Positions 1-64,000 of a stretch of DNA of 64,000 bases are shown piece by piece. The stretch comes from Candidatus Magasanikiibacteriota bacterium. GTDB lineage: Bacteria > Patescibacteriota > Patescibacteriia > Magasanikbacterales > GWA2-37-8. The stretch covers positions 171,842-235,841 of the forward strand of contig CAWDHY010000001.1 in NCBI GenBank assembly GCA_963802255.1, written 5' to 3'. How positions within the stretch are numbered: position 1 is the stretch's first letter; every line of letters starts with the position of its first letter. The notes under the pieces were generated by a model that saw only the letters and a list, made by a program, of their open reading frames with translations, ran no database searches and was not told where the DNA came from. A program made the position numbers and the translations under genes.

Positions 1-25
1 TAACCGCTTTGGGCATATTACCTTT

Positions 26-649
26 TTAATAATTTTTTTCCAAAATCATTAATTTAGTTTCTTCCTGTGGCAAATCCTTTTTCTTAATAATAAATTTTTT
101 GTCAGTTGCTTCCGGTTTCAAACCGAGATTCTTTATGAATTCGGAAATTGGCGCGGCTTTCGGGTCGGTATCGCATTGATAGGCGATTGGAATAATGATC
201 CGCGGCTCAAGAGCTGTGACTGTTGCCACCGCATCATCCGCCTCAAGAGTGCCGTTTTTTTCCGCACCAACCGGGATAAACAGAATATCAGGATTTCCCA
301 GTTTGGCGATCGTTTCAGTGCTCAATTTATGATTTATGCGTCCAAGATGCGCGATAGTTAAACCTTCAGAAATTATTTTGAAGATAAGGGTGTCGTTTGG
401 ACCCGGCAATGAATATATCATCGTATCTTTTATCTCAACTTCACCCAGAGTATTTAAAATAAAAGGGTCTTGGCTAAGAGTGACGGTATCCTCGTCGCCA
501 TGAGAAAAAAGCGCAATTTGAGGAGAAAAACTGCGGGGAAAATCACCGGTTGAAGGTTTGTAGGCGTCTACAATAATTGTAACGTCTTCGTCCCTGAGAT
601 TTTTTGTTTGCAATTTGACGCAGGTTTGGCCGAGCCAGTTAATATGCAT
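26..649 (-). CDS. MBL-fold metal-dependent hydrolase-like protein (UPF0173-like)
   Basis: 207 aa. N-terminus MHINWLGQTCVKLQT and C-terminal half (AHLG..PDILFIPVG..ALEPRIIIPIAY) resemble the UPF0173/YtkL family of beta-lactamase-fold hydrolases. Canonical HxHxDH is not clear (FSHGDED). Confidence 0.45.
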   Translation of the reverse strand: MHINWLGQTCVKLQTKNLRDEDVTIIVDAYKPSTGDFPRSFSPQIALFSHGDEDTVTLSQDPFILNTLGEVEIKDTMIYSLPGPNDTLIFKIISEGLTIAHLGRINHKLSTETIAKLGNPDILFIPVGAEKNGTLEADDAVATVTALEPRIIIPIAYQCDTDPKAAPISEFIKNLGLKPEATDKKFIIKKKDLPQEETKLMILEKNY

Positions 650-787
650 AATATTCAGTAAAATTAGTGTTCCAAAGCATTAACATTCTATCATAAAAAA
701 CAAGTGTTATCAAGCCCGTAGTGGGGATATAATGTGGTTAATTTTTGGCTAAAATAAGCTATTTTATACCTTATCGTAAAATTTTTG

Positions 788-1651
788 CTATTTTGTCGCG
801 AGTAGCATGAAACTCAGATATCCAAGGTGCGGATCATCTGAAAATTTTCTATTTAATTCTGGCCTGATTTTTTCAACTTTTGATGTATCCAACAGATTTA
901 ACGGAATAAGTTTGATGTCCGTCCAGTCGTTATTTTTCAAAAAATCTTCGTATGCCTGTGGGCGCTTACGGTTGGGAATGCCGGTAAAATGACAAAAACG
1001 ATAGAAATTATCCGAGAAACGATAAATATTTAGCGGGTCATGATAACGGATAATTTGAGTATGGGTTTGCAAGTCAATTTCCGCCGCCAAAATCGCGCCG
1101 GGTGATGCCAATTGTGATAATTGGACAATAACATTTTCCACATTTTCAAAATGTTCAAAAGCCGCTTGGCTGAAAATAAAATCAAATTTGCGGTCAGCGA
1201 GTATGGATAAGTTAAAATTTTTATCGCATATATATTGAATGCGGCCACTATTATTTTTTAATTTTTTTAATTCTTCCCTGAGTTCGTTCAAAGAAACGCC
1301 GAATTTATGCGTTAAAACAGTAAATAATTTTTCATACAAAATATCAGGACAATTTTTCGCCAGCGAATTGGCGTCAAAGGCAGTGTAGGAAGCAGCGCCT
1401 TGCGCGATGGCTATAAAGGCATTGCCAAGGTCGGCGCCCGGGCCAAGTTCTAAAATATTTTTATTTTTAGCTTCGCTTTGATCGGAATATTTTTTTAGCT
1501 GATTCATCCAGCCGCTAAAAACATTTAGGTCATAATTAACCGCGCGGTCTATATCGGAAACGGAAAAAGGGCGGGGGCGGCTATAGCCAAAAATGGAATA
1601 GCGCATTTTATTGATTAAAAGTATCAGCGCGCCAAATAAATGGTAAAACAT
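788..1651 (-). CDS. class I SAM-dependent methyltransferase
   Basis: 287 aa. Motif I-like ILELGPGADLG followed by acidic FDAN, the Rossmann-fold MTase pattern. Confidence 0.6.
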   Translation of the reverse strand: MFYHLFGALILLINKMRYSIFGYSRPRPFSVSDIDRAVNYDLNVFSGWMNQLKKYSDQSEAKNKNILELGPGADLGNAFIAIAQGAASYTAFDANSLAKNCPDILYEKLFTVLTHKFGVSLNELREELKKLKNNSGRIQYICDKNFNLSILADRKFDFIFSQAAFEHFENVENVIVQLSQLASPGAILAAEIDLQTHTQIIRYHDPLNIYRFSDNFYRFCHFTGIPNRKRPQAYEDFLKNNDWTDIKLIPLNLLDTSKVEKIRPELNRKFSDDPHLGYLSFMLLATK

Positions 1652-1775
1652 AGATAATAGGAAATTATTGTCATTATTATATATCTTTTTTTACGCTTTA
1701 TCAAGCGAAAAAATGGCGCTATCTATCCGCAATATCAGGAGAAAATACCGTTTAGAAACAGGGGGTCTGACCATC

Positions 1776-1804
1776 TTGACATGTTTTAATAATTAGGATA
1801 TACT
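1776..1804 (+). promoter_or_regulatory. sigma70-like promoter upstream of rpsA (TTGACA-17-TATACT)
   Basis: -35 ttgaca at 1776-1781, 17-nt spacer, -10 tatact at 1799-1804. A stem-loop (ccggcc..ggccgg, ~1828-1849) lies in the leader. Confidence 0.35.
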
Positions 1805-1877
1805 CACCTCACAATAAAAATACTAATCCGGCCCGATTTAGTGGCCGGAACCAAACCGCAAATATGCGGGAGGATAA

Positions 1878-3125
1878 GTGAGTTTTTTTGTTTGTATGTC
1901 AGATGTAAAACAAGATTTTAAGAAATTGCTCGAGGACCATTTAATGAATTTCCCGAATGTCGGAGATATTGTTAAAGGCAAAGTAATATCCGTTGATAAA
2001 AATGAAGTGCGTATTGACGTGCAGAATTTAACGACGGCGATTGTCCGTGGCCGTGAGATGTTTTTTGAATCTCGCGAGTATTCCGATTTAAAGCTTGGAG
2101 ACGAAGTGGAGGCAACCGTTATTGATTTGGAAAATGAAAACGGTGAAATGGAACTGTCATTCCGTATCGCCGGCATGCAACGCGTTTGGGATAATATGAA
2201 GAAATGGATGTCTCAGGGCATTACCATAAAGGCGAAAGTATATTCGGCCAATAAAGGTGGTTTGATGGTTCAGGTCGGCGTGTTAAACGGCTTCATGCCG
2301 GTATCACAGCTCAACCCGGATCATTATCCGAGAGTGGCCGGTGGCGATAAAAATCGCATTTTTGAGAAATTACAGGAAATGGTCGGTGAGGATTTGGAAG
2401 TTAAAGTAATAGACGTAAATGAAAAAGAGGAAAAACTGATCGTTTCAGAAAAAGCTGTTTGGGAAGATGCACAAAAAGCCGTACTGGAGGCCTATAAAGT
2501 TGGTGATGTAGTTGACGGAGAAGTCAGCGCTATTACATCATTCGGCGTATTTATCAGGTTTGGTGAAGGATTAGAAGGTCTGGTGCATATCTCTGAAATT
2601 GCCTGGCAAAGGATTGATCACCCGAAAGATATCTTAAAAGTTGGCGATAAAATTCGCGCTCAAATTATTCAGCTTGACCACTCAAAGATATATCTCTCAA
2701 TAAAAAGATTAGTTGATGATCCGTGGAAAAAAGTGAAAGACAAATTTAAGGTCGGCGACACGGTGAAAGGCAAAATTATCAAAGTTGAACCGTTCGGTTT
2801 GATGATTAGCCTTGATAAAGAGATTCACGGTTTAGCGCATATTTCTGAACTTTCCGATGAACCGATTGCCAATATAAATGATAAATTCAAAATTGGGCAG
2901 GAACTTGAAATGGTAGTGGTGTCACTGGAACCGGCTGAGCATCGTTTGGGTTTGCGCATGGCCGGCGTAAAAGGCAAGACCGGGCGGAAAGCCGAAGCGG
3001 CTGCAAAATCTGTTGAGGATGAAAAGAATAATGAAGAGGAAGTTGAAAAGAATTTAGATGAACTGGCTGCGGTTGAGGCCGTTGCTGAAGCCGGACAAGT
3101 TGAAGAGGAAAAGAAAGAGGAATAA
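1878..3125 (+). CDS. rpsA: 30S ribosomal protein S1
   Basis: 415 aa with four S1 (OB-fold) repeats, e.g. GDIVKGKVISVDKNEVRIDV, GDVVDGEVSAITSFGVFIRF, GDTVKGKIIKVEPFGLMISL, and an acidic C-terminal tail. GTG at 1878 sits 4 nt after GGGAGG. An alternative ATG is at 1896 (MSDVKQ). Confidence 0.8.
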   Translation: MSFFVCMSDVKQDFKKLLEDHLMNFPNVGDIVKGKVISVDKNEVRIDVQNLTTAIVRGREMFFESREYSDLKLGDEVEATVIDLENENGEMELSFRIAGMQRVWDNMKKWMSQGITIKAKVYSANKGGLMVQVGVLNGFMPVSQLNPDHYPRVAGGDKNRIFEKLQEMVGEDLEVKVIDVNEKEEKLIVSEKAVWEDAQKAVLEAYKVGDVVDGEVSAITSFGVFIRFGEGLEGLVHISEIAWQRIDHPKDILKVGDKIRAQIIQLDHSKIYLSIKRLVDDPWKKVKDKFKVGDTVKGKIIKVEPFGLMISLDKEIHGLAHISELSDEPIANINDKFKIGQELEMVVVSLEPAEHRLGLRMAGVKGKTGRKAEAAAKSVEDEKNNEEEVEKNLDELAAVEAVAEAGQVEEEKKEE

Positions 3126-3148
3126 AATAGAAAAATTAAACAATAAAT

Positions 3149-3169
3149 CCACCAGTTGGTGGGTTTTTT
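3149..3169 (+). terminator. Rho-independent terminator after rpsA
   Basis: Short hairpin ccacc-agtt-ggtgg followed by tttttt. Confidence 0.45.
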
Positions 3170-3220
3170 GTTATTTGAAATAAACCTGCTATGCTATCCG
3201 TATTAAAGGTATAACCATTT

Positions 3221-3787
3221 ATGACAAACGGACAGCTAGAAACAATGGCTGATGAAGAGCTTGTTTCGCTTTCAGTTGAAAAGAGCGAAATTTTTGGAAT
3301 TTTAATGAGACGCTATCAGGGCCGGCTTTTGTCATACATCCGACGTTTATCCGGATTGCGCAGTGAAGACGCGGAAGATGTTTTGCAGGAATCATATATT
3401 AAGGCCTATCTCAATTTAAATGATTTTGACCGGAAATTAAAATTTTCTTCTTGGCTTTATCGCATTGTTCATAATGAAACGATCAGTGAGTGGCGTAAAC
3501 GAAAAGCCCGCCCGAGCATAATTTTAGACAGTGAAGACTGGCAAAAAATTAAAAGTGGCTCAGATTTGAATAGTGAAATAATGGCAAAGTTTGATAAAGA
3601 GTTGATGAATAAAGCTATTGCACGTCTGCCAAAAAAGTATCGCGAGGTTATCGTTCTTAAATATCTTGAGGAAAGATCATATGAGGAAATGGCTGATATA
3701 TTGCGCAAACCTGCCGGCACTATCGGTACATTGATCAACCGGGCAAAAAAACAATTGAATAAAATATTGAAAAAATATGGATCTTAG
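3221..3787 (+). CDS. RNA polymerase sigma factor, ECF (sigma-70 group 4) family
   Basis: 188 aa. Region-2-like segment (DVLQESYIKAYLNLNDFD, FSSWLYRIVHNETISEWRKR) and a region-4 helix-turn-helix (YREVIVLKYLEERSYEEMADILRKPAGTIGTLINRAKKQL). Confidence 0.8.
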   Translation: MTNGQLETMADEELVSLSVEKSEIFGILMRRYQGRLLSYIRRLSGLRSEDAEDVLQESYIKAYLNLNDFDRKLKFSSWLYRIVHNETISEWRKRKARPSIILDSEDWQKIKSGSDLNSEIMAKFDKELMNKAIARLPKKYREVIVLKYLEERSYEEMADILRKPAGTIGTLINRAKKQLNKILKKYGS

Positions 3788-4553
3788 CAAACAGGTTTTA
3801 GAACAAATTGAGAAGCAAAATATTCATCCGCGTTCGCGTTACGCTGTTTTTTTGAGACGTTCAATATTTTGGGCTTTCACTGCGCTTGCTTTGATGATTG
3901 GCAGTATAGCGGTTTCCATAACAATTTTTTCAATTGCCAATGTGGAATGGGATTTGTGGGCGAGAGCAACAAGTAGCTCCTGGAGATATGTGCTGTTTAT
4001 ATTTCCGTATTTTTGGCTGGTCATCTTTGTTGGTTTCATTTTGTTTGCGCATTACAATCTGCGCCACACAAAATATGGCTATAGATTTACTTTGTCAAAA
4101 GTTATTATCATCTATATTGTATCAACCGTCATATTAGGCGGTACTTTTTTCCGGCTTGGTCTTGGCCACGAAATCGAAGAACTTATTGCCGATTCTGCAC
4201 CTTTTTATCACCATTTACAAGGTGAAAGGATGATGTGGGTAATGCCGGAACAGGGTCTTTTGGGCGGGCGAGTTGAAAATATTGACGGGCCATATAACTT
4301 TATATTAACAGATTTGGATGGTGTAAGGTGGCAAATATCAGTGTCCGGCACTATCGGCGTGGAGTATACGTTTCCCGGTGCAAAAATAAAGATTATCGGT
4401 GAGAAATTTGGAACGAGCAGTTTTCAGGCGGCGGAAATCCGGTCTTGGTGCGGATGCAGCGGATGCAATAAAGAAAGTAATACTGCATGCATGCATGTAA
4501 GCGGAACCTGTCTTGGCGGCTCACTGTGCGGGCAGCAGGGATGCGGTTATTGA
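3777..4553 (+). CDS. polytopic membrane protein with Cys/Gly-rich C-terminal tail (possible anti-sigma or sensor partner of the ECF sigma)
   Basis: 258 aa, overlaps the sigma gene by 11 nt (translational coupling). Three or more hydrophobic helices. C-terminus WCGCSGCNKESNTACMHVSGTCLGGSLCGQQGCGY. The anti-sigma role is inferred from position only. Confidence 0.5.
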   Translation: MDLSKQVLEQIEKQNIHPRSRYAVFLRRSIFWAFTALALMIGSIAVSITIFSIANVEWDLWARATSSSWRYVLFIFPYFWLVIFVGFILFAHYNLRHTKYGYRFTLSKVIIIYIVSTVILGGTFFRLGLGHEIEELIADSAPFYHHLQGERMMWVMPEQGLLGGRVENIDGPYNFILTDLDGVRWQISVSGTIGVEYTFPGAKIKIIGEKFGTSSFQAAEIRSWCGCSGCNKESNTACMHVSGTCLGGSLCGQQGCGY

Positions 4554-4692
4554 AAGAAATATTTTTTTGATGCGTATTAGTTTATGAGCGCTCAAAAAAT
4601 ATTTCGTCACCTCCGGCTTGGCAAGGGTTATGAGCCTAAACTTGTCCGGGGGTGACACAAATTATTAACCGCAGAAAGCGGATAAAAAAATT

Positions 4693-4959
4693 ATGAAACC
4701 ACTTTGGTTTATAGGCGGAATAGCAGTAGCGGCAATGCTGGTTGTCGGTATCGGTTCAGCATTTGCATATCAGGGAAAAGGTGCCAATGTAAATACTGAA
4801 ATTGGCGATACAAAGACACAAACAAAAACCTGCGGATGCGCGCATGGGGCGCAAGCCGGCGGGTGCGGAGCGGCCGGTTGTACTGCAGGTTGTTCGCAAT
4901 GTAGTGGGCAAGGTGTCTGCGGCGACGGTTGTTCCGGAGGATGTAAAGCGGGGCGCTAA
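4693..4959 (+). CDS. small membrane-anchored Cys/Gly-rich protein
   Basis: 88 aa. N-terminal TM/signal segment (MKPLWFIGGIAVAAMLVVGIGSAFA). C-terminal 45 aa has 11 Cys in CG/GC spacing (CGCAHGAQAGGCGAAGCTAGCSQCSGQGVCGDGCSGGCKAGR). The tail resembles that of the upstream 258-aa protein. Confidence 0.45.
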   Translation: MKPLWFIGGIAVAAMLVVGIGSAFAYQGKGANVNTEIGDTKTQTKTCGCAHGAQAGGCGAAGCTAGCSQCSGQGVCGDGCSGGCKAGR

Positions 4960-5002
4960 GCGTTTCGGTCAATAAAAATAAGTCGAAGTAAAACCTTAAA
5001 AA

Positions 5003-5033
5003 AGAACCCCCGTTAAGCCGGGGGTTCTTTTTA
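5003..5033. terminator. Rho-independent terminator (bidirectional, between convergent genes)
   Basis: gaaccccc-gttaagcc-gggggttc followed by ttttt, with an A-run upstream. Confidence 0.6.
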
Positions 5034-5050
5034 TAAAATTAATATTTTTA

Positions 5051-5239
5051 TTACATTTGCCATTCTGTTACGCCGTGCTGGGGTTCATCGTCTTTACGGC
5101 GTTCTTCTTCGGGCGGATAGGGACGCTCTTCAAGCGGTAAAGACGGATAACCGCCTTCGCGTCGTTTTTTTCTTCGTTTTTCATCCTCAATAATATGAAT
5201 TGGCATTTTTGGGTAATCAGCATTTAATTTGGGAGGCAT
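5051..5239 (-). CDS. hypothetical small basic/proline-rich protein
   Basis: 62-aa ORF, co-directional and 11 nt upstream of the LD-carboxypeptidase gene. No recognisable motif. May be spurious. Confidence 0.25.
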   Translation of the reverse strand: MPPKLNADYPKMPIHIIEDEKRRKKRREGGYPSLPLEERPYPPEEERRKDDEPQHGVTEWQM

Positions 5240-5250
5240 ATGATTTTATA

Positions 5251-6261
5251 TTAATCAACAAACGGCCCGGTGAATTCAATTTTTTTGTCCGGATAGATCG
5301 TTGTTTTACCGCCAATGGGCACTAGCATGGTATTTTTTTCCACATTGTGGCCGAAATTTTCCACTGCCAAAATATATAATGGATTGCCTGATTTTTTCCG
5401 GAATGCCATCACGTCACTGAGTAGATATTCAAATACTCGGTCCGGTTTTTCTTCCTGGCTTTGTTCCTTACCAAAAATTTTATTAAATTTTTTAAACCCT
5501 TTTTCCATCTCAGATTTATTAAACCTGCCGATGACCAGAGCCTTGATATGGCGGAATACACCCCGTTCATCAAGAGATATGATAACGCGGTGAAGATCTT
5601 CAATATGGATATCAATATCTTCCGCGAATAAAATATAATCGTCCCAGGTGCGTAGTTTGATATTGTACATGTCGAGCAAGTCGCGGAAGGTCGAGATATT
5701 TCCGCCAATGGCGATTCCCTCAATTTTTTCTTGGGGCGCTCCCGCCGGGCCATGCCAGGCGTAGTTTCCTTCTTTGAAGGAAAAAGAGTTTTTCTTTCCT
5801 TCAACAACGTCAAAAAACAATTGATTATTATCGTTTTCCAAAAGCCCGCAAACATTGGAATAATGAAATGTCAAAAGTTTCAGTTCAAAATATAAATAAT
5901 TTAAGAGGAAAGTTGTATCGGAAAAACCGTTTACGACCGGCCGATTTTTACGAATTTTCATTAAATCTGAATCAGTCAGATGCCGGATGATATCTTCACA
6001 GCCGGTTCCGCCGTAAACCGGTAATAGCCAATTTGCTTCTTTAATTGCCTGGCGAAATTTGCGTAAGCGTTCCGATTCGGATGCAGAAAGATACCGCAAA
6101 TCAAGATAACTTCTTTGCACGTCAAACAGATGGGTATTTAAATAGCGTCCTTTAATTTTTTTTAAGGCCGATTCAAAAGTCTGAATATCCGATTTTTCGA
6201 CCGGGGAGGATGTATGAACCAGATGAATTTTTGATTCAGGCGTTATTTTTTTTGGCAACAT
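5251..6261 (-). CDS. LD-carboxypeptidase (peptidase S66 family, LdcA/MccF-like)
   Basis: 336 aa. Nucleophile motif GFSDTT (S66 consensus G[FY]SD[IT]T) and C-terminal FGH catalytic-His motif (AVENFGHNVE). Confidence 0.6.
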   Translation of the reverse strand: MLPKKITPESKIHLVHTSSPVEKSDIQTFESALKKIKGRYLNTHLFDVQRSYLDLRYLSASESERLRKFRQAIKEANWLLPVYGGTGCEDIIRHLTDSDLMKIRKNRPVVNGFSDTTFLLNYLYFELKLLTFHYSNVCGLLENDNNQLFFDVVEGKKNSFSFKEGNYAWHGPAGAPQEKIEGIAIGGNISTFRDLLDMYNIKLRTWDDYILFAEDIDIHIEDLHRVIISLDERGVFRHIKALVIGRFNKSEMEKGFKKFNKIFGKEQSQEEKPDRVFEYLLSDVMAFRKKSGNPLYILAVENFGHNVEKNTMLVPIGGKTTIYPDKKIEFTGPFVD

Positions 6262-6271
6262 ATATACAGAG

Positions 6272-6841
6272 TTAATCTTTCAAATATTTTGCGACGCCGT
6301 CGTGCCGTCTTTCCTCTCTTTCTCTGGCGCAGGCGTAATCGTGTGCGTCGTTATAATGCATGCCTTTTTTCATCAAATTACGCTCATATAGCTCATGAAT
6401 TAGAACATATTTTCGCTCTTTTGTCAATATGGCGTCATCAAGCCAAATTTCATTTTTCGGCACATAATTATAGATAAGATCGTGCCCACCAAAGACGAAA
6501 TTGAAGTCAAAATATCTGCGCACCAGTTTACCTGAAACCAGAAAAATTTTTAACGCGCCCTTTTTATCTAATAGTTTTAAGTGAACTTTTTTTTGGTCAA
6601 TTCTATCCATTCCACTGCGTAAAATCTCTTTTGCTTTTTCATAATCGTATTTTTTCATTAGCGCTCGTTTTTTGATAAATGTATCCATCAACTCTTTTTT
6701 CTCTTTAATAAATAACTTATCAAACCAGATTTCATTTTTTGGGATATATGGGCAAGTGACATTATCTTCCACGCAGCTAAAATCAAGGTCAATAGTGTTT
6801 CTGATTTTATAACCGTCAACAATTTTAATTTTTTTTGGCAT
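6272..6841 (-). CDS. hypothetical protein with internal tandem duplication
   Basis: 189 aa. Two ~35-aa repeats: YIPKNEIWFDKLFIKEKKELMDTFIKKRALMKK and YVPKNEIWLDDAILTKERKYVLIHELYERNLMKK. Ten nt downstream of the LD-carboxypeptidase gene. Confidence 0.5.
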   Translation of the reverse strand: MPKKIKIVDGYKIRNTIDLDFSCVEDNVTCPYIPKNEIWFDKLFIKEKKELMDTFIKKRALMKKYDYEKAKEILRSGMDRIDQKKVHLKLLDKKGALKIFLVSGKLVRRYFDFNFVFGGHDLIYNYVPKNEIWLDDAILTKERKYVLIHELYERNLMKKGMHYNDAHDYACAREREERRHDGVAKYLKD

Positions 6842-7041
6842 ATAGAATTATTTTATTTAGTATCACTCCCGCGCAGATAAAGATCTATTATTGTGAATAC
6901 CCGGATTCCCGCCTACGCGGGGGTGACACCGGATACTTGATATTTTTCTAATTTTAGCATAAAATATCCATAATTGCTAATCAAAGACCGGGGCCGGTTA
7001 GACTGATAATCGTCCTTGGCAGTTATTAATTATCTATCAAT

Positions 7042-8880
7042 ATGCGGGATTTTATCAAGAATTTTTTGATTGTATTTTGCGCGCTTTTAGTCATCGCGGC
7101 CGTGCTGAGTTTTTTTAAAGTCGGCGACACACAAAAGCCGGATACAATTGGCGTGGCGAAAATGGTTGAAGAGATTAATGCCGGAGAAGTCAAGAAAGTC
7201 ACGGTTGAGGGCAGTATATTAAAGGTGGAGCTCAATGACGCATCCTTGAAACCGCAAGAAGTCAAGAAGGAACCGGCTGAGTCTTTTGGCGAGATAATGA
7301 AAAATTATGGTGTTTCTGATGAAGCAAGAGCGGCCTTGGAGGTTGAAGTAAAGGATGAAAGTTCATGGAAGTTTTGGGCGGCCAATATTATTCCAGCTCT
7401 TCTGCCTCTAATTATTATTATCGTCTTTTTCTTTTTTATGAGCCGTGGTGTGCAGGGAATGAATAATAAGGCGATGGGATTTGGACAGAGTAATCCGCGT
7501 CAGGTGAACCCTAATGAGCGCGAGAAAAAAACATTTGCCGATGTTGCCGGTACCACAGAAGCTAAGATTGAATTGCAAGAGATTGTTGAGTTCTTGAAAC
7601 AGCCGAAAAAATTTGCCGATATGGGAGCAAAGATTCCGAAGGGTGTACTGCTTATGGGAGCGCCAGGAACCGGCAAAACTTTGCTTGCGAAAGCAGTTGC
7701 CGGAGAAGCTGATGTACCATTTTTTCACATGTCCGGTTCGGAGTTTGTGGAAATGTTTGTCGGTGTCGGTGCATCACGTGTACGTGATTTATTTGGAAAA
7801 GCTAAAAAAGCGGCACCGGCCATTGTATTTATCGATGAAATTGACGCGGTTGGCCGACGGCGCGGTGCCGGTTTAGGCGGTGGGCATGATGAACGCGAGC
7901 AGACATTAAATCAGATTCTCGTGGAAATGGATGGTTTTGACCCGAACATTGGCGTGATTGTTGTCGCCGCGACAAATAGACCGGATGTTTTGGACCCGGC
8001 TTTGCTTCGTCCGGGGCGTTTTGACCGTCGGGTAGTTCTGGATTTGCCGGACATTAGAGATCGCGAAGAAATATTGGCAATCCACGCGATTAACAAACCG
8101 CTGTCCAAGGAAGTATCGCTTAGAAAAATTGCGGAACGGACTCCGGGATTTTCCGGAGCTGATTTGGAGAATCTTTTAAATGAGGCGGCTATATTAACGG
8201 TCCGCCGGGGTTTGAAAAAAATTGGGGAAATTGAAGTGTTGGAAAGCGTTGAAAAAGTATTGCTTGGCCCGGAAAGAAAAAGCCGTATTGTTACTGATAA
8301 AGAAAAGAAGATGACGGCTTATCATGAAGCGGGGCATGCGATTGTCGGATTCCTTATGCCAAATTGCGACCCGGTACGCAAAGTCTCAATAATTTCGCGC
8401 GGACAGGCGGGCGGATATACGCTTAAAATGCCGAGTGAAGATAAACGTTACCGGACGCTGGCTGAATTTAACGATGAATTATCTATGGCTCTCGGCGGAT
8501 TTGTTGTGGAAAAAATGATTTTTGGCGACGATATAATATCAACCGGCCCTTCGGCTGATTTAAAAATCGTAACCCAGATCGCTAAAGATATGGTGATGCG
8601 ATATGGCATGAGTAAACTCGGACCGCGCACTTTTGGCGAGCGGGAGGAACTGATTTTCTTAGGCCGTGAGATTCATGAACAACAAGATTATAGCGACAAG
8701 ACAGCGGAAATGATTGACAACGAGGTGAGTAGTATTATTTCCAAAGCCATGGAACGGGCGAAGGATCTTTTAGAACGGAACAAGGATAAACTGGAGAAGA
8801 TGGTGGCACGGCTACTTGAAAAAGAAACAATTGAGCAGGATGAGATTGCGGAAATTATGGGTGAGGAAACAAAATTATAA
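7042..8880 (+). CDS. ftsH: ATP-dependent zinc metalloprotease FtsH
   Basis: 612 aa. N-terminal TM and second TM, AAA Walker A GAPGTGKT, Walker B IVFIDEID, second region of homology, zinc site HEAGHA. Confidence 0.95.
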
Positions 8881-8894
8881 AACCCAATTAAAAA

Positions 8895-8921
8895 ACACTC
8901 TGCTGTTGCAGAGTGTTTTTT
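8895..8921. terminator. Rho-independent terminator (between ftsH and the convergent operon)
   Basis: acactctgc-tgtt-gcagagtgt followed by tttttt. Confidence 0.6.
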
Positions 8922-8931
8922 AATATAATTT

Positions 8932-10080
8932 TTATTTAACGCTCTTAACAATAATTTTCAGTTTATCACCCACGCTTGGCGTCCGGCTTATCCAGCTTGG
9001 GGTGAACTTAATATCCATCCCGGTCACGTGAGGAAGGCTGACAATATATCTTTCAATTTCTCCTTTTTGTTTATTTAGAAAATATTCTTTATTTAATAGC
9101 GGCGCATTTGCATCAAGAGTTACGATTGCTTCTGTCGCTACCTGTAATTGAGCTGAATTGTTGACTAAATCCGTAGCCGCCACTGTTACTTTTGGATCGT
9201 CTCCAATAGAAAGAATTTTTTCTGATGCGGTATCAATACCGTTTGCAACCTCTTTTTTTAATATTTCATTCAGCGAGTTTTTGTTGTACATGATTAGAGT
9301 AAGAGTGCTCGTGCCGTGAATTTCAAATTCGCTCGCTTCAGCGCCAATGCCCAGCGTACTGGTGGCACCGTTTTGCGATATGGAGACAATAGTTTGGTCA
9401 AATACATCTGAACTGGTAGATAAAGTTTTTAAAAATGCTACCTTGGTCTTTTCAGCGAAATCAGCATCAGCCGATTTGTAATCTGATTCTGATATTACGC
9501 CCACTTTTCCTGACCCGCCGGTCATCGGCTTGATACTTTCGGCATAAACAACTTTTTGTTTTTCCGTGTTTAATCCGGGAATAGTAAACTTGCTCGAGCC
9601 GATATCACTTGCCGCACCTGGTTGGTCGGCATAGACTTGTGCTGTCACCTGCCCTTCGGCCGGTACAGTGACGCGGTCTGAAAGTCTGAACAAAATGCCT
9701 TCGGCGGTTATTACACGCGTTGTTTTGACCAATGGCTGGTCCTCGGTAGTTTTATTATAAAGAATGACCTCTCCTTTTGAAGTGCCGTCGACTTGGCGGG
9801 TTGCGGTTGGAAAATATTTTTCAGACCAGAAAAATTGCGTGGTTGTAACCACTGCGACTAATGATTTGTCGCCCTTTTTTTCAGCCTCCGCGTTGATAAT
9901 GATATTAATTGTCTTGCTGTCCTCTTTTGCCACAATAACGATCTCAGTCTTTTTAAGCATGGTAAAAATAACAATCGCGAGCAAAGCGATTGTCACGACC
10001 AAAAAAGTGAGGGCAATAATGCGATAAACGCGCACCGGCGGTTCCGGCACTGTATGTGTTTGTAAACGATGGGCTATCAT
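8932..10080 (-). CDS. hypothetical membrane-anchored protein (last gene of the pilB operon)
   Basis: 382 aa. Short N-terminal cytoplasmic segment, one TM (IIALTFLVVTIALLAIVIFTML), then a large extracytoplasmic domain. Starts 34 nt downstream of the pilB stop. Confidence 0.6.
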   Translation of the reverse strand: MIAHRLQTHTVPEPPVRVYRIIALTFLVVTIALLAIVIFTMLKKTEIVIVAKEDSKTINIIINAEAEKKGDKSLVAVVTTTQFFWSEKYFPTATRQVDGTSKGEVILYNKTTEDQPLVKTTRVITAEGILFRLSDRVTVPAEGQVTAQVYADQPGAASDIGSSKFTIPGLNTEKQKVVYAESIKPMTGGSGKVGVISESDYKSADADFAEKTKVAFLKTLSTSSDVFDQTIVSISQNGATSTLGIGAEASEFEIHGTSTLTLIMYNKNSLNEILKKEVANGIDTASEKILSIGDDPKVTVAATDLVNNSAQLQVATEAIVTLDANAPLLNKEYFLNKQKGEIERYIVSLPHVTGMDIKFTPSWISRTPSVGDKLKIIVKSVK

Positions 10081-10113
10081 ATGATTAAGCTATTTCGTTA
10101 TTATTATAGCACA

Positions 10114-11856
10114 TTACTCAGCCACTTTAAATACTTCATCCACACTGGTAATTTGAGACAGCGCTTTTAGCAAGCCGTCTTGTACCATTGTTACCATACC
10201 GTTTTTTACGGCAATTTCCTGGATTACGTATTCGGACACCTGGGCGGATAAAATAACCTGTTCAATCTCTTTATTCATTGTAAATATTTCATAAATACCG
10301 ACCCGGCCTTTATATCCTAAGCCGCTACATTCCGTACAGCCGGGGCCGGCAAAAAAGTGAAGGTCATCCAAATTTACATTTTTCTTTTCCGCTTCGGGCA
10401 AAGCACCGAGAATTGATTTTACGCGTTCTAATTTTTCAGGTTCAAGCTGGATTTCTTTACGGCATGATTCGCAAATGCGGCGGACCAGGCGTTGTCCGAT
10501 AATTGCGTTAAGAGCCGGTGCAAGTAAAAATGGCTTTACACCCATTGAAAGAAAGCGGGGGATCGCGCCGGAAGCAGAATTTGTATGGATGGTAGAAAGC
10601 ATTAAATGTCCGGTTAGAGCCGCTTGAATGGCGATTTCCGCAGTTTCTAAATCGCGGATTTCGCCGACCATACAAATATCCGGATCCTGACGCAGAATGG
10701 AGCGTAAACCCTTGGCAAAAGTGTAATCACGGCTTGGATCAACCTGGCTTTGGTTGATTCCTTCCATTTTAATTTCGACCGGATCTTCTAAAGTGATAAT
10801 TTTTACACCAGGTTCATTTAAGGTGCGTAAAATTGCATAAAGCGTAGTGGTTTTACCGGAGCCGGTTGGACCTGTGGTAATAATCATACCATTTGGCCTT
10901 TCCACTTCTTTGCGTAATCTTTCATAGGCCTCTCCGCGAAGACCGAGGTCGTCATAAGTGACGCCTTTTGAACCGCTATGTAAAATACGCATTACAATTG
11001 ATTCGCCGTAGGTGGTCGGCATGGTGGAAACGCGTACGTCAATTGAGCTGGATGCCAGCCTTAATGTAACGCGGCCGTCTTGCGGCTTATCTGTAATATT
11101 AATTTTTAAACCGGCCAAAAGTTTTATGCGGGAGACAAAACGCTTCCATTGATCTTTTGGTAAAGTTGCTACATCATGTAATTCACCATCAATGCGGTAG
11201 CGCACGGCAATGCCTTTTTCTTCCGCCTCAACATGAATATCGGACGAGTTAGTTTTTAAAGCCGAGGCGATCATTAAAGTTAAAATATCCGTTATGGAAA
11301 TATTTTTGAACATTTCCTGCAGGCCCTGCAAATTAGTGATATTGGACTGAAAGCGGTCAAGTTCTTCATCGGTAATATTTATATCTTTTGTAATCGGTTT
11401 AATAATCGGGAGCGTTTCGTACAATTTCAGGGCAGTATTAAAACTGTTTTCCGATACCAAATATATCTGCACCTTTCCATGATGTTTTTCGCCGATTTGA
11501 TAAGCATATTCATTTAAAGCTTCGTTGTATTCATGCGTGGCGACGCGGATGTCGTCCGGAGTATAATAAAAACAAATTGCTTTGCGTTCACGGGCTTCGG
11601 CTTCAGGAATAGTTTTCAAAGCTTCGGCAGAAATAGGGAAGGCGGTCAGGCTGATATACGGCAAACCTAAATTCATGGCGGCCGCCATCGTCTCTTCCTC
11701 TTTTGCCTTTAGGTCAAGCTCATGCATTTTTTGCGAGAACTTTTCTTGCGTCGTAGGCGTTCCGGATGGTGCTTTCGCCGCGCCACCGGTTTTTTTTATC
11801 AGGTCATTTATTGACGGAAAATCAGACATATTACTTTTTAAATAACCCCCCTGCAT
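10114..11856 (-). CDS. pilB: type IV pilus assembly ATPase PilB (GspE family)
   Basis: 580 aa. Walker A GPTGSGKTTT, Asp box, Walker B DPDICMVGEIRD, His box, tetra-Cys CESC..CTEC, N-terminal GSPII_E_N-like region. An alternative start at 11829 (MSDFPS) would remove the overlap with the upstream gene. Confidence 0.9.
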   Translation of the reverse strand: MQGGYLKSNMSDFPSINDLIKKTGGAAKAPSGTPTTQEKFSQKMHELDLKAKEEETMAAAMNLGLPYISLTAFPISAEALKTIPEAEARERKAICFYYTPDDIRVATHEYNEALNEYAYQIGEKHHGKVQIYLVSENSFNTALKLYETLPIIKPITKDINITDEELDRFQSNITNLQGLQEMFKNISITDILTLMIASALKTNSSDIHVEAEEKGIAVRYRIDGELHDVATLPKDQWKRFVSRIKLLAGLKINITDKPQDGRVTLRLASSSIDVRVSTMPTTYGESIVMRILHSGSKGVTYDDLGLRGEAYERLRKEVERPNGMIITTGPTGSGKTTTLYAILRTLNEPGVKIITLEDPVEIKMEGINQSQVDPSRDYTFAKGLRSILRQDPDICMVGEIRDLETAEIAIQAALTGHLMLSTIHTNSASGAIPRFLSMGVKPFLLAPALNAIIGQRLVRRICESCRKEIQLEPEKLERVKSILGALPEAEKKNVNLDDLHFFAGPGCTECSGLGYKGRVGIYEIFTMNKEIEQVILSAQVSEYVIQEIAVKNGMVTMVQDGLLKALSQITSVDEVFKVAE

Positions 11857-12796
11857 GATGAATTATACGGCTAAAAATGCCTTCATGGTGCATCTTCATA
11901 AATAAATACATCCAGACGCTCATATAATATGTATTGTAGATAGCTCCGAAAATTGTGATAAGTATGAGTAAAAGTACAAAGCCGAAAATGGCGCCGAATA
12001 CAGCCAAGGCCGCGCTGCCAAACGCGCCGGCAATGAGCCAGACAAAAACTGCCGGGATAAAAGAGTAGGAAATAAGAACGGCAAAAAATATTATCAGCAG
12101 AAAATCCAAAACAGTTAGAATGGCACTAATTTCAAAAGAAACAAGTAGGTGTGTGTGCAATAATTTCCAGGATTTTTTGAAGGAGGAAATTAATGATTTA
12201 TCGTCAATTACGGTATATCCGGAGGCAAAAATTGTCACAGCGGAAATTATCCAGCCGAGAAGAATCGTGAAACCCAGCATTACGATATCAATTATCAAGT
12301 ACCAATTATTTTTTGAATAGGGAAGTTTGATCCAGATAATGCCAAAGATGAAAACAGTCAGGAGCAAGGCAATTTTTCTGATCACTTCTATTGTAAAAAT
12401 TCTCCAAAAAAATTTTAAGCCCGTATTCCATATTTTGGAAATTTTTGGCATTGTTTCTTTTTTGTAGAAATCGGCAACAGCAATCAACAAGGCCGCCTTT
12501 GCGGTCACTGAAATATATATGACGGCAAGAGCAATCACACAAAGTACACCTGTCAGCCAGACCAGCCAGATTACTGATGGAACTGTACTGACACCGAGCC
12601 CCGGCCAGTGCCAATTTAAGAGCCAGCTAGCCTGACCTCCGCTGCCCATTGTAATCATCATTTGCGAAATAAAATTGCTCAAACCGAATGACCCGGCAAA
12701 TAGCACCGATAAAAGGCCGAGAAGCCAAAGCCCGGTGTTTTTATAAACCAGACGCCACGCTTCAAGCAATGCTTGTCTGTATGTTGGTTGGTGCAT
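11831..12796 (-). CDS. polytopic integral membrane protein, unknown function
   Basis: 321 aa with about eight hydrophobic helices. Tightly packed in the operon between a cohesin-like gene and pilB. Does not look like PilC/GspF. Confidence 0.6.
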   Translation of the reverse strand: MHQPTYRQALLEAWRLVYKNTGLWLLGLLSVLFAGSFGLSNFISQMMITMGSGGQASWLLNWHWPGLGVSTVPSVIWLVWLTGVLCVIALAVIYISVTAKAALLIAVADFYKKETMPKISKIWNTGLKFFWRIFTIEVIRKIALLLTVFIFGIIWIKLPYSKNNWYLIIDIVMLGFTILLGWIISAVTIFASGYTVIDDKSLISSFKKSWKLLHTHLLVSFEISAILTVLDFLLIIFFAVLISYSFIPAVFVWLIAGAFGSAALAVFGAIFGFVLLLILITIFGAIYNTYYMSVWMYLFMKMHHEGIFSRIIHHAGGLFKK

Positions 12797-12799
12797 ATG

Positions 12800-13648
12800 C
12801 TATTTTTTTCTTTTACTTTTTTTCCAAAAATTAAATTTCTTGCCCTTAAAGTGATGTTTGTTTTCGTGTATAAAGGCTTCTATAAAACCCCAAAGAGATA
12901 TTGCCGCCGAAATGGCAATCATCAGAAGCAATAGCAGAAGCGATAAAGCCGACTGGTCAAAAATAATGTTATTTATTTTTAGAAATATTTTTGGCATTTT
13001 ATCCATTGAGCATGCCGTAGATGTGATGATATTAACCGTTGTTGTGACAACAGTAATTGGGGGAGTGGTTGTTGGCATCGTTGTAGCCGGCTCGGCCGGT
13101 ACAATCACCGGTTTTGGTTTTTCAACCGGTTCCTCAACAACTTTTTTTTCCAATATTGTATATGTTCCGCTTCCACGCGAAGCCAAGATACTCGTGCCTT
13201 CACCATCATTGGCTAGAACTTGCCCACCGACAATAGAAACTTTTGCCTGGCCAAGACTTTTTGCTTTGAAGTTGACCGTCACCAATCGGCCACCTTTGCC
13301 GGTATAACCGGGATTAAGTACGATGCCGGAAAAGTTTATATTGCCGGCATTATTAGTAAAAGTGGGGTTCTCAACCATTAAACTGAAAATTGAGCTTTTT
13401 GTTGAAACCGATATAACCTCAAGTTTATCCGGCGGAAATGAAACAATTGCTTGTGCGGTGTTCATCGCCTGGTCTGCTGAAGAAACAAAAACTCCGACTT
13501 GGAAAGTTTCTCCAATACGGTATGAACCGGAAGACGGTGAAAGATATAGAGAGGCGGCGTGGGCGCCCGCGCCGAAAAACATTGTAGCAATCAGGAAAAG
13601 CGTGAAAAACCCAAAATTACTTATTTTTTTTATTACGTTTTTTCGCAT
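12800..13648 (-). CDS. cohesin-domain-like surface protein with C-terminal membrane anchor
   Basis: 282 aa. Signal peptide, then an all-beta segment typical of CPR/archaeal cohesin modules (LYLSPSSGSYRIGETFQVGVFVSS..NINFSGIV), a Pro/Thr-rich linker, and a C-terminal TM plus basic tail. Confidence 0.5.
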   Translation of the reverse strand: MRKNVIKKISNFGFFTLFLIATMFFGAGAHAASLYLSPSSGSYRIGETFQVGVFVSSADQAMNTAQAIVSFPPDKLEVISVSTKSSIFSLMVENPTFTNNAGNINFSGIVLNPGYTGKGGRLVTVNFKAKSLGQAKVSIVGGQVLANDGEGTSILASRGSGTYTILEKKVVEEPVEKPKPVIVPAEPATTMPTTTPPITVVTTTVNIITSTACSMDKMPKIFLKINNIIFDQSALSLLLLLLMIAISAAISLWGFIEAFIHENKHHFKGKKFNFWKKSKRKK

Positions 13649-14528
13649 ATATTAGAATACAGGCAAAAGTAATTGCCATGAGCAATACTATTATACCGCA
13701 AAAAAGCGGATTTTCATACCAGAAAATTGAAGATGACGCCTGAATGGCGGAGATGCGGTCATTTCCCTGTTTATCAATCGCTTTGACAAAAATATCACTT
13801 TTTAATTTTTGATCGTTTAGCCGGTATGGGCTTTCTGCTTTTTTCCAAATTCCAAAAGTATAATCTTTTTGGAATAAATGAAATGTCTTTCTTTCCATTA
13901 TCTCATAGTGGTCAATGCCCGATTGTTTATCTTGAGTTTGAAAAATTATTGCATAATCGCCGTTAAATAAATTTTGTGTTTTGATAATTTGCGGAATAAA
14001 ATTATCCGGTTTTGTGGTATCAAATACAGTAACTAATTCAGAACCTTTTTCTTTATCTAAAGGATTTACTTGAATCGAAATATTTTTTAAAACCGTGGCA
14101 TCTTCTGTCCCATTTCCATCATTCAGCAAGGCCTGTACCGTAGCGAAATTGATATTAGCCTCACCCTCTGTTTTTGCCCTAAAAATAACGGAAAAAATCA
14201 AAAGTTGGTTGTTGAAACCATTGGGTACAATACCGGAAAAATTGATTGTGCCCGGCTGGGAGATTTGCGGCGGTTCAACCCATAAATTGATGCCTGAATT
14301 TCCTGTTAGTATTTTATCTACATCCAATAAATTTTCCGAAAAAATTATTTTTCCCGATAACGCATTGATGGGAAATTCCTTTGCGTCAATAATCGCGTCT
14401 ATTTTAAATTCGTCTCCGGTATTTACATTTGCAGGAGCTCCGAAAAATAAAAAATCAGCGGCAAAAATACCTGCGGCTGAAAATATAAATATTGCGATGC
14501 TAAAAATTAAAAAAATTATTTTTTTCAC
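13617..14528 (-). CDS. cohesin-domain-like surface protein with C-terminal membrane anchor (paralogous architecture)
   Basis: 303 aa. Signal peptide, similar cohesin-like segment (GDEFKIDAIIDAKEFPINALSGKIIFSENLLDV..TINFSGIVPNG), and a C-terminal TM plus KKRNKKNK tail. Confidence 0.5.
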   Translation of the reverse strand: MKKIIFLIFSIAIFIFSAAGIFAADFLFFGAPANVNTGDEFKIDAIIDAKEFPINALSGKIIFSENLLDVDKILTGNSGINLWVEPPQISQPGTINFSGIVPNGFNNQLLIFSVIFRAKTEGEANINFATVQALLNDGNGTEDATVLKNISIQVNPLDKEKGSELVTVFDTTKPDNFIPQIIKTQNLFNGDYAIIFQTQDKQSGIDHYEIMERKTFHLFQKDYTFGIWKKAESPYRLNDQKLKSDIFVKAIDKQGNDRISAIQASSSIFWYENPLFCGIIVLLMAITFACILIYAKKRNKKNK

Positions 14529-14532
14529 AATT

Positions 14533-15633
14533 TTAACCAGTCCAATAATAAGCGAGAATGCTAAAATCGACTAAATTTATCAATTGGTCTCCATTCAGTT
14601 GGCTTTCTTCAATTGAGAAAAACGAGGGGAGAATGTCCCTTTTATACCAATAAGCGGCAATAGAAAAATCCACCAGGTTTACGCGACAATCGCCGTTTAG
14701 GTCGCCTTTTTTTGGACATTTCCCATCAGGTTCTTTAATAATTGTTTTTTCGCCAACCGTAAATGTTATTGGTGAGGTATATTCACTTTGCATTACCCCA
14801 AGAATTGCCCTTGCTTTTATTGAATATTGTCCTAAAAGCATTGTCGCTGTATCTATCGAAAGCTGGTAATTACCATTAGCTGAAGCTGTTACGTGATAGA
14901 TTGATTCGTTACCGTCGTCTCTTATTAAACTGAGAGTAATTTCCGCGCCAGGGGCTGCTTCACCGAATATTGCGATTGGTTCGCCCTGCTTTACTTCACG
15001 CTTGTCAGCGTCAATTGTAGGTGAAAGAAGAATATTACTGACGGTAACTGACTGACCTTGTTGGCTAATAGATGTATTAGTGATAAATGAGGCCGATCGG
15101 CGTCCGGCAGAGTCTACATAATAAACGGTGAAATGATAATTGCCGGTTGATAAGTTACCGACAATAATATTGAAATCGCCGAGTGCGGTAGAAGTGCCAT
15201 TTGAAACTAAAATACCGTCTTTTAATATTTTTATTGACGCGTATGGCGCAGCTTTACCGGTAAATGATACTTGAGACAAAACAACTGTTCCACCGCCTCC
15301 ACCACCACCGCCTCCACCACTACAGGCGGCACAAAGAGCTCCGCCACAGTCAATACCAGTTTCGTCAAAATCTTTTATGCCGTTTGTACAGTGACTGGCG
15401 CACGCCGGGCAAGTTGCACCGCCGCAGTCAATTCCTGTTTCGTCAAAATTTTTGATACTGTCAACGCAATGATCGTAGGGGACGGATGAACTGACTGAAA
15501 CATTTAATTTTTGCCCTGCGTCAGCCGTAAAAACCGCAAGAGGCAACAATAAAAACACAAGCCCCATGAAAATAATTTTTGGGGCTCGCGTCAAAAAGTT
15601 AGGTAAATTTCGTTTCAGAAAATCGCTCCGCAT
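14533..15633 (-). CDS. secreted dockerin-domain protein with duplicated Cys-rich motif and poly-Gly linker
   Basis: 366 aa. Signal peptide. Two copies of DFDETGIDCGGA(T/L)C(P/A)AC. A G10 run. Two C-terminal type-I dockerin F-hand repeats: GDLNGDCRVNLVDFSIAAYWY and QLNGDQLINLVDFSILAYYW. Confidence 0.6.
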   Translation of the reverse strand: MRSDFLKRNLPNFLTRAPKIIFMGLVFLLLPLAVFTADAGQKLNVSVSSSVPYDHCVDSIKNFDETGIDCGGATCPACASHCTNGIKDFDETGIDCGGALCAACSGGGGGGGGGGTVVLSQVSFTGKAAPYASIKILKDGILVSNGTSTALGDFNIIVGNLSTGNYHFTVYYVDSAGRRSASFITNTSISQQGQSVTVSNILLSPTIDADKREVKQGEPIAIFGEAAPGAEITLSLIRDDGNESIYHVTASANGNYQLSIDTATMLLGQYSIKARAILGVMQSEYTSPITFTVGEKTIIKEPDGKCPKKGDLNGDCRVNLVDFSIAAYWYKRDILPSFFSIEESQLNGDQLINLVDFSILAYYWTG

Positions 15634-15641
15634 GTCTATAT

Positions 15642-16598
15642 CTATTTATTTTCAATTTTTACAATTTTAAATTTTTTCCTAAACAGTTTCGCACTGATCC
15701 ATAGCACTAAAATAATACCAAGTACAATTATCCCTTCCTGCCAAGGGAAAATCCAGATGATAATTGATTTTGAACCGATACCAGGACCGCCTTCTTCCAT
15801 TGAGACATCAGCGGTGATTTTAACCGGGCCAAAAAGGTATTTTTTATCCCAGCGGGAAGCGTATGTCCGGTCATAACCCGGGAAAACTACACCTGGCTTA
15901 TTTAGATCAGTCTCTTTTTTACCGGGGTTATAAAACTCGACCGTGTCCTTTCGCCACAGGTTGCTGAAAGTAATATTTCCAGTAGGCGTAAAGTAGGAAT
16001 TACCTTCATTTTTGATTTTGAAGCTAATATCGACCGGGCCACGGCTTAAAAATCGTGGAGCATTAATTGAGGTAATTTCAGCGCCCTTTATTATGTCACC
16101 CGAAACTTCAAATAAAAGAACTGTGCCAACTCGTCCGCTGATACTGACACCACTTTCCACATCGGTTGAAGGTTTTGCCGGCAAAGCTCTAAATAATACC
16201 GCGCCAAAATGTCCGCCCGGCTGCGCATTTTCCGGTACTTCTATTGAATAATTAATTAATTTACTTTCTTTTGGCCGAAGAACAAATTCTTCGTTATTTT
16301 CGAACTTAATCCAAGAAGAAAGACCCCAGCCGGTATCAACTTCGCCTAGAAGTTCTACAACTCCTTCAGACCCTCCCATCAGGTTTTCTTTTTCGGGTCT
16401 GATACGCACCTCTTCACTGTCGCTGGAATTAATTATTGTTACCGCCCCCTCAAACGTTTGTCCCGGGTCTACTTTCCCTTTAACCGACAAAGGATAGGTA
16501 GAAATAGAAAGCTGCGCGGACGCAGCTTCTATATGTACCAAGCTAATTATGCCGGCAAAAAGGAGGGCAATTCCGAGTGTCAGTTTTGCTCTCCACAT
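15642..16598 (-). CDS. hypothetical cell-surface protein (signal peptide plus C-terminal TM anchor)
   Basis: 318 aa. N-terminal signal peptide, beta-rich middle, C-terminal TM (IIVLGIILVLWISAKLF) plus basic tail. Confidence 0.55.
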   Translation of the reverse strand: MWRAKLTLGIALLFAGIISLVHIEAASAQLSISTYPLSVKGKVDPGQTFEGAVTIINSSDSEEVRIRPEKENLMGGSEGVVELLGEVDTGWGLSSWIKFENNEEFVLRPKESKLINYSIEVPENAQPGGHFGAVLFRALPAKPSTDVESGVSISGRVGTVLLFEVSGDIIKGAEITSINAPRFLSRGPVDISFKIKNEGNSYFTPTGNITFSNLWRKDTVEFYNPGKKETDLNKPGVVFPGYDRTYASRWDKKYLFGPVKITADVSMEEGGPGIGSKSIIIWIFPWQEGIIVLGIILVLWISAKLFRKKFKIVKIENK

Positions 16599-16614
16599 AA
16601 GATTTTAAAGTTAA

Positions 16615-17259
16615 TTACGGATTGGTAATCGCGGTAAAGGTAACTGTACCAGTATACACACCGGATTGTTGCGTACCAGGAGCATCAGCTCTAAATCCAT
16701 AAGCAACAGTCTGAGCGCCTCCTACATAAGTGGCGATGGTGGCAATTTGTTGATCAGTTGTTGGGAAACCGGCATACAGAGCATTTGGCGCTGTATCATC
16801 AGACCCCCACCAGGAAGAATTATAAAGTGCCACATCAGTACCTGTTTGGTATACCCGAAATGATAAATTAGCGCCTACTTCTGGTGAAGTGGTTGCGTTC
16901 GGCGAGGAATAATTCCATCCTGTGGCGTCTGGAAAAGCAACATCCGGTGTTGAAGTGCCGTTGAGATTCAGTGTCGAACCAGCGTCATCGCGCTTTACCT
17001 GTAAATTCCACCCGCTGTAATCATTGGTGGTAACAGATAAAGAAGTATTACCGGTAATTGGCGTACCTGGAACTAAAGTACCAAGGTCCACTGTGGTAGT
17101 CGCGAGTGTCAACGTGATCGTTGAAGTCACGGTTAAAATAATTGTCTGAGTGTCTGAATCACTAGCCGCATTTGCCGGTTTTAGGTTGACTAAACCCAGT
17201 ATACCGACCGACGCGCAAAACATAGCGATCAGAATTACGAATGAGATGGTCCTCCTCAT
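16615..17259 (-). CDS. secreted Thr/Gly-rich protein (paralog of 17430-18149)
   Basis: 214 aa. Signal peptide. C-terminal ~110 aa clearly homologous to the divergently encoded neighbour (LNGTSTPDVAFPD..LSFRV.Q.GT..Y.S.WWG..DT....YAGFPT..QQI). Confidence 0.55.
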   Translation of the reverse strand: MRRTISFVILIAMFCASVGILGLVNLKPANAASDSDTQTIILTVTSTITLTLATTTVDLGTLVPGTPITGNTSLSVTTNDYSGWNLQVKRDDAGSTLNLNGTSTPDVAFPDATGWNYSSPNATTSPEVGANLSFRVYQTGTDVALYNSSWWGSDDTAPNALYAGFPTTDQQIATIATYVGGAQTVAYGFRADAPGTQQSGVYTGTVTFTAITNP

Positions 17260-17429
17260 AAAGATATAAATTAATTATTAATAAAAAAATATTTTTGGTG
17301 GACTTCACCAATGCTACTATAGCACAAAAATGAACTTTTTACATTCAATTACTTATCCACAGGAGTAGTCACTACGATGAGCAGGTTGTTCTATAAACAA
17401 TTTTTCGGTATAATATAGAAAACTAAGCT

Positions 17430-18149
17430 ATGAAATTTTTCCGAAAAATTATTATTGTCGCCTTTTTTTCACTAATTTTTGGTGCTGTTGTTTTTGCGGC
17501 CACTGAAGACCGCGGGTCATACAACGCCACATATCATGATTCCACATCTACGAATTTTGATTTAAAAGGCGGAGTAGGCGACCCGGCGGTTGGACGTTCA
17601 GCCAGTACAAATTATATTATTGATCACGGCTTGGTAATTGAGTTTGGCACAATGACTATTACAATTGCGACCAGTGTAAATTTTGGGGTTATTATTCCTT
17701 TGATTCCAGCAGAGGTTACATCAACCGTAAGTGTCAACATGGTGGGGGCGTTTAATGGATATAATTTATTAGTGAACAGGGATAATAGTACATCAACTAT
17801 CGATCTGAATGGGACATCAACGCCGGATGTTGCTTTTCCGGATGAAATCGCATGGAATCCCAGCGGCTCAGGAAACGCCACGGCAACGCCGGGGGATAAT
17901 TTGAGTTTCCGAGTTCAACAAGTTGGAACGAACTCAAATTATGATAGCACTTGGTGGGGAGCAAGCGACACTTCAGGAACGGCAAAATATGCCGGGTTTC
18001 CCACGGTGATGCAACAAATAATGAATTGTACAATGTGTAATTTTGGCTCTACTGACACAATTATTGGTTATCGCGCCTCAGCTCCGGTTTCGCAAACAAC
18101 AGGATTATATTACGGACCGATCACTGTCACAGCTTTGGTAAATCCGTAA
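17430..18149 (+). CDS. secreted Thr/Gly-rich protein (paralog of 16615-17259)
   Basis: 239 aa. Signal peptide. Shares the NGTSTPDVAFPD..WWG..YAGFPT..QQI C-terminal domain with the divergent neighbour. Confidence 0.55.
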   Translation: MKFFRKIIIVAFFSLIFGAVVFAATEDRGSYNATYHDSTSTNFDLKGGVGDPAVGRSASTNYIIDHGLVIEFGTMTITIATSVNFGVIIPLIPAEVTSTVSVNMVGAFNGYNLLVNRDNSTSTIDLNGTSTPDVAFPDEIAWNPSGSGNATATPGDNLSFRVQQVGTNSNYDSTWWGASDTSGTAKYAGFPTVMQQIMNCTMCNFGSTDTIIGYRASAPVSQTTGLYYGPITVTALVNP

Positions 18150-18169
18150 TTAAAAAAATTTTATTTATA

Positions 18170-18199
18170 AGCTGTGGAAGGTATATCCACAGCTTTTTC
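18170..18199 (+). terminator. Rho-independent terminator
   Basis: agctgtgg-aaggtatat-ccacagct followed by ttttt. Followed by gctataat, a -10-like box for the giant gene. Confidence 0.5.
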
Positions 18200-18253
18200 T
18201 TTTGGGCTAATAATTGTTTAAAAAATGTGCTATAATAATAATGTAATACATTT

Positions 18254-21200
18254 ATGATTTGGAGGGAAAAAAAACAGGAAAGTAATTTTTGGGTTATGAA
18301 AAAGACGGCAAAAAATATCATGCTCGGTGTGTTTATTTTGCTTGTTTTTTTGTTGGCCGATTTAGCAAGTGCAATTCCAAATGCTATAAATTATCAGGCG
18401 CGTCTGCGCGATAATTTAGGCGCTCCAATTATTGCGTCAACCACTGTTCAATTTTCAATTTACAATAATCTAACCGGCGGTGCGCCAACTGACACTCCGG
18501 GACAAAGCGGTCCATTGCTTTGGACGGAAACATATGATCAGGCGAGTGGCGCTTGCGTTAAGGTATCTCCTGACGCAAATGGCTATTTTACTTTAACTCT
18601 TGGCGAGTGCGTTGCTTTCCCCGGTTATTTGGATTTTTCCAGTGGCACATATTATTTGGGTGTAAAGATTGATACCGATGCCGAAGCTTCGCCTCGGGTA
18701 AAATTAAATTCTCATCCATACGCTTTAAACTCTGACCGTGTAGACGGGTTTCACGCTACTTCCACCGCCACAGCCAATCAGTTGTTGGCGCTGGGAAATG
18801 ATTTAAGTTTTAATATTGGCACCGGTTCATATTCCGGAGCCGGAATTAGTCTCACGTCATCAACAGCCACGTCAAGCATAAGTGGCAATCTTTCGGTCAT
18901 TGGCAATTCCACTTTTGCCACCGCGACAATAGATAATCTAATCTTAACCAATCCGTTAACTTTAACAAATTTAAACTTCACAAATGCTACTGGCACAAAT
19001 TTATCACTTACTAATTTGACCGTTAGCGGTACTTCTACATTGGGCATTATTAATGCCGGTACATGGCAGGGGAGTATTATTGACCCGGCATATGGTGGTA
19101 CTGGTCAAGACACTTCCGGTTGGAGTGGATTTGTAAAATTATCAGCCGGAGTTTGGAGCACCTCAACTATCAGTTTAACTTCAGATGTTTCCGGAATATT
19201 ACCGATTGCCAACGGGGGTACCAATGCTTCATCTTTTTCGCCATATCAATTTTTATGGTTTGATGGTTCGCAGTTAACTGCCAGCGGATTTACCAGCTCA
19301 AGCTTCCTAACTTATGGCACGGACGATTGGGTGGATATCACCGGCGATACAATGACTGGAGCCTTGATAATAAATAACGACTTATCCGTAACAGGTACTT
19401 CTACATTGGCCACTACATCAGCAAGTAATTTGCGTTTAGGCGACGCCTATTTATTTCCAACAGATGCCCCTATTTTAGTTTCATATAAGCAATACACTGA
19501 CCTTACAAATTTTGAATTTTTTCCGGCACATGCCTTTATCGTTGATTTGTTGCCGACAGCTGACTCGTCATCAACCATTAATTCATTGATTTCTTTAACA
19601 ACCAATGAAAATAGTACCACCAGTTTTGATTTGATCGCCGGAACGTTGTCGCAAGTAATACACAATGGTTCAGGGGTAGTTGGCGCGGCTGTCGGTTCTT
19701 TGTCAGTCGCAGAATTAGCCAGCGCAACAGGCAGTATAAATTTTGCCGTAGGAGTTGCCGGGCAAGTGAACAATGGAATTGAGAACTCAACTTATTCCGG
19801 TACAATAAATATGGCGGCCGGTGTTTTGGCCATGATTGAAAATGGTATAGGTGGCGGTACTATTGGCAATGCTGCCGGGTTGATGACAAACATAACTATT
19901 GATGATGGTTTTATCAACAGTGCTTATGGCGCGAGGATAAATAATCCGACAAGTAATAGCGCTTCAGGAACTATTGGGGAGTTGTATGGCTTATATATAG
20001 AAGAACAAAATTTTGCCACTACTTCCAATTATAATATTTATTCGGGTGGTGCCAGTTCCACCAATTATTTTGGCGGGCGCGTTGGTATTGGTACAACGAC
20101 GCCGAGTTACAATTTGCATGTAGTTCATAATGAAAATTACAACGGACCGCTTGTAACTTTTGAAAATATAAATAACGGAGCAAGCTCAACTGAGCTGATG
20201 CAATTTAAAGTTGGCAATTATGGCGGTGGTATTGGTGTTGCTGGTGAAAATTTTAGTGATTGGGGGTTAACCAACATAGCCGGTTACACTGCTTTAGTAT
20301 CAGGGTTCCCCGGCGCCAGCGGCAACGGGCTTGCTTTACTTGCCGGCCAATCAGGTAATATCATTTTTTACTCTGGTGGCTATGGTCCACCGACAATGGA
20401 CACTGAAAGAATGCGTATTGAAAATGACGGACGAGTTGCCATTGGCACTTCATCAACATTTGAAATGCTTACTGTCGCCGGTGGTATTAATATCGGCGCT
20501 ACTACCACTCCGACTTCTACAGCCGGCACAATTGCTTTCAATGGCACTGACTTTATCGGCTACACCGGTTCGAGTTGGGTGTCTTTAACTGCCGGAATTG
20601 GCGGGGTGACGGGTTCGGGTTCAATCGGCCAACTTTCTTTCTGGGACAGTGCTTCATCAATTACTGGAACCACATCATTATTTTGGGATGATGCTAATGG
20701 TTATTTGGGTATTGGAACCAGTACCCCAGCATCAATTTTTTACGCAGTTGAAGACAATGATTCATGGACAATGGCTCAAGTGCACAATTTAAATACCGGC
20801 CCCAGTTCAACTGCATCTTTAATAGTGCGGGTGGGAGAAGATTGGGGAGGCGGGCTATTCCAAGCGTCACCAAATTTTAGCGATTATGGTTTAGCAAATC
20901 TGGCGGGATATACGGTTTTGTTATCGGGTGCTCCGGATATTCAGTCAAATGGTTTGGCATTAGCTGCCACCGGCGATGGTAATATGATTTTTTATGCTGG
21001 CGGTAATGGACCGCCGACAGCAGATGTTGAACGGATGCGCATAGAATCAAATGGTTTTGTGGGCATTGGAACATCTACACCGAATTATTTATTGGATATC
21101 TTTTCAACTTCTTCAACTGTTGATTTATTTCGTGCTTCTAATGGTAGTACCGGTTTATTTACTATAAATAATAATGGACGAGTTGGTATTGGAACGGATG

Positions 21201-24200
21201 TGTTGACCGGCAACAATCGTCTGCAAATAAATGTTGGTTCCAGCACGCCAACCATTTCGGCCGTGTCTTCTGTTTTTGAAATTGATTCTGAAAGCGGTGA
21301 TTTTTCTGATTTTAATTTCCGGCTTTCCACGACTGGAACAGGTTCCTATCCGGCAATGTATTTTTCTCGTTCCCGCGGTACGCTTGCAGTTCCGGAAATT
21401 TCACAAAATAATGATATTCTTGGTGAAAATATTTTCCAAGGATATTTTGGTACCGATTTTCAAAAGGCCGCAACGATAAGAGCAACTGTTGATGGTAACC
21501 CCACCACCTGGGCGGTGCCGGGTAAACTTTCATTCTTTACAGCTCCGGATATCGCAACTGGTACAGCGCCTTTAGAGCGCATGACTATTAGAAATACCGG
21601 TGATATTGGCATCGGTACCACAACACCGCTTGCCAAATTAGATATTTATGGTGATTTGATTTTATCCGGATCGGACCGGTATTTAAATTTTAATAATGCC
21701 ACCGGGTCGGATGGTTATGGTCTTAGAGACAATGGAGGCCGAATACAATTTAAACACGAAAGCGGATCATGGGAAGATTTATACGGTAAAATTAATCACA
21801 TAATAAATGTAGCAAAAAGCGGGGGAGATTTTAGTGATATCGGCGAGGCAATAGCATTTGCCAACTCATCAACATATGATGTGATTGTCAATATTTATCC
21901 CGGCATTTATGAAGTATCCTCAACATTAGAAATTACCAGCTCGTATATCAAAGGTATCAGAGGTATGTCGCTTAGTGGTGTCATACTTACGCCAACGGAT
22001 GCTTTGGTGACCGCGGCAGAACCGGTTTTTGATATTAATTTCACTTCTAGTTCATCAAATTTTTCCATGTCCGAGTTTACCATAGACGGTAGCGGTGCGT
22101 CCGGATTTAAAGATACGACGGGTTGTGACGCCATAAACATTTCAAGCGAAGGTACTGATTGGCTTGAATTAGAAAAATTATATATTTCAGATGTTAACCG
22201 CGGTATTGATTTACAAGTGGCCAATTTGGCGGATATCTATCATGTAGATTTTTACAATATTGGTAATGCCGGCGTATATATAGATAATGGCGGAATATTG
22301 CAGGTGGAAAATTCATATATGGAAGAATCGGACACCTATTATGCTTATATTGACAGTACAACAGGAGCCTCCGAATTTTATATGGTCGGCAGTGAGTTTG
22401 GTTCTTACAATGATTCGGGAACAGGTCTGTATATGGCCGGCGATAATTCATATTCGGAAATTCGTTATTCCAATATGTGGGGCCTGGATAATAATATTGT
22501 GGTAAATGATGCTTCAACTGTTAAAGTGACTGCCAGCTACCTGCAGAAAGCGCTAACTTATAATGTTGTCCAAAATGGCGATTCAACCGTTAATATTTCA
22601 TCAAGCGACGGAGCTTTTTCCAGCACTGATATCAGTATAAACAATGCGGACAATGTATATTTTTATGCTTTAGCAGAAGAAGAAAGCACGGTGCTTTTTG
22701 GCAGACACGACAATATTGATCAGGATATTTTGAAAGTTGATACCGGCCAGGCGCTTTTGCCAAAATTATCGTATCGGAAAGATTATTACGGAAACAGCGG
22801 CTTGTTATTTATCAATGATAACCCGGGCGAAGAAACAATGTTTGGCGTACAGGCGACCAGCAGTTGGGCGAGGTTATCCGCTGTTAGTGGGGATCGTGGT
22901 ACTGGTGCGGCTTTGCTTCTTTATTCTGATACCGAAGATTTTGGCACAACTTCCAGTTTGCGTGGATGGGCCATGTCCAGAAACGGCGCAGATGCAAATT
23001 TAATATTTTCATTTGACAACAGTGATACAGGGGATAGCAAATCAGTTGTTGAAGATAATCGCGTAATGGAGCTGGATGGTTTTAATACACAAATGCTGGT
23101 TAAAGGAGGCGCGATATTTAATACTTCAAGCGGTGCGTTTGATTTTATTGTCCACGGCGATAGTGATGATAATTTATTATTTGTCCAAGGAAGCTCAGAT
23201 AACATTGGTATTGGTACTTCAACGCCCGGATATAAACTTACAGTTGATGGTGATGTGAATATTACCGGTGCATATCGTATTAATGGCGTGTCACTAACCA
23301 CCTTGAATCCGGGGACGCTTACAGGACAGTTTGCTTATTGGGATGGCTCTGCGTGGTCGCCGACAAGTTCAGTGTTTATATCTTCTGATGGTAAAATCGG
23401 TATTGGTACAACTACTCCGTTAAACGCATTAAGCGTATCGGGTGGTATATATGTTGCGAGCGGCACACCTGCGAATACTGATTTTGCTCTTTATAATAAT
23501 AATGGTCAGCTATATTGGAATGGGTTGCCTGTTATGGGTGGAAGTACAAGCACATATATTATTGATTCTGACGGTGATACCAGAGTAATGACAGAGAATT
23601 CACCGGATGAAGATTATATCCGATTTGAAACTGCAGGCGTGCAAAGGATGGTTATTGATAATAACGGCCTAATTGCCATTAATACAACTACACAAGATGG
23701 TAGAGCAATGTATATTTATGGTGATATAAACAGTGATGTAACTTTAGCACTCCATAATAATAATGCCGGTGTTTCTTCAACAGCAGAATTGGCATTATAT
23801 AATGATCTGGGGAAAATTGGCGGATTAGCCGGGTTAAGTTCAGGGTGGAACGACGGTCTTCCCGGAATTTCCGGAAGCTTAGCTTTATATTCAGTGAGTG
23901 ATTTGTTATTATCCACCATGGGTGCGGGTGGTGATATTATTTTTGATGTTGATCCGAGCGATGAATTCAGGAGCTTAACGATTGCCGGTGTTGGCGGAGC
24001 TAACGCCGGATATGTTGGTATTGCAACTTCATCGCCCCTTGCTCCATTGGATGTTTATGGAAACATGATTTTGTCCGGAGATAATCGCTATATTAATTTC
24101 GGCACAACTACCGGAGTGGCTGGATATGGTTTTCGCGATAATAATGGTGTAATGGAGCTCCGGAATATTAATAATAATCTAAATGTTTGGTCGGAAATAG

Positions 24201-27200
24201 TTGTTGGCGACGCCCTTCTGGAAGCTAATGTCATTTATGTTTCTGGAGAAAGCGGTAATGATGTTTTTAGCGGTATGTCCCCAGCAAAAGCCAAAAAAAC
24301 AATTGGTGCGGCTATTACGGCGGCGGCTGCTTCAACCACGGCTAACAGTACATATTTAGTCAAAGTTGCACCGGGTACATATAATGAAAATATATCCATG
24401 GCAGATTATGTTCGTATTGAGGGGTCTGGCCGTAATACTGTCGTGAGCGGAACAATTACTTCAAATGTAAATACCAGCACTGTTTTAGAAAAAATTCGTG
24501 TTGTAAGTACAAACGATTACGCGATAAAATTGACTGGGGCTGGTCGTACAAATTTGAATAATATTGTCGTGGAGGCAAACTATAATAATGACGCGGCAGT
24601 GCAGGCGGCAGTTTATCAGGAAAAAGGTACGCTCTATGCGATGGGCGGTACCAGCCAATATAAATTAACACGTTCTAACGATGCGGCAGGTACAAAAATA
24701 AACACCTTATTTTATTTAAGCGGTAGCAATCTTATCCGCTCAAATATTTTGAATCTTGAAGCACAAGTTGTAACCTATGACACTACAGATGATTTATCTT
24801 ATATTTATACGGACAATAGTAATGCAAGTAGTGTCGCAACAGTAAAAGACGCAGTAGTTAGTTTTTCCGTCTATGGCAATCCTCCTGCAAATTTTATCAA
24901 ATACATTTATCATAGTGGCGCTTCTTTAAATAGTTATATTGATGCTAGTTTCTTAACTGCAGTCGCAATTTTCCCTGGTACGGTAAATTTTGTTCCGGCC
25001 TACATTGCTAATTCCGGCTCAACTTCCACCGTTAAAATTACCAACTCCACATTCAATTGGGCTGGTGCCGGTATTTCAGAAAATAGTGTTTATTTATCCG
25101 CTGCGATTACAGACAAAGATCAGGTTTCTTTAGTTGAAAATAGTTTTGGCACAGTGAGCGATATTTTCCCGGTGGCTTATACTACAGACGGATCTTCCGG
25201 TACAATAAGGTATTTTATTGAAAATGGTTTGGGGAATATCCAAAATACCGCTTTCACCACATATAATGGTAGTTTTGGTATTGGCACATCCACGCCTTAC
25301 GATCTTTTAGAAATTTGGGGAGTGGATCTTACATCAAGCCCGACATCAAGTCGGAACTATATTACTGTGGTGGCAAATGGCAACGGAGAAACCGGTAATT
25401 ATTTTCGTCGCGTAAATTCCGGCGGTTATGATAATGGCTGGAGTTGGTATATGCCAACGAGCAGTATGGACTTTCGTTTATGGGATGACTCGGTTGGGGC
25501 AGAAGGGGATGATGTTTTGACTGTGCAGGCCGGCACCGGCAATATTGGTATTGGCACGGCGCTGTATGATCCTCTTAACAAGCTTCATGTTGATGGCGGA
25601 ATATATTTGGGTGATACAGCGTCAGCGACATCAACTTATTCTTTATATAATATTGGCGGAGCATTGTATTGGAATGGAAATTTATTGATGAGTGCCGGCG
25701 GTTCTGCTGCAAATTGGATATTGGCCAGCCACAATGGATTGAATCTTACAACCTCAACAAGCATTCCTGTTTGGTTCCAAGATAGTGTTTATGCCAGTTC
25801 GTCATTATATGTTGATGGAGGATCATACTTGGCTACAACAACTATTTCTAATGCGACAGTCGGTTACCTGGTAATAAATAATACTGTAACTACAACTAAT
25901 CTTGTAGCGACCGGCAATATCACTTTGGGTGGTGTAGCCAGAAATACTTGGCCGTCCGGAGGCGGAGGCGATTCCAATTGGGCGACAACTTCGGCCAGTG
26001 TACTTTATCCCTCTTTGACCCCTCCTTATGCGGTGGTTATTGGAGCAAGTGTGACATCATCGGATGTAATTTTTGAGGTGGCTGGTGATTCGTATATGAG
26101 TGGTGATTTGAATGTAGGTGGTAGCCTAACAATTGATGGGAATTTTCAGGCTGACTATTTTACGGCAGTATCAACCACCGCAATTTCTTATCTTGGCGGT
26201 GGAATGGTGCTTGGCGACCCGAATGCTACCGGTATAACCGGTTATGAAAGAATAATTTTGAGCGATGATATTGGAGCTTTTTCTGACTTCTCATTTAAAG
26301 TTGCAGGCAATGGTTACCCGGTATTTAATCTGGGATCTTCCGGAGGCACAACTGCAGCGCCATCATTAACCGGCAATAATAACAATCTTGGCGGACTGGA
26401 TTTTTATGGTTATGATGGGGCGGCATGGCAAAAGGCAGGTGGTATCATTGGACAAGCTGACGGAACACCGGGGTTAAACAATATGCCAGGGAAAATTGTA
26501 TTTAGTACAACTCCGACTGGATCGGCAACCCCCGCAGACAGAATGGTAATTGATAGTAGAGGCTTTGTCGGGATAGGTACAACCACTCCGAGTGCTCCGT
26601 TGCACGTAGTCACCGCCACATCAGGCCCGGCCATGACAATACTTCAAAAAACAATTGCCGGCGCTACTAATTTAAATTTTGTCACGAATAATAATAAATA
26701 TTGGCAATTATCCAAACGTGATGCGACACAAGACGATAAGTTTATTTTCTATTATGTAAATGATAGCGGACTATTCACAAATATTTTGACTTTGGGGGCT
26801 ACCGGAACAGTGGGTATTAACAATGAAAATCCAAACGCCATGTTAACAATTTCCGGCACATCCACCTATCCGCTTTTGAATATTATGACCAGCTCTTCAG
26901 CCACTGGAATGTATATTAGTAATATTGGTAATGTTGGTATCGGAACAACAGACCCGAATTATCATAAATTAAGAGTTTATGCAGATGATAGCGATGTTTC
27001 GGCTGAAGTTAAGACAGCGTCATCGTCAAAAGTAGCCCTGTTTAATCTTAAGGCCGGTGGTGATACCAATGTTTTGCAACTCGGTTATTATGGATCCACT
27101 ACCCCTGGTTTTGCCGGCATCCCGCCGGACAGCGCCGTGTTTGACGCGGTCGCGCCTGGAGGAGCCTATATTATTAATGAAGCAAGCGGAGCCCCAATCG

Positions 27201-29791
27201 TCTTTATGACCGATGGCTGGCAGGCATCGAACGAAAGGATGAGAATCACAAGTGATGGTTTTGTTGGAATTGGCACAAAAACTCCTTCCACAACCTTGTC
27301 TGTAAATGGGACTTCAACAATGAAAAATGTTGTGCCGGCTTCAAGCTTAGCTTATGATTTGGGTAATTTTGAACGTAATTGGAATAGAGTATGGGCTACT
27401 TTATATAATATAAACAATCAGAATTCTTTGGCCGCGATTGAGTCCGTTGCGTCATATGGACCGACATCAACATCTATCAATGGCACTCTTTCTATCACAG
27501 ATCCGGATAATCCAAATCGCACCGGCCGTTATATGGATTCTTATAATATTGCCACATTGTTCCCTGGCATTCCTAGCGGTTCTTCTGTAACAGTATCATT
27601 AACTTCAGGTGTTTTTGATACATATTTACAAATTGTTTCTGATACCGGGTCAGTTACGTATAATGATGATGATGGCGGTTCCGGAACAAATTCATATTTG
27701 CAATTTACGTATGACGCCAGCTCAACCTATAGCATAGTCGCCACAAGTTATTCAAGTGGAGCAACCGGAGCATATAACCTTGCGGTGGATGTGGTAAATG
27801 CAGCTTTGGATGCGGGCATAGCTTTTTACGATGCAGTAAATGGAGGAGGAAACAACTTGCTTACCGTATTGAACAGCGGGAATGTCGGTATTGGAACTTC
27901 CACTCCGTCATCGGTGCTCACTTTGAGCGCAAATAAGGAAGACATGATTATGGTCAGTAATAGTTCAACTAATAATTCCTTATTGGTTGGTAAATATTTG
28001 TCCAAGAATTTTGGTATGTCTCTTGAGACCGGTGCGCAAATTCAATATAACTCATATTTCGGCGAAGAGTTTATGCGAAACCGGACCAGCCTTACTGCTG
28101 ATACTTTGAACGGTTGGGGAGATTTCCAGCAATTTACCACTGATGAAAATACTGCTTGTACATGGAATATAGTTAATGATGTAGTGAATGGTATTAGTCA
28201 ACAGCTAACCGGAGCGGGGAGTTCATGTTTGCTTTATCATGGCCAGGCGCTTGCAAATTCTCACTTGGTTTTTGACGCTGATAATTTACCGGTAATTTTG
28301 ATGAAATTGTACCCATCAGCTGATTCTGCGACGGCCCGTTTATGGGCAGGTATCAGCGACTTGGCACAAGCGCAAAATTCTGACCCAACAAATGGAATAT
28401 ATTTCACAAATAACACGGGCACAGGAGATTGGCGTGGTGTTACAAGGCGTGGTGGAACATCAACGAATGTTGAGTGTACCGGCCAGACAATAAATAATAC
28501 TGTATTTGCCATCGCAAAAATTGAAGTTGTCTCTTCAACCGGAGCCGGTGGAGGGTCGGTTAAATTCTATATTGATAATGATACGACAGATGGTATAAAT
28601 TGGACTTATTGTGGAGAATCAACAACTAATATCCCGACTGTTGGCCTGACTTCAATGCTCATGAACTATTCAACTGCGGCGCACTCGTTGTATGTTGATT
28701 ATTTCCGTATCTGGCAGGATGATTCTTCACCTGAAATTCCATCAGAGCCGGAAGAGATGAAAGAAATTCCGGAGATCTTGTCATTGGATGAAAGAATTGC
28801 ATTATTGGAGAGTGCTTTTGCATCCACAACCGCAGATTTGACCGAGATGAAGACCACGCTTGATAACCAAGGTATATTAGCAGGTGAACAAGCTGAACAA
28901 ATAGCTGAAATTATTGATTCGGTAAATATTTTAAATGTTTCATTAGATGAGACGAAGTCCATGATTGCCGCTATAAATGACAGGGTAATAGTTTTGGAAG
29001 ATACGGCGATTTCAACAGAGGCTTCATTTGCTGATCTTAATTTAGCCATTACTGATATTAATGTCAGATTAGAAGCTTTTGCGTCATCTACTGTAGGTAT
29101 GGATTTTAGCAGTGGTGTTTTTGGTGACCTTTTTGCCAATGCCCTCATTGTTGATAGTCTTGCGATATTTAACGGGCCGGTGAATATGAATAAGCACGTT
29201 ACCCTTGGGGAAGATACGGTCGGTCAGGCTCAGATTCTCGCAGGACACAGCTCAACCACTGTAACATTTGCTGAGCCATACGAAATATTGCCGATTATTT
29301 CAGTGACACCGCTTGATTTTGACGGAAAATGGAAACTCTCTGAAGTGACAACTTCCAGCTTTAAGATTTCAATAAATGAAATTCAGTATATTGATATCAC
29401 ATTTAATTGGCAGGCATTTGGCGCTTCACCAGAATCAAAAATATTTGTTTCGGACGGGACATCGCGATTAATTGGTCTGGTGATTGTCTATAGCCCACCG
29501 GCAGAGGAAACTCCGGTTGAAGAACCGGTCGTTGAACCACCGGCAGAGGAAACTCCGGTTGAAGAACCGGTCGTTGAACCACCGGCAGAGGAAACTCCGG
29601 TTGAAGAACCGGTCGTTGAACCACCGGCAGAGGAAACTCCGGTTGAAGAACCGGTCGTTGAACCACCGGCAGAGGAAACTCCGGTTGAAGAACCGGTCGT
29701 TGAACCACCGGCAGAGGAAACTCCGGTTGAAGAACCGGTCGTTGAACCACCGGCAGAGGAAACTCCGGTTGAAGGTGGTGGAGCGGAATAA
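18254..29791 (+). CDS. giant secreted repeat protein (3845 aa) with tail-fibre-like G[IV]GT[ST][ST]P repeats and beta-helix-like modules
   Basis: Uninterrupted 11.5-kb ORF. Probable start at 18296 (MKKTAKNIMLGVFILLVFLLADLASA, a signal peptide with ASA cleavage). About 15 copies of the motif xVGIGTTTP/IGIGTSTP. Two pectate-lyase-like beta-helix starts (SGGDFSDIGEAIAFANSSTYDVIVNIYPGIYEV and AKKTIGAAI..YLVKVAPGTYNENI). An internally duplicated ~50-aa module (GIGTTTPLAKLDIYGDLILSGSDRYLNFNN.. and GIATSSPLAPLDVYGNMILSGDNRYINFGT..). C-terminal (PAEETPVEEPVVEP)x6. Confidence 0.85.
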   Translation: MIWREKKQESNFWVMKKTAKNIMLGVFILLVFLLADLASAIPNAINYQARLRDNLGAPIIASTTVQFSIYNNLTGGAPTDTPGQSGPLLWTETYDQASGACVKVSPDANGYFTLTLGECVAFPGYLDFSSGTYYLGVKIDTDAEASPRVKLNSHPYALNSDRVDGFHATSTATANQLLALGNDLSFNIGTGSYSGAGISLTSSTATSSISGNLSVIGNSTFATATIDNLILTNPLTLTNLNFTNATGTNLSLTNLTVSGTSTLGIINAGTWQGSIIDPAYGGTGQDTSGWSGFVKLSAGVWSTSTISLTSDVSGILPIANGGTNASSFSPYQFLWFDGSQLTASGFTSSSFLTYGTDDWVDITGDTMTGALIINNDLSVTGTSTLATTSASNLRLGDAYLFPTDAPILVSYKQYTDLTNFEFFPAHAFIVDLLPTADSSSTINSLISLTTNENSTTSFDLIAGTLSQVIHNGSGVVGAAVGSLSVAELASATGSINFAVGVAGQVNNGIENSTYSGTINMAAGVLAMIENGIGGGTIGNAAGLMTNITIDDGFINSAYGARINNPTSNSASGTIGELYGLYIEEQNFATTSNYNIYSGGASSTNYFGGRVGIGTTTPSYNLHVVHNENYNGPLVTFENINNGASSTELMQFKVGNYGGGIGVAGENFSDWGLTNIAGYTALVSGFPGASGNGLALLAGQSGNIIFYSGGYGPPTMDTERMRIENDGRVAIGTSSTFEMLTVAGGINIGATTTPTSTAGTIAFNGTDFIGYTGSSWVSLTAGIGGVTGSGSIGQLSFWDSASSITGTTSLFWDDANGYLGIGTSTPASIFYAVEDNDSWTMAQVHNLNTGPSSTASLIVRVGEDWGGGLFQASPNFSDYGLANLAGYTVLLSGAPDIQSNGLALAATGDGNMIFYAGGNGPPTADVERMRIESNGFVGIGTSTPNYLLDIFSTSSTVDLFRASNGSTGLFTINNNGRVGIGTDVLTGNNRLQINVGSSTPTISAVSSVFEIDSESGDFSDFNFRLSTTGTGSYPAMYFSRSRGTLAVPEISQNNDILGENIFQGYFGTDFQKAATIRATVDGNPTTWAVPGKLSFFTAPDIATGTAPLERMTIRNTGDIGIGTTTPLAKLDIYGDLILSGSDRYLNFNNATGSDGYGLRDNGGRIQFKHESGSWEDLYGKINHIINVAKSGGDFSDIGEAIAFANSSTYDVIVNIYPGIYEVSSTLEITSSYIKGIRGMSLSGVILTPTDALVTAAEPVFDINFTSSSSNFSMSEFTIDGSGASGFKDTTGCDAINISSEGTDWLELEKLYISDVNRGIDLQVANLADIYHVDFYNIGNAGVYIDNGGILQVENSYMEESDTYYAYIDSTTGASEFYMVGSEFGSYNDSGTGLYMAGDNSYSEIRYSNMWGLDNNIVVNDASTVKVTASYLQKALTYNVVQNGDSTVNISSSDGAFSSTDISINNADNVYFYALAEEESTVLFGRHDNIDQDILKVDTGQALLPKLSYRKDYYGNSGLLFINDNPGEETMFGVQATSSWARLSAVSGDRGTGAALLLYSDTEDFGTTSSLRGWAMSRNGADANLIFSFDNSDTGDSKSVVEDNRVMELDGFNTQMLVKGGAIFNTSSGAFDFIVHGDSDDNLLFVQGSSDNIGIGTSTPGYKLTVDGDVNITGAYRINGVSLTTLNPGTLTGQFAYWDGSAWSPTSSVFISSDGKIGIGTTTPLNALSVSGGIYVASGTPANTDFALYNNNGQLYWNGLPVMGGSTSTYIIDSDGDTRVMTENSPDEDYIRFETAGVQRMVIDNNGLIAINTTTQDGRAMYIYGDINSDVTLALHNNNAGVSSTAELALYNDLGKIGGLAGLSSGWNDGLPGISGSLALYSVSDLLLSTMGAGGDIIFDVDPSDEFRSLTIAGVGGANAGYVGIATSSPLAPLDVYGNMILSGDNRYINFGTTTGVAGYGFRDNNGVMELRNINNNLNVWSEIVVGDALLEANVIYVSGESGNDVFSGMSPAKAKKTIGAAITAAAASTTANSTYLVKVAPGTYNENISMADYVRIEGSGRNTVVSGTITSNVNTSTVLEKIRVVSTNDYAIKLTGAGRTNLNNIVVEANYNNDAAVQAAVYQEKGTLYAMGGTSQYKLTRSNDAAGTKINTLFYLSGSNLIRSNILNLEAQVVTYDTTDDLSYIYTDNSNASSVATVKDAVVSFSVYGNPPANFIKYIYHSGASLNSYIDASFLTAVAIFPGTVNFVPAYIANSGSTSTVKITNSTFNWAGAGISENSVYLSAAITDKDQVSLVENSFGTVSDIFPVAYTTDGSSGTIRYFIENGLGNIQNTAFTTYNGSFGIGTSTPYDLLEIWGVDLTSSPTSSRNYITVVANGNGETGNYFRRVNSGGYDNGWSWYMPTSSMDFRLWDDSVGAEGDDVLTVQAGTGNIGIGTALYDPLNKLHVDGGIYLGDTASATSTYSLYNIGGALYWNGNLLMSAGGSAANWILASHNGLNLTTSTSIPVWFQDSVYASSSLYVDGGSYLATTTISNATVGYLVINNTVTTTNLVATGNITLGGVARNTWPSGGGGDSNWATTSASVLYPSLTPPYAVVIGASVTSSDVIFEVAGDSYMSGDLNVGGSLTIDGNFQADYFTAVSTTAISYLGGGMVLGDPNATGITGYERIILSDDIGAFSDFSFKVAGNGYPVFNLGSSGGTTAAPSLTGNNNNLGGLDFYGYDGAAWQKAGGIIGQADGTPGLNNMPGKIVFSTTPTGSATPADRMVIDSRGFVGIGTTTPSAPLHVVTATSGPAMTILQKTIAGATNLNFVTNNNKYWQLSKRDATQDDKFIFYYVNDSGLFTNILTLGATGTVGINNENPNAMLTISGTSTYPLLNIMTSSSATGMYISNIGNVGIGTTDPNYHKLRVYADDSDVSAEVKTASSSKVALFNLKAGGDTNVLQLGYYGSTTPGFAGIPPDSAVFDAVAPGGAYIINEASGAPIVFMTDGWQASNERMRITSDGFVGIGTKTPSTTLSVNGTSTMKNVVPASSLAYDLGNFERNWNRVWATLYNINNQNSLAAIESVASYGPTSTSINGTLSITDPDNPNRTGRYMDSYNIATLFPGIPSGSSVTVSLTSGVFDTYLQIVSDTGSVTYNDDDGGSGTNSYLQFTYDASSTYSIVATSYSSGATGAYNLAVDVVNAALDAGIAFYDAVNGGGNNLLTVLNSGNVGIGTSTPSSVLTLSANKEDMIMVSNSSTNNSLLVGKYLSKNFGMSLETGAQIQYNSYFGEEFMRNRTSLTADTLNGWGDFQQFTTDENTACTWNIVNDVVNGISQQLTGAGSSCLLYHGQALANSHLVFDADNLPVILMKLYPSADSATARLWAGISDLAQAQNSDPTNGIYFTNNTGTGDWRGVTRRGGTSTNVECTGQTINNTVFAIAKIEVVSSTGAGGGSVKFYIDNDTTDGINWTYCGESTTNIPTVGLTSMLMNYSTAAHSLYVDYFRIWQDDSSPEIPSEPEEMKEIPEILSLDERIALLESAFASTTADLTEMKTTLDNQGILAGEQAEQIAEIIDSVNILNVSLDETKSMIAAINDRVIVLEDTAISTEASFADLNLAITDINVRLEAFASSTVGMDFSSGVFGDLFANALIVDSLAIFNGPVNMNKHVTLGEDTVGQAQILAGHSSTTVTFAEPYEILPIISVTPLDFDGKWKLSEVTTSSFKISINEIQYIDITFNWQAFGASPESKIFVSDGTSRLIGLVIVYSPPAEETPVEEPVVEPPAEETPVEEPVVEPPAEETPVEEPVVEPPAEETPVEEPVVEPPAEETPVEEPVVEPPAEETPVEEPVVEPPAEETPVEGGGAE
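29495..29773 (+). repeat. perfect 42-bp tandem repeat (~6.6 copies), in-frame within the 3' end of the giant gene
   Basis: Unit ccaccggcagaggaaactccggttgaagaaccggtcgttgaa repeated with no mismatches. Encodes PAEETPVEEPVVEP repeats. Confidence 0.9.
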
Positions 29792-29881
29792 ATTTTTCCT
29801 TTAAAAGATAATGTATTTAAATATTTTGATATTCCCGATTTTTTTGTTATACTAATTACTATATAAATTAATATTTTTATT

Positions 29882-30394
29882 ATGCCAATAAGAAAAGTAT
29901 CAGCCGTAAGTGACGTTCAGAATGCACAACCATCTCATCGCGAACCCGCTAAAAAGGAAGAAAACAGCGCTGGAACGGCTGCCATGGTAATCGTGATTAT
30001 TATTGCCGTATTAGCAGTAGCCGGTTGTGTGCTGATGTATTTAAAATATTCAATTGCTCAAAAGAAAATTAATGAGATGGCCACCCCGCAAGGTCAGCAA
30101 GAGATGGCAAAAAAGGAAGTGCAGGATATATTGAAAAAAATTGGCGCGCATATTGTAATACCAACCGATGAAGAGCCGACAATAGCTACGGTCACGGATG
30201 CCGATGCCTTAAAGAAAGAACAGCCTTTTTATCGCGATGCGCAAAATGGCGATAAGGTAATTATCTTTATGCAGGCAAAAAAAGCAATTATATATAATGA
30301 AGGGAAAGATATCCTTGTGAATGTCGGGCCGATATTTGTAAACGAAACTGAAACTCCCGCGGCAAACGTGGAAGATATCAGTATTGATGAATGA
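29882..30394 (+). CDS. hypothetical single-pass membrane protein
   Basis: 170 aa. Charged N-terminus, one TM (AMVIVIIIAVLAVAGCVLMYL), acidic C-terminal domain. Confidence 0.5.
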   Translation: MPIRKVSAVSDVQNAQPSHREPAKKEENSAGTAAMVIVIIIAVLAVAGCVLMYLKYSIAQKKINEMATPQGQQEMAKKEVQDILKKIGAHIVIPTDEEPTIATVTDADALKKEQPFYRDAQNGDKVIIFMQAKKAIIYNEGKDILVNVGPIFVNETETPAANVEDISIDE

Positions 30395-30402
30395 GCTGGG
30401 TA

Positions 30403-30430
30403 TTGACAGTCTTAAGTGGAATAGTATAAA
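30403..30430 (+). promoter_or_regulatory. sigma70-like promoter of the thrS leader (TTGACA-16-TATAAA)
   Basis: ttgaca at 30403-30408, tataaa at 30425-30430. Sits immediately after the stop of the upstream gene. Confidence 0.4.
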
Positions 30431-30436
30431 TTATTA

Positions 30437-30662
30437 AAGTCGCGTTCGGATGAGGACCAGCCCAGTTAATTCCGGTATTGAAACGGAATTGAACATGGTA
30501 CCACCCTCAGAGCGGCTACAAATTGAATTCACCCCGTTAAATACGGCCGAAGGCAGTCCTCTCTTTGCGAGGAATTTAATGGGGTAAAGATAAACATTCG
30601 GGTGGAACCGTCTTATGAAAAATAGGACCCCGATATCTATAATTTAGGTATCGGGGTTTTTT
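30437..30662 (+). promoter_or_regulatory. T-box-like transcription-attenuation leader upstream of thrS
   Basis: ~285-nt leader between promoter and thrS ATG. T-box-like element AUUCGGGUGGAACCGUC (30595-30612; compare consensus AGGGUGGNACCGCG). An upstream segment GGUACCACCC (~30513-30522) is complementary to it (alternative pairing). ACC (Thr codon) lies in a candidate specifier region. Ends in a strong intrinsic terminator. Not validated by covariance model. Confidence 0.45.
30627..30662 (+). terminator. attenuator terminator hairpin preceding thrS
   Basis: accccgata-(13 nt loop)-tatcgggg followed by tttttt, 60 nt upstream of the thrS start. Confidence 0.6.
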
Positions 30663-30723
30663 ATAAATATTTATATATTTGACTGGATATATTTAAATCA
30701 ATTAATATTTTATAAATTTCTTT

Positions 30724-32505
30724 ATGAAGAATATTGAGATAATGCGCCATTCCTGTGCGCACATCATTGCCGCGGCAGTTAAATCGCTTTATCCGGAAGC
30801 TAAATTTGGCGTCGGTCCGGTGGTAGAAAACGGGTTTTATTATGACATAGATTTTCCAGAACCGATCGGTGAGGCGGAACTTGAAAATATTGAAATAAAG
30901 GCGCGTGAGCTGGTTACTCAGGGCATAAAATTTGAAAGAGAGGAGTTAGGGATAGACGAGGCTATAAAACTATTTAAGAAATTAAATCAGGATTATAAAG
31001 TTGAATTATTAAATGATTTAAAAAGCAAGGGCACAACCAGAGTGGACGATAAAGAGGAAATAGAATTATCCGGAGATACTGTTTCAGTATATAGAACCGG
31101 AGAATTTATTGATTTGTGCCGCGGGCCGCATTTGGACTCGGGTAAAGAGATTGGAGTATTTAAATTAACAAAATTAGCCGGTGCCTACTGGAGAGGGAAA
31201 AATGAGAATCCCCAGCTTCAAAGAATTTACGGGGTTTGTTTTGAAAAGCAAAAAGAACTGGATGATTATCTGGCAATGATAGCGGAAGCTGAGAAGCGAG
31301 ACCACCGAAAAATTGGCGCTGAACAAAAATTATTTTTTATTGACGACTCTGTGGGAAAAGGGCTGATCATGTGGCAACCCAATGGAACAATAATCAAAAA
31401 TGAGGTGGAAAAATTGGCTATTGAGAAAGAGCGCGAGGCAGGATATGCGCGCGTTTCAACTCCTCATATGGCAAAGGAAGAACTATTTTTAACTTCCGGC
31501 CATCTGCCGTACTACAAAGACAGTATGTACCCGTCTATGGTTATGGATGACGGAACATATTATTTGAAGGCGATGAACTGCCCGCACCATCATATTATAT
31601 TCCGTCATGAGATGCGTTCATACCGCGATTTGCCTGTGCGTATCGCTGAATATGGGACATGTTACCGCAATGAATTGTCGGGTACATTAGCCGGGCTTCT
31701 TCGCGTACGCGGCCTCAACATGAATGACGCACATATTTATTGCCGAAAAGACCAGATTAAGCAGGAGTTTAAAGGTGTGCTTGATTTAACTATTGAATAC
31801 TATAAAATTTTTGGCTTGAAAGATTACTGGTTCAGATTGTCAAAATGGAGCCCGAAACATTTGGATAAGTATGTTAATGAGCCTGATAATTGGGAATATA
31901 GCCAGCAGGTAATCCGGGAAGTACTGGAGGAAAGTGGAGTCAAGTTTGAAGAGGTTGATGATGAAGCGGCTTTTTATGGCCCTAAAGTGGATACACAGTT
32001 TCGCTCAGTTATCGGCCGCGAGGAATCCATGTCGACAATACAGCTGGATTTTGTAGCCAAAGAAAGGTTTAAACTTGTGTATACCGATGAAACCGGAAAG
32101 GATAATAACGAGGTATTTGTCATACACCGGGCGCCTCTTTCAACTCATGAACGATTTGTTGCATTTTTGATTGAACATTATGCCGGTGTTTGGCCGGTTT
32201 GGCTCGCACCTGTACAGGTGAGATTTATTCCGGTTTCGGAGAAGCATATGGATGGCGCGGCTGCATTGAACAAGGAACTATTTGATATGGGAATTAGGGC
32301 TGACATAGACGGTGCCAACGAGACTCTTGGTAACCGTGTGCGAAAGGCCGTTTCGGATAAGGTCCCATACATTGTGGTCATCGGGGATAAGGAACTTGAT
32401 GGAGAGGATTGGGTGATACGTATTCGCGGACAGGAAAAGCAGGAGAAAATGAGCAAACACAAATTTATTGAACGGATAGAGAGAGAAATAATTGAAAGAC
32501 AGTAG
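30724..32505 (+). CDS. thrS: threonine--tRNA ligase
   Basis: 593 aa. Begins with the ThrRS editing/second additional domain (RHSCAHIIAAAVKSLYPEAKFGVGPVVENGFYYD), class II catalytic core, C-terminal anticodon-binding domain (ERFVAFLIEHYAGVWPVWLAP). No N-terminal TGS domain. Confidence 0.95.
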   Translation: MKNIEIMRHSCAHIIAAAVKSLYPEAKFGVGPVVENGFYYDIDFPEPIGEAELENIEIKARELVTQGIKFEREELGIDEAIKLFKKLNQDYKVELLNDLKSKGTTRVDDKEEIELSGDTVSVYRTGEFIDLCRGPHLDSGKEIGVFKLTKLAGAYWRGKNENPQLQRIYGVCFEKQKELDDYLAMIAEAEKRDHRKIGAEQKLFFIDDSVGKGLIMWQPNGTIIKNEVEKLAIEKEREAGYARVSTPHMAKEELFLTSGHLPYYKDSMYPSMVMDDGTYYLKAMNCPHHHIIFRHEMRSYRDLPVRIAEYGTCYRNELSGTLAGLLRVRGLNMNDAHIYCRKDQIKQEFKGVLDLTIEYYKIFGLKDYWFRLSKWSPKHLDKYVNEPDNWEYSQQVIREVLEESGVKFEEVDDEAAFYGPKVDTQFRSVIGREESMSTIQLDFVAKERFKLVYTDETGKDNNEVFVIHRAPLSTHERFVAFLIEHYAGVWPVWLAPVQVRFIPVSEKHMDGAAALNKELFDMGIRADIDGANETLGNRVRKAVSDKVPYIVVIGDKELDGEDWVIRIRGQEKQEKMSKHKFIERIEREIIERQ

Positions 32506-32524
32506 ATAGTAATTGCTAGATTAA

Positions 32525-32553
32525 AAAACCTTCCGTTGCCTGGAAGGTTTTTT
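32525..32553. terminator. Rho-independent terminator (bidirectional)
   Basis: aaccttcc-gttgcct-ggaaggtt followed by tttttt. Confidence 0.6.
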
Positions 32554-32773
32554 AATCGTCTTTATTATTTTTCGGTTCCTTTTTTGCTTCCAGCATGGCT
32601 CTGGCAATCCTGTCAGATTTTCTTGTCTGTCCGAGATCGTCTGTTTCAGGCAATAAGACTCTGGTTATTGGCCCGTCAGCTTTAAATCCGCCGATCTCGG
32701 TCATGCGCGCAGAATCATTTTTTTTCTTCCCTTCTTTCAATTTCTCGCAGTACTGCATCAACAATATTATCAT
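32552..32773 (-). CDS. hypothetical small protein (possibly a frameshifted continuation of 32784-33101)
   Basis: 73-aa ORF ending at the terminator. Separated from the upstream ORF by 10 nt and a frame change. Confidence 0.25.
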   Translation of the reverse strand: MIILLMQYCEKLKEGKKKNDSARMTEIGGFKADGPITRVLLPETDDLGQTRKSDRIARAMLEAKKEPKNNKDD

Positions 32774-32783
32774 CTGGGGGCCT

Positions 32784-33101
32784 TTAGCTCAAGTGGAGGT
32801 CCAACTTTTCCGCAACTGGTGGTTCTTCGGCGTTTTGAGGGCCGCATGACATATGGGCTTTCATCTTCATCAGACAATACTTCTTTTTCTTTGGTAGGAG
32901 CCGGCGGTTTGGAATCAATTTTGGCACGTCTTTCCCCAAATCCTTAATTGGCATTCCAAATTCAATGTCAGCCGGAATATTTTCAGGTGTTTCGCCGGTT
33001 AAAACAGATAGTACATTATGAATACTAGCGCTTTTTGATATTTCTTTACCTGTTTTTTGGCGAAAATTAAATTGTCTTGGAGTTTCTTCTCGTTCTGACA
33101 T
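32784..33101 (-). CDS. hypothetical small protein
   Basis: 105-aa ORF in the same minus-strand operon. The C-terminal stretch looks low-complexity/out-of-frame. Confidence 0.3.
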   Translation of the reverse strand: MSEREETPRQFNFRQKTGKEISKSASIHNVLSVLTGETPENIPADIEFGMPIKDLGKDVPKLIPNRRLLPKKKKYCLMKMKAHMSCGPQNAEEPPVAEKLDLHLS

Positions 33102-33142
33102 ATTTTTTTACAAATAGCCCGCAATATGCGGGCGTATTTGTT

Positions 33143-33637
33143 TTAACCTGTTTTTTGATTTTTTTCGTTTCCGTAATCTTTTAAGTATGTATCAGTAGCA
33201 ACCTTGGCCCGATTAAACTGGTCGAGCCTTGTTTCTTCATCCGATTTTTTATTCACAATTTTTTTCTGCTCTTCTTCTTCAGTTTTTTGCATTTCAACTT
33301 CAGCATCAGTCATTTCGCTTATTCCGGCTTCGACTGTTTCGTCCACATCCAGGTCTTGAAACGCCTCAGCGATTTGTCCATCCTGGCTGCCGGTGTTATC
33401 CATTGCAGCGATACGCTTGTTAATTTCTTCAATCGCTTTTCTAGACTCTTCCGCATCTTTTGCAGCAAGAATTTGTTGTTTTTCTTGAGCGGCAATTTTT
33501 TTAGCCTCTGCTTCGGCGATTTGTCCGGCCTCGGCATTTTTTCCTAACCCTTGCCCGCGGCCACTGGTTTCCCAACTGTCGCTGTTTGCAGTATTTTCCT
33601 TATTAAAAGGATTAATCGGTTGGAATTTTTCACTCAT
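33143..33637 (-). CDS. hypothetical acidic coiled-coil-like protein
   Basis: 164 aa, highly charged (E/K/A-rich). Shares the motif DVDETVEAGISEMTDAEVEMQK with the upstream gene product (DVDKFVEAGLKEMTPEEVKEQK). Confidence 0.5.
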   Translation of the reverse strand: MSEKFQPINPFNKENTANSDSWETSGRGQGLGKNAEAGQIAEAEAKKIAAQEKQQILAAKDAEESRKAIEEINKRIAAMDNTGSQDGQIAEAFQDLDVDETVEAGISEMTDAEVEMQKTEEEEQKKIVNKKSDEETRLDQFNRAKVATDTYLKDYGNEKNQKTG

Positions 33638-33648
33638 ATAATTAATAT

Positions 33649-34224
33649 TTATGCTGTTTTTCGTTCAGCACTTATTGATAATACGTCGTCTAATTCTTTT
33701 GCGACTAAATCTAATTCCTCTTTTGAAACATCAGAATCATTATGTACATTCATTTCATAAGTTACATCTTCGCCACTTAATCCGTATTTGCTTTTAAGAT
33801 CGCCAAGCAGCTTATTTTCATGATTTAAAAGATACTCCTGTTCGTTTAATAATTTATCTCTTTCTTGAACAACCTTAATAAAATTCAGAATGTCATCCTG
33901 TTTGTCCTTGCTTAAATCAACCCAACCCGGCATTTTTGTTGGATTTTCAAAATACATTTCATCAATAATATCCCCGAAATTGCCAGCAGCTGAAATTTCT
34001 CCGTCAAGCCGTAAAATGTTTTTGGCATGCTGTTCTGAAAGAGTTTTTACAAGCAGATAATCGTGGCCTGTATTTTGCCACTCTTTGTATTTCTGTTCTT
34101 TAACTTCTTCCGGTGTCATTTCTTTGAGTCCGGCCTCAACAAATTTATCAACATCAAATTCGTCCTGAATTCCGCCAGTATCAGCAATAGGACTAAATTT
34201 TTTTGCTTCGTTTGGGTTCGCCAT
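33649..34224 (-). CDS. hypothetical protein (first gene of the operon driven by the consensus promoter)
   Basis: 191 aa. ATG at 34224-34222 about 28 nt downstream of a perfect TTGACA-17-TATAAT promoter. Contains a DVDKFVEAGLKEMTPEEV motif. Confidence 0.55.
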   Translation of the reverse strand: MANPNEAKKFSPIADTGGIQDEFDVDKFVEAGLKEMTPEEVKEQKYKEWQNTGHDYLLVKTLSEQHAKNILRLDGEISAAGNFGDIIDEMYFENPTKMPGWVDLSKDKQDDILNFIKVVQERDKLLNEQEYLLNHENKLLGDLKSKYGLSGEDVTYEMNVHNDSDVSKEELDLVAKELDDVLSISAERKTA

Positions 34225-34258
34225 ATTTAAAATGTTAATTGTTGATGATAATGCACGT

Positions 34259-34287
34259 ATTATAGCATTTTTTGGCTATTTTGTCAA
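34259..34287 (-). promoter_or_regulatory. perfect-consensus sigma70 promoter (TTGACA-17-TATAAT) for the minus-strand operon
   Basis: Minus strand reads ttgaca (34287-34282), 17-nt spacer, tataat (34264-34259). Confidence 0.55.
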
Positions 34288-34306
34288 CATCTATTGACAA
34301 AATAGC
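34275..34306. promoter_or_regulatory. 32-bp perfect palindrome containing both -35 hexamers (candidate operator)
   Basis: gctattttgtcaa-catcta-ttgacaaaatagc. 13-bp arms, 6-nt spacer. Each arm contains TTGACA for one of the two divergent promoters. Confidence 0.5.
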
Positions 34307-34322
34307 ATAAATCTGTTAGATT
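34294..34322 (+). promoter_or_regulatory. sigma70-like promoter (TTGACA-17-TAGATT) facing the GC-rich island and miaB
   Basis: ttgaca 34294-34299, 17-nt spacer, tagatt 34317-34322. Confidence 0.4.
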
Positions 34323-34353
34323 ACAGAGTTGCAAACACGCACATTCAAAACTC

Positions 34354-34971
34354 ATGCGAACGCATGCGGGACGGAGGATAATGACCATGGACGGTAGTGA
34401 GGTCGTCATTTCTTTGAAGCGAGGATTTCGAAATTTTTTTGGCAGTTTGCGCGATAGTGATGAGGATGGTGGCTCGATCGAATCATACGCCGGTCATCTT
34501 CAGAAAGTTGTCGCAGAAGTCATGGACCTGGTCCAGGCGGGCCTTGCGCTTGTTTACTGGCACTGGTCCGGCGACGACATCACCCTCGTCTACAAGTTGC
34601 CTGAGTCCCACCTGCACTATTGCGAGGCTGCACAGCGTGCTCACGTTAAGCTCGTTTTCGACCGAATTAAGTCGGTATACATACCGGGGGTCGGCAAGGA
34701 GCTGATTCGCCGGTGCCGTGAAAGCGGGTACCGCCTTACCGAGAAGGACATTCTCCGGATGGAGAGTTCTATCGATATCAGAGGGGTTACCAAAGTGGTT
34801 ACGCCACAGGAACCCGGACACATCGTTGTTCAGTTCAAAACCGGACAGTGGGCAGGAAAGGGGCGAGTGGGGCCAAACAGTGAGCCGGAGCCGGCAGAAG
34901 CGATAGGTGAATTGGAACTTGGTAATAATGACGCGGATTTTGTCTGCACTTACACCTTCGCTTGCAACTAG
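34354..34971 (+). CDS. ORFan protein in GC-rich island
   Basis: 205-aa ORF (alternative starts at 34381 or 34387, just after GGAGG at 34373-34377). Local GC is about 53% versus about 38% in flanks. No recognisable motif. Plus-strand frame chosen because the amino-acid composition is balanced; the antisense ORF 34483-35019 is R/L/S/C-rich. Confidence 0.4.
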   Translation: MRTHAGRRIMTMDGSEVVISLKRGFRNFFGSLRDSDEDGGSIESYAGHLQKVVAEVMDLVQAGLALVYWHWSGDDITLVYKLPESHLHYCEAAQRAHVKLVFDRIKSVYIPGVGKELIRRCRESGYRLTEKDILRMESSIDIRGVTKVVTPQEPGHIVVQFKTGQWAGKGRVGPNSEPEPAEAIGELELGNNDADFVCTYTFACN

Positions 34972-34998
34972 CACGGCTTTCCGCCGATAAAAGAAAGG

Positions 34999-35493
34999 AT
35001 GGTAAAACTGCGCGAGCATGTTTACCGTATTTCTGGTCGCTACAGGCGACTACGGCGGAGGAAAACCGCAAAAATGAGCCAGGTGACAAACCTTACGGAA
35101 TATCGCGAACGTTCAGCTGATCGTCTGCGTTTCGAGAAAGAGGAGTTCGGCGAGATAATCGACGGATTCCGGCAATTGCGGATTTTCTGGTCCGGCTGTG
35201 AGCTCGAGTTACACCTCGACGCTGATAGTCAGCCGGAAATAACCGACCGGATTCGCAAGAATCCTGCCCGCGGGCTCGCTCTATTCGGAGCTGTCAAATT
35301 TCTCGGTCAAGACCGTGGAATTAGAGCGGAAATTGCCACCGTTCTTAGTTTCAAATTTCTGCAGAGACCTCTTCAAAGGTCAACGCAGAATGTTCTCGTG
35401 GTTGTCTTCAAAACCAACAAGCACACCCGGCAAAAATTTGTCGTGGGTAAGAAGGACCTCAAGGATTCCCCAGCCAGCTACATATTCGCATGA
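34999..35493 (+). CDS. ORFan protein in GC-rich island
   Basis: 164-aa ORF (alternative start 35074, MSQVTNLTEY, 13 nt after GGAGG). Basic N-terminus. Followed by a strong terminator. No recognisable motif. Confidence 0.35.
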   Translation: MVKLREHVYRISGRYRRLRRRKTAKMSQVTNLTEYRERSADRLRFEKEEFGEIIDGFRQLRIFWSGCELELHLDADSQPEITDRIRKNPARGLALFGAVKFLGQDRGIRAEIATVLSFKFLQRPLQRSTQNVLVVVFKTNKHTRQKFVVGKKDLKDSPASYIFA

Positions 35494-35526
35494 TTTTCCT
35501 CCAAGGAGGAATCGTTTTTTCTCAAG

Positions 35527-35565
35527 GGCGCTTGAACACGAGGTTTTCGTTCAAGCGCCTTTTTC
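35527..35565 (+). terminator. strong Rho-independent terminator closing the GC-rich island
   Basis: 11-bp stem ggcgcttgaac / gttcaagcgcc with an 11-nt loop, then ttttt. Confidence 0.65.
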
Positions 35566-35567
35566 TA

Positions 35568-35596
35568 TTGAAAATAATCGGTAAAAAGAATAGAAT
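35568..35596 (+). promoter_or_regulatory. candidate promoter for miaB (TTGAAA-17-TAGAAT), predicts a leaderless or near-leaderless mRNA
   Basis: ttgaaa 35568-35573, 17-nt spacer, tagaat 35591-35596. The miaB ATG at 35604 is 8 nt after the -10. Confidence 0.3.
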
Positions 35597-35603
35597 ATCG
35601 CAT

Positions 35604-36911
35604 ATGCGGCGTTATTACATACTGACAATGGGGTGCCAAATGAACAAGAACGATTCTGAAAGAATAGACGGTCTTTTGGCATCTTTGGGGTACCAAAAAA
35701 ATATCGAACCGGATGATTGTGATTTATTAATCATTAATACCTGCAGCGTGAGGCAGGCGGCAGAGGATCGGGTATGTGGCATTGTTCGTAATTGGCAAAA
35801 TTTTCGCAGTAAAAATCCAGACGTGGTAATTGCTATAACAGGTTGTATGCCGGGAAGAGACAATAAAGGACAATTACGCCGGAAAATACCCGGCGTTGAC
35901 TTATGGTTCGGTATTGATGAATTGCCGCATTTGCCTGTTTGGTTAAAAGAGGTGGCAACGGGAAAAGAAGAAGGACTTGATTATCTAAATATTAATCCTC
36001 TCCGCGATTCGCGCGAGCAGGCGTCTATTACCATCCAGACCGGTTGTAATAATTTTTGTTCATACTGTGTGGTGCCAAATGCAAGAGGTCGTGAGCGGAA
36101 TCGGCCGGTAAAAGACATTTTAAATGAGGTGCGTGATTTCGCCCTGAATGGGGGACTAGAGATTACCTTGCTTGGCCAGGTTGTTAATCATTATATTGCC
36201 CCTGATCCGGATAATTTTTCGAAAAAGAATCCTTTTTTAGCTGATCATTTTGCCGCCCTGCTTTGGGAATTGAATCAAATAAAAAAAATAAAGCGCATCC
36301 ATTTTATGGCGCCTGATCCGCAGTATATAAATCAAGTGCAAATCAACGCACTCAAATTGCCGAAGCAGATGAATTATATTCACTTGCCGGCGCAAAGCGG
36401 AGATAATGAAATTTTGAAGAAAATGAACAGAAAATATACGCGTGAAAAATATTTGGAAATAATTAAAAATATTCGTCATACCTGCCCCAGTATCGCCATC
36501 GGAACGGATTTAATTGTCGGTTTTTGCGGTGAGACGGACGGTCAGTTCCAGAATACTTTAAATTTGTATAGAGAGTGCGACTTTGATATCGCCTATACGG
36601 CGATGTATAGCCAGAGGTCCGGCACTGTTGCGGCCAAAGCGTTCAAAAATGATGTATCCCGTTTTATAAAAAAGAAACGCTGGGAGGACCTGCAGGAACT
36701 AATGGAAAAGCGGGTAATGATAAAAAATCAGAAATATGTCGGCCAAACTGTTGAAGTATTGGTGGAAAAATATGAAGAGGGTGTTTGTTCTGGTAATTCA
36801 AAAGAAATGAAGCTGGTTCAATTTTTGGGCACAGCAGATTTAGTTGGTACCATTGTTAATGTTAAAATATTCGAAGCCAAGGAATGGCTGCTAAAAGGCG
36901 AGAGGATATAA
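35604..36911 (+). CDS. miaB: tRNA-2-methylthio-N6-dimethylallyladenosine synthase (MiaB-like radical SAM methylthiotransferase)
   Basis: Start taken at MRRYYILTMGCQMN (MTTase N-terminal domain). Radical SAM CNNFCSYC. C-terminal TRAM-like domain. The ORF track's extension to 35490 overlaps the terminator and is unlikely. A RimO alternative is not excluded, but adjacency to miaA favours MiaB. Confidence 0.8.
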   Translation: MRRYYILTMGCQMNKNDSERIDGLLASLGYQKNIEPDDCDLLIINTCSVRQAAEDRVCGIVRNWQNFRSKNPDVVIAITGCMPGRDNKGQLRRKIPGVDLWFGIDELPHLPVWLKEVATGKEEGLDYLNINPLRDSREQASITIQTGCNNFCSYCVVPNARGRERNRPVKDILNEVRDFALNGGLEITLLGQVVNHYIAPDPDNFSKKNPFLADHFAALLWELNQIKKIKRIHFMAPDPQYINQVQINALKLPKQMNYIHLPAQSGDNEILKKMNRKYTREKYLEIIKNIRHTCPSIAIGTDLIVGFCGETDGQFQNTLNLYRECDFDIAYTAMYSQRSGTVAAKAFKNDVSRFIKKKRWEDLQELMEKRVMIKNQKYVGQTVEVLVEKYEEGVCSGNSKEMKLVQFLGTADLVGTIVNVKIFEAKEWLLKGERI

Positions 36912-36914
36912 TAT

Positions 36915-37826
36915 ATGCGCTACTTGCCCAAAATTATAATTATTGTCGGGCCAACCGCTTCCGGAAAGACCGCCCTTTCTTTAGAATTGGCAAAAAAATT
37001 TAATGGAGAGATTGTTAATGCGGATTCACGCCAAGTTTACAGAAAGATGGATATTGGAACAGCTAAAGCCCCTAAGGACATCGGCCAAAGTGAATATATA
37101 GTTCAAGGAATTCTTCACCATCTGATTGACGTTGTTGATCCGGACGAGGAATTTACGCTTGCGCATTACAAAAAAATGGCGTTTAAGGTGATTGACAATA
37201 TTTTTCGACAGGGCAAATTACCGATAATAGTCGGCGGCACCGGTTTATACGTTTGGTCGATAGTTGATAATTTGGACATTCCGGCTGTCGCTCCAAATAG
37301 TAAGTTGCGGCAAGCATTGGATGATAAAAGTTTGGATGAATTAGTTATTATGTTGAAGAATTCTGACCCTATAACGGCAGAGAAAATTGATCTAAAAAAT
37401 CCACGTCGCGTAAAGCGCGCCTTGGAAGTAATAATGACTTCTAATGAGTCATTAGTATTAAAGCAAAAAAAATTGCCGTCCCGTTATGATTCCTGTCAGA
37501 TTGGGATAAACGTTCCGCGCGACGAATTAAATATGCGGATTAATGAGAGAGTGGACCGGCAGATTAACGACGGCTTGATTGAAGAAGTAAAAAGTCTTGC
37601 GAAAAATTTTGATTGGTCATTACCCTCAATGAGCGCGATCGGCTACAAGGAGATTGGCTATTTTTTACGCGGAGAAATGCAGTTAGATGAGGCGGTGGAA
37701 TTAATAAAGAGAAATACGCGACGTTACGCAAAACGTCAAATGACATGGTTTCGCCGGGATAAAAGAATTTGCTGGACAACCGGCGTGACTGAGGCGAAAG
37801 ACCTAATTGAAAAATTTATTAAATAA
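36915..37826 (+). CDS. miaA: tRNA dimethylallyltransferase
   Basis: 303 aa. P-loop IIIVGPTASGKT, DSRQVYRKMDIGTAKP, GGTGLY motifs, all classical for MiaA. Confidence 0.9.
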   Translation: MRYLPKIIIIVGPTASGKTALSLELAKKFNGEIVNADSRQVYRKMDIGTAKAPKDIGQSEYIVQGILHHLIDVVDPDEEFTLAHYKKMAFKVIDNIFRQGKLPIIVGGTGLYVWSIVDNLDIPAVAPNSKLRQALDDKSLDELVIMLKNSDPITAEKIDLKNPRRVKRALEVIMTSNESLVLKQKKLPSRYDSCQIGINVPRDELNMRINERVDRQINDGLIEEVKSLAKNFDWSLPSMSAIGYKEIGYFLRGEMQLDEAVELIKRNTRRYAKRQMTWFRRDKRICWTTGVTEAKDLIEKFIK

Positions 37827-37861
37827 AAAAAGACCCGGACTGTTCGCCGGGTCTTTTTTTG
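37826..37861. terminator. Rho-independent terminator (bidirectional)
   Basis: agacccgg-actgttcg-ccgggtct followed by ttttttt, flanked by an A-run. Confidence 0.65.
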
Positions 37862-39766
37862 TTATTCAAATTTCATTGGAACTTCGTCTCCCATAAATTC
37901 TATTGTTTGCCCGGAAATAGTATCGTCAGCTTTTACCCGCACCTTGGAGATTAGGGTGGCTTGAGTCGGGTTAACCGTGTTAATCTTGACCGAAAATGGA
38001 AGCGCCAGGACGTCTACGCTTTCCGGCATTGTTTCAATTTTCCAGGTAATTTTCTTAAGTTCAGGGTCATATGAAACCGTTCCGGCAGGCGCATCGGCTG
38101 AAGCGGTAAAAGTGGCATCGCCAAAAATTGTGGCGCTTAATTCTACATTTTTTAATGGATGGAAAGAGTTAGTTAGTATCCACTGGATATTGCGGTCATT
38201 TTCAGCTATCACTGAATCGCGCACCTCTAAAGCAATATCTGAATTGAGAGTGATTGCAACCGGGTTGCTGGTTAAACTTTTTTCTGCTCCGGCTTTATCT
38301 TTATATAAAATTTCAGCCATTGTTTTAATTACATATTCGGTCAGACTGCTCATATCAAAATTTTCAGTATCATGGATCGGAAGACGGACATCAACACTTA
38401 TTTCCTGTCCCGGTTTGAAATCGCCTAAGGTTGGTATGTTTTTTGAATTCCAAGTAATAATACCCCGTCGCAGAGCATCATTCACTTGTTCTCCTATAAT
38501 TGTTCCATCCAGTTTATCATCAATTAAAGCCCAATTCAGAGCGCTTTGGCGTTTAAGCGCAGGCGCTTCCAACGTCAATTTTAATGAGGCGCTTTTCAGA
38601 CTGTCTTTACCTGTATTTTTTATATATAGCGTAATATTTAGCGTATCGGAAGGACGACTGGACGAATCTCCCATTACGCCATTGATTGCCAATGAGAAAG
38701 TTTGATTGCTTTTTGCTAATTCGGTTATAAGTTCAGCACTGCCGATGCTGAATATTCTGTTGTCGATACCGTAAGGCATTTGAAGTTCAGCGGTTATTTT
38801 GGTTGAGCTGCTTTCTTCAATTTTCATTGTCGGATCAGAATATTTTCCATACACGCTAAAAATGATTTCATTGGTATTTGTCGTGGAAGTTGAGCTGGTT
38901 GGTTTGATGTGCCAAATTCCGTCCTTATCAATTGCCGGAGAAGATGACGTGATATAAAAATTCGCCGGAAGACTTGGCCGTAGATTTAATTTTTCAGGTT
39001 GCCATGCGGTTTTATTGACGATTTTAAATATATAGATGGCATCATCTCCGATCGTCGCTTTATCCGGTCCTGAAATTGATAAGACAAGCGGAGATTCAGT
39101 TATTTTGGTGGAAAGTGTGGCAATTTTTTGCAGTTCCGACTGAAAATTTTCCGGCGTATAATTGACAAATACTCTCCATGATTTTTCTTGCTCCAGTTCC
39201 CCATAATTTTGTCCGGTAATTTTAATTTCTCCTGTCTCGTGCGGCTTCAGATTACCCAAATTCCATTCGGTCGCTCCGCCATTGTCCGGCTTAATGTTGC
39301 TTTCCAAATAGGCAAATCCGTCAGGATAATTAACGGTTAGAATTGCGTTATTTAATGTTATATTTTCATTATTTTCAAACTGGATGACATAGGTGGTTGT
39401 GGCGCCAACAGTAAGTTCAACCGGACCCTTGATATCGAGTGAAAGTTGCTGATTTGTCCCAATATTTTTTCCCGGCAAATAGAAAAAACCGGCCCAAGCC
39501 GCAGCCGCCATTATTGCTCCGATAAAAAGCAGATAAAAAACACCTTTAATCACCGGATGATGTTTACGTTTTTTAATTTCTTTCATATTTGGAATTTTAC
39601 CGCTACTGTCTTCGTAAATGGATATTAATTCCTTTTCAATTTTATTTTTCTTATCTTTTTCCAGACGCTTTTCATCTGTCAGAACTTTTTTGCGCGGAGC
39701 GCTTTTTCTTTTCGGTTTATCACTCCCAATTTCGTGAGCAAGGAAATTATCATGATTTTCAGGCAT
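37862..39766 (-). CDS. large membrane-anchored surface protein (Lys-rich cytoplasmic N-terminus, single TM, repetitive ectodomain)
   Basis: 634 aa. ~85-aa K/E-rich N-terminal segment, TM (VFYLLFIGAIMAAAAWAGFFYL), then a beta-rich ectodomain with DUF11/CARDB-like character (weak call). Confidence 0.55.
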   Translation of the reverse strand: MPENHDNFLAHEIGSDKPKRKSAPRKKVLTDEKRLEKDKKNKIEKELISIYEDSSGKIPNMKEIKKRKHHPVIKGVFYLLFIGAIMAAAAWAGFFYLPGKNIGTNQQLSLDIKGPVELTVGATTTYVIQFENNENITLNNAILTVNYPDGFAYLESNIKPDNGGATEWNLGNLKPHETGEIKITGQNYGELEQEKSWRVFVNYTPENFQSELQKIATLSTKITESPLVLSISGPDKATIGDDAIYIFKIVNKTAWQPEKLNLRPSLPANFYITSSSPAIDKDGIWHIKPTSSTSTTNTNEIIFSVYGKYSDPTMKIEESSSTKITAELQMPYGIDNRIFSIGSAELITELAKSNQTFSLAINGVMGDSSSRPSDTLNITLYIKNTGKDSLKSASLKLTLEAPALKRQSALNWALIDDKLDGTIIGEQVNDALRRGIITWNSKNIPTLGDFKPGQEISVDVRLPIHDTENFDMSSLTEYVIKTMAEILYKDKAGAEKSLTSNPVAITLNSDIALEVRDSVIAENDRNIQWILTNSFHPLKNVELSATIFGDATFTASADAPAGTVSYDPELKKITWKIETMPESVDVLALPFSVKINTVNPTQATLISKVRVKADDTISGQTIEFMGDEVPMKFE

Positions 39767-39799
39767 AAAAAAATTGATGCTATTAATTAATCAATAAAC

Positions 39800-42334
39800 T
39801 TATTTATCTTGGCGCATGAGCAGACTCCAGACACCGTCTTCAATTAATTCAGCGTTATCGATGCTCAAGCCGTTCATGGCTAAAGTGCAGTTATCACCTT
39901 CATTCCAGCTTGGATGCCAAGTTGCCGGGTAAATTATCTGACTTTCAAAATCAGTATCTTGTCCGGATTGTTTTTGTACCACCAGTTGAAAGCGGGAGGT
40001 TAGATACTCCTCATTTACAATTTTTCCTATAATTGGTCTTTCATTTGCCTGAGAAAAATTAACTTTAAATGGCAGTTGGTAGGTAAAATGAATTTGTTTT
40101 TTTTCTCCGGGCTCTAAAATCAACCAATTTCCAAATACCGTTTTTCCAAATTCTTCGGTAATTCGCGTACCGGAATTATCGTCAAAACCGACTTCCTTTT
40201 CCTGCGTTAAAAGAAAATCATCTTTTTTTGTCCAAGGATCGGGCGCGCGGAATTTTTGTTCATCGGGCCAGATAAAACCACCGGCAGAAATAAGCTTGGA
40301 ACCGAGGGGGACATAAACACGCATGTAGTCGATATTTGTCTGACCGTACAGTTTTACTCCCGGAGTGCCGGTATGTTCACGGGTGATTATCACCGTATCA
40401 GTGATTGTACCGTCTTCCGAAACAATAGCTTGATGACTGATGGTTTGTTTGATTTCAGCGTCTGATTTTTGGCCTTGAATATTTGTATTTACCGCCATTA
40501 TATAATCTTGCCCGTTTTGTATGGGCCATATATGACCGGCCCAGCCGAAATTTTTAGCAGTTTTTTCAATTGCAGAGTCTGTAAAATAGGCTTGAATTTC
40601 TTTTTGCGCCAGTGCTTCGGATAAGTTTGCCATTAGAGTTAATATTTGTTCCGGTTTTGATGAGTATATTAAACTGATAAATTGAGGTGCCAAGTCAGTC
40701 AGTATTTGTTTCGGGCGGTCCAATTTTTTTTCCGGTCCTTCCTCAACTACCTGCTGAATTGTAGCCAAAGCGTTGTCGGAAGACAGAATCAGTGACCGGT
40801 TATCATCACTTACAGGGCCAAGCACTAACAGTAGGCGTTCAAGCACAGTCGCATTAATGGCAATTACACCGTCGGCAGTAACTTTTCTTGAGTGCCGGTA
40901 AAACCAAAGCATTTTTTCAGCGCTAGCCGGAAAATCGGGAAACCAGTTTGAATCTTGGAATTCCCAGCGCTTATTAGATAGTAAAAGAGGGGTAGGGGGT
41001 TCAATATAGGTATCAAGCTGTCCCTGCAGGTCGTATGACCCGCCGGCTGGTATATCTAATTTAACAACCTTACCGTCTTTAACATCAAGTAGGGCAAAAC
41101 TACCTAAAAAACCTCCGGTCGGCCTTATTTCATGAGGATTTTGAAATACTATCAGGTATCGACGCAAGCCTTTCCCACCAAATATGTCTTCAACCGCTTT
41201 GCCAATTTCCACAATATTTTCCAAATCATCAAGGAATGTGCCGAAAAGTGAACGAAAATCCTTGAATGCAGTTTGATATTCAAGTGGCAAAACGTTTGGG
41301 TCAGCCGTTGAGAGGTCGTCAAGTGCCGCTTTATAGCTTGGCACAGCCGCATTCAGATGCTCGGTAATTAATTTAACGCGATATGTTATTGAGGACGAAG
41401 CCGCCTGACTTTCGTGCAGGCCTTTAATTAAATATGTATTGCCAAGAGCAATTTTTTGTCCGGCAGTAATTAATTTTTGTCTGCTTTGTACCTCGTTTGA
41501 AACAAGTGGTACAGCTGAAATAATTTTCTGCAGTAACCGATGATTACCGTTCATTACTTCTACGGCATTGTTGAATTTTTCAAGTGCTTCAATCACTGAA
41601 TTTTCCGCTCCTTGTAAGTCAGATTGCATTATTGCCGCAGTTGATTCCTGCAAAGCCATAAATCCCTCGGTGCCATTTTCCGCAACTGCGCTTGTCGTCT
41701 GCTTGATTGACTGATAATAGGTGCTCGCTTTAAAAGGAATAACAAGCAGAATTAAAACGATGGCAGTGCGCCAAAATAAATATTTTGCTAAAGGCCACAT
41801 CCCCGGTTTATTTTCCACAGCCGGCGAGATGATATTTTGTGGAGGATATATATTGCTTGCGGGCAGAACGGCATTTTCATGCTCGTAATATTTCTTTATC
41901 GCGTTTTTAAATTCAGCCATGGCGGCAGATGATTTTCTCTTTTCGTTCCATGATGCGTAGTCGCGCTTTAAGGCGGTAAAAGAAAATTGCGCTTTTTGCT
42001 TTTTTAGGCGAGGCATTATTTGAATATGTTTTGGGGCAACATGCTGTTTAATCTTTTGAACCGGTTCGTCCAATTGGAATGGAGACGGATGAATATCCGG
42101 TGCGAATGAATCAATTTTTTCCCAGAGATTTTCTTTATGTTTTAATTGTAATATATGGGGTGAACGAACTGCTTGAAATTTTTCATGCAAGTACATTTTT
42201 ATTGGAGATTCTTCACGTTCTTTTTTTATTTCTAATAATTTAAAAAATTCCGGACAACGTGATTTGTTGTGGCCCGGTTTGTTGCATACGGAGCAGGTCC
42301 GCAATTGTGGTTTTTTCCTGGCTTTCTGCATCAA
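39800..42334 (-). CDS. large membrane protein with N-terminal CCHC zinc-knuckle-like motif
   Basis: 844 aa. N-terminus CSVCNKPGHNKSRC matches CX2CX4HX4C. TM at ~180-200 (TAIVLILLVIPF). ~640-aa extracytoplasmic domain. Lies immediately upstream of the glycosyltransferase cluster and is possibly polysaccharide-associated. Confidence 0.6.
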   Translation of the reverse strand: MMQKARKKPQLRTCSVCNKPGHNKSRCPEFFKLLEIKKEREESPIKMYLHEKFQAVRSPHILQLKHKENLWEKIDSFAPDIHPSPFQLDEPVQKIKQHVAPKHIQIMPRLKKQKAQFSFTALKRDYASWNEKRKSSAAMAEFKNAIKKYYEHENAVLPASNIYPPQNIISPAVENKPGMWPLAKYLFWRTAIVLILLVIPFKASTYYQSIKQTTSAVAENGTEGFMALQESTAAIMQSDLQGAENSVIEALEKFNNAVEVMNGNHRLLQKIISAVPLVSNEVQSRQKLITAGQKIALGNTYLIKGLHESQAASSSITYRVKLITEHLNAAVPSYKAALDDLSTADPNVLPLEYQTAFKDFRSLFGTFLDDLENIVEIGKAVEDIFGGKGLRRYLIVFQNPHEIRPTGGFLGSFALLDVKDGKVVKLDIPAGGSYDLQGQLDTYIEPPTPLLLSNKRWEFQDSNWFPDFPASAEKMLWFYRHSRKVTADGVIAINATVLERLLLVLGPVSDDNRSLILSSDNALATIQQVVEEGPEKKLDRPKQILTDLAPQFISLIYSSKPEQILTLMANLSEALAQKEIQAYFTDSAIEKTAKNFGWAGHIWPIQNGQDYIMAVNTNIQGQKSDAEIKQTISHQAIVSEDGTITDTVIITREHTGTPGVKLYGQTNIDYMRVYVPLGSKLISAGGFIWPDEQKFRAPDPWTKKDDFLLTQEKEVGFDDNSGTRITEEFGKTVFGNWLILEPGEKKQIHFTYQLPFKVNFSQANERPIIGKIVNEEYLTSRFQLVVQKQSGQDTDFESQIIYPATWHPSWNEGDNCTLAMNGLSIDNAELIEDGVWSLLMRQDK

Positions 42335-42359
42335 GGTAAATTAGATATATTTACCTTAA

Positions 42360-43493
42360 TTATAGCACATTATTATATACCTCTAAAGTCGCTTTGGCAG
42401 TTTTATCCCACGAGTAATTGTGGATAAGTTGAACACCGTTTTTACTCAATGTTTCGCGCAGATTTTGGTCAGTCAGACCGCGCCAAATCGTAGCGGCCAT
42501 ATCCTCGTGATTATGTGGATTAAAATATGCGGCCGCTTTGTTCATAACCTCCGGCAAGCACGCGGCGTTTGATGAAACGACCGGTATGCCGTATTGCATG
42601 GCTTCAAGAGGCGGGATACCAAAACCTTCATAAAAAGAAGGAAACACATAGAGCGAAGCGTTCTTATAGAGTGATGGCAATTCATTTTCCGGCACATAAC
42701 CGGTAAATATTATTTCGGCCGGACCTATTTCCCGTTCAAGTTTTTCGTAAAAGAAATTTTTTTGTCCCGCCAGTACAAGTTGGTAATCATTTCCATACTG
42801 ACTACAAAAAATATTCCATGCCTTAATGAGGCCATCCAAATTTTTATGCGGAAAAGCAGCGCCGACATAAAGCACATATGGTTTAGTAATTTTAGAAAAG
42901 ATACCTGCATTGCTGTTCCCATGACCGCCTTCGTCGGTTGAATGATGATATAGAATATCTATAGGCGCCGGGGCTAAATGCGTTACCGTGATTTTTTCCG
43001 GTTTAATATTAAAATTTTTAATTATGTCTTGCTTGGTAAATTCGCTTGGTGCAATAATTTGTTTGGAATTTTTAACGGCATTAAGCAAAACGATCCGATA
43101 GGCCAAATTTTTAAAAAAATACGAGATTGGTCCGAGCGTACTCGCAGAGCGGGTGGAATAGTGGAGTAAAAGCAGATCATGTATTGTCGCTACAAAAGGC
43201 CGGCGGTAAAAAAGTGGAATATTCCAATGCGGGAAGTGCATTAAATTTACATTTTCACGTTTGATAATTTTTGATAAAAACATCTGTTCGCGCCAGCCGT
43301 ACCAATGAATGTCGGCGAGAACTTTTTTGACTTTTGGCGTTTCAGCCACCAAATCCCAATTTTCTTTACGCAAAAAAATAACAAATTTGTGAGTTTGGTT
43401 ATAAGCAGTCAGATGACTGATGAGTTGTTCCACATACCGTCCGATGCCGCCTTGTTTGGAACCGAGCATGCGGGCGTCAATGCCGATAATCAT
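42360..43493 (-). CDS. glycosyltransferase family 4 (GT-B fold, group 1)
   Basis: C-terminal Glycos_transf_1 motif YVFPSFYEGFGIPPLEAMQYGIPVVSSNAACLPEV. Start taken at MIIGIDARML (43493), which forms an ATGA overlap with the stop of the upstream fragment. The ORF track extends to 43523. Confidence 0.8.
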   Translation of the reverse strand: MIIGIDARMLGSKQGGIGRYVEQLISHLTAYNQTHKFVIFLRKENWDLVAETPKVKKVLADIHWYGWREQMFLSKIIKRENVNLMHFPHWNIPLFYRRPFVATIHDLLLLHYSTRSASTLGPISYFFKNLAYRIVLLNAVKNSKQIIAPSEFTKQDIIKNFNIKPEKITVTHLAPAPIDILYHHSTDEGGHGNSNAGIFSKITKPYVLYVGAAFPHKNLDGLIKAWNIFCSQYGNDYQLVLAGQKNFFYEKLEREIGPAEIIFTGYVPENELPSLYKNASLYVFPSFYEGFGIPPLEAMQYGIPVVSSNAACLPEVMNKAAAYFNPHNHEDMAATIWRGLTDQNLRETLSKNGVQLIHNYSWDKTAKATLEVYNNVL

Positions 43494-44728
43494 ATGCTTA
43501 AGTTTGCGACAACTGACAGCCACTTTTCCGCTGCCTGCTGCCAGGAAAATTTTACGGCTTGTTTCAGCCCCATTTGAGCGTGTAAATTATGTAATTTTTG
43601 TTTAGTCAAGAATTCATTCATGGCGAGCGCGATTTGTTCGGGACGGGTCGGGTCTATCAAATATGCAGCCGTTCCTGCAACTTCAGGTAGAGAAGACCGG
43701 TTTGATGTAATAACAGGCGTATTTGCCAGCATCGCCTCAAGTACAGGAAAACCAAAACCTTCATACAAACTCGGATAAACAAAGATGTCCGCTTTGCCGT
43801 AGAGTGCTGATTTGTCTTCAGGCGCAATAAAGCCGATGAGTTTGATTTTATCAGCATATTTTGAATTTTCAATTCTGGCGAATATTTCCTTATTTTTCCA
43901 TCCCGGAGCGCCGGCAATCACCAAATGATGTGAATATTACAGAAGAACAAAGCTGTTCAAATGCGCTGATCAGCCCGATAATATTTTTACGTGGCTCAAT
44001 AGTCCCGAGAAATAATAATAAATTTTTCCGGCAAACTGTATTTTTTTTCAATTTCTTCACTGCTCGCGCTATTTTTTGCCTCATTTATCCCGGGGTAAAT
44101 TACTGAAATTTTTTCAGAAGCAATTTTATAATAATCAACAATGTCACGTTTTGTATTTTCCGAAGGAGTAATTATCACATCAGCGCGTCGAAGCTGTAGT
44201 TTTCGGGGCAACCGCCTTATGCCACCAATATTGTTTACGCGTAGAAAATTCAGGAAAAAAATTAAAAGACAGATCATGAACCGTAAGAATTGATTTAGTT
44301 TTTCGCGATAGTGAAGTAAAATTTAAATTAGGGGAAAAGAAAATATCACTTTTACAAATTTTATCCAGGCGCGGATATTAAGCAGTCTCATGGAGGCATT
44401 GAAAATCTTATTCGGAAAATGTTTAGCCACGATTCTGACATTGTCATAATTCCATTTTGGGATGGCGCCGGAGACATCGTCCCAGGAATTATAAAATAAA
44501 AAATATTGATTGTCTCCGGTCGATTCGCAAAATGGCGTTAAGAAGTTCGTAGGTGTATTCACCGACACCGGTTCGCGGTGTAGTCATCAGCGGGCGAATG
44601 TCAATGCCGATGTTCATAAGATGGCGGGTTGATGCCGACTTGTTTTTAAATTCTTCAAATTTGCAGTCGATAAATTTTTGAATTTTCTCTTTAAAGTTTA
44701 TTGCGTCAAATTGTTTGGCATGGCTCAC
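43490..44728 (-). pseudogene. glycosyltransferase family 4 gene disrupted by multiple frameshifts
   Basis: Five ORF fragments in different frames tile one GT4. N-terminus IGIDIRPLMTTPRTGVGEYTYELL (44489-44728). Middle LLFLGTIEPRKNIIGLISAFEQL (43890-44084). C-terminus VYPSLYEGFGFPVLEAMLANTPVITSNRSSLPEV (43490-43924). Confidence 0.5.
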
Positions 44729-45740
44729 AGATTAAACTGCTGTCCCAATTTTCAAAATTAAATTTAGACACTGCGTCAAACAGCGATTCCCAGCTTTGGT
44801 CTTTGAAAAAAATGCCGGTTTGATTTTCTAGAATTGTTTCAGTGGCACCGCCCTCCTGATAGGCAATGACCGGCCTGCCGCTCGCCATCGCTTCGACGGC
44901 CGTGATGCCGAAATCTTCCGTTTGCGGATTGATGAAAGCGCGCGCACGGCTCAAAATTTCGGTTTTTTCCTGTTCGCTTATTGCTCCTAAAAATTCAATA
45001 TTCGGCCGGGCATGCTTTTTTAAATCGTTCGAGTTCCGGGCCGGTACCGAAAATTTTTAATGGCTGATTCGTAGATCGGTTGAATGCGGCAACCAAAATA
45101 TCAAATCTTTTGTATGGCACGAGCCTGCCGCCAGAGACAAAATAATCACCGATATCTTTCGATAATTTTGTATTTGTTTGTTTCAATCGGGGGATGGATT
45201 ATTTCGGATTCGCGCCTGTAATATTTGCGGATTCTTTGTTCAACCGTACGTGAATTGGCGATAAAATGGTCTACGCGGTCTGCGCTCATTTTGTCCCACA
45301 AGACGCAATCCATGCAGAATATTTGGCAGAAATGCTTTGATAAGCGGAGAATGATTTAATTCAGATATATATTCCGTTGAATCCGCCCAAAGATATCGCG
45401 GCGGTGTATGGCAATAGGAAACATGTAGCGTTCCGGGCGGAGTTATTACACCTTTGGCAAAAGCGCTGGTGGAAGATAATACTACATCAAAATCACGCAG
45501 ATCATGATGTTCGGTCGCAGATGGCATCCAGGGCAGATACCATTGAAAAGCGGACCGGACAAATGGCATTTTAGAAAGAAATGATTCTTTAATTTTCTCC
45601 CGGTCGAAATATGTAATTTTTTTCTTATCATGAAACAAAACAAAAATTGGCGCCTCTGGCCAAATTTCGTGGAGGGATTTCAAAACTCGCTCCGCCCCTC
45701 CGTCTTGCGAGAGATAATCGTGTACTAGGGCGATTTTCAT
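44706..45740 (-). pseudogene. second glycosyltransferase family 4 gene disrupted by frameshifts
   Basis: Three fragments. N-terminus MKIALVHDYLSQDGGAERV (45240-45740). Middle GGRLVPYKRFDILVAAFNR..LKIFGTGPE (44995-45186). C-terminus FGITAVEAMASGRPVIAYQEGGATETI (44706-44954). Confidence 0.5.
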
Positions 45741-45743
45741 ATT

Positions 45744-47163
45744 TTACCAGGCTCCCTTTCGCCGAAAAACAACAAAAGGAGTTTTAATCAAAATGATGAG
45801 ATCGATTAACAAATTCCAATTTTCAATATAGAAAGCGTCTAATTTTACTTCGTCTTCAAAATTCAAGTCGCTTCGGCCGGATATTTGAGCCATGCCGGTA
45901 ATGCCGGGCTTAATCGCTAGAACAATTTTATGATGTTTTTCGTATTTCTCAACTTCCCGAGGCTGGTGCGGTCGCGGTCCAACCAAACTCATCTGTCCGA
46001 TAAATACATTCCAAAATTGTGGCAATTCATCAATGCTCCATTTACGGATAAAACGGCCGAATTTTGAGACGCGCGGATCGTTGGCAATTTTATAAACAGG
46101 CCCTTCTTTTATGCTATTTTTTTCAATTAATTCTTCTTCTTGTTTTAGTGCTTCTTCTCCGGATTCGCCAAATTGCCGGCCGGTACAATCATTTTGAAAC
46201 ATTGAACGGAATTTTAAAGTAAAAAAATGCTTTCCAAATGCGCCGACACGCTCATTCTTATAAAGACATAGGTCGTCCGGTTTCAAGCAGAATTATTATT
46301 GAGACGATAAGGTAAATTGGAGAAAAAATAATCAATAAAATTAAACTGCCGACGATATCAAACAAGCGTTTGAAAACTCGGCCCCAGCCCGCCAGACGAG
46401 TCCGGCGAAGCTCAACAATCGGCACGCCGGCGATCGTTGTTATTGTCATATTTGATGAAATGGTCGCAAACAGGTCAGCTGAATATTTGAATGCAATATT
46501 GTGATCATTCGCGAAATCGATTGCTTTAAAAGCTTCGTCTTCATTTGCTTTCGGATCGGTAAAAATTATTTCATCGGGCTTGAGCGCCACAATTTGCGAA
46601 ATAGCTCCTGTATCAAAATGGGCGAAGTTTCCCACCAATTTGAAACCGGCATTTGTGTTTTTTTCCAAGGATTTTTTAATTGCGTCAGCCACCGCTTGCG
46701 TGCCGATTATTACTGTGCGTCGCAAGCCAATGCCGATACGATAAAGCAAAAGTTTTACAGCCAAAATTATCAGTCGACCGAGAAAAACATATACAATCGC
46801 CAAAAGCCAGCCGACTAAAACTAAAAATCGCGAATCAAATTTTTGTAAAGTAAAAAAAACATAAATGGTAATTCCGGCAAATCCGGTAGAGCAGGCAAAA
46901 ATGATGCGGGGCAGGTCACGGGCCATTTTTCGCGCCTGAGAAGTGCTGTATAAGCCGGCTAAAGCAAAAATAACAACCCAGACGGCGGCAACAAGAAAGA
47001 CAACCGGCCAATATTTATTCCAAGGTATGTTAAAAAGAATTGGCCGTATATCGCGCATGTATTCGGTGAAGCGCAGTGTGTAAGCCGTAAAGCCGGCGAG
47101 CGCTATGGCGCAAAAATCAAGCGGTACTTGCAGGACGGCAAAGGTTAATTCAAATTTTTTCAT
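45744..47163 (-). pseudogene. WbaP/PglC-type polyprenyl-phosphate sugar phosphotransferase, split by one frameshift
   Basis: N-terminal part (46258-47163) has 4-5 TM helices and begins the Bac_transf domain (RLFDIVGSLILLIIFSPIYLIVSIIILLETG). C-terminal part (45744-46286) has [21 protein letters not shown]. The two ORFs overlap in different frames. Confidence 0.55.
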
Positions 47164-47193
47164 GGTAAATAATTTTGTACTTTAATGCCCTGT

Positions 47194-47222
47194 ATTTTAC
47201 GCCATTTACCAACCTGAGTCAA
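47194..47222 (-). promoter_or_regulatory. candidate promoter (TTGACT-17-TAAAAT) for the minus-strand polysaccharide operon
   Basis: Minus strand: ttgact (47222-47217), 17-nt spacer, taaaat (47199-47194), ~30 nt upstream of the ATG at 47163. Confidence 0.35.
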
Positions 47223-47253
47223 TTTGTCAAACACTGATATTTTCGTTGCAGGG

Positions 47254-47282
47254 TTGACAAAACAGCTAAAATGTGCTATATT
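47254..47282 (+). promoter_or_regulatory. promoter of rnpB (TTGACA-17-TATATT)
   Basis: ttgaca 47254-47259, 17-nt spacer, tatatt 47277-47282. Predicted TSS coincides with the P1 5' end at ~47288. Confidence 0.45.
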
Positions 47283-47287
47283 AATAT

Positions 47288-47665
47288 GGTTCATTACAAG
47301 CAATCGCTGTGTATTTATACATGGAGGAAAGTCCGAACACGCCTCAGCCATAGGGGCTGAGAGCAGGGTAGCGGGTAACGCCCGTCGGGAGTGATCCCAG
47401 AGGTGCGAGCAGAGACGTCTTTGGTTGAAAAGCCAAAGAGAGCAAACCCCCAAATTTGTGTTAATCATAAATGAGCTTAGTCCTCGATCAAGGGGATAAA
47501 AGATCAGGGGTGAAACGGCAAAATCCTTACCTGCGTGCAAGAGCAGAGTCAGCCCTGGGCTGATAAAAAGTTCGCTCGCTTGAGCTGTTTGGCAACAAAC
47601 AGCCTAGAGAAATGATTGCTGTCCCGCTTAGCGGGATTACAAAATTCGGCTTATTATAATGAACA
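47288..47665 (+). ncRNA. rnpB: RNase P RNA, bacterial type A
   Basis: P4 5' strand GGAGGAAAGUCCG. GGUAACGCCCG (compare E. coli GGUAACGCCUGGG). AGAGAGCAAACC. P15-P18 region GAUCAGGGGUGAAACGG. 3' ACAAAAUUCGGCUUAU (P4 3' strand). P1 pairing guucauua / uaaugaac. ~378 nt. Confidence 0.85.
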
Positions 47666-47673
47666 AACCAAAA

Positions 47674-47693
47674 ACTCCCGAAAGGGAGTTTTT
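47674..47693 (+). terminator. Rho-independent terminator after rnpB
   Basis: ctccc-gaaa-gggag followed by ttttt. Confidence 0.55.
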
Positions 47694-47770
47694 GTGTTTT
47701 GGAGACAAGATATTTGTCAGATTGTCATTGGGGGGGGTATAATATGGATGTTAATTATTGTCATAATAGT

Positions 47771-48283
47771 ATGTCAGAAAAAAATAATTATTTTCCAAAG
47801 AAGGCTTACGAGGAAACGGAAAATAAATTTGCGACGGAAACAGCGGCAAAAGATGCTAGCTTCGTACCAAAAGAAAAATATGCACAAGCGGAAAAAGAGT
47901 TTGCAAAGGACGAACAACCCGAACTTCGCGCAGACATATTAGAGCGGAAACAGCAAGCGCGAAAAGAGCGTGCAGAGGATAAAAAATCCGAACTCTTTGA
48001 TGATATATTAGATTGGAAAAAACGAGTCGAGGATTATTTAGATTCAATCACTGTCGAATCTGTTAAGAAAGATCCGCATAGTGTCGTGGATCTTTTTAGT
48101 GGCCATCATACTCTAACTTGGCAGGATGGTCAAAAATTATTAGATAGGGCAAAGAGAGGAAAAGATGAAGACGCACTGAACGAGATACGTGCCGTATTCG
48201 GTAAATGGAATGAGAAAGGCCGTGAGGTTTACAATGATAAAAAATATACCCGATATCTGGAAGATGTGAGCTGGCCAAGATAG
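47771..48283 (+). CDS. hypothetical charged protein
   Basis: ORF open from TTG at 47699. A TATAAT box at 47738-47743 argues for a start at ATG 47771 (MSEKNNYF); an alternative ATG is at 47744. K/E-rich, no recognisable motif. Confidence 0.4.
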   Translation: MSEKNNYFPKKAYEETENKFATETAAKDASFVPKEKYAQAEKEFAKDEQPELRADILERKQQARKERAEDKKSELFDDILDWKKRVEDYLDSITVESVKKDPHSVVDLFSGHHTLTWQDGQKLLDRAKRGKDEDALNEIRAVFGKWNEKGREVYNDKKYTRYLEDVSWPR

Positions 48284-48317
48284 AAAATTAATGAAAGCGG
48301 GATTGATGTTATGTCAA

Positions 48318-48348
48318 AAACCACCAGCCCAAGGCTGGTGGTTTTTTT
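48318..48348. terminator. Rho-independent terminator (bidirectional, also ends rnj)
   Basis: ccaccagcc-caa-ggctggtgg followed by ttttttt. Confidence 0.6.
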
Positions 48349-48385
48349 GTTTTCTGGATTCTCGCCTGCGCGGGAAAGACAATTT

Positions 48386-50179
48386 TTATACTTCAATTAC
48401 TACTGGGAGGACCATAGGTCGTTTTTCAGTTTTTGTAAACAGAAATTGTCCGACATAATCCCGGATTTTATTTTTGATATTATTAGTATCAGCCCAGGAA
48501 AGCGGGTCGGAATCATGAATCAGTTTTCTTACCCGATGCCGTAAGTCCTCAATTAATTCCTTATTTTCCTTTAAGAAAACAAATCCGCGCGAAATGATGT
48601 CCGGATTTTGAATCAATTGCCCGGTTTTAGAATCAACCGTGGCAATGACCACAATCATCCCGTCTTCAGCCAGTACTTGGCGGTCGCGAAGCACCACATT
48701 TGTTTCATCGGAAACGCCCAAGCCGTCCACAAACACATAGTCGGCCGGCACTTTTTCTTTGGTTAATTTTCCTGTACCGCGGAAAAATTCCATCACCTGT
48801 CCGTTGTCAGCGATAAAAATATTTTCTTTGGGCGTGCCGATAGATTCTGCCACGCGGGCATTGTAATGCAAGAGAAAATGATTCCCTTCAATTGGCACAA
48901 AATATTTCGGGTTGAGCAGGCGAATCATCAATTTAACATCATCGGCTTTTGCGTGTCCGCCGGCATGCACGTCCATCATTTGATAGTGAATCACTTCAGC
49001 ACCTTTTCTGAAAAGAGTATCTTTCAGGCGTTGAACCGTCCGCTCATTGCCCGGGATTACTGATGAAGAAAATACCACCGTGTCACCAGGTACAAGTTTA
49101 ATCGTACGGTGTTCACCGTTTGCAATGCGCATTAGTGAAGCATTTTTTTCGCCTTGCGCGCCCGTACACATTACCACCACCTTGTTATCCGGGTAATCAC
49201 TGATTTTGTGCAATTCAATCAATGTTTTTGGGTTGAATTTCATATAACCCAGCTCCTTTGCGATGGCGATGTTGCTTTTCATGGAAAATCCGTCTAATGC
49301 AACCACCTTGCCTTGCCGTTCGCAAATTTCAATAATTTGACGAATACGGGAAAGCAGAGAAGCGAAAGTGCCAATAATCAAACGGCCGGGAGCTTTTGTG
49401 ACAATGTCTTCCAAATTGGAACTAATTTCTGATTCAGACATCTGATGTCCGAGCTGTGAAGCATTGGTGGAATCGGAAAGCAGAGCCAGTACACCGGCCG
49501 CGCCGATTTGGGCGATGCGTTGCAGATCAGCGGGTGGTTCACCAACCGGTTGATAATCAAATTTCCAGTCGCCCGAATGGACGATTGTTCCTTCCGGAGT
49601 ATGCACCACGATGCCCATTGAGTCGGGGATGTTATGATTTAAATGGAAAAATTCCAATTCAAATGAGCCAAGACGTAATTTATCGTTTAGCGTGATATTG
49701 TGGATATTAAGCGGTTTGAGATTTTTGTAATCATCCTGACGCTTTTTTATTATCGCCGTAGTCAGAGGCAACCCGTAAATTGGCGGATAGCCTAGTTCAG
49801 GAATCAAGTGCGGGATTCCTCCAATGTGATCATAATGCGCGTGAGTGATAATCACACCGCGTATATTTTTTTCTTTTCCTTTCAGATAGCCGATGTTGGG
49901 AATAATGTAATCAATTCCGGGCATATCTTCCTCGGGAAATTGCAGTCCCATATCAATAATAATAATGTCGCCATTATATTCAATCATGGTGCAATTCCGT
50001 CCGACTTCTTCAAGTCCGCCAAGTACGGCAACGCGAAGTTTAGTTTCCGTACTGCGGAAACGTGAAAATGACTGACGGTGCTGTCCGCTAGAGGCCGTTG
50101 GTTTATCACGGCGCCGTGTTTCATAAGTGCGACGATTACGATTACCGCCGGTTTTTTGCTGAGTTAAACGTGAAATCAT
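48386..50179 (-). CDS. rnj: ribonuclease J (beta-CASP metallo-beta-lactamase RNase)
   Basis: 597 aa. Arg-rich N-terminal extension, then the RNase J core: KLRVAVLGGLEEVGRNCTMIEYNGDIIIIDMG, HxHxDH motif VIITHAHYDHIGG, beta-CASP and C-terminal domains. Confidence 0.9.
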   Translation of the reverse strand: MISRLTQQKTGGNRNRRTYETRRRDKPTASSGQHRQSFSRFRSTETKLRVAVLGGLEEVGRNCTMIEYNGDIIIIDMGLQFPEEDMPGIDYIIPNIGYLKGKEKNIRGVIITHAHYDHIGGIPHLIPELGYPPIYGLPLTTAIIKKRQDDYKNLKPLNIHNITLNDKLRLGSFELEFFHLNHNIPDSMGIVVHTPEGTIVHSGDWKFDYQPVGEPPADLQRIAQIGAAGVLALLSDSTNASQLGHQMSESEISSNLEDIVTKAPGRLIIGTFASLLSRIRQIIEICERQGKVVALDGFSMKSNIAIAKELGYMKFNPKTLIELHKISDYPDNKVVVMCTGAQGEKNASLMRIANGEHRTIKLVPGDTVVFSSSVIPGNERTVQRLKDTLFRKGAEVIHYQMMDVHAGGHAKADDVKLMIRLLNPKYFVPIEGNHFLLHYNARVAESIGTPKENIFIADNGQVMEFFRGTGKLTKEKVPADYVFVDGLGVSDETNVVLRDRQVLAEDGMIVVIATVDSKTGQLIQNPDIISRGFVFLKENKELIEDLRHRVRKLIHDSDPLSWADTNNIKNKIRDYVGQFLFTKTEKRPMVLPVVIEV

Positions 50180-50332
50180 AAATAGATTCTTGTGCGAATT
50201 ATTTTCGCTGATTTTTTTAATTAATAAAAATAGAAGAAAGATAATCCCGTTTCGACGTGCGGAATTATTTTTATTTTTTTGATGCTTTGTACCGCGCGAT
50301 GATTTACGCGGCGACTACAATGCTTGACATTG

Positions 50333-50414
50333 TGCGGACGGAGAGATTTGAACTCTCATGGATTGCTCCATACGCTTCTGAGACGTACGCGTATACCAGT
50401 TCCGCCACGTCCGC
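50333..50414 (-). tRNA. tRNA-Leu (anticodon CAG), class II with long variable arm
   Basis: Minus-strand sequence GCGGACG-UG-GCG-GAACUGGUAUA-CGC-G-UACGU-CUCAGAA-GCGUA-UGGAGCAAUCCAU-GAGAG-UUCAAAU-CUCUC-CGUCCGC-A. 7-bp acceptor, anticodon loop CU-CAG-AA, 13-nt variable arm, canonical T-loop. CCA not encoded. Confidence 0.85.
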
Positions 50415-50423
50415 AAAGTTTTT

Positions 50424-52361
50424 TTATTTCCAACCCCAATGGGTTTTAATATACCATTTGTTTAAGCTGTTAAAACGATCGGCGGGAGAATATGCATTGC
50501 CGATGTCAACACCTTTCACTTCTTTATCAATTAAGTATTCATAACTCGGCGCGTAAAGAAATATCGCCGGCATTGCTTTTGACAAAGTGTCTTGAAATTC
50601 ATGATAAATTTTTTCTCTTGCTGCCGGGTCGGTGGCAAGTCGCGCATCCTCCAATAATTTATCCGCTTGACGATCTGAATACATTGCCAGATTTAAACCC
50701 GGATATTCAGTTTGCGATGAATGCCAGAAAGGATATGGATCAGGATCATCTCCGATAATTTCTCCATATAATAAAATTTCATATTTACGACCCTTTAGAA
50801 CATCGCGGCTTATTTGTCGCCCCTGAACAACCTGAACACCGGTTTGCACGCCGATTGCCCGCCACATTAAGGCCAGCGATTCAGCGGCGTTCTGGTATTC
50901 TGGCGTATCAACTGTTGTGATTGTCAGTGAAAGAACTTCGCCTTTTTTATTTCTGTAAAAAGTTTGGTCCGGTCTCATGCTGGCGCGGACAATTTCCTCC
51001 ATTTCACGTGTAATATCAGCAGTTATTGTGGAAGAATTTGCCATGAAATCTTCGTCATTTTTTACTGCTTCAATGCGTTCTTTTATTGCCGCGTCCCGTT
51101 TAAGCGCAAAATACTCTTCAGGAGTGAGGCGTGGCCATTCTTTATCAAGTAATGCGTTCGCTTCATCAATATTACATTCAATTTTATCTATTTCCGCATC
51201 GTACCCGATAAAACCCGGCAGAATAGGAGCGTCAATTGTTACACCCTGGTCGCCAAGCGCTGATTGCAGAACAATTTTTTTATCAATTGCCTTGGCCAGA
51301 GCCGTCTTCATATCTGCATTTTTCAGGATTGATTGATTATTTTGGTTGAAAAATAAAGCAGTATATTGAGGCAAGCGCAAATTGTAACTTAAAAAGTTTT
51401 TGCCTGCTAATTTTTCGCTCAAATTTCTCGGCAGAAACGCCAGGCCCATAATAACCTTTGCATGCAGGTCGTCCGCCGCTTGCGCAAAATCCTGGTAAAA
51501 TTTAAAAGATATTTTATTGATATATGGTAATTCTCCAAAATAACGGTCATTTCTTTCAAACGTCAAAGTTTCAATGTTTGTTTCATTTTTTACCATCTTT
51601 GAAAATTTCCACGGTCCGGATGACGATTGTGGCTGAAGGTTTTCTTTTGCCAGGCGTAGTGAACTTGGTGGTATTTGACCGAATACATGTTCCGGAATAA
51701 TGCCAATTGACAGACTGCCGGCAAATGGAGCATATGGTTCTTTTAGCGTCAGCTTTATTTCATAATCGTTTATTTTTTCCACAATTACACCGTTGAAAGC
51801 CGGATAAAGCGGACTATTGGTTTCCGGATTTTGAATTGTCTCAAGCGTAAACGCAACGTCATTCGCGGTAATTTTTTCACCGCTTGTCCAAAAAGCGTCT
51901 TCGCGTAATTTAATGTTGTAGGTCTTATTATCATCGCTGATGTTTAAACTCGAAGCAAGTTCCGGTAATAGTTTTTGGTTGGCACCGATTCTAAAAAGGC
52001 GGGCGTAAATAAGCGGCGACAGATCGGCGTCAACGTCATTTGCCGGAGCAAAAATTGGATTAATCAGTTTTGGTTGTCCGATAAGCGCTTCAGTATATTC
52101 TCCACCACTTTTTGGCAATATCTCCCGATGTTTTGGGATTGAAATAATCGCCCAGGCGACAAGAACGGCAAAAATAAAGAAACACAAAAAAACAATTATT
52201 GCTTTTTCCTTTTTTGAAAGAAAACGGCCCAAATAATGCATTTGCGGCCGTGACGGCCAAAAATTACGGCGAAGATTCTTCACCAATTTTTTGTCAAAAT
52301 CACGAACCAATGGTTTTGGCTCCCGATTAAAGAGAGGCTTGAAGATTTTATGCCAATCCAT
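50424..52361 (-). CDS. ABC transporter substrate-binding protein, family 5 (oligopeptide/dipeptide/nickel type), membrane-anchored
   Basis: 645 aa. N-terminal TM anchor. SBP_bac_5-like core (YTEALIGQPKLINP..DNKTYNIKLREDAFWTSGEKITANDVAFTLE..). No permease or ATPase gene adjacent. Confidence 0.7.
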   Translation of the reverse strand: MDWHKIFKPLFNREPKPLVRDFDKKLVKNLRRNFWPSRPQMHYLGRFLSKKEKAIIVFLCFFIFAVLVAWAIISIPKHREILPKSGGEYTEALIGQPKLINPIFAPANDVDADLSPLIYARLFRIGANQKLLPELASSLNISDDNKTYNIKLREDAFWTSGEKITANDVAFTLETIQNPETNSPLYPAFNGVIVEKINDYEIKLTLKEPYAPFAGSLSIGIIPEHVFGQIPPSSLRLAKENLQPQSSSGPWKFSKMVKNETNIETLTFERNDRYFGELPYINKISFKFYQDFAQAADDLHAKVIMGLAFLPRNLSEKLAGKNFLSYNLRLPQYTALFFNQNNQSILKNADMKTALAKAIDKKIVLQSALGDQGVTIDAPILPGFIGYDAEIDKIECNIDEANALLDKEWPRLTPEEYFALKRDAAIKERIEAVKNDEDFMANSSTITADITREMEEIVRASMRPDQTFYRNKKGEVLSLTITTVDTPEYQNAAESLALMWRAIGVQTGVQVVQGRQISRDVLKGRKYEILLYGEIIGDDPDPYPFWHSSQTEYPGLNLAMYSDRQADKLLEDARLATDPAAREKIYHEFQDTLSKAMPAIFLYAPSYEYLIDKEVKGVDIGNAYSPADRFNSLNKWYIKTHWGWK

Positions 52362-52407
52362 GTTTAGGAAAAATTAGAAGAAGCGTCTCGCGACCCGGGG
52401 CGATTGT

Positions 52408-52626
52408 TTAGAAAAAAAGCCGGGCGAGAGATAGACCGAAGAAAAGACAGGCGATGATGATTGTTATGTAAAATAGTGCTTTATCAACGCCACGTTTTGT
52501 ACTGTAGATATTTGAAGAACCGCCGAAAATACCACCTACTCCGGATCCTTTCTGTTGCAACAGAATCACGATTACTAATGAGGTAGACAGTACAATTTGA
52601 ATAATATTGAATAAGCTGGAATTCAT
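52408..52626 (-). CDS. secG: preprotein translocase subunit SecG
   Basis: 72 aa. Two TM helices. LLQQKGSGVGGIFGGSS matches the SecG signature (LLQ.GKG...G..FGGG). Confidence 0.7.
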   Translation of the reverse strand: MNSSLFNIIQIVLSTSLVIVILLQQKGSGVGGIFGGSSNIYSTKRGVDKALFYITIIIACLFFGLSLARLFF

Positions 52627-52751
52627 AATTCGGTGAAGATAAAATCAAGTATAAACAGTATATCATCAATATCGCTGTTTGTCAATGGCGTTGGCTAGTT
52701 ATGCAATTCGTGCTAAAATTAAGTTATTCAAATTTTGTCAGACAATAGTGT

Positions 52752-53504
52752 ATGAATGAGCCATTGGCAGTAAAAAAGCACTGGTATTCAAGTTGGTGGG
52801 GCATTGCTCTATTGGCATTTCTTTGTGTTTTATTTGCCGCCATCATCGCTATGGTAGTTTTAGCTTTCAACTATTGGCAAGCGCTAAAATCAGGGCAGGG
52901 AGAAATGTTGGCACAAAAATTTGCCCGGCAAAATTCTTTGGTGCAGGCCGAAGATCCGAAAATTTTGGAGGCGAGAAAAATATTGGAGACAACCGACGAC
53001 CCCTATTTAGGCAACCAAAATGCAGATTTAGTAATTGTAGAGTTTATGGATTTTAAATGTCCGGTTTGTTTGGCGCAGGCACCAGAAATCATACGGTTGA
53101 TAGGAAAATATGGTTATAAAATAAAAGTTATTATCCGCGATTTTCCCATGGAATCTGTTCACCCCGGAACGGTGCGATTGGCGGAAATTGCATCCTGTGC
53201 CAATGAGCAGGGCGCGTACTGGAGTTTTTCCGATTATTTTTTTGCCAACCAGGAAACGCTCGGCACGGAAATGCCAATGGCGACCGTTGAATTGTTGTGT
53301 GATGAATTTGGACTAGATAAAACAAAAATTAAAGATTGCCTGGAAGCGGGTAGAGGCCGGACTGAAGTGAACGCCGATTATTCTGATGCGTACAGAAGCG
53401 GAGTTAGCCGTGGCACGCCGACATACTTTGTCAACGGACGGATTTTGGAAGGGGCGGTGTCGTTTGAAAATTGGGAGAAATTATTTAATGATATAAAATT
53501 ATAA
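52752..53504 (+). CDS. DsbA-family thiol:disulfide oxidoreductase (thioredoxin fold), membrane-anchored
   Basis: 250 aa. N-terminal TM. Active site FKCPVCL (CxxC) followed by a DsbA-like helical insert. Confidence 0.7.
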   Translation: MNEPLAVKKHWYSSWWGIALLAFLCVLFAAIIAMVVLAFNYWQALKSGQGEMLAQKFARQNSLVQAEDPKILEARKILETTDDPYLGNQNADLVIVEFMDFKCPVCLAQAPEIIRLIGKYGYKIKVIIRDFPMESVHPGTVRLAEIASCANEQGAYWSFSDYFFANQETLGTEMPMATVELLCDEFGLDKTKIKDCLEAGRGRTEVNADYSDAYRSGVSRGTPTYFVNGRILEGAVSFENWEKLFNDIKL

Positions 53505-53517
53505 ATTTTGCGGTTAT

Positions 53518-53655
53518 ATGCAAATTATCAAAAAAATTATTGTATCATTGGTTATTGGTTTTATATTTGCGCCGATGTTTTTTGCGAATGTCTTCGCGGC
53601 CGATGATGTCAAGCCGGAATTTAATCCGACTTTGCTGGGAAGAGAAAGCCTGTAA
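53518..53655 (+). CDS. small signal-peptide ORF (45 aa), possibly the frameshifted N-terminus of the downstream gene
   Basis: MQIIKKIIVSLVIGFIFAPMFFANVFAADD.. is a classical signal peptide. Its frame differs from the downstream large ORF, which lacks a signal peptide of its own. Confidence 0.25.
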   Translation: MQIIKKIIVSLVIGFIFAPMFFANVFAADDVKPEFNPTLLGRESL

Positions 53656-53671
53656 TGAGAAACGAATTGAA

Positions 53672-55012
53672 ATGGGGACCGGTACGGGAGCGCCTTCAGA
53701 GGGCGGGTGGTTGGAAAGAGAAGGTGAGTGCGATAAGATGGGCTGGGGCAAATGCTTACCGATTGGTGTGACAAAAACGGAAATTTCTTTTGGCGGAAAA
53801 AACGAATTTTACAATATCGGCGAGTTTATAAAGAATATTTATAACTATTCTTTAATTGCGATTCAGATTCTGGCGGTGGTGGTGATTATTATTGCCGGCG
53901 CACAATGGGCCTCTTCAGCCGGCAATGCGGAAACAATCGGCAAGGCAAAGAAACGCATTGTCGGAGCGGTGATTGGTATGACGATAGCATTAATGTCATA
54001 TGTTATAATGAACACCATTAATCCGGCAACGGTTAAATTCCGCCTGCCTCAGGTATATATGATACGCGAGCAAGTATTGCCGTCAAAATGGTGCCGTGAG
54101 ATGTCACCGGAAACTCTTTTTGCGTATGCGATTGATGGTCAGCATCAAAGCGATAAGATTGAAGCAACGGGCAAGGAGACAGGCCTCGTAAGTTATGCGA
54201 ATTCTAAGCCGACGTCATTCTGGTGTGGACAGAGATTTTTTATTGGAGGTGGCATGCCAGAGCAATTTTGTTGGGGAGATAGGTGCGCGAAGGGACAAAT
54301 ATGTACCGATATTGATCGGACTGAAGAAAAAAATCCTTACATGTGTCGGAAGGGGTCTCTTGGTGGAACGATATTCGCCGGAGGTGACGTGTCTACTGAT
54401 TCGATAATAGAAGATGAGGATGATGCTTGGGTAATTTTAGCATGTAAAAATGGTAAGGGTATAGAAGTGGCCGATAAACCGCAAACCACGATTAATGAGG
54501 ATAGGGGAGAACTGGGTTACATGTTTGCTATCAGTGATGAAGATATTGATGACGCTATACAAGAGTGTGGCGGTGAGGCACAGACCTATGGTTTTGTAAT
54601 AGCCATGGATTTTAGCGTAAATAATGTATCGTTTCTTTATGAAGCTCATTTGATTGGTGATGGGGGCAAAGATGTCGGCTATATTGAATATTCTGATGGT
54701 TTTTTTGCAGGTATGAAGCAAGATACCTTTATTCCAATCTCTGCCGTGCGAACCGGGAAAAAAATTGATGTTCAGGGGAAAAATATCAAAATGTGCTCGA
54801 CCGCCTCTTATCTCATCAGTGGGACAGTTGATCATTTAGGTGCGGTATGGAAGTTAATACCCGGAACATCTGGTAGTGGGGTAGATGCGCTAAGTGCGAA
54901 CTCGGATAAAAATATAAAATATATTTATAATTGTATTTTTTCCAATTACTTAGAATATTATGAGCCTGCGATACAGGCAAAATTAAAAGCTTTCGTGGAC
55001 TCTTTGAAATAG
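53672..55012 (+). CDS. membrane-hairpin protein with Cys-rich extracytoplasmic domain
   Basis: Start uncertain: ORF is open from 53540, with ATGs at 53672 and 53738. Two hydrophobic helices separated by GKAKKR (IAIQILAVVVIIIAGAQWASSAGNAETIGKAKKRIVGAVIGMTIALMSYVIM) are reminiscent of VirB2/TrbC-type pilins. Followed by ~330 aa with more than 12 Cys. Confidence 0.5.
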   Translation: MGTGTGAPSEGGWLEREGECDKMGWGKCLPIGVTKTEISFGGKNEFYNIGEFIKNIYNYSLIAIQILAVVVIIIAGAQWASSAGNAETIGKAKKRIVGAVIGMTIALMSYVIMNTINPATVKFRLPQVYMIREQVLPSKWCREMSPETLFAYAIDGQHQSDKIEATGKETGLVSYANSKPTSFWCGQRFFIGGGMPEQFCWGDRCAKGQICTDIDRTEEKNPYMCRKGSLGGTIFAGGDVSTDSIIEDEDDAWVILACKNGKGIEVADKPQTTINEDRGELGYMFAISDEDIDDAIQECGGEAQTYGFVIAMDFSVNNVSFLYEAHLIGDGGKDVGYIEYSDGFFAGMKQDTFIPISAVRTGKKIDVQGKNIKMCSTASYLISGTVDHLGAVWKLIPGTSGSGVDALSANSDKNIKYIYNCIFSNYLEYYEPAIQAKLKAFVDSLK

Positions 55013-55145
55013 GCTGTAGCAAATAATTAATTTGGGAAGCACGTGAGTCCCTCTTGACCATATTAAAAAATAGTGTTAGGATTGGTTGTCAAATAATTCG
55101 TTCAATGCGGGTAAAATCGCAGGAGCGACAATCTTCCTTATCACT

Positions 55146-57944
55146 ATGCCTGAAAAAATCATCATCAAAGGGGCCAGAGTTCATAATTTGAAGAACATTA
55201 ATGTTGAGATCCCGAAGAATAAGTTCGTTGTTGTAACCGGTCTTTCCGGTTCGGGAAAATCATCTCTCGCGTTCGACACAATTTATGCCGAAGGACAGCG
55301 CCGGTACGCCGAATCTCTTTCTTCGTTCGCCCGCCAGTTTATGGAAGTGCGCGATAAGCCTGATGTTGATTCCATAGACGGGCTATCACCGACCATTGCC
55401 ATTGATCAGCGTGCTTCTACTCAAAACCCCCGTTCTACTGTCGGTACTGTTACGGAAGTATACGATTACCTGAGGTTGCTGTTTGCCCGCACTGGTGAAC
55501 AGTTTTGCCCGGACTGCGGAATGAAAGTGACTATTTTCACAGCCGGTGAAATAGCCGAAAAAGTGCGTGAACACGCCCGCAAAGGCGGTGTTTTTATTAT
55601 GTCTCCATTGGTCCGCAATCAGACGGTTGACCCAAAAGTGATAATTGAAGAAGTGGAACAATCGGGTTTAGACACGGTTTGGATTGATGGTGAGTTTATA
55701 AAAATAAATGATTTGGTTAATTACGATTTCAAGCCAAAAACAAAATACAATATCAGCCTGTTGGTGACAAAGATTGATGACATAAAAAAACAGGACCCGA
55801 TGAAACCGGTGGAAACTGCAATTGATTTGAGCAATGGTTTGGTGGACCTGTTGTATAACGGCACTCCGGAAACGCTTTCTACGTTCGGTCTCTGCCCGTC
55901 TTGCGGAAAAATGATGCCGGCGCCTGATATCCGTAATTTTTCTTTTAATAGCCCTTTGGGTGCATGCCCACGCTGTACCGGTTTGGGCATCACGATGGAA
56001 GTAGACCCGGATTTAATAATTCCAAATCCGAGGCTTACTTTGGCGGAAGGAGCAATACAACCATGGACAAGAATTACCGGTAATCAGGCGTGGTATCAAA
56101 AAATTCTTGGAGCGGTCGCCGGCCGTCATGGTTTTTCTTTGGACACGCCGGTTGCTGAATTTCCAAAAACAGTTATTGATATTATTTTAAAAGGGACAGG
56201 TGCCGACATCTATGAAATTGAAGGCAAAAAAGTCGTGTTTCCAGGCGTGATGGAAGATTTGCGGGCCCGTCATCTTGCCACTGATTCTGAATATGTGCGA
56301 AAAGAGATTGAACAGTATATGCGCGAGCAGGTTTGTTCTCTTTGCCACGGCAAGCGTTTAAAAGCGGAGTCATTGGCAGTCAAAGTAAAGGGCTTGAATA
56401 TCGCTGAAGCCGCCGCCTTGAATATTGAAGAAAGTATTTTATTTTTTAAGAATATAAACGGAAAAGACAAGAAAGAAACCCGCTCGGTAGTGCTTACTCC
56501 TATAGTAAAGGAGATTTCCGCCCGTTTGGAAAATTTAGCCAGGGTCGGCCTGGACTATTTGAGTATTGATCGCGCCATGAACACTCTTTCCGGCGGAGAA
56601 GTTACGAGAGTGCGCCTTTCAACTCAACTTTCTTCCGGTCTCACCGGTGTAGTGTACATTTTGGATGAACCATCAGTTGGCCTGCATCAACGGGATATTA
56701 AAAAATTGATTGATACATTGAAATTTTTGCGTGATTTGGGGAACACAGTAATTGTCGTGGAACATGATGCGATGATAATGAATGCCGCCGATTATTTAAT
56801 TGACGTGGGGCCTGGCGCCGGAGTTTATGGCGGACAGATAATGGCAAAAGGAACGCTGGCGGAAATTAAAAAAGCGAAAAATTCTTTAACCGGAGATTAT
56901 TTGGCGGGAAGAATAAAAATTACCCGTAATTTGACGAGGCAAAAAACCGACAAGATCGGTAAAAAAATACGGATTGTCGGTGCTAAAGCGTTTAACCTGA
57001 AAAACATAACGGTAGATATCCCGCTGGGAAAATTATTGTGCGTCACAGGTGTTTCCGGCTCCGGAAAATCCACTCTGATTGTGGAAATTTTAAGCAAAGC
57101 GCTGTCAAAACACTTTTTCAGAAGTAAAGAGGAGCCGGGAGAACATAAGGCGATTGAAGGGCTAAATAATATTGATAAAGTTATTGCGATTGACCAGACA
57201 CCGATTGGCCGCACTCCGCGTTCTAATCCGGCCACATATACCGGTGCTTTTACTTTGATTCGCGATTTATTTGCCGCAATCCCCGAAGCTAAGATGCGCC
57301 GGTTTGATGCGGGAAAATTCAGTTTCAATGTTAAAGGCGGAGGCCGGTGCGAGGCCTGTGCCGGCGAAGGCTATGTGCGTATTCCCATGCAATTTTTGGC
57401 CGATGTTTTTGTCGTGTGCAACGAATGCAATGGTTCGCGCTATAATCAGGAGGCACTGGAAATCCATTATCGTGGGAAAAACATCGCCGATGTGTTAAAC
57501 ATGACTGTAGAAGAAGCTTTTAAATTTTTTGTCGGTGAAAAACAGATTGCGCAAAAATTGAATGTATTGCGTGATGTCGGATTGGGTTATTTGCGTCTGG
57601 GGCAGCCGGCTACCACTCTTTCGGGCGGAGAAGCTCAACGCATTAAGCTTGCCACCGAACTTTCACGCGCTTCAACCGGCTCAACTTTATACATACTTGA
57701 TGAACCCACCACCGGCCTTCATTTTGAAGATACCAGCAGATTATTGCAGGTGCTTGAACAACTGGTGAATAAGGGTAACACTGTTTTGATTATTGAACAT
57801 AATATTGATGTAATAAAAAATTGTGATTGGATTATTGAATTGGGACCCGATGGAGGAAAACGCGGTGGTGAATTGGTGGCTACAGGTCCGCTTGAAAAGA
57901 TAATGAAAACAAAAAATAGCTGGACGGCAAAATATTTACGATAA
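55146..57944 (+). CDS. uvrA: excinuclease ABC subunit A
   Basis: Start at [18 protein letters not shown]. Two ABC modules ([10 protein letters not shown] and [10 protein letters not shown] Walker A; LSGGE signature x2). Zinc-finger Cys pairs CPDC, CPSC..CPRC, CEAC, CNEC. Confidence 0.95.
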
Positions 57945-57960
57945 ACATACGGAGGAATAA

Positions 57961-57988
57961 AAAAATCCGCTTGTTAGCGGATTTTTTT
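57961..57988. terminator. Rho-independent terminator (bidirectional, uvrA / rplS)
   Basis: aatccgc-ttgtta-gcggatt followed by ttttttt. Confidence 0.6.
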
Positions 57989-57989
57989 A

Positions 57990-58316
57990 TTATTTTTTAT
58001 CTTTCATTTTTCTCTTAAATTTCGGATCCCGCAGATAATGAAGTTTTGCCCGGCGGGTCGCCAGTTCGCGCACTATTTCAATTTGCGCCACAACCGGAGA
58101 ATAAATTGGAAATATCTTCTCCACGCCTATACCACCCGAGATTTTACGGACCGTGATGGTTGCACCGGCTTCGGCGCCGTGCCTTGTGGCGATTATTGTG
58201 CCTTCATAAACCTGTATGCGCTCTTTTTCTTCACCTTTGGTATTGAGTTCTTTGATTTTTTGGTGAACTCGCACTACCATGCCCGGCTTATAGACAGTAG
58301 TTTGTGTTTCAGTCAT
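57990..58316 (-). CDS. rplS: 50S ribosomal protein L19
   Basis: 108 aa. [56 protein letters not shown].. matches the L19 family throughout. Confidence 0.9.
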
Positions 58317-58349
58317 ACAAAAGAATGTTATATTTTTAGTGTGCTTATA

Positions 58350-58937
58350 TTAGCTCAATTTATCATTAATGTCAAGACCAATGTGATCGGATATGATTTT
58401 TGCGACATTAGACACGGTTTCATCCAATTTTCCTTGAAAATTAACAATTTTGTAGTCGTAAATATCCGATTCAGCGATTTCTTTTTTTGCCGTTTCCAGA
58501 CGTTTCGCGATTATCTCATCGGTTAGGCCTCCGCGCGATATTATACGCTGTTTTAATATTTCCAAGCTTTCCGGAAGTAAAAAAATGGAAATATTGATCC
58601 AACCGTCTTTGTCAAAATTTTTCTTTCCGTTTATTTCTATATTGGAGAAAACAATTTTATGATTATCTAAAAGTTCATTTAGGCGCGCTTTTTCAGTGCC
58701 ATAATAGTTATCCGCATATTCATTATATTCGATCAATTCATTGTTTTTAATCATTATTTCAAATTCTTCGCGGGTGACATAATGATAATCAATGCCATTT
58801 TTTTCTCCAGGGCGCATCGGCCGGGTCGTTGTGGTTAAATATCGGACGGCATCAGGTAAAATTTCGATTAATCCGCGGATGACAGAATCTTTGCCTCCAC
58901 CGGAAGGTGAAGAAATAATAACAAGCTGACCTTTCAT
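58350..58937 (-). CDS. gmk: guanylate kinase
   Basis: 195 aa. P-loop SSPSGGGKDS, TTTRPMRPGEKNGIDYHYV, NYYGT motifs. Confidence 0.85.
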   Translation of the reverse strand: MKGQLVIISSPSGGGKDSVIRGLIEILPDAVRYLTTTTRPMRPGEKNGIDYHYVTREEFEIMIKNNELIEYNEYADNYYGTEKARLNELLDNHKIVFSNIEINGKKNFDKDGWINISIFLLPESLEILKQRIISRGGLTDEIIAKRLETAKKEIAESDIYDYKIVNFQGKLDETVSNVAKIISDHIGLDINDKLS

Positions 58938-58938
58938 A

Positions 58939-59904
58939 TTATCTAAGTAAGAGTAAAAAATTTGATAGCTTTTTAGGCATTACTGATTCGTATTCCACAT
59001 CATCGCCTTTTAGATTACTAAACCCCAGTTTTGCACTGTGCAGAAATAGCCGTCCGCATTTTTCATCCCAGACGCGTTTTCGTTTTTTTTGAAAATAAAG
59101 AGGATCGCCGACAACGGGGTGATTGTAGGCGAGCATATGAACGCGAATTTGGTGCATTCGTCCGGTATGAATTTTAACCTGAAGCAAAGTAAAATTAATA
59201 AACCGTTTTTCCACAAAAAATTCCGTTTTGGCCTCTTTTCCATCCTCAGTCGGCCTTCCCCGGACTGTTTCCGGTATTGCCGCCATTTTATCCGCTGTTT
59301 CCGAACGGCTGATTGGAAAGTTTATCTCGTCCCAGTCTTTTGCTACTTTGCCGTGCACCAGTACAATATATTCCTTGTTAATTGTTCTGTTCTTAAATTG
59401 ATTTTTTAGTAAATCAAACATTTTTTGTGTGCGGGCGATTACCATGAGACCGGATGCTTCCTTGTCTAAACGATGAACAATACCCGGGCGGGCAGGGTCA
59501 TCTCCGACTTTTTTTATTGAGGGGTATTTTTTAACAATCCAGCCGGCGAGTGAATTTTTTTCTTTTGCTTCCGTGGGGTGAGTCAGAATTCCCGCAGGTT
59601 TGTTTACGATAATATAATCTGGGGTCACGGCCACTATTTCCGGTTCGGTAAAATTTTCCTCGCCAGTTTTAATTTTAATTTTTGGCGTTTCTGATATTTT
59701 TTTGACAGCAGTAATTGTAATATGGTGCCCCTCCCTGAGTTTTTCTCCATATTTTTTCGGCGCATTTCCGTCAACTTCTATCTGTTTGTTATCAATCATT
59801 TTTTGTACTTGTGAGCGGGTGATGCCGAGTTTATCGCATAAAAAAACATCAAGCCGCTGACCGGCAGATGTTTCATTGATAATAATTTTTTTTGGATTTG
59901 GCAT
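58939..59904 (-). CDS. RluA-family 23S rRNA pseudouridine synthase (RluD-like, with S4 domain)
   Basis: N-terminal S4 RNA-binding segment (RLDVFLCDKLGITRSQVQKMIDNKQIEVDG) and catalytic motif HRLDKEASGLMVIART. Start placed at MPNPKK (59904), because the 13-codon extension in the ORF track overlaps the tRNA at 59910-59982. Confidence 0.85.
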   Translation of the reverse strand: MPNPKKIIINETSAGQRLDVFLCDKLGITRSQVQKMIDNKQIEVDGNAPKKYGEKLREGHHITITAVKKISETPKIKIKTGEENFTEPEIVAVTPDYIIVNKPAGILTHPTEAKEKNSLAGWIVKKYPSIKKVGDDPARPGIVHRLDKEASGLMVIARTQKMFDLLKNQFKNRTINKEYIVLVHGKVAKDWDEINFPISRSETADKMAAIPETVRGRPTEDGKEAKTEFFVEKRFINFTLLQVKIHTGRMHQIRVHMLAYNHPVVGDPLYFQKKRKRVWDEKCGRLFLHSAKLGFSNLKGDDVEYESVMPKKLSNFLLLLR

Positions 59905-59909
59905 AATTG

Positions 59910-59982
59910 TGCGCCTGGATGGATTTGAACCATCGACTTCCACCTTATAAGGGTGGCACTCTAACCGCTGAGTTACAGGCGC
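59910..59982 (-). tRNA. tRNA-Ile (anticodon UAU)
   Basis: Minus-strand sequence GCGCCUG-UA-ACUC-AGCGGUUA-GAGU-G-CCACC-CUUAUAA-GGUGG-AAGUC-GAUGG-UUCAAAU-CCAUC-CAGGCGC-A. 73 nt, canonical cloverleaf, U33 and A37 present, anticodon U34-A35-U36. CCA not encoded. Confidence 0.8.
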
Positions 59983-60112
59983 GTATAATAAATTTTAATT
60001 GTTCACTTCCACCTTAACCGCCTTCATCACGCTTCGCGTTTATTCGGCGGATAAATCACGTCACTCAATTAAAATGAAAATAAATTTTCATTTTTCTTTC
60101 GCTAGCGATTTG

Positions 60113-60153
60113 AAGGGTGGCACTCTAACCGCTGAGTTACAGGCGCGTATAAT
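60113..60153 (-). pseudogene. truncated duplicate of the 5' half of tRNA-Ile(UAU) plus its upstream -10-like box
   Basis: 41-bp exact direct repeat of 59949-59989 (acceptor 5' strand, D-arm, 5' anticodon stem). After CCACCCUU the sequence diverges. A degenerate echo of the 3' half (AAGGUGGAAGUGAAC) lies ~100 nt downstream. Confidence 0.5.
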
Positions 60154-60243
60154 GGCCGTATAATAGCATTTTTTCATCATTTTTGCAAGATCATATTAAA
60201 GGTTGTCAAACATTATAAATACTGATAAAATAGGCTCAACTTT

Positions 60244-60771
60244 ATGCGAGATTACAATAGAATCATATTTGATACAATTAATTCCTGGCAGGGCAAGAAT
60301 CGGTGGCTGGACGCGTTTGGACGGGCGGGGGCTGAATGGGTGATTGTTGCCATGTGCGGCTGGTTTATTGTTTCAGGAATTATAATTTGCTGGCCGGATT
60401 GGCGGTCTGTTTTTGCACCTTTAGTAACTTTTGTTGCTTCATGGGCTTTTGCCTGGTGCGTCAGCATTGGCATCGGTTTTATCGTTGACGAACCGAGGCC
60501 TAATATTACTGAACCGCAAAGCAAACAACTTTTCAAACCTTCAATGAGCTGGAAATCATTTCCTTCCGACCACTCCATGTCCGCGTTTTTATTATTTTTT
60601 GTAGCCCTGATTTTTGGTTTACCTGGTGCCTGGGCATTGCTTGTTCTAGCCATTTGGGTTGTCTTTGGCCGCTTATATTCCGGCGTACATTATCCGGTTG
60701 ATATTATCGGCGGACTACTTCTGGCCGCCGCAGTGTCTATTTGGGTGAAATATCTTATGCTTTTTTTGTAA
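60244..60771 (+). CDS. PAP2-superfamily phosphatase (undecaprenyl-diphosphatase / phosphatidic-acid-phosphatase-like)
   Basis: 175 aa, about 5 TM. Signature motifs: PRPN, PSDHS, GRLYSGVHYPVD (SRxxxxxHxxxD pattern). Confidence 0.7.
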   Translation: MRDYNRIIFDTINSWQGKNRWLDAFGRAGAEWVIVAMCGWFIVSGIIICWPDWRSVFAPLVTFVASWAFAWCVSIGIGFIVDEPRPNITEPQSKQLFKPSMSWKSFPSDHSMSAFLLFFVALIFGLPGAWALLVLAIWVVFGRLYSGVHYPVDIIGGLLLAAAVSIWVKYLMLFL

Positions 60772-60772
60772 T

Positions 60773-61471
60773 ATGAATGCCATTATTCTTTGTGGCGGAT
60801 TATCAACGCGTTTGGGCGATATCGCAAAATCAACCCCGAAAATATTATTGGAAATTAAGGGCCGGACGGTCTTAGATTGGCAGTTGGAAAAATTATATAA
60901 ATTGGGTGTCAAAGAAATTGTTTTAGCAGCCGGCCATTTGGCCGATACGTTGCGCGAGAATGTGGGCGTGGAAAGAAATGGGGTAAAAATTATTTATGCG
61001 ATTGAACCAAAAAGACTCGGAACCGGCGGGGCCATAAAATTTGCGTGGGAACATCTGCCGGATAATAACGAATCAACAATTATTCTTAATGGGGATATTT
61101 TATCGTTAGCCGATTTGAAAACAATGTCTGGTCGCTTACGTCCGGAGAGCGGGGGAATACTGCTTGGCGCGCGCGTCGAGGACGCTTCAACCTACGGAAC
61201 ACTGATTTTCAACGGACAAAATCGTTTGCAGGAATTTAAAGAAAAAGAAGGGCTGTCTCAGCCCGGGTATATTAACGGCGGCATATACCTGTTTACAAAT
61301 AATATTAAGAAATATTTTCCGGATAATGATGTTTTTAGTATTGAGTATGACGTTTTTGATAAAATTAAGGACCATGCGATAGATTTGGATGTTCATTTAT
61401 CGGATGAACCGTGGGTGGATATTGGCGTGCCTGAACGGTTGAATTGGGCGCGTGAAAATTGGCGGGAATAA
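60773..61471 (+). CDS. sugar-phosphate nucleotidyltransferase
   Basis: 232 aa. N-terminal AIILCGGLSTRLGDIAKSTPKILLEI (the G-x-G-T-R-L..K nucleotidyltransferase motif). Confidence 0.75.
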   Translation: MNAIILCGGLSTRLGDIAKSTPKILLEIKGRTVLDWQLEKLYKLGVKEIVLAAGHLADTLRENVGVERNGVKIIYAIEPKRLGTGGAIKFAWEHLPDNNESTIILNGDILSLADLKTMSGRLRPESGGILLGARVEDASTYGTLIFNGQNRLQEFKEKEGLSQPGYINGGIYLFTNNIKKYFPDNDVFSIEYDVFDKIKDHAIDLDVHLSDEPWVDIGVPERLNWARENWRE

Positions 61472-61474
61472 AAT

Positions 61475-62341
61475 ATGACAGTACACGCGAAATTAAATTG
61501 TATTTTTCTTTTGCTGATTGTTGGCACGGCATTTGGCGGTTTTTTGTATTATAAAAAAACTCATCCGCCATATGTGCCACCGGTGATTGAGCCGAGAAAA
61601 GAAATTAATATCACTATCATTCCAGGGTGGAATTTACGTCAGATTGCAGGCGATTGGGCTGAAAAAGGGATAATTAAGAATGAAAATGAATTGTACGCGA
61701 TACTTGGAGAGCCGGCTAAAAATTATAAAGCTGAAAAAGAAATTGCTCCGCACCTCGCACTTGCCGATGATGTGACATGGTCCGAATTATTTGCCGATAA
61801 ACCTTCAAATGTTTCCTATGAAGGATATTTACTTCCGGATACTTATCGTGTTTATGCCGATGCTAAACCTGAAGACGTTTTGAAAAAAATATTTGCCAAT
61901 TTAAATGAAAAAATTACTCCGGAAATGCGCGACGAGATAAAACGTCAGAAAAAAACCATTTATGAAATATTAACAATGGCATCGGTTGTTGAAAAAGAAG
62001 CGCCGACAAAAAATGATATGGCTATGGTGGCTGATATTTTTTGGCGCCGTTACAATAACAATTGGGCGCTTCAATCTTGCGCGACTGTAAATTATATCAC
62101 TGCGAAAAATGACCCGGGCGTGACCAATGAAGATAAAGAAACCGACTCTCTTTTTAATACTTATAAATATCCCGGATTGCCTCTTGGTGCTATCAGTAAT
62201 CCGGGAATTCCCGCTATTATGTCGGCTATTACTCCGAGTAAGAATAATTATTGGTATTTTATGAGCGACCGGGATGGGGTGACACACTACGCGAAGACGT
62301 TGGATGAACATAATGTCAATGTCTACAGATATTTAAAATAA
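61475..62341 (+). CDS. mltG: endolytic murein transglycosylase MltG (YceG family)
   Basis: 288 aa. N-terminal TM. YceG signature segments GYLLPDTY, ASVVEKEA, LQSCATVNYI, NTYKYPGLPLGAISNPG. Confidence 0.85.
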   Translation: MTVHAKLNCIFLLLIVGTAFGGFLYYKKTHPPYVPPVIEPRKEINITIIPGWNLRQIAGDWAEKGIIKNENELYAILGEPAKNYKAEKEIAPHLALADDVTWSELFADKPSNVSYEGYLLPDTYRVYADAKPEDVLKKIFANLNEKITPEMRDEIKRQKKTIYEILTMASVVEKEAPTKNDMAMVADIFWRRYNNNWALQSCATVNYITAKNDPGVTNEDKETDSLFNTYKYPGLPLGAISNPGIPAIMSAITPSKNNYWYFMSDRDGVTHYAKTLDEHNVNVYRYLK

Positions 62342-62361
62342 TCTTCATTGGAAATATTTTT

Positions 62362-63462
62362 ATGTTGACTTCAGATTTTGATTACAATCTTCCGAAGGAA
62401 CTGATTGCTCAAAAACCGTCAGAACCGCGCGATCATTCGCGCTTAATGGTGATAAATCGGCAAAAACAAACAACCGAACATTGCCGTTTTTTTAATCTGC
62501 TGAATTTTGTTTTGCCGGGCGATTTGCTGGTTTGGAATAATACCAAAGTTTTTAAAGCGCGCTTAATGGGTGTAATTGAACTTGATGAAAAAGTAACCGG
62601 TATCAAATCAAAAGAGGCGGGGGATTTAGTTATCAATATCCCGAGCGTGGAAATTTTTCTTCTGCGGCCGATGGAAAATAAAGGAGTGTGGAAAGTTCTG
62701 GCCAAGCCGGGTAAAAAATTACGCCTGGGAATGCGGGTGCGTTTTGCGGAAGATTTTGCCTGTGAAATTTTATTAAAAGATGCCGACGGTACAATTCTTG
62801 TACAGTTTGATGAAGATGACCTGAGCGTGCGCAATAAAGCAAATATTTACGGCGAGGTGCCAACACCGCCATATATAAAAATTAATCAGCCGGTCGGAAT
62901 TGATTTGCAGGATAAATATCAGACCGTTTATGCGAAGGTTGAAGGGTCGGTGGCGGCGCCGACCGCCGGTTTTCATTTTACTTCGGATATTATTGAAAAG
63001 TTAAAAGAGGCGAATGTTCAATTTGCGGAAATAACTTTGCATGTTGGACTTGGTACTTTTTTGCCGGTTAAAACGAAAAAAATTGAAGAGCATAAAATGC
63101 ACGCCGAATGGGCCGAACTTTCCGATAAAAATGCCGATTTAATCAACCGTGCCAAAGCAGAAGGTAGAAGGGTTATCGCTGTCGGGACTACGACCGTGCG
63201 CGCGCTGGAAGCGATCGCTGAAATAACCAGCGGGGACCGTTTGCGCGCTTACAACGGAGAGGTAAATATTTTTATTTATCCGGGTTACAAATTTAAAATT
63301 ATTGACGCGTTAATTACAAATTTTCATTTGCCGAAATCAACCTTGCTCATGCTTGTCTCAGCATTTATGGGCGACAGGAAATTTTTATTGAAATGCTATG
63401 AAGAAGCAATTGATAAAAATTATCGTTTTTATTCTTTTGGCGATGCCATGCTGATAATATAA
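62362..63462 (+). CDS. queA: S-adenosylmethionine:tRNA ribosyltransferase-isomerase
   Basis: 366 aa. MLTSDFDYNLPKELIAQKPSEPRDHSRLMV N-terminus, VAAPTAGFHFT, TTTVRALE, ITNFHLPKSTLLMLVSAF, all QueA hallmarks. Confidence 0.9.
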   Translation: MLTSDFDYNLPKELIAQKPSEPRDHSRLMVINRQKQTTEHCRFFNLLNFVLPGDLLVWNNTKVFKARLMGVIELDEKVTGIKSKEAGDLVINIPSVEIFLLRPMENKGVWKVLAKPGKKLRLGMRVRFAEDFACEILLKDADGTILVQFDEDDLSVRNKANIYGEVPTPPYIKINQPVGIDLQDKYQTVYAKVEGSVAAPTAGFHFTSDIIEKLKEANVQFAEITLHVGLGTFLPVKTKKIEEHKMHAEWAELSDKNADLINRAKAEGRRVIAVGTTTVRALEAIAEITSGDRLRAYNGEVNIFIYPGYKFKIIDALITNFHLPKSTLLMLVSAFMGDRKFLLKCYEEAIDKNYRFYSFGDAMLII

Positions 63463-63471
63463 AAAAATTAA

Positions 63472-63501
63472 AAAACTCCGGTTTTGACGCCGGAGTTTTT
63501 T
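63472..63501. terminator. Rho-independent terminator (bidirectional, queA / rplK)
   Basis: ctccgg-ttttgacg-ccggag followed by tttttt. Confidence 0.6.
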
Positions 63502-63508
63502 AATTTTT

Positions 63509-63931
63509 TTATTCAATTGTCAGTCCCATATTTTTTGCCGTGCCCTCTACCATTTTCATCGCGCCTTCAATGTCTTTCGCGTTCAGGTCAGGCATTTTCT
63601 TTTCAGCAATTGCTTTGATTTGAGCTTTAGTAATTTTTCCCACTTTTTCCTGCAAAGGTTTTGCGGAACCTTTAGGTAAATTTATCATTTTTTTAATCAT
63701 GTCTGCGACCGGTGCTTCCTTCATTATAAAGCTGAAACTTCGGTCGTCATAAACGGAAATAATTACCGGAACCACATCACCTTTTTTATCCTGCGTTTTA
63801 TCGTTGAACTCTTTGCAGAAGCCGGCGATATTTACGCCGTGCTGGCCGAGAGCCGGACCGACCGGAGGCGCCGGATTAGCCGCTCCGCCTACAATCTGTA
63901 ATTTGATCTGTGTAAGTACTTTTTTAGCCAT
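63509..63931 (-). CDS. rplK: 50S ribosomal protein L11
   Basis: 140 aa. [36 protein letters not shown] matches the L11 N-terminal domain. Confidence 0.9.
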
Positions 63932-64000
63932 ATAATTATTATTTCTAATCTCTAGTATCTAACCCGCCGAGAAGCCCCGATAACGGGCGGCAGGTTTTGT

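Follow-up and report, generated by a model that had tools for sequence, protein, structure and literature searches.

A GC-rich gene pair upstream of miaB in Candidatus Magasanikbacteria and its putative closed, translationally coupled mRNA

The stretch of DNA that was analysed is 64,000 nucleotides long and is referred to here as the window. It contains a pair of small genes, ORF1 and ORF2, in a slot bounded by a divergent promoter pair on one side and by the promoter of miaB on the other. The copy in the window is called W, and loci from relatives are called L001 to L014. Six of these are other distinct lineages with the gene pair (L001, L003, L006, L008, L009, and L010), while L002, L004, L005, and L007 are identical or near to one of the six. 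The features of the locus, in window positions, are as follows.

34257..34324, both strands: palindromic divergent promoter pair (consensus scan; inverted repeat I1, 31-nt arms)
34287 to 34259, minus strand: putative promoter TTGACA-17-TATAAT (consensus scan)
34294-34322, plus strand: putative promoter TTGACA-17-TG-TAGATT, with TG extension (consensus scan)
34330..34386, plus strand: putative 5' leader of the operon mRNA, with hairpin CATGCG-AA-CGCATG (34353-34366) and the ORF1 Shine-Dalgarno (SD) sequence
34348..34360, plus strand: 5' arm of the closing stem, core TCATGCGAA at 34352-34360, complementary to 35485-35497
34387-34971, plus strand: ORF1, 194 aa, SD GGAGGA at 34373-34378
34972..35073, plus strand: ORF1-ORF2 spacer RNA, 102 nt (about 105 nt), from conservation and predicted fold
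34974-34986 with 35053-35068, plus strand: predicted stem P0/P1, whose 3' strand holds the ORF2 SD
34992-35034, plus strand: predicted stem P2, capped by a GCGA tetraloop (35012-35015)
about 35037-35050, plus strand: predicted stem P3, GUCGC-NACAG-GCGAC
35074-35493, plus strand: ORF2, 139 aa, SD GGAGGA at 35057-35062
35485..35497, plus strand: 3' arm of the closing stem, TTCGCATGA followed by TTTT, covering the last two ORF2 codons and the TGA stop
35496..35519, plus strand: small hairpin TTCCTCC-AA-GGAGGAA and a T-run, a terminator-like site (fold)
35524..35566, plus strand: putative intrinsic terminator of the operon, arms 35524-35537/35549-35562 (inverted repeat I7)
35568-35596, plus strand: putative promoter of miaB itself, TTGAAA-17-TAGAAT, the downstream edge of the slot, conserved in all relatives

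The starts of the two genes were set by the lengths of homologues and by the point at which conservation begins. A preliminary description of this DNA gave the pair as 205 and 164 aa. Frames of those lengths do exist, but the true genes encode 194 and 139 aa. An upstream start for ORF2 at ATG 34999 was rejected, as its frame relative to ORF2 shifts among lineages by 1-nt indels. Judged by their pattern of substitution, ORF1 and ORF2 are real genes. Both are under purifying selection (dN/dS 0.09-0.21), most substitutions fall in third positions (47/33/105 by codon position in one example), indels are multiples of three and ORF lengths are kept even where protein identity falls to 31-46%.

What if the entire GC-rich block were instead one large structured non-coding RNA, with the ORFs as chance products of its GC content? 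Structured RNAs are common among GC-rich islands of AT-rich genomes, numerous spurious ORFs lie on both strands, the 5' and 3' ends of the block pair, and fold z-scores reach -2.5 to -3.6 in several windows of 150 nt. However, the codon-periodic substitutions, the low dN/dS and the preserved frames do not fit, and an antisense candidate, a 178-aa minus-strand ORF (34483-35019), is not conserved in length (178/42/130/10/40/40 aa in six lineages). The signal for conserved RNA structure (alifold column shuffle z) is -3.25 in the spacer and -5.6 in ORF2, but 0.0 in ORF1, and Rfam gives no match for the block. This makes a block-wide RNA extremely improbable. The ORF2 mRNA does have conserved local hairpins, such as GGAUUC-GNRA-GAAUCC at 35249-35264. 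Compensatory pairs do not exceed the column-shuffle null, with 23 vs 15.4 +/- 3.7 in the whole operon and 9 vs 6.8 in ORF2.

The preliminary description found no recognizable motif in either protein, and this still holds. Pfam, NCBIfam, PADLOC, PHROGs and PDB-profile searches gave no match for ORF1 or ORF2, nor for the extra 167-aa gene or the upstream genes. In PADLOC-DB 2.0, no family reached E <= 1 with ORF1, ORF2, the 167-aa gene, two upstream genes or the L010 pair. The family is tiny, with 4 true clusters among 1.8 billion representative proteins, and 3 and 6 matches in 5.8 billion proteins. Relatives in phages and plasmids were not found by blastn, tblastn or IMG/VR pattern and protein scans. 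ORF1 is disordered at its N-terminus, and residues 35-155 form an alpha+beta core. Its C-terminus reads C-x-[YF]-x-F-A-C-[NK] in 6/7 sequences, where C187 and F191 alone are invariant. The ORF1 profile has weak matches in two giant proteins, P0013 and P0014. Cyclophilin and W_rich_C repeats are present in the first of them, but a search with ORF1 gives no match to that Pfam family. ORF2 is probably a distant paralogue of ORF1. A Foldseek search of the ORF2 model against BFVD returned nothing significant. There is a weak resemblance of ORF1/ORF2 to the beta-sandwich fold of phage tail tubes, Hcp and baseplate hubs, but sheath, baseplate and T6SS genes are absent from the neighbourhood here. Both products are expected to be small, fast-evolving, lineage-specific alpha+beta proteins and are candidate partners in a hetero-oligomer.

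The composition of the locus is what first drew attention to it. Positions 34345-35494 have 51.9% GC, compared with 41.4 ± 2.1% (maximum 47.3) for all other 1150-nt windows in the rest of the DNA (z = 5.1). The reported jump in GC is therefore real, but its baseline was set too low, as the mean of the whole window is 41.5% rather than about 38%. The claim of GC-rich third codon positions was correct: GC3 is 0.60 in ORF1 and 0.54-0.55 in ORF2, against 0.384 +/- 0.037 (maximum 0.447) in the 40 other long ORFs of the window. The first and second positions are also elevated (0.60/0.40 vs about 0.49/0.35). ORF1 has no conserved-structure signal, and so RNA structure cannot account for its GC content.

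The gene order is thrS, small minus-strand genes, ORF1, ORF2, miaB and miaA, and the pair lies at the equivalent site in 6/6 other lineages that have it. The full block is seen in L001/2, L003, L008, L009, and L010, whereas L004 to L007 are short contigs with parts of it. Small acidic ORFs are further neighbours. As described previously, miaB and miaA follow the island directly. The real miaB start is at 35604, its product has UPF0004, Radical_SAM and TRAM domains, and MiaB homologues are 431-446 aa long. Amino-acid identity between lineages is 65-77% for the cassette and 66-78% for miaB/miaA, and synonymous sites are near saturation.

These results bear on the view that the pair is a recently acquired foreign cargo (toxin-antitoxin, immunity or anti-phage) using a host promoter. 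In its favour are the atypical GC and GC3 and the presence of two small neighbouring ORFans 3' of a strong promoter. However, a pair that is syntenic in all six other lineages and diverges in step with miaB/miaA to synonymous saturation is not recent. Nor is the promoter a borrowed host promoter; every relative has kept it along with the slot. As for the proposed function, nothing speaks for it: the defence, phage and domain databases gave no match, with no toxin-antitoxin domain in either protein (Pfam, NCBIfam, PADLOC, and PDB-profile), and no phage or plasmid homologues were found. The locus also has no mobility genes (integrase/transposase), tRNA or flanking direct repeats, and no integrase was called in any of the loci. 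Recent acquisition of such a module is thus very unlikely, and ORFans in a sharply bounded GC-rich island need not be recent foreign DNA. Comparison of the orthologous loci gave a mixed picture: the pair is conserved in place, but its composition is not host-like. The slot contents are richer in GC than their own host in every lineage examined, including those with different cargo. The GC excess is an old property of whatever fills the slot, not the scar of a recent transfer.

The notion of a cargo cassette survives in a different form, in that the composition is atypical and the slot is variable over deep time. The slot contains a single gene in L012 and, in L013, two genes that form a very divergent pair. 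L004/L009 have three, and L014 has two that are unrelated, for a secreted protein and a matrixin-like protease. The L012 and L013 genes match the ORF1/ORF2 family weakly (hmmsearch E = 0.005-0.03; hhalign E = 0.002-0.006 at 6-15% probability), and it is possible that they are homologous to it. Perhaps, then, the slot is a recombination hot-spot, a swap site between the divergent promoter and the miaB terminator/promoter at which there was ancient exchange of cassettes. Cargo would have been replaced by homologous recombination from other Patescibacteria, with the GC coming from richer donors or from GC-biased gene conversion. Variable cargo between conserved flanks is consistent with this. So is thrS, which exists as two types (79-85% identity inside a type and 54-59% across types) that conflict with the miaB and cassette distances; this indicates a mosaic history of the region, which also counts against the operon model given below. 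The GC shift at all three codon positions fits a compositional bias, and on the W branch the island is losing GC, with 39 strong-to-weak and 12 weak-to-strong changes (35 vs 32 in miaB). However, there is no known donor, the family is confined to this locus among billions of proteins, and phage or plasmid relatives were not found. Random exchange would not give cargo that is always richer in GC than the host and never richer in AT. Other observations that do not fit are that L003 has a steady-state GC3 (21:21) although its synonymous sites are saturated and that the cassette distances follow those of the adjacent minus-strand gene. We therefore consider cassette exchange a possible but rather unlikely account. 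The excess has outlasted synonymous turnover. What maintains the local composition in a small Patescibacteria genome?

The TTGACA-17-TAGATT promoter of the preliminary description is present and conserved in relatives, and it proved to be one half of a palindromic pair. The divergent pair is conserved in L001, L003, L008, L009, L010, L012, L013, and L014, and the segment 34175-34324 has a fold z of -3.8. Plus-strand transcription would start near 34329-34331. The leader is conserved across W, L001, and L003. In L004/L009 its hairpin has a double change to CATGCA-AA-TGCATG that keeps the pairing. At the other end, an SD-like GGRGG and G-TTTTTT block past the ORF2 stop is conserved in the GC-rich clade (L001, L003, L006, L008, and L009). 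The terminator said to end the island is likewise there, with 14-nt arms (93% complementary, 13/14 bp paired), an 11-nt loop and a U-tract (fold z = -5.4), and it is kept in relatives. These signals suggest that the two genes are transcribed as a single bicistronic RNA, with its start and termination at the slot edges.

The two most unusual parts of the locus are missing from the preliminary description: the invariant RNA between the cistrons, and the closing stem, whose 5' and 3' arms covary.

The arms of the closing stem form a 13-nt inverted repeat (I10), 92% complementary, with 1124 nt between them. The stem was found again by MFE fold and by alifold. Its length was compared with 2000 shuffles: 9 nt in W (reached in 11/2000), 10 nt in L003 (3/2000), 12 nt in L004/L009 (1-2/2000) and a perfect 14 nt in L010 (0/2000). 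The stem is marginal in L001 (63/2000) and non-significant in L008 (317/2000), and the complementarity is absent from L012, L013, and L014. No match as good came from any other internal window. The arms occupy equivalent positions in three unrelated sequence versions. One clue is that in L004/L009 a TTC codon of ORF2 has become TTT, a synonymous change that alters the 3' arm in step with the 5' arm. At the level of sequence, both the complementarity and the covariation of the arms are established.

Could the arms act as DNA rather than RNA? They flank the coding block exactly, inside the promoter-terminator interval, and co-change among lineages, as might inverted repeats for inversion or excision of the pair (phase variation). 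However, recombinase sites are read by sequence, so three unrelated versions are not expected. The arms are short (9-14 nt), there is no recombinase gene near the pair, and all assemblies have one orientation relative to the promoter. A role in inversion or excision is very improbable. Integron attC cores (RYYYAAC/GTTRRRY) are absent from the spacer and terminator by sequence inspection.

The spacer between the genes is conserved to a degree that the genes are not. Its identity is 87-93% in all pairs whatever their distance, compared with 23-62% at ORF third positions and with 23-43% at randomised third positions nearby. Over its first 57 nt there is no difference among W, L003, L004, L007, and L009. 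A single base differs in L001 (1st base) and in L008 (16th base), and J1/2 is altered in L006. The spacer is non-coding because it has 1-nt indels and a reading frame that changes. Thermodynamics and conservation, which are the whole basis of the model, predict a three-way junction, the same in 8/8 copies (MFE fold z = -3.8), in which the ORF2 SD is buried in P1. ORF1 ends 3 nt ahead of this junction. In the stems, 29/33 pairs are without any variation and compensatory changes number 0, which leaves the covariation counts uninformative; covariation is lacking because the stems are invariant. Rfam has no family at gathering score in the window, and a search of 34200-35700 at E <= 10 gave nothing in the island, 34972-35076 included. 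Neither a covariance model (R1) nor a 3-mismatch search found a second copy, either in the window or at any other locus. The spacer core, used as a query, found one additional metagenome contig (L007) and, among GTDB species representatives, the L001 MAG only, while phages, plasmids (blastn/tblastn), and E. coli genomes had no match. The spacer is absent from L010 and L013. In L010 only 2 nt separate the stop of ORF1 from the start of ORF2 (TGAttATG), an arrangement of classical coupling.

We think it somewhat probable, and the best explanation, that the locus is a self-contained bicistronic operon with its own strong sigma-70-type promoter and terminators, expressed as a closed, translationally coupled mRNA, and that the gene pair is old, vertically inherited and restricted to a single clade of Candidatus Magasanikbacteria (Patescibacteria/CPR). 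In such an operon, the 9-14 bp stem between the leader just 5' of the ORF1 SD and the last codons and stop of ORF2 would close the 1.1-kb message. P1 would conceal the ORF2 SD until a ribosome ending at the ORF1 stop melts it, allowing ORF2 initiation. This structure-mediated coupling might fix the ORF1:ORF2 ratio. Ribosomes completing ORF2 would open the closing stem beside the ORF1 ribosome-binding site, and the stem may also shield both RNA ends from nucleases. The invariant P2 and P3 would imply an additional conserved trans-acting partner (ribosome, RNase or other factor). To our knowledge, Magasanikbacteria are known solely through environmental DNA. ORF1 and ORF2, a fast-evolving family without detectable relatives and presumably strongly expressed, are a candidate for the lineage-specific biology of episymbiont-like bacteria.

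Translational coupling via mRNA structure is familiar from RNA-phage coat/replicase and from several ribosomal-protein and atp operons. The likeness is that the downstream SD is in a (predicted) helix whose partner strand can be reached by a ribosome terminating on the upstream cistron, and that relatives lacking the spacer rely instead on a stop and a start that lie close together. However, the helix here encloses 85 nt of inserted sequence that bears two further arms. These are constant among lineages whose proteins share only 31-46% identity, and coupling alone needs no such conservation.

The closing stem has its nearest parallels in Staphylococcus aureus icaR (PMC3868564) and Bacillus subtilis hbs (PMC5737220), where 5'-UTR/3'-UTR pairing links translation to RNA decay. 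As in those mRNAs, the 3' end would pair with the 5' leader near the ribosome-binding site. In contrast, the stem here spans a bicistronic 1.1-kb message, its 3' arm is not in a 3' UTR but within the second gene, across its stop codon, and its 5' arm is beside the SD, leaving it uncovered. If it holds, a stem that covaries over 1.1 kb and ends at a stop codon would offer an uncommon and directly testable example of 5'-3' communication within a polycistronic mRNA of bacteria.

Beside the variable junction strands, the invariance of P2 and P3 is left unaccounted for by simple coupling.

A further idea, enticing but tentative and on balance unlikely, is that the spacer is more than a coupling hairpin and represents a new class of functional RNA. 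Together with the closing stem, it would make a closed-loop operon mRNA in which ORF2 termination feeds ORF1 initiation. For the spacer itself, candidate roles are sensing of a conserved cellular partner (ribosome, RNase or metabolite), RNA processing or ribozyme activity, and translational bypass or re-initiation. If so, the near-total invariance would mean recognition over its entire length. The spacer is a clean, well-delimited candidate cis-acting RNA of a new kind, and we know of almost no regulation in the Patescibacteria phylum that has been characterized by experiment.

Riboswitches and other cis-regulatory leader RNAs have been detected as GC-rich intergenic regions of AT-rich genomes (PMC6429828, PMC11109978). 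The spacer resembles them as a GC-rich, stable and conserved non-coding segment with a predicted three-way junction and an SD-sequestering P1. However, it has no Rfam 15 match, it is intercistronic rather than a 5' leader, and it belongs to a single locus rather than a regulon. In addition, its stems are invariant whereas J1/2 and J3/1 vary, which is the reverse of typical aptamers.

The compositional break at this locus is sharp. In a 300-nt sliding profile the GC fraction is 0.51-0.56 from about 34350 to 35400, up from 0.35-0.40, and drops back afterwards. The island (34345-35494) has 51.9% GC, giving z = 5.1 against all other 1150-nt windows (mean 41.4% GC, sd 2.1, max 47.3). GC3 is 0.60 in ORF1 and 0.54-0.55 in ORF2, compared with 0.384 +/- 0.037 (max 0.447) in 40 other long ORFs, and GC1 and GC2 are likewise elevated. 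These values bear out the compositionally distinct GC-rich island of the preliminary description, although whole-window GC measures 41.5%, not about 38%.

A GC-rich island within an AT-rich genome is a classic sign of structured RNA, and for this reason that possibility was tested first. Rfam finds only an RNase P RNA and two tRNAs in the window, all outside the island, and nothing within the island even at E <= 10. Homologues exist for both ORF1 and ORF2. In codon-aware alignments of the window with two relatives (L001 and L003), ORF1 substitutions by codon position are 47/33/105, i.e., third positions dominate, and indels in both genes are multiples of three only. dN/dS is 0.09-0.15 for ORF1 and 0.14-0.21 for ORF2 (0.05-0.09 for miaB). 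As judged from these alignments, ORF1 and ORF2 are genuine protein-coding genes under purifying selection. The two tandem genes first described are thus real, but the lengths of 205 and 164 aa came from longer mechanical starts that are wrong. An antisense 178-aa ORF was rejected as a gene because its length is unconserved (178/42/130/10/40/40 aa across lineages). The features of the unit are:

34294-34322, plus strand: promoter TTGACA-17-TAGATT
34387-34971, plus strand: ORF1, 194 aa, start ATG 34387, Shine-Dalgarno (SD) GGAGGA at 34373-78, stop TAG at 34969-71
35074-35493, plus strand: ORF2, 139 aa, start ATG 35074, SD GGAGGA at 35057-62
35524-35562, plus strand: terminator, 14-nt arms 93% complementary, then a T-run; fold z = -5.4

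The promoter was recovered by a promoter scan, the terminator is real by its inverted-repeat arms and fold score, and domain matches and gene order agree that the island lies immediately upstream of miaB (UPF0004, Radical_SAM and TRAM domains) and then miaA, all as anticipated. What does not hold is the idea of a borrowed host promoter. In all relatives the divergent palindromic promoter region is conserved, as are the terminator and the promoter of miaB itself. The island's promoter is part of the slot, that is, the stretch between the conserved divergent promoter and the miaB terminator/promoter, and is conserved along with it. The public MiaB (P0015, 473 aa) begins at ATG 35490, inside the terminator region of the upstream operon and overlapping the ORF2 stop. 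Its homologues are shorter (431-446 aa), and 35568-35596 holds a conserved promoter, which puts the true start at 35604 (435 aa).

It is also clear that the pair is not a recent arrival. Gene order agrees across all loci with a relative, over whatever length each contig covers: thrS, two or three small minus-strand ORFs, ORF1, ORF2, miaB, miaA, a 630-aa protein and a DUF4012 protein. One of these loci comes from a Candidatus Magasanikiibacteriota MAG of Lac Pavin sediment. Between the window and L001/L003, amino acid identity is 65-71% for ORF1 and 72-77% for ORF2, with flanking values of 74-78% (miaB), 66% (miaA) and 85% (thrS). Synonymous sites are near saturation (pS 0.5-0.76). Flank-like divergence and near-saturated synonymous sites indicate that the pair has long been co-inherited with its flanks, and the reading as a recently acquired foreign cassette is largely wrong. 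Alignment of orthologous loci upholds only part of it: ORF1 and ORF2 already precede miaB in relatives with the family, which argues against recency, while the slots of three more distant loci (L012, L013 and L014) hold other cargo. The slot behaves as a variable cargo site over deep time.

The neighborhood has a history of its own. ThrRS falls into two sharply separate types, one in the window, L001, L012 and L013 (79-85% identity) and one in L008, L010 and L014 (74-75%), with 54-59% between types. This typing conflicts with miaB and cassette distances, which points to a mosaic history of the region and, from sequence comparison, suggests that thrS was replaced or recombined. The divergent small acidic proteins (191 and 164 aa; 33143-34224, minus strand) are ORFans evolving as fast as the cassette (identity to the window 70% in L001, 48% in L008, 22-28% in L009 and L010). 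Unlike the cassette, their genes have host-like GC (35-42%). A third minus-strand gene (32552-33101) encodes 186 aa in L001 and is apparently broken in the window into two ORFs (105 and 73 aa), reflecting either a frameshift/pseudogene or an assembly error. A giant ORF (3845 aa; 18254-29791, plus strand) lies directly upstream of a 170-aa ORF and thrS, and similar giant genes occupy the same relative position in L001 (>1800 aa) and L010 (>2800 aa).

Is the GC excess peculiar to the window? In each lineage examined the occupant of the slot, whatever the cargo, exceeds its host in GC. The last three loci listed here were reached by going outward via MiaB.

GC content of slot occupants and of host or flank
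L001, L003: cargo 54-56%, host/flank 44-45%; GC3 0.63-0.69 versus 0.45-0.47
L008: cargo 56-60% (GC3 0.68-0.75), host/flank 43-47%
L004/L009: cargo 48-54%, host/flank 40-49%
L010 (most divergent clear relative): cargo 44-45%, host/flank 40-42%
L012: single 157-aa gene, 57.8%, host 48%
L013: highly divergent pair, 51% versus 45%
L014 (slot 4661-5889): two unrelated genes, a 197-aa protein with a signal-peptide-like N-terminus (52.9%) and a 220-aa matrixin-like HEFGH protease, a lipoprotein (46%); host 36%, miaB 32%

The excess is therefore an old, systematic property of slot occupants. It may stem from a locus-specific bias, for example GC-biased gene conversion at a hot-spot of recombination, or selection acting on an mRNA that is highly expressed. 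Repeated import from GC-richer donors may also produce it, but searches showed no donor: 1.8 billion representative proteins include just four true clusters of the ORF1 family, and no relatives were found in phages, plasmids or IMG/VR. Polarised third-position changes on the window branch are 39 strong-to-weak versus 12 weak-to-strong (miaB, 35 versus 32), and L003 is at steady state (21 versus 21). Perhaps the window branch is losing GC, but this is a trend only, as parsimony is biased at this divergence. L004 (848-1351) and L009 (2064-2567) have an additional GC-rich 167-aa gene between promoter and ORF1, which has no family matches and may be a third paralogue.

Neither protein contains a recognisable motif, as the preliminary description had noted: Pfam, NCBIfam, PADLOC, PHROGs and PDB sequence profiles all gave no matches. 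AlphaFold2 models built on shallow alignments have usable cores (ORF1, pLDDT 69, about 84 over residues 35-155, pTM 0.70; ORF2, pLDDT 63, pTM 0.60). The two are probably remote paralogues built around an alpha+beta sandwich. A resemblance to tube/Hcp proteins is a lead, short of an assignment.

The real anomaly of the island is the 102-nt spacer between the ORF1 stop and the ORF2 start. Its identity is 87-93% in every pairwise comparison, whereas that of the ORFs falls to 23-43% at third positions and to 41-65% at first-plus-second positions. Its first 57 nt (CACGGCTTTCCGCCGATAAAAGAAAGGATGGTAAAACTGCGCGAGCATGTTTACCGT) are shared without change by the window, L003, L004, L007 and L009, with one base different in each of L001 and L008, in lineages whose proteins are down to 31-47% identical to the window's. 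The spacer carries 1-nt indels, and whether ATG 34999 shares the ORF2 reading frame depends on the lineage, so the spacer is non-coding. All copies have the same predicted fold, a three-way junction:

P0/P1: CGG-C-UUUCCGCCG paired with CGGCGGAGG-AAAA-CCG, predicted to bury the ORF2 SD
P2: predicted long hairpin with internal loops and a GCGA tetraloop cap
P3: predicted, GUCGC-NACAG-GCGAC

The fold, which starts 3 nt past the ORF1 stop, beats shuffles (z = -3.8, 0/200 as good; alignment-level z = -3.25). Of 33 pairs, 29 are invariant. Stems this constant leave no covariation to observe, which is neutral for the fold. The bases that change lie in the two junction strands (J1/2, J3/1), in the loop of P3 and, on the 3' side of outer P2, in its U-rich strand; in typical aptamers the pattern is reversed. 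The element occurs as a single copy. L010 and L013 lack it: L010 joins the stop of ORF1 to the start of ORF2 as TGAttATG, and L013 has a simple 23-nt spacer carrying an SD of its own. Beyond the ORF1 SD there are three SD-like purine tracts, all paired in the window's predicted folds: the ORF2 SD itself, AGAAAGGA in P2 (34992-34999), abutting an AUG, and AAGGAGGAA (35505-35511), just past the ORF2 stop and conserved throughout the GC-rich clade. Going by these models, they may be ribosome-holding sites.

A second RNA element spans the operon. A repeat finder showed 34348-34360, just upstream of the ORF1 SD, to be complementary to 35485-35497, which covers the last two codons and stop of ORF2 (13 nt, 92%, 1124 nt apart). 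This closing stem recurs across lineages with different arm sequences.

Closing stems, with the number of 2000 shuffles per lineage reaching the observed length
Window: TCATGCGAA / TTCGCATGA, 9 nt, 11/2000
L003: window's motif, 10 nt, 3/2000
L001: window's motif, 8 nt, 63/2000
L004/L009: CATGCAAATGCA / TGCATTTGCATG, 12 nt, 1-2/2000
L010: AACTTATACGAAAA / TTTTCGTATAAGTT, 14 nt, perfect, 0/2000
L008: CGGAAAA / TTTTCCG, 7 nt, 317/2000, not significant

Within these operons, every other internal window pairs less well with the leader. The change from the window's arm to that of L004 includes a synonymous TTC to TTT in ORF2, pointing to selection on pairing rather than peptide. The stem is recovered by the MFE fold and by a six-sequence alifold, and is absent from L012, L013 and L014. 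The arms were also considered as recombinase sites, but their free replacement favours an RNA helix. Against a column-shuffle null, conserved-structure z is -5.6 for ORF2, 0.0 for ORF1 and -6.7 for the whole operon; compensatory pairs in the operon do not exceed that null. ORF2 has the lowest pS (0.50-0.55) and conserved hairpins, e.g., GGAUUC-GNRA-GAAUCC at 35249-35264.

The island is an old GC-rich operon, lineage-specific and narrow in distribution, that holds two ORFan genes, probably paralogues. It forms a conserved bicistronic unit that has a promoter and terminators of its own, and a covarying stem links its leader to the stop of ORF2. On finishing ORF1, a ribosome would open P0/P1 and license ORF2 initiation. 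In L010, without the spacer element, direct stop/start juxtaposition would be the functional equivalent. The closing stem might shield the RNA ends, pass ribosomes that finish ORF2 on to the ribosome-binding site of ORF1, or do both; icaR (PMC3868564) and hbs (PMC5737220) are known cases of this kind. The invariance of P2/P3 would require a further conserved partner. Tight stoichiometric coupling would fit a hetero-oligomer of the two paralogues. The operon is akin to known systems of two kinds, SD-sequestering coupling elements and mRNAs whose 5' and 3' ends pair. Its interest lies in the near-invariant intercistronic three-way junction, the covarying long-range closing stem and a systematic local GC excess, and it is well suited to direct experimental testing.

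Two other RNAs in the window deserve mention. The bacterial class A RNase P RNA (47288-47669, plus strand) scores 121 bits, barely above the gathering score of 100, and has a 74-nt insertion and several missing or degenerate helices. A tRNA-Ile gene (59909-59982, minus strand) has a TAT (UAU) anticodon. AUA is usually read by a lysidine-modified CAU tRNA; the gene suggests that here AUA is decoded directly by a UAU tRNA-Ile.

Follow-up and report, generated by a model that had tools for sequence, protein, structure and literature searches.

Clustered single-base frame breaks in three putative surface-glycan genes of a Magasanikbacteria contig probably reflect local assembly errors

Eleven frame-breaking indels split three consecutive genes of a putative surface-glycan cassette, one encoding an initiating sugar-phosphate transferase and two encoding GT4 glycosyltransferases (genes B and A), within the 64-kb stretch of contig that was analyzed (the window), which comes from a Magasanikbacteria-like CPR bacterium with a tiny genome. 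The cluster probably consists of ordinary local errors in the deposited assembly, not of genes that are truly decaying, and, judged from sequence, the organism most likely carries intact copies of all three. Local errors of consensus building, gap filling, or polishing in an otherwise accurate assembly are a likely source of the breaks: only single-base indels are involved, the conserved genes regain their full length once these are removed, and the surroundings are clean.

The ORF listing and three-frame translation found all three genes fragmented (Table 1). The initial annotation had described them at these positions as being in pieces while their neighbours were intact, which the ORFs, the translations, and the orthologue matches of the neighbours confirmed; its figure of at least 7 frameshifts was too low. 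Frameshift-aware alignment of four intact orthologues to the DNA and a MAFFT alignment with the DNA of those loci together placed 11 indels, one in the transferase gene and five in each of genes B and A. The frame segments accordingly number 2, 6, and 6, in place of the earlier counts of 2 for the transferase and 3 and 5 for the GT4 genes.

Table 1. Cassette genes, promoter-like site, and frame-breaking indels, with positions in the window
Feature	Positions	Strand	Details
634-aa protein (DUF11/CLIPPER-like)	37862-39766	-	Intact; last gene of conserved cassette; orthologue match
DUF4012 protein, 844 aa	39800-42334	-	Intact; next gene of conserved cassette; orthologue match
Third GT4 of cassette	42360-43493	-	Intact; 377 aa from ATG, 387 aa in public record
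GT4 glycosyltransferase A	43490-44617	-	6 frame segments; ~374 aa when repaired
GT4 glycosyltransferase B	44614-45740	-	6 frame segments; ~372 aa when repaired
Initiating sugar-phosphate transferase (large polyprenyl glycosylphosphotransferase)	45744-47163	-	301-aa and 180-aa ORFs; 472 aa when repaired
Promoter-like site, TTGACT, 17-nt spacer, TAAAAT	47194-47222	-	31 nt upstream of transferase start codon; consensus match only
Indel 1, transferase	46265	-	Extra C interrupts coding-strand T run, ATGT[C]TTTAT
Indel 2, gene B	45299-45303	-	+1 somewhere in TCTTG
Indel 3, gene B	45163-45165	-	+1 in TTA; A4 run at 45166-45169 scores slightly lower
Indel 4, gene B	45022-45025	-	+1 in ATTT, adjoining A6 run
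Indel 5, gene B	44722-44724	-	+1 in GCC
Indel 6, gene B	44634-44636	-	+1 in GGC, seven codons ahead of gene B stop; resolved in protein-to-DNA alignment only by L001, the closest orthologue; MAFFT alignment also used
Indel 7, gene A	44513	-	+1; top-scoring site within 44512-44517
Indel 8, gene A	44374-44379	-	Sole deletion, 1 nt (scored as an equivalent 2-nt skip in frameshift-aware alignment); all relatives have a base at the gap
Indel 9, gene A	44197-44198	-	+1 in TA
Indel 10, gene A	44016-44018	-	A interrupts T run, TTTATT[A]TTATTT; L004 has TTTATT-TTATTT
Indel 11, gene A	43928-43944	-	Net +1 shift in length-variable segment, alignments pointing to about 43928-43935; exact base not placeable

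The Pfam domains of each protein are distributed over its fragments. In the transferase, which as deposited has no single uninterrupted frame, CoA_binding_3 occupies residues 68-187 of the 301-aa ORF, and Bac_transf (PF02397) begins at the end of that ORF (profile positions 1-34) and continues in the 180-aa ORF (positions 35-178); at 46265, the extra base cuts the catalytic domain in two shortly after it begins. The order is that of the family, with a membrane N terminus, CoA_binding_3, and a C-terminal Bac_transf domain. Pieces of Glyco_transf_4 and Glycos_transf_1, both of which are carried by the intact orthologues of genes A and B, fall in successive fragments of these two genes.

Deleting ten bases and adding one yielded a 472-aa transferase and two GT4 proteins of ~372 aa, all collinear with intact orthologues across Magasanikbacteria and other CPR lineages. 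The repaired transferase shared 88.8% identity with its orthologue in the sister genome L001, which is intact and also 472 aa long, and the gene B product was 85.7% identical to its L001 orthologue; the gene A product was 68-70% identical to its orthologues. Gene A is also more variable among the relatives themselves. The EX7E motif was kept in the repaired translations of both gene B (EDFGITAVE) and gene A (EGFGFPVLE), and the ATGA stop/start overlap of the two genes was preserved. The earlier identification of two GT4 enzymes and an initiating polyprenyl glycosylphosphotransferase stands, but the label "WbaP-like" was loose: the repaired transferase passed NCBIfam TIGR03025 (EPS_sugtrans; 371.7 bits versus a cut-off of 295.55, profile positions 3-444 of 445) and remained under the cut-offs for WbaP (TIGR03022; 282 versus 403 bits) and WcaJ (TIGR03023; 308 versus 411 bits). 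As members of these families, the transferase would initiate a lipid-linked cell-surface glycan and the cassette's three GT4 enzymes would elongate it. The cassette resembles WbaP/WcaJ/CpsE-type exopolysaccharide, capsule, and O-antigen cassettes in its transferase domain set, its TIGR03025 match, and the succession of three GT4 genes; unlike them, it has a transferase that misses the WbaP/WcaJ equivalog cut-offs, is CPR specific, and is tied to DUF4012 and DUF11/CLIPPER-like proteins. No flippase, polymerase, or chain-length gene was seen beside the cassette in the window.

The damage is strictly local. For the third GT4, the DUF4012 protein, the 634-aa protein, and RNase J, the match to orthologues runs over the full length without a change of frame, a 3845-aa ORF is unbroken, and no other Pfam-matching gene of the 64-kb window shows any sign of splitting. 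The probability that 11 uniformly placed events would all land in 2.3 kb of ~57 kb of ORF sequence is ~5e-16. The initial view, which set the pattern apart from uniform sequencing noise, holds. The same broken ORFs occur in the public record, a single 628,439-bp NCBI/ENA contig, and the third GT4 is 100% identical to P0121 on that 628,439-bp contig. The four closest relatives have the cassette (transferase, three GT4 genes, DUF4012 gene, and 634-aa protein gene) unbroken and in synteny, ~70 other species have an intact transferase gene and an intact gene B, and all complete loci examined otherwise have an intact cassette. One relative, L078, likewise has a broken transferase. Gene A and the next GT4 gene show allele-level incongruence with the species tree, which indicates that the locus is evolutionarily dynamic.

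Single-base insertions account for 9 or 10 of the 11 events and a 1-nt deletion for one; if +1 changes make up 30% of frame-breaking indels, which is our own assumption, the probability of at least 9 of 11 being +1 is ~6e-4. For indel 1, the extra column was a gap in all four relatives in the MAFFT alignment, and removal of 46265 was the sole single-base removal that restored the transferase frame at top score. At every site the best-fit inserted base sits in a run of 1-3 bases, with a lower-scoring alternative placement in an A4 run at two sites. Since most best-fit sites lie outside homopolymers and three clearly break a T run with another base, slipped-strand mutation is not the source. Ten events are clustered within 1.4 kb (45301-43932), separated by gaps of 85-301 nt, and the eleventh lies 964 nt upstream. 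This spacing is more even than random (coefficient of variation [CV], 0.43, P = 0.006; minimum gap of at least 85 nt, P = 0.0015), which suggests that the events did not arise as independent mutations but through some process having a fixed length scale.

Apart from the frame breaks, the split genes look like genes under selection. After frame repair, there were no in-frame stops in ~1,217 codons, where ~4.8 would be expected (P(0) = 0.008) at an indel-to-substitution ratio of 0.1, a value that we assumed. Amino acid changes unique to the window, counted where three relatives agree, numbered 13, 8, and 20 in the three genes, compared with 6, 10, and 18 in L001, and the intact neighbour genes gave similar counts. 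Unique nucleotide changes were 5- to 11-fold rarer at codon positions 1 and 2 than at position 3, as in L001, and the 3-nt and 6-nt indels peculiar to the window in the split genes were all in frame in the MAFFT alignment. No excess of lineage-specific or nonsynonymous change was found in the split genes relative to L001; given the long branch, with 24% nucleotide divergence to the nearest relative, a very recent inactivation would show no detectable substitution excess.

Real pseudogenes carry accompanying substitutions and stop codons. The pseudogenes of leaf-nodule Burkholderia show 396 deletions versus 300 insertions, with sizes following a power law (Danneels et al., 2018; PMC6054270). 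The split genes resemble these in that each has several frameshifts when compared with its intact syntenic orthologues and in that functional genes flank them; they differ in that, instead of more deletions and a wide range of sizes, they have almost only +1 changes, no stops, and no sign of relaxed selection. Assemblies from long reads or hybrid data are known to retain stray single-base indels that turn genes into false pseudogenes, and the tools Kastor (PMC12007338) and ARAMIS (PMC8574707) were developed to find and correct them. Consensus errors of long reads concentrate in homopolymers and arise throughout the genome, and those reported by ARAMIS for a low-GC genome were mainly single-base A/T insertions (PMC8574707). 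As in those assemblies, single-base indels fragment conserved genes, their removal restores full length, and no substitutions accompany them. Unlike the homopolymeric, scattered errors described there, the indels here are mostly nonhomopolymeric, evenly spaced, and confined to 1.4-2.3 kb of a clean 64 kb. With most sites nonhomopolymeric and the other ~60 kb free of breaks, assembly error has to invoke some special cause acting locally, which is a point against it. Frameshifts also switch off surface-glycan genes in phase-variable glycosyltransferase loci, but there each gene is switched at a single homopolymer or short-repeat tract, whereas the GT4 genes have five nonrepeat sites each. A phase-variable contingency locus was rejected, as the inserted bases lie in runs of only 1-3 and the best-fit sites have no homopolymer or tandem-repeat tract.

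Surface-polysaccharide loci are often lost or varied, and a very recent genuine pseudogenization, in which the strain lost the first three steps of a conserved surface-glycan pathway (e.g., under phage or host-attachment pressure) and all eleven indels are true and accrued after a first knockout, is a possible but rather doubtful reading. The frames are disrupted relative to intact syntenic orthologues, and the broken ORFs stand in a public assembly that is clean elsewhere; that the frameshifts are part of the deposited record is a point against assembly error, as is the confinement of all eleven events to three consecutive genes of one pathway, beginning in the initiating enzyme, as pathway loss would look. 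The incongruence of gene A and the next GT4 gene, the mark of a dynamic locus, and the broken transferase of L078 also favour such a loss. Eleven independent indels without stops or excess change would nevertheless require an indel-to-substitution ratio of ~0.5 or more, and the neutral evolution expected of pseudogenes was not seen in the split genes, although a very recent origin would escape that test. The natural spectrum, in which deletions are at least as frequent as insertions and sizes are mixed, is also missing, with 9 or 10 of 11 events being +1 and mostly at nonrepeat sites, whereas real pseudogenes are biased toward deletions and vary in indel size (PMC6054270). Further points against a genuine loss are the overly regular spacing, the lack of any indel in the 5.6 kb of the cassette that lies downstream (GT4, DUF4012, and 634-aa genes), and the conservation of the cassette, which all complete loci from the ~70 species otherwise carry in intact form. 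Genuine decay in progress, one of the two explanations originally offered, is thus disfavoured by the near-exclusive +1 changes, the missing stops, and the lack of excess lineage-specific or nonsynonymous change. It is improbable that the indels are real and were made by some novel process that acts locally and adds single bases at roughly 90- to 180-nt intervals.

The other original explanation, strain-level indel variants collapsed in assembly, came closer to the best one in its assembly component, a general local consensus error; the strain variants themselves are not specifically supported. True heterogeneity, with indel variants of coexisting strains stitched into a consensus carried by no single cell, is very unlikely: the contig is metagenome assembled and gene A and the next GT4 gene resemble variable alleles, so that several haplotypes may coexist in the sample, but many common frameshifted alleles would be required of genes under purifying selection, the near insertion-only spectrum and even spacing would go unexplained, and graph assemblers normally take the majority path. 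It is extremely unlikely that the extra bases are real but bypassed in expression by +1 ribosomal frameshifting, quadruplet decoding, or transcript-level correction, giving functional enzymes. The shared sign of 9 or 10 of the 11 events and the continued purifying selection would be expected of recoded functional genes; set against them are the lack of a shared motif, quadruplet, or slippery sequence among the sites, the lack of a poly(A) tract at the junctions, the one deletion, and the absence of such sites from ~70 relatives and from all other window genes. At junction B1, homology changes frame ~20 codons before the next 0-frame stop, which makes a stop-induced shift inapplicable there; programmed +1 frameshifting of the prfB or Euplotes type was rejected on this point and for want of a common slippery or hungry-codon motif. 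Transcriptional slippage usually involves an A/T run of ~9 or longer, and rescue of the endosymbiont type was rejected as no junction has a long A or T run.

Under the preferred reading of local assembly error, the eleven frame breaks would be single-base errors, nearly all spurious additions, in a short stretch of the deposited assembly whose consensus was presumably drawn from poorer evidence than that of the remaining contig. Polishing may have skipped the stretch, or it may have been filled with corrected long reads or extended by read walking; alternatively, coexisting strain alleles of a variable glycan locus may have confounded the consensus.

The main value of the finding is as a caution. 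Taken at face value, the sequence would score as lost a cassette that all complete loci examined from Magasanikbacteria and related CPR lineages otherwise have in intact form, and it would also enter pseudogene counts and metabolic reconstructions for the present genome. Where reads are absent, indel sign and context, stops remaining after repair, lineage-specific change relative to an intact sister, and event spacing can flag such cases from sequence alone. If the indels are real, the CPR pathway for surface glycans would have been freshly knocked out here, and the mutational signature, consisting of insertions only, would be very unusual; if they are real and bypassed, a CPR bacterium would be recoding ten +1 insertions spread over three glycan genes that look essential.

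Three consecutive minus-strand genes of a sugar-polymer cassette within this Magasanikbacteria-like (CPR/Patescibacteria) genome, the glycosylphosphotransferase gene ST and the GT4 glycosyltransferase genes B and A, were found to be fragmented. The ORF list and three-frame translation showed the breaks, and Pfam matches placed consecutive parts of the same domains on consecutive ORF pieces, bearing out the splitting of the genes as well as the coordinates and gene assignments given in the initial annotation. After removal of surplus bases or restoration of a missing one, the repaired products of ST, B, and A were 472, about 372, and about 374 aa long, contained no in-frame stop codons, and were 88.8%, 85.7%, and 67.7% identical, respectively, to their orthologs in L001, a locus from a Lac Pavin sediment MAG (GCA_026396515.1). 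The repaired ST product passed the NCBIfam model TIGR03025 (EPS_sugtrans) from end to end and failed the WbaP and WcaJ models, and the EX7E motif was retained in the repaired translations of both GT4 genes.

Coordinates of cassette genes, frame-breaking indels, and other features of the window
Feature	Position(s)	Strand	Remarks
ST, large polyprenyl glycosylphosphotransferase	47163-45744	-	first cassette gene, in pieces
GT4 glycosyltransferase B	45740-44614	-	second cassette gene, in pieces
GT4 glycosyltransferase A	44617-43490	-	third cassette gene, in pieces
Third GT4	43493-42360	-	fourth cassette gene, intact
DUF4012 protein	42334-39800	-	fifth cassette gene
634-aa DUF11/CLIPPER-like protein	39766-37862	-	sixth cassette gene
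ST indel (n = 1)	46265	-	both alignments
GT4 B indels (n = 5)	about 45301, 45164, 45024, 44723, 44635	-	both alignments
GT4 A indels (n = 5)	about 44513, 44376, 44198, 44017, 43932	-	both alignments
MiaA	36915-37826		
RNase P RNA	47288-47669	+	RF00010
Promoter-like site (predicted)	47254-47282		TTGACA, 17-nt spacer, TATATT
Terminator hairpin	47669-47694		by RNase P RNA
126-aa ORF	47160-47540	-	antisense shadow
194-aa ORF	47699-48283	+	Lys/Glu rich
3845-aa ORF	18254-29791	+	
Type II/IV secretion ATPase	10114-11856	-	
Cohesin/Ig-like-domain proteins	12800-15633	-	
Pseudouridine synthase ORF	58939-59943		GTG start
tRNA-Ile	59909-59982	-	anticodon TAT

Comparison with related genomes, a check proposed in the initial annotation, showed all six cassette genes intact in four syntenic loci, L001, L004, L006 (GCA_028688375.1), and L007, against which the indels were located. 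A frameshift-aware protein-to-DNA alignment and a MAFFT DNA alignment concurred on 11 frame-breaking events; the genes are thus broken as previously described, but the earlier count of at least 7 frameshifts was too low. One surplus base shifted the frame by +1 in 10 of these events, comprising nine clean insertions of a single base that none of the four relatives has and one net +1 change inside a length-variable segment, and the remaining event was a single-base deletion at 44374-44379. A scan of every possible single-base removal placed the surplus base mostly within a run of just 1 to 3 identical bases and, in three clear cases, identified it as a different base breaking up a run of T's.

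The surroundings were intact, as first reported. The neighborhood, in the order UvrA, pilin-like protein, DsbA, SecG, solute-binding protein, RNase J, a variable slot, the cassette, MiaA, and MiaB, was collinear with the four relatives; about 20 kb flanking the broken genes gave end-to-end matches to L001 proteins, and the 3845-aa ORF was unbroken. There was no sign of splitting in the other Pfam-matching genes of the 64-kb window, and the three downstream cassette genes (5.6 kb) had no indels. Under uniform placement across the roughly 57 kb of ORF sequence, the probability of all 11 events falling within 2.3 kb was about 5e-16. In a conservation survey of 76 loci, with one genome per species, ST and B had full-length single-frame matches in essentially all loci that were not truncated at a contig end; ST departed from this only in L078, with a deletion and frame change, and in L080. 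In L078 (10001-11313; LBTN01000003.1, Magasanikbacteria GW2011_GWA2_37_8), about 45 to 60 residues were absent, with no Ns, and the seeming break in L080 (10558-10657) was merely a 100-N scaffold gap.

Several other features were observed in the window. A bacterial class A RNase P RNA gene (121 bits versus a gathering score of 100), with a strong predicted promoter-like site and a terminator hairpin, lies between RNase J and ST; its DNA identity was about 80% in close relatives, falling to about 70% in many that are more distant, it is located elsewhere within the variable slot in L004, L007, and a further relative (L009), and a 126-aa ORF is merely its antisense shadow. Between RNase J and the RNase P RNA, the variable slot is filled by the 194-aa ORF, which had no Pfam match and no counterpart in any fetched relative. 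The slot holds quite different genes in relatives: L001 encodes proteins of 514 and 87 aa there, and L004 encodes one with an HD domain. For GT4 A, the third GT4, and MiaA, L001 was no closer than L004 or L006 (about 66 to 74% identity), whereas the genes flanking them were clearly nearest to L001 (80 to 91%), a pattern that suggests allele replacement or recombination. The 3845-aa ORF, which is alone in its 90%-identity cluster of the public collection, is preceded on the opposite strand by a block encoding a type II/IV secretion ATPase and cohesin/Ig-like-domain proteins. The tRNA-Ile has a TAT anticodon, which is uncommon in bacteria, where a CAU anticodon carrying a modification usually reads AUA. 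The tRNA gene shares about 35 nt with the pseudouridine synthase ORF at the ORF's GTG start, and the true start of that ORF is therefore probably further downstream.

True bacterial pseudogenes accumulate more deletions than insertions (396 versus 300), and the indel sizes are power-law distributed (PMC6054270). Here, +1 insertions constituted 9 to 10 of the 11 events, and if such insertions are assumed to make up 30% of frame-breaking indels, the probability of at least 9 of 11 is about 6e-4. Stop-creating changes account for 4.4% of random substitutions in ST, B, and A. At an indel-to-substitution ratio of 0.1, a value assumed on the basis of mutation-accumulation studies, the expectation is about 110 substitutions, of which about 4.8 create stops, versus no stops observed (P = 0.008); zero stops would be unsurprising only at ratios of about 0.5 or more. 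Changes confined to one lineage at sites where three relatives agree numbered 13, 8, and 20 in ST, B, and A of the window and 6, 10, and 18 in the intact sister L001, and the corresponding counts for intact neighbors were 13 versus 8 (RNase J), 15 versus 14 (solute-binding protein), and 16 versus 18 (DUF4012 protein). Unique nucleotide changes were 5- to 11-fold rarer at codon positions 1 and 2 than at position 3, as in L001, and 3-nt and 6-nt indels specific to the window within the three genes kept the frame in the MAFFT alignment. Together, these counts, the codon-position bias, and the in-frame indels indicate that normal purifying selection acted on ST, B, and A along essentially all of the branch.

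The ten clustered events (45301-43932) were separated by 137, 140, 301, 87, 123, 137, 178, 181, and 85 nt, a spacing more even than random (coefficient of variation [CV], 0.43; P = 0.006) and with a minimum gap of at least 85 nt (P = 0.0015). Independent mutations should not avoid one another in this way, and a procedural length scale, such as read length, stepwise extension, or a consensus window, might lie behind the regularity.

On sequence grounds, the probable, and most likely, explanation is that single-base consensus errors are concentrated in one local patch of an assembly that is accurate elsewhere. False pseudogenes caused by single-base indels are a recognized problem of long-read and hybrid assemblies (PMC8574707 and PMC12007338), and assembly error of this type was a better match to the cluster than were bacterial pseudogenes, phase-variable loci, or programmed frameshifts. 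Such errors usually favor homopolymers and are scattered genome-wide (PMC8574707), and this explanation therefore has to assume some special local cause. The locus is plausibly strain variable, with GT4 A and the third GT4 departing from the species tree, and strain variability could account for poor local read support. The public protein collection contains the 301-, 166-, 180-, 82-, and 79-aa fragments, each traceable to one and the same 628,439-bp NCBI/ENA contig, which also encodes a protein 100% identical to the third GT4; this indicates that the frameshifts belong to the deposited assembly. A one-genome-per-species scan returned nothing above 89% protein identity to ST, and hence no near-identical strain for comparison; the less conserved window proteins were singletons in 90%-identity clusters of the public collection, so that no close strain is expected among metagenome contigs. 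A literature search on Magasanikbacteria and frameshifts returned nothing useful.

The main rival, in which the pathway was genuinely inactivated very recently, is compatible with the long branch to the nearest relative but appears unlikely, as it requires an unnatural burst of insertions only, without substitutions. Both readings are more likely than the literal stitching together of real strain indel variants, which is improbable, or the expression of the broken genes by recoding, which is highly improbable given that no motif, slippery sequence, or poly(A) tract is common to the sites. Thus, the initial interpretation, genuine decay in progress or strain-level indel heterogeneity collapsed in the metagenome assembly, was sustained only in part. 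Programmed frameshifting, quadruplet decoding, and transcriptional slippage at poly(A) tracts were likewise judged unlikely for want of a common motif or suitable tract, and homopolymer slippage or phase variation was rejected because the sites lie outside repeat tracts. No methylation or other sequence motif was seen in the eleven contexts. A foreign or recombinant segment was rejected because sliding-window identity to the four relatives showed no break at the edges of the noisy stretch, and decay reaching upstream was rejected because the conserved noncoding stretch there is the intact RNase P RNA gene rather than a gene remnant. The frameshift cluster is thus most probably not biological, and the genes themselves are ordinary: a putative initiating sugar-phosphate transferase of the EPS_sugtrans subfamily and predicted GT4 enzymes in a CPR-typical cassette with DUF4012.
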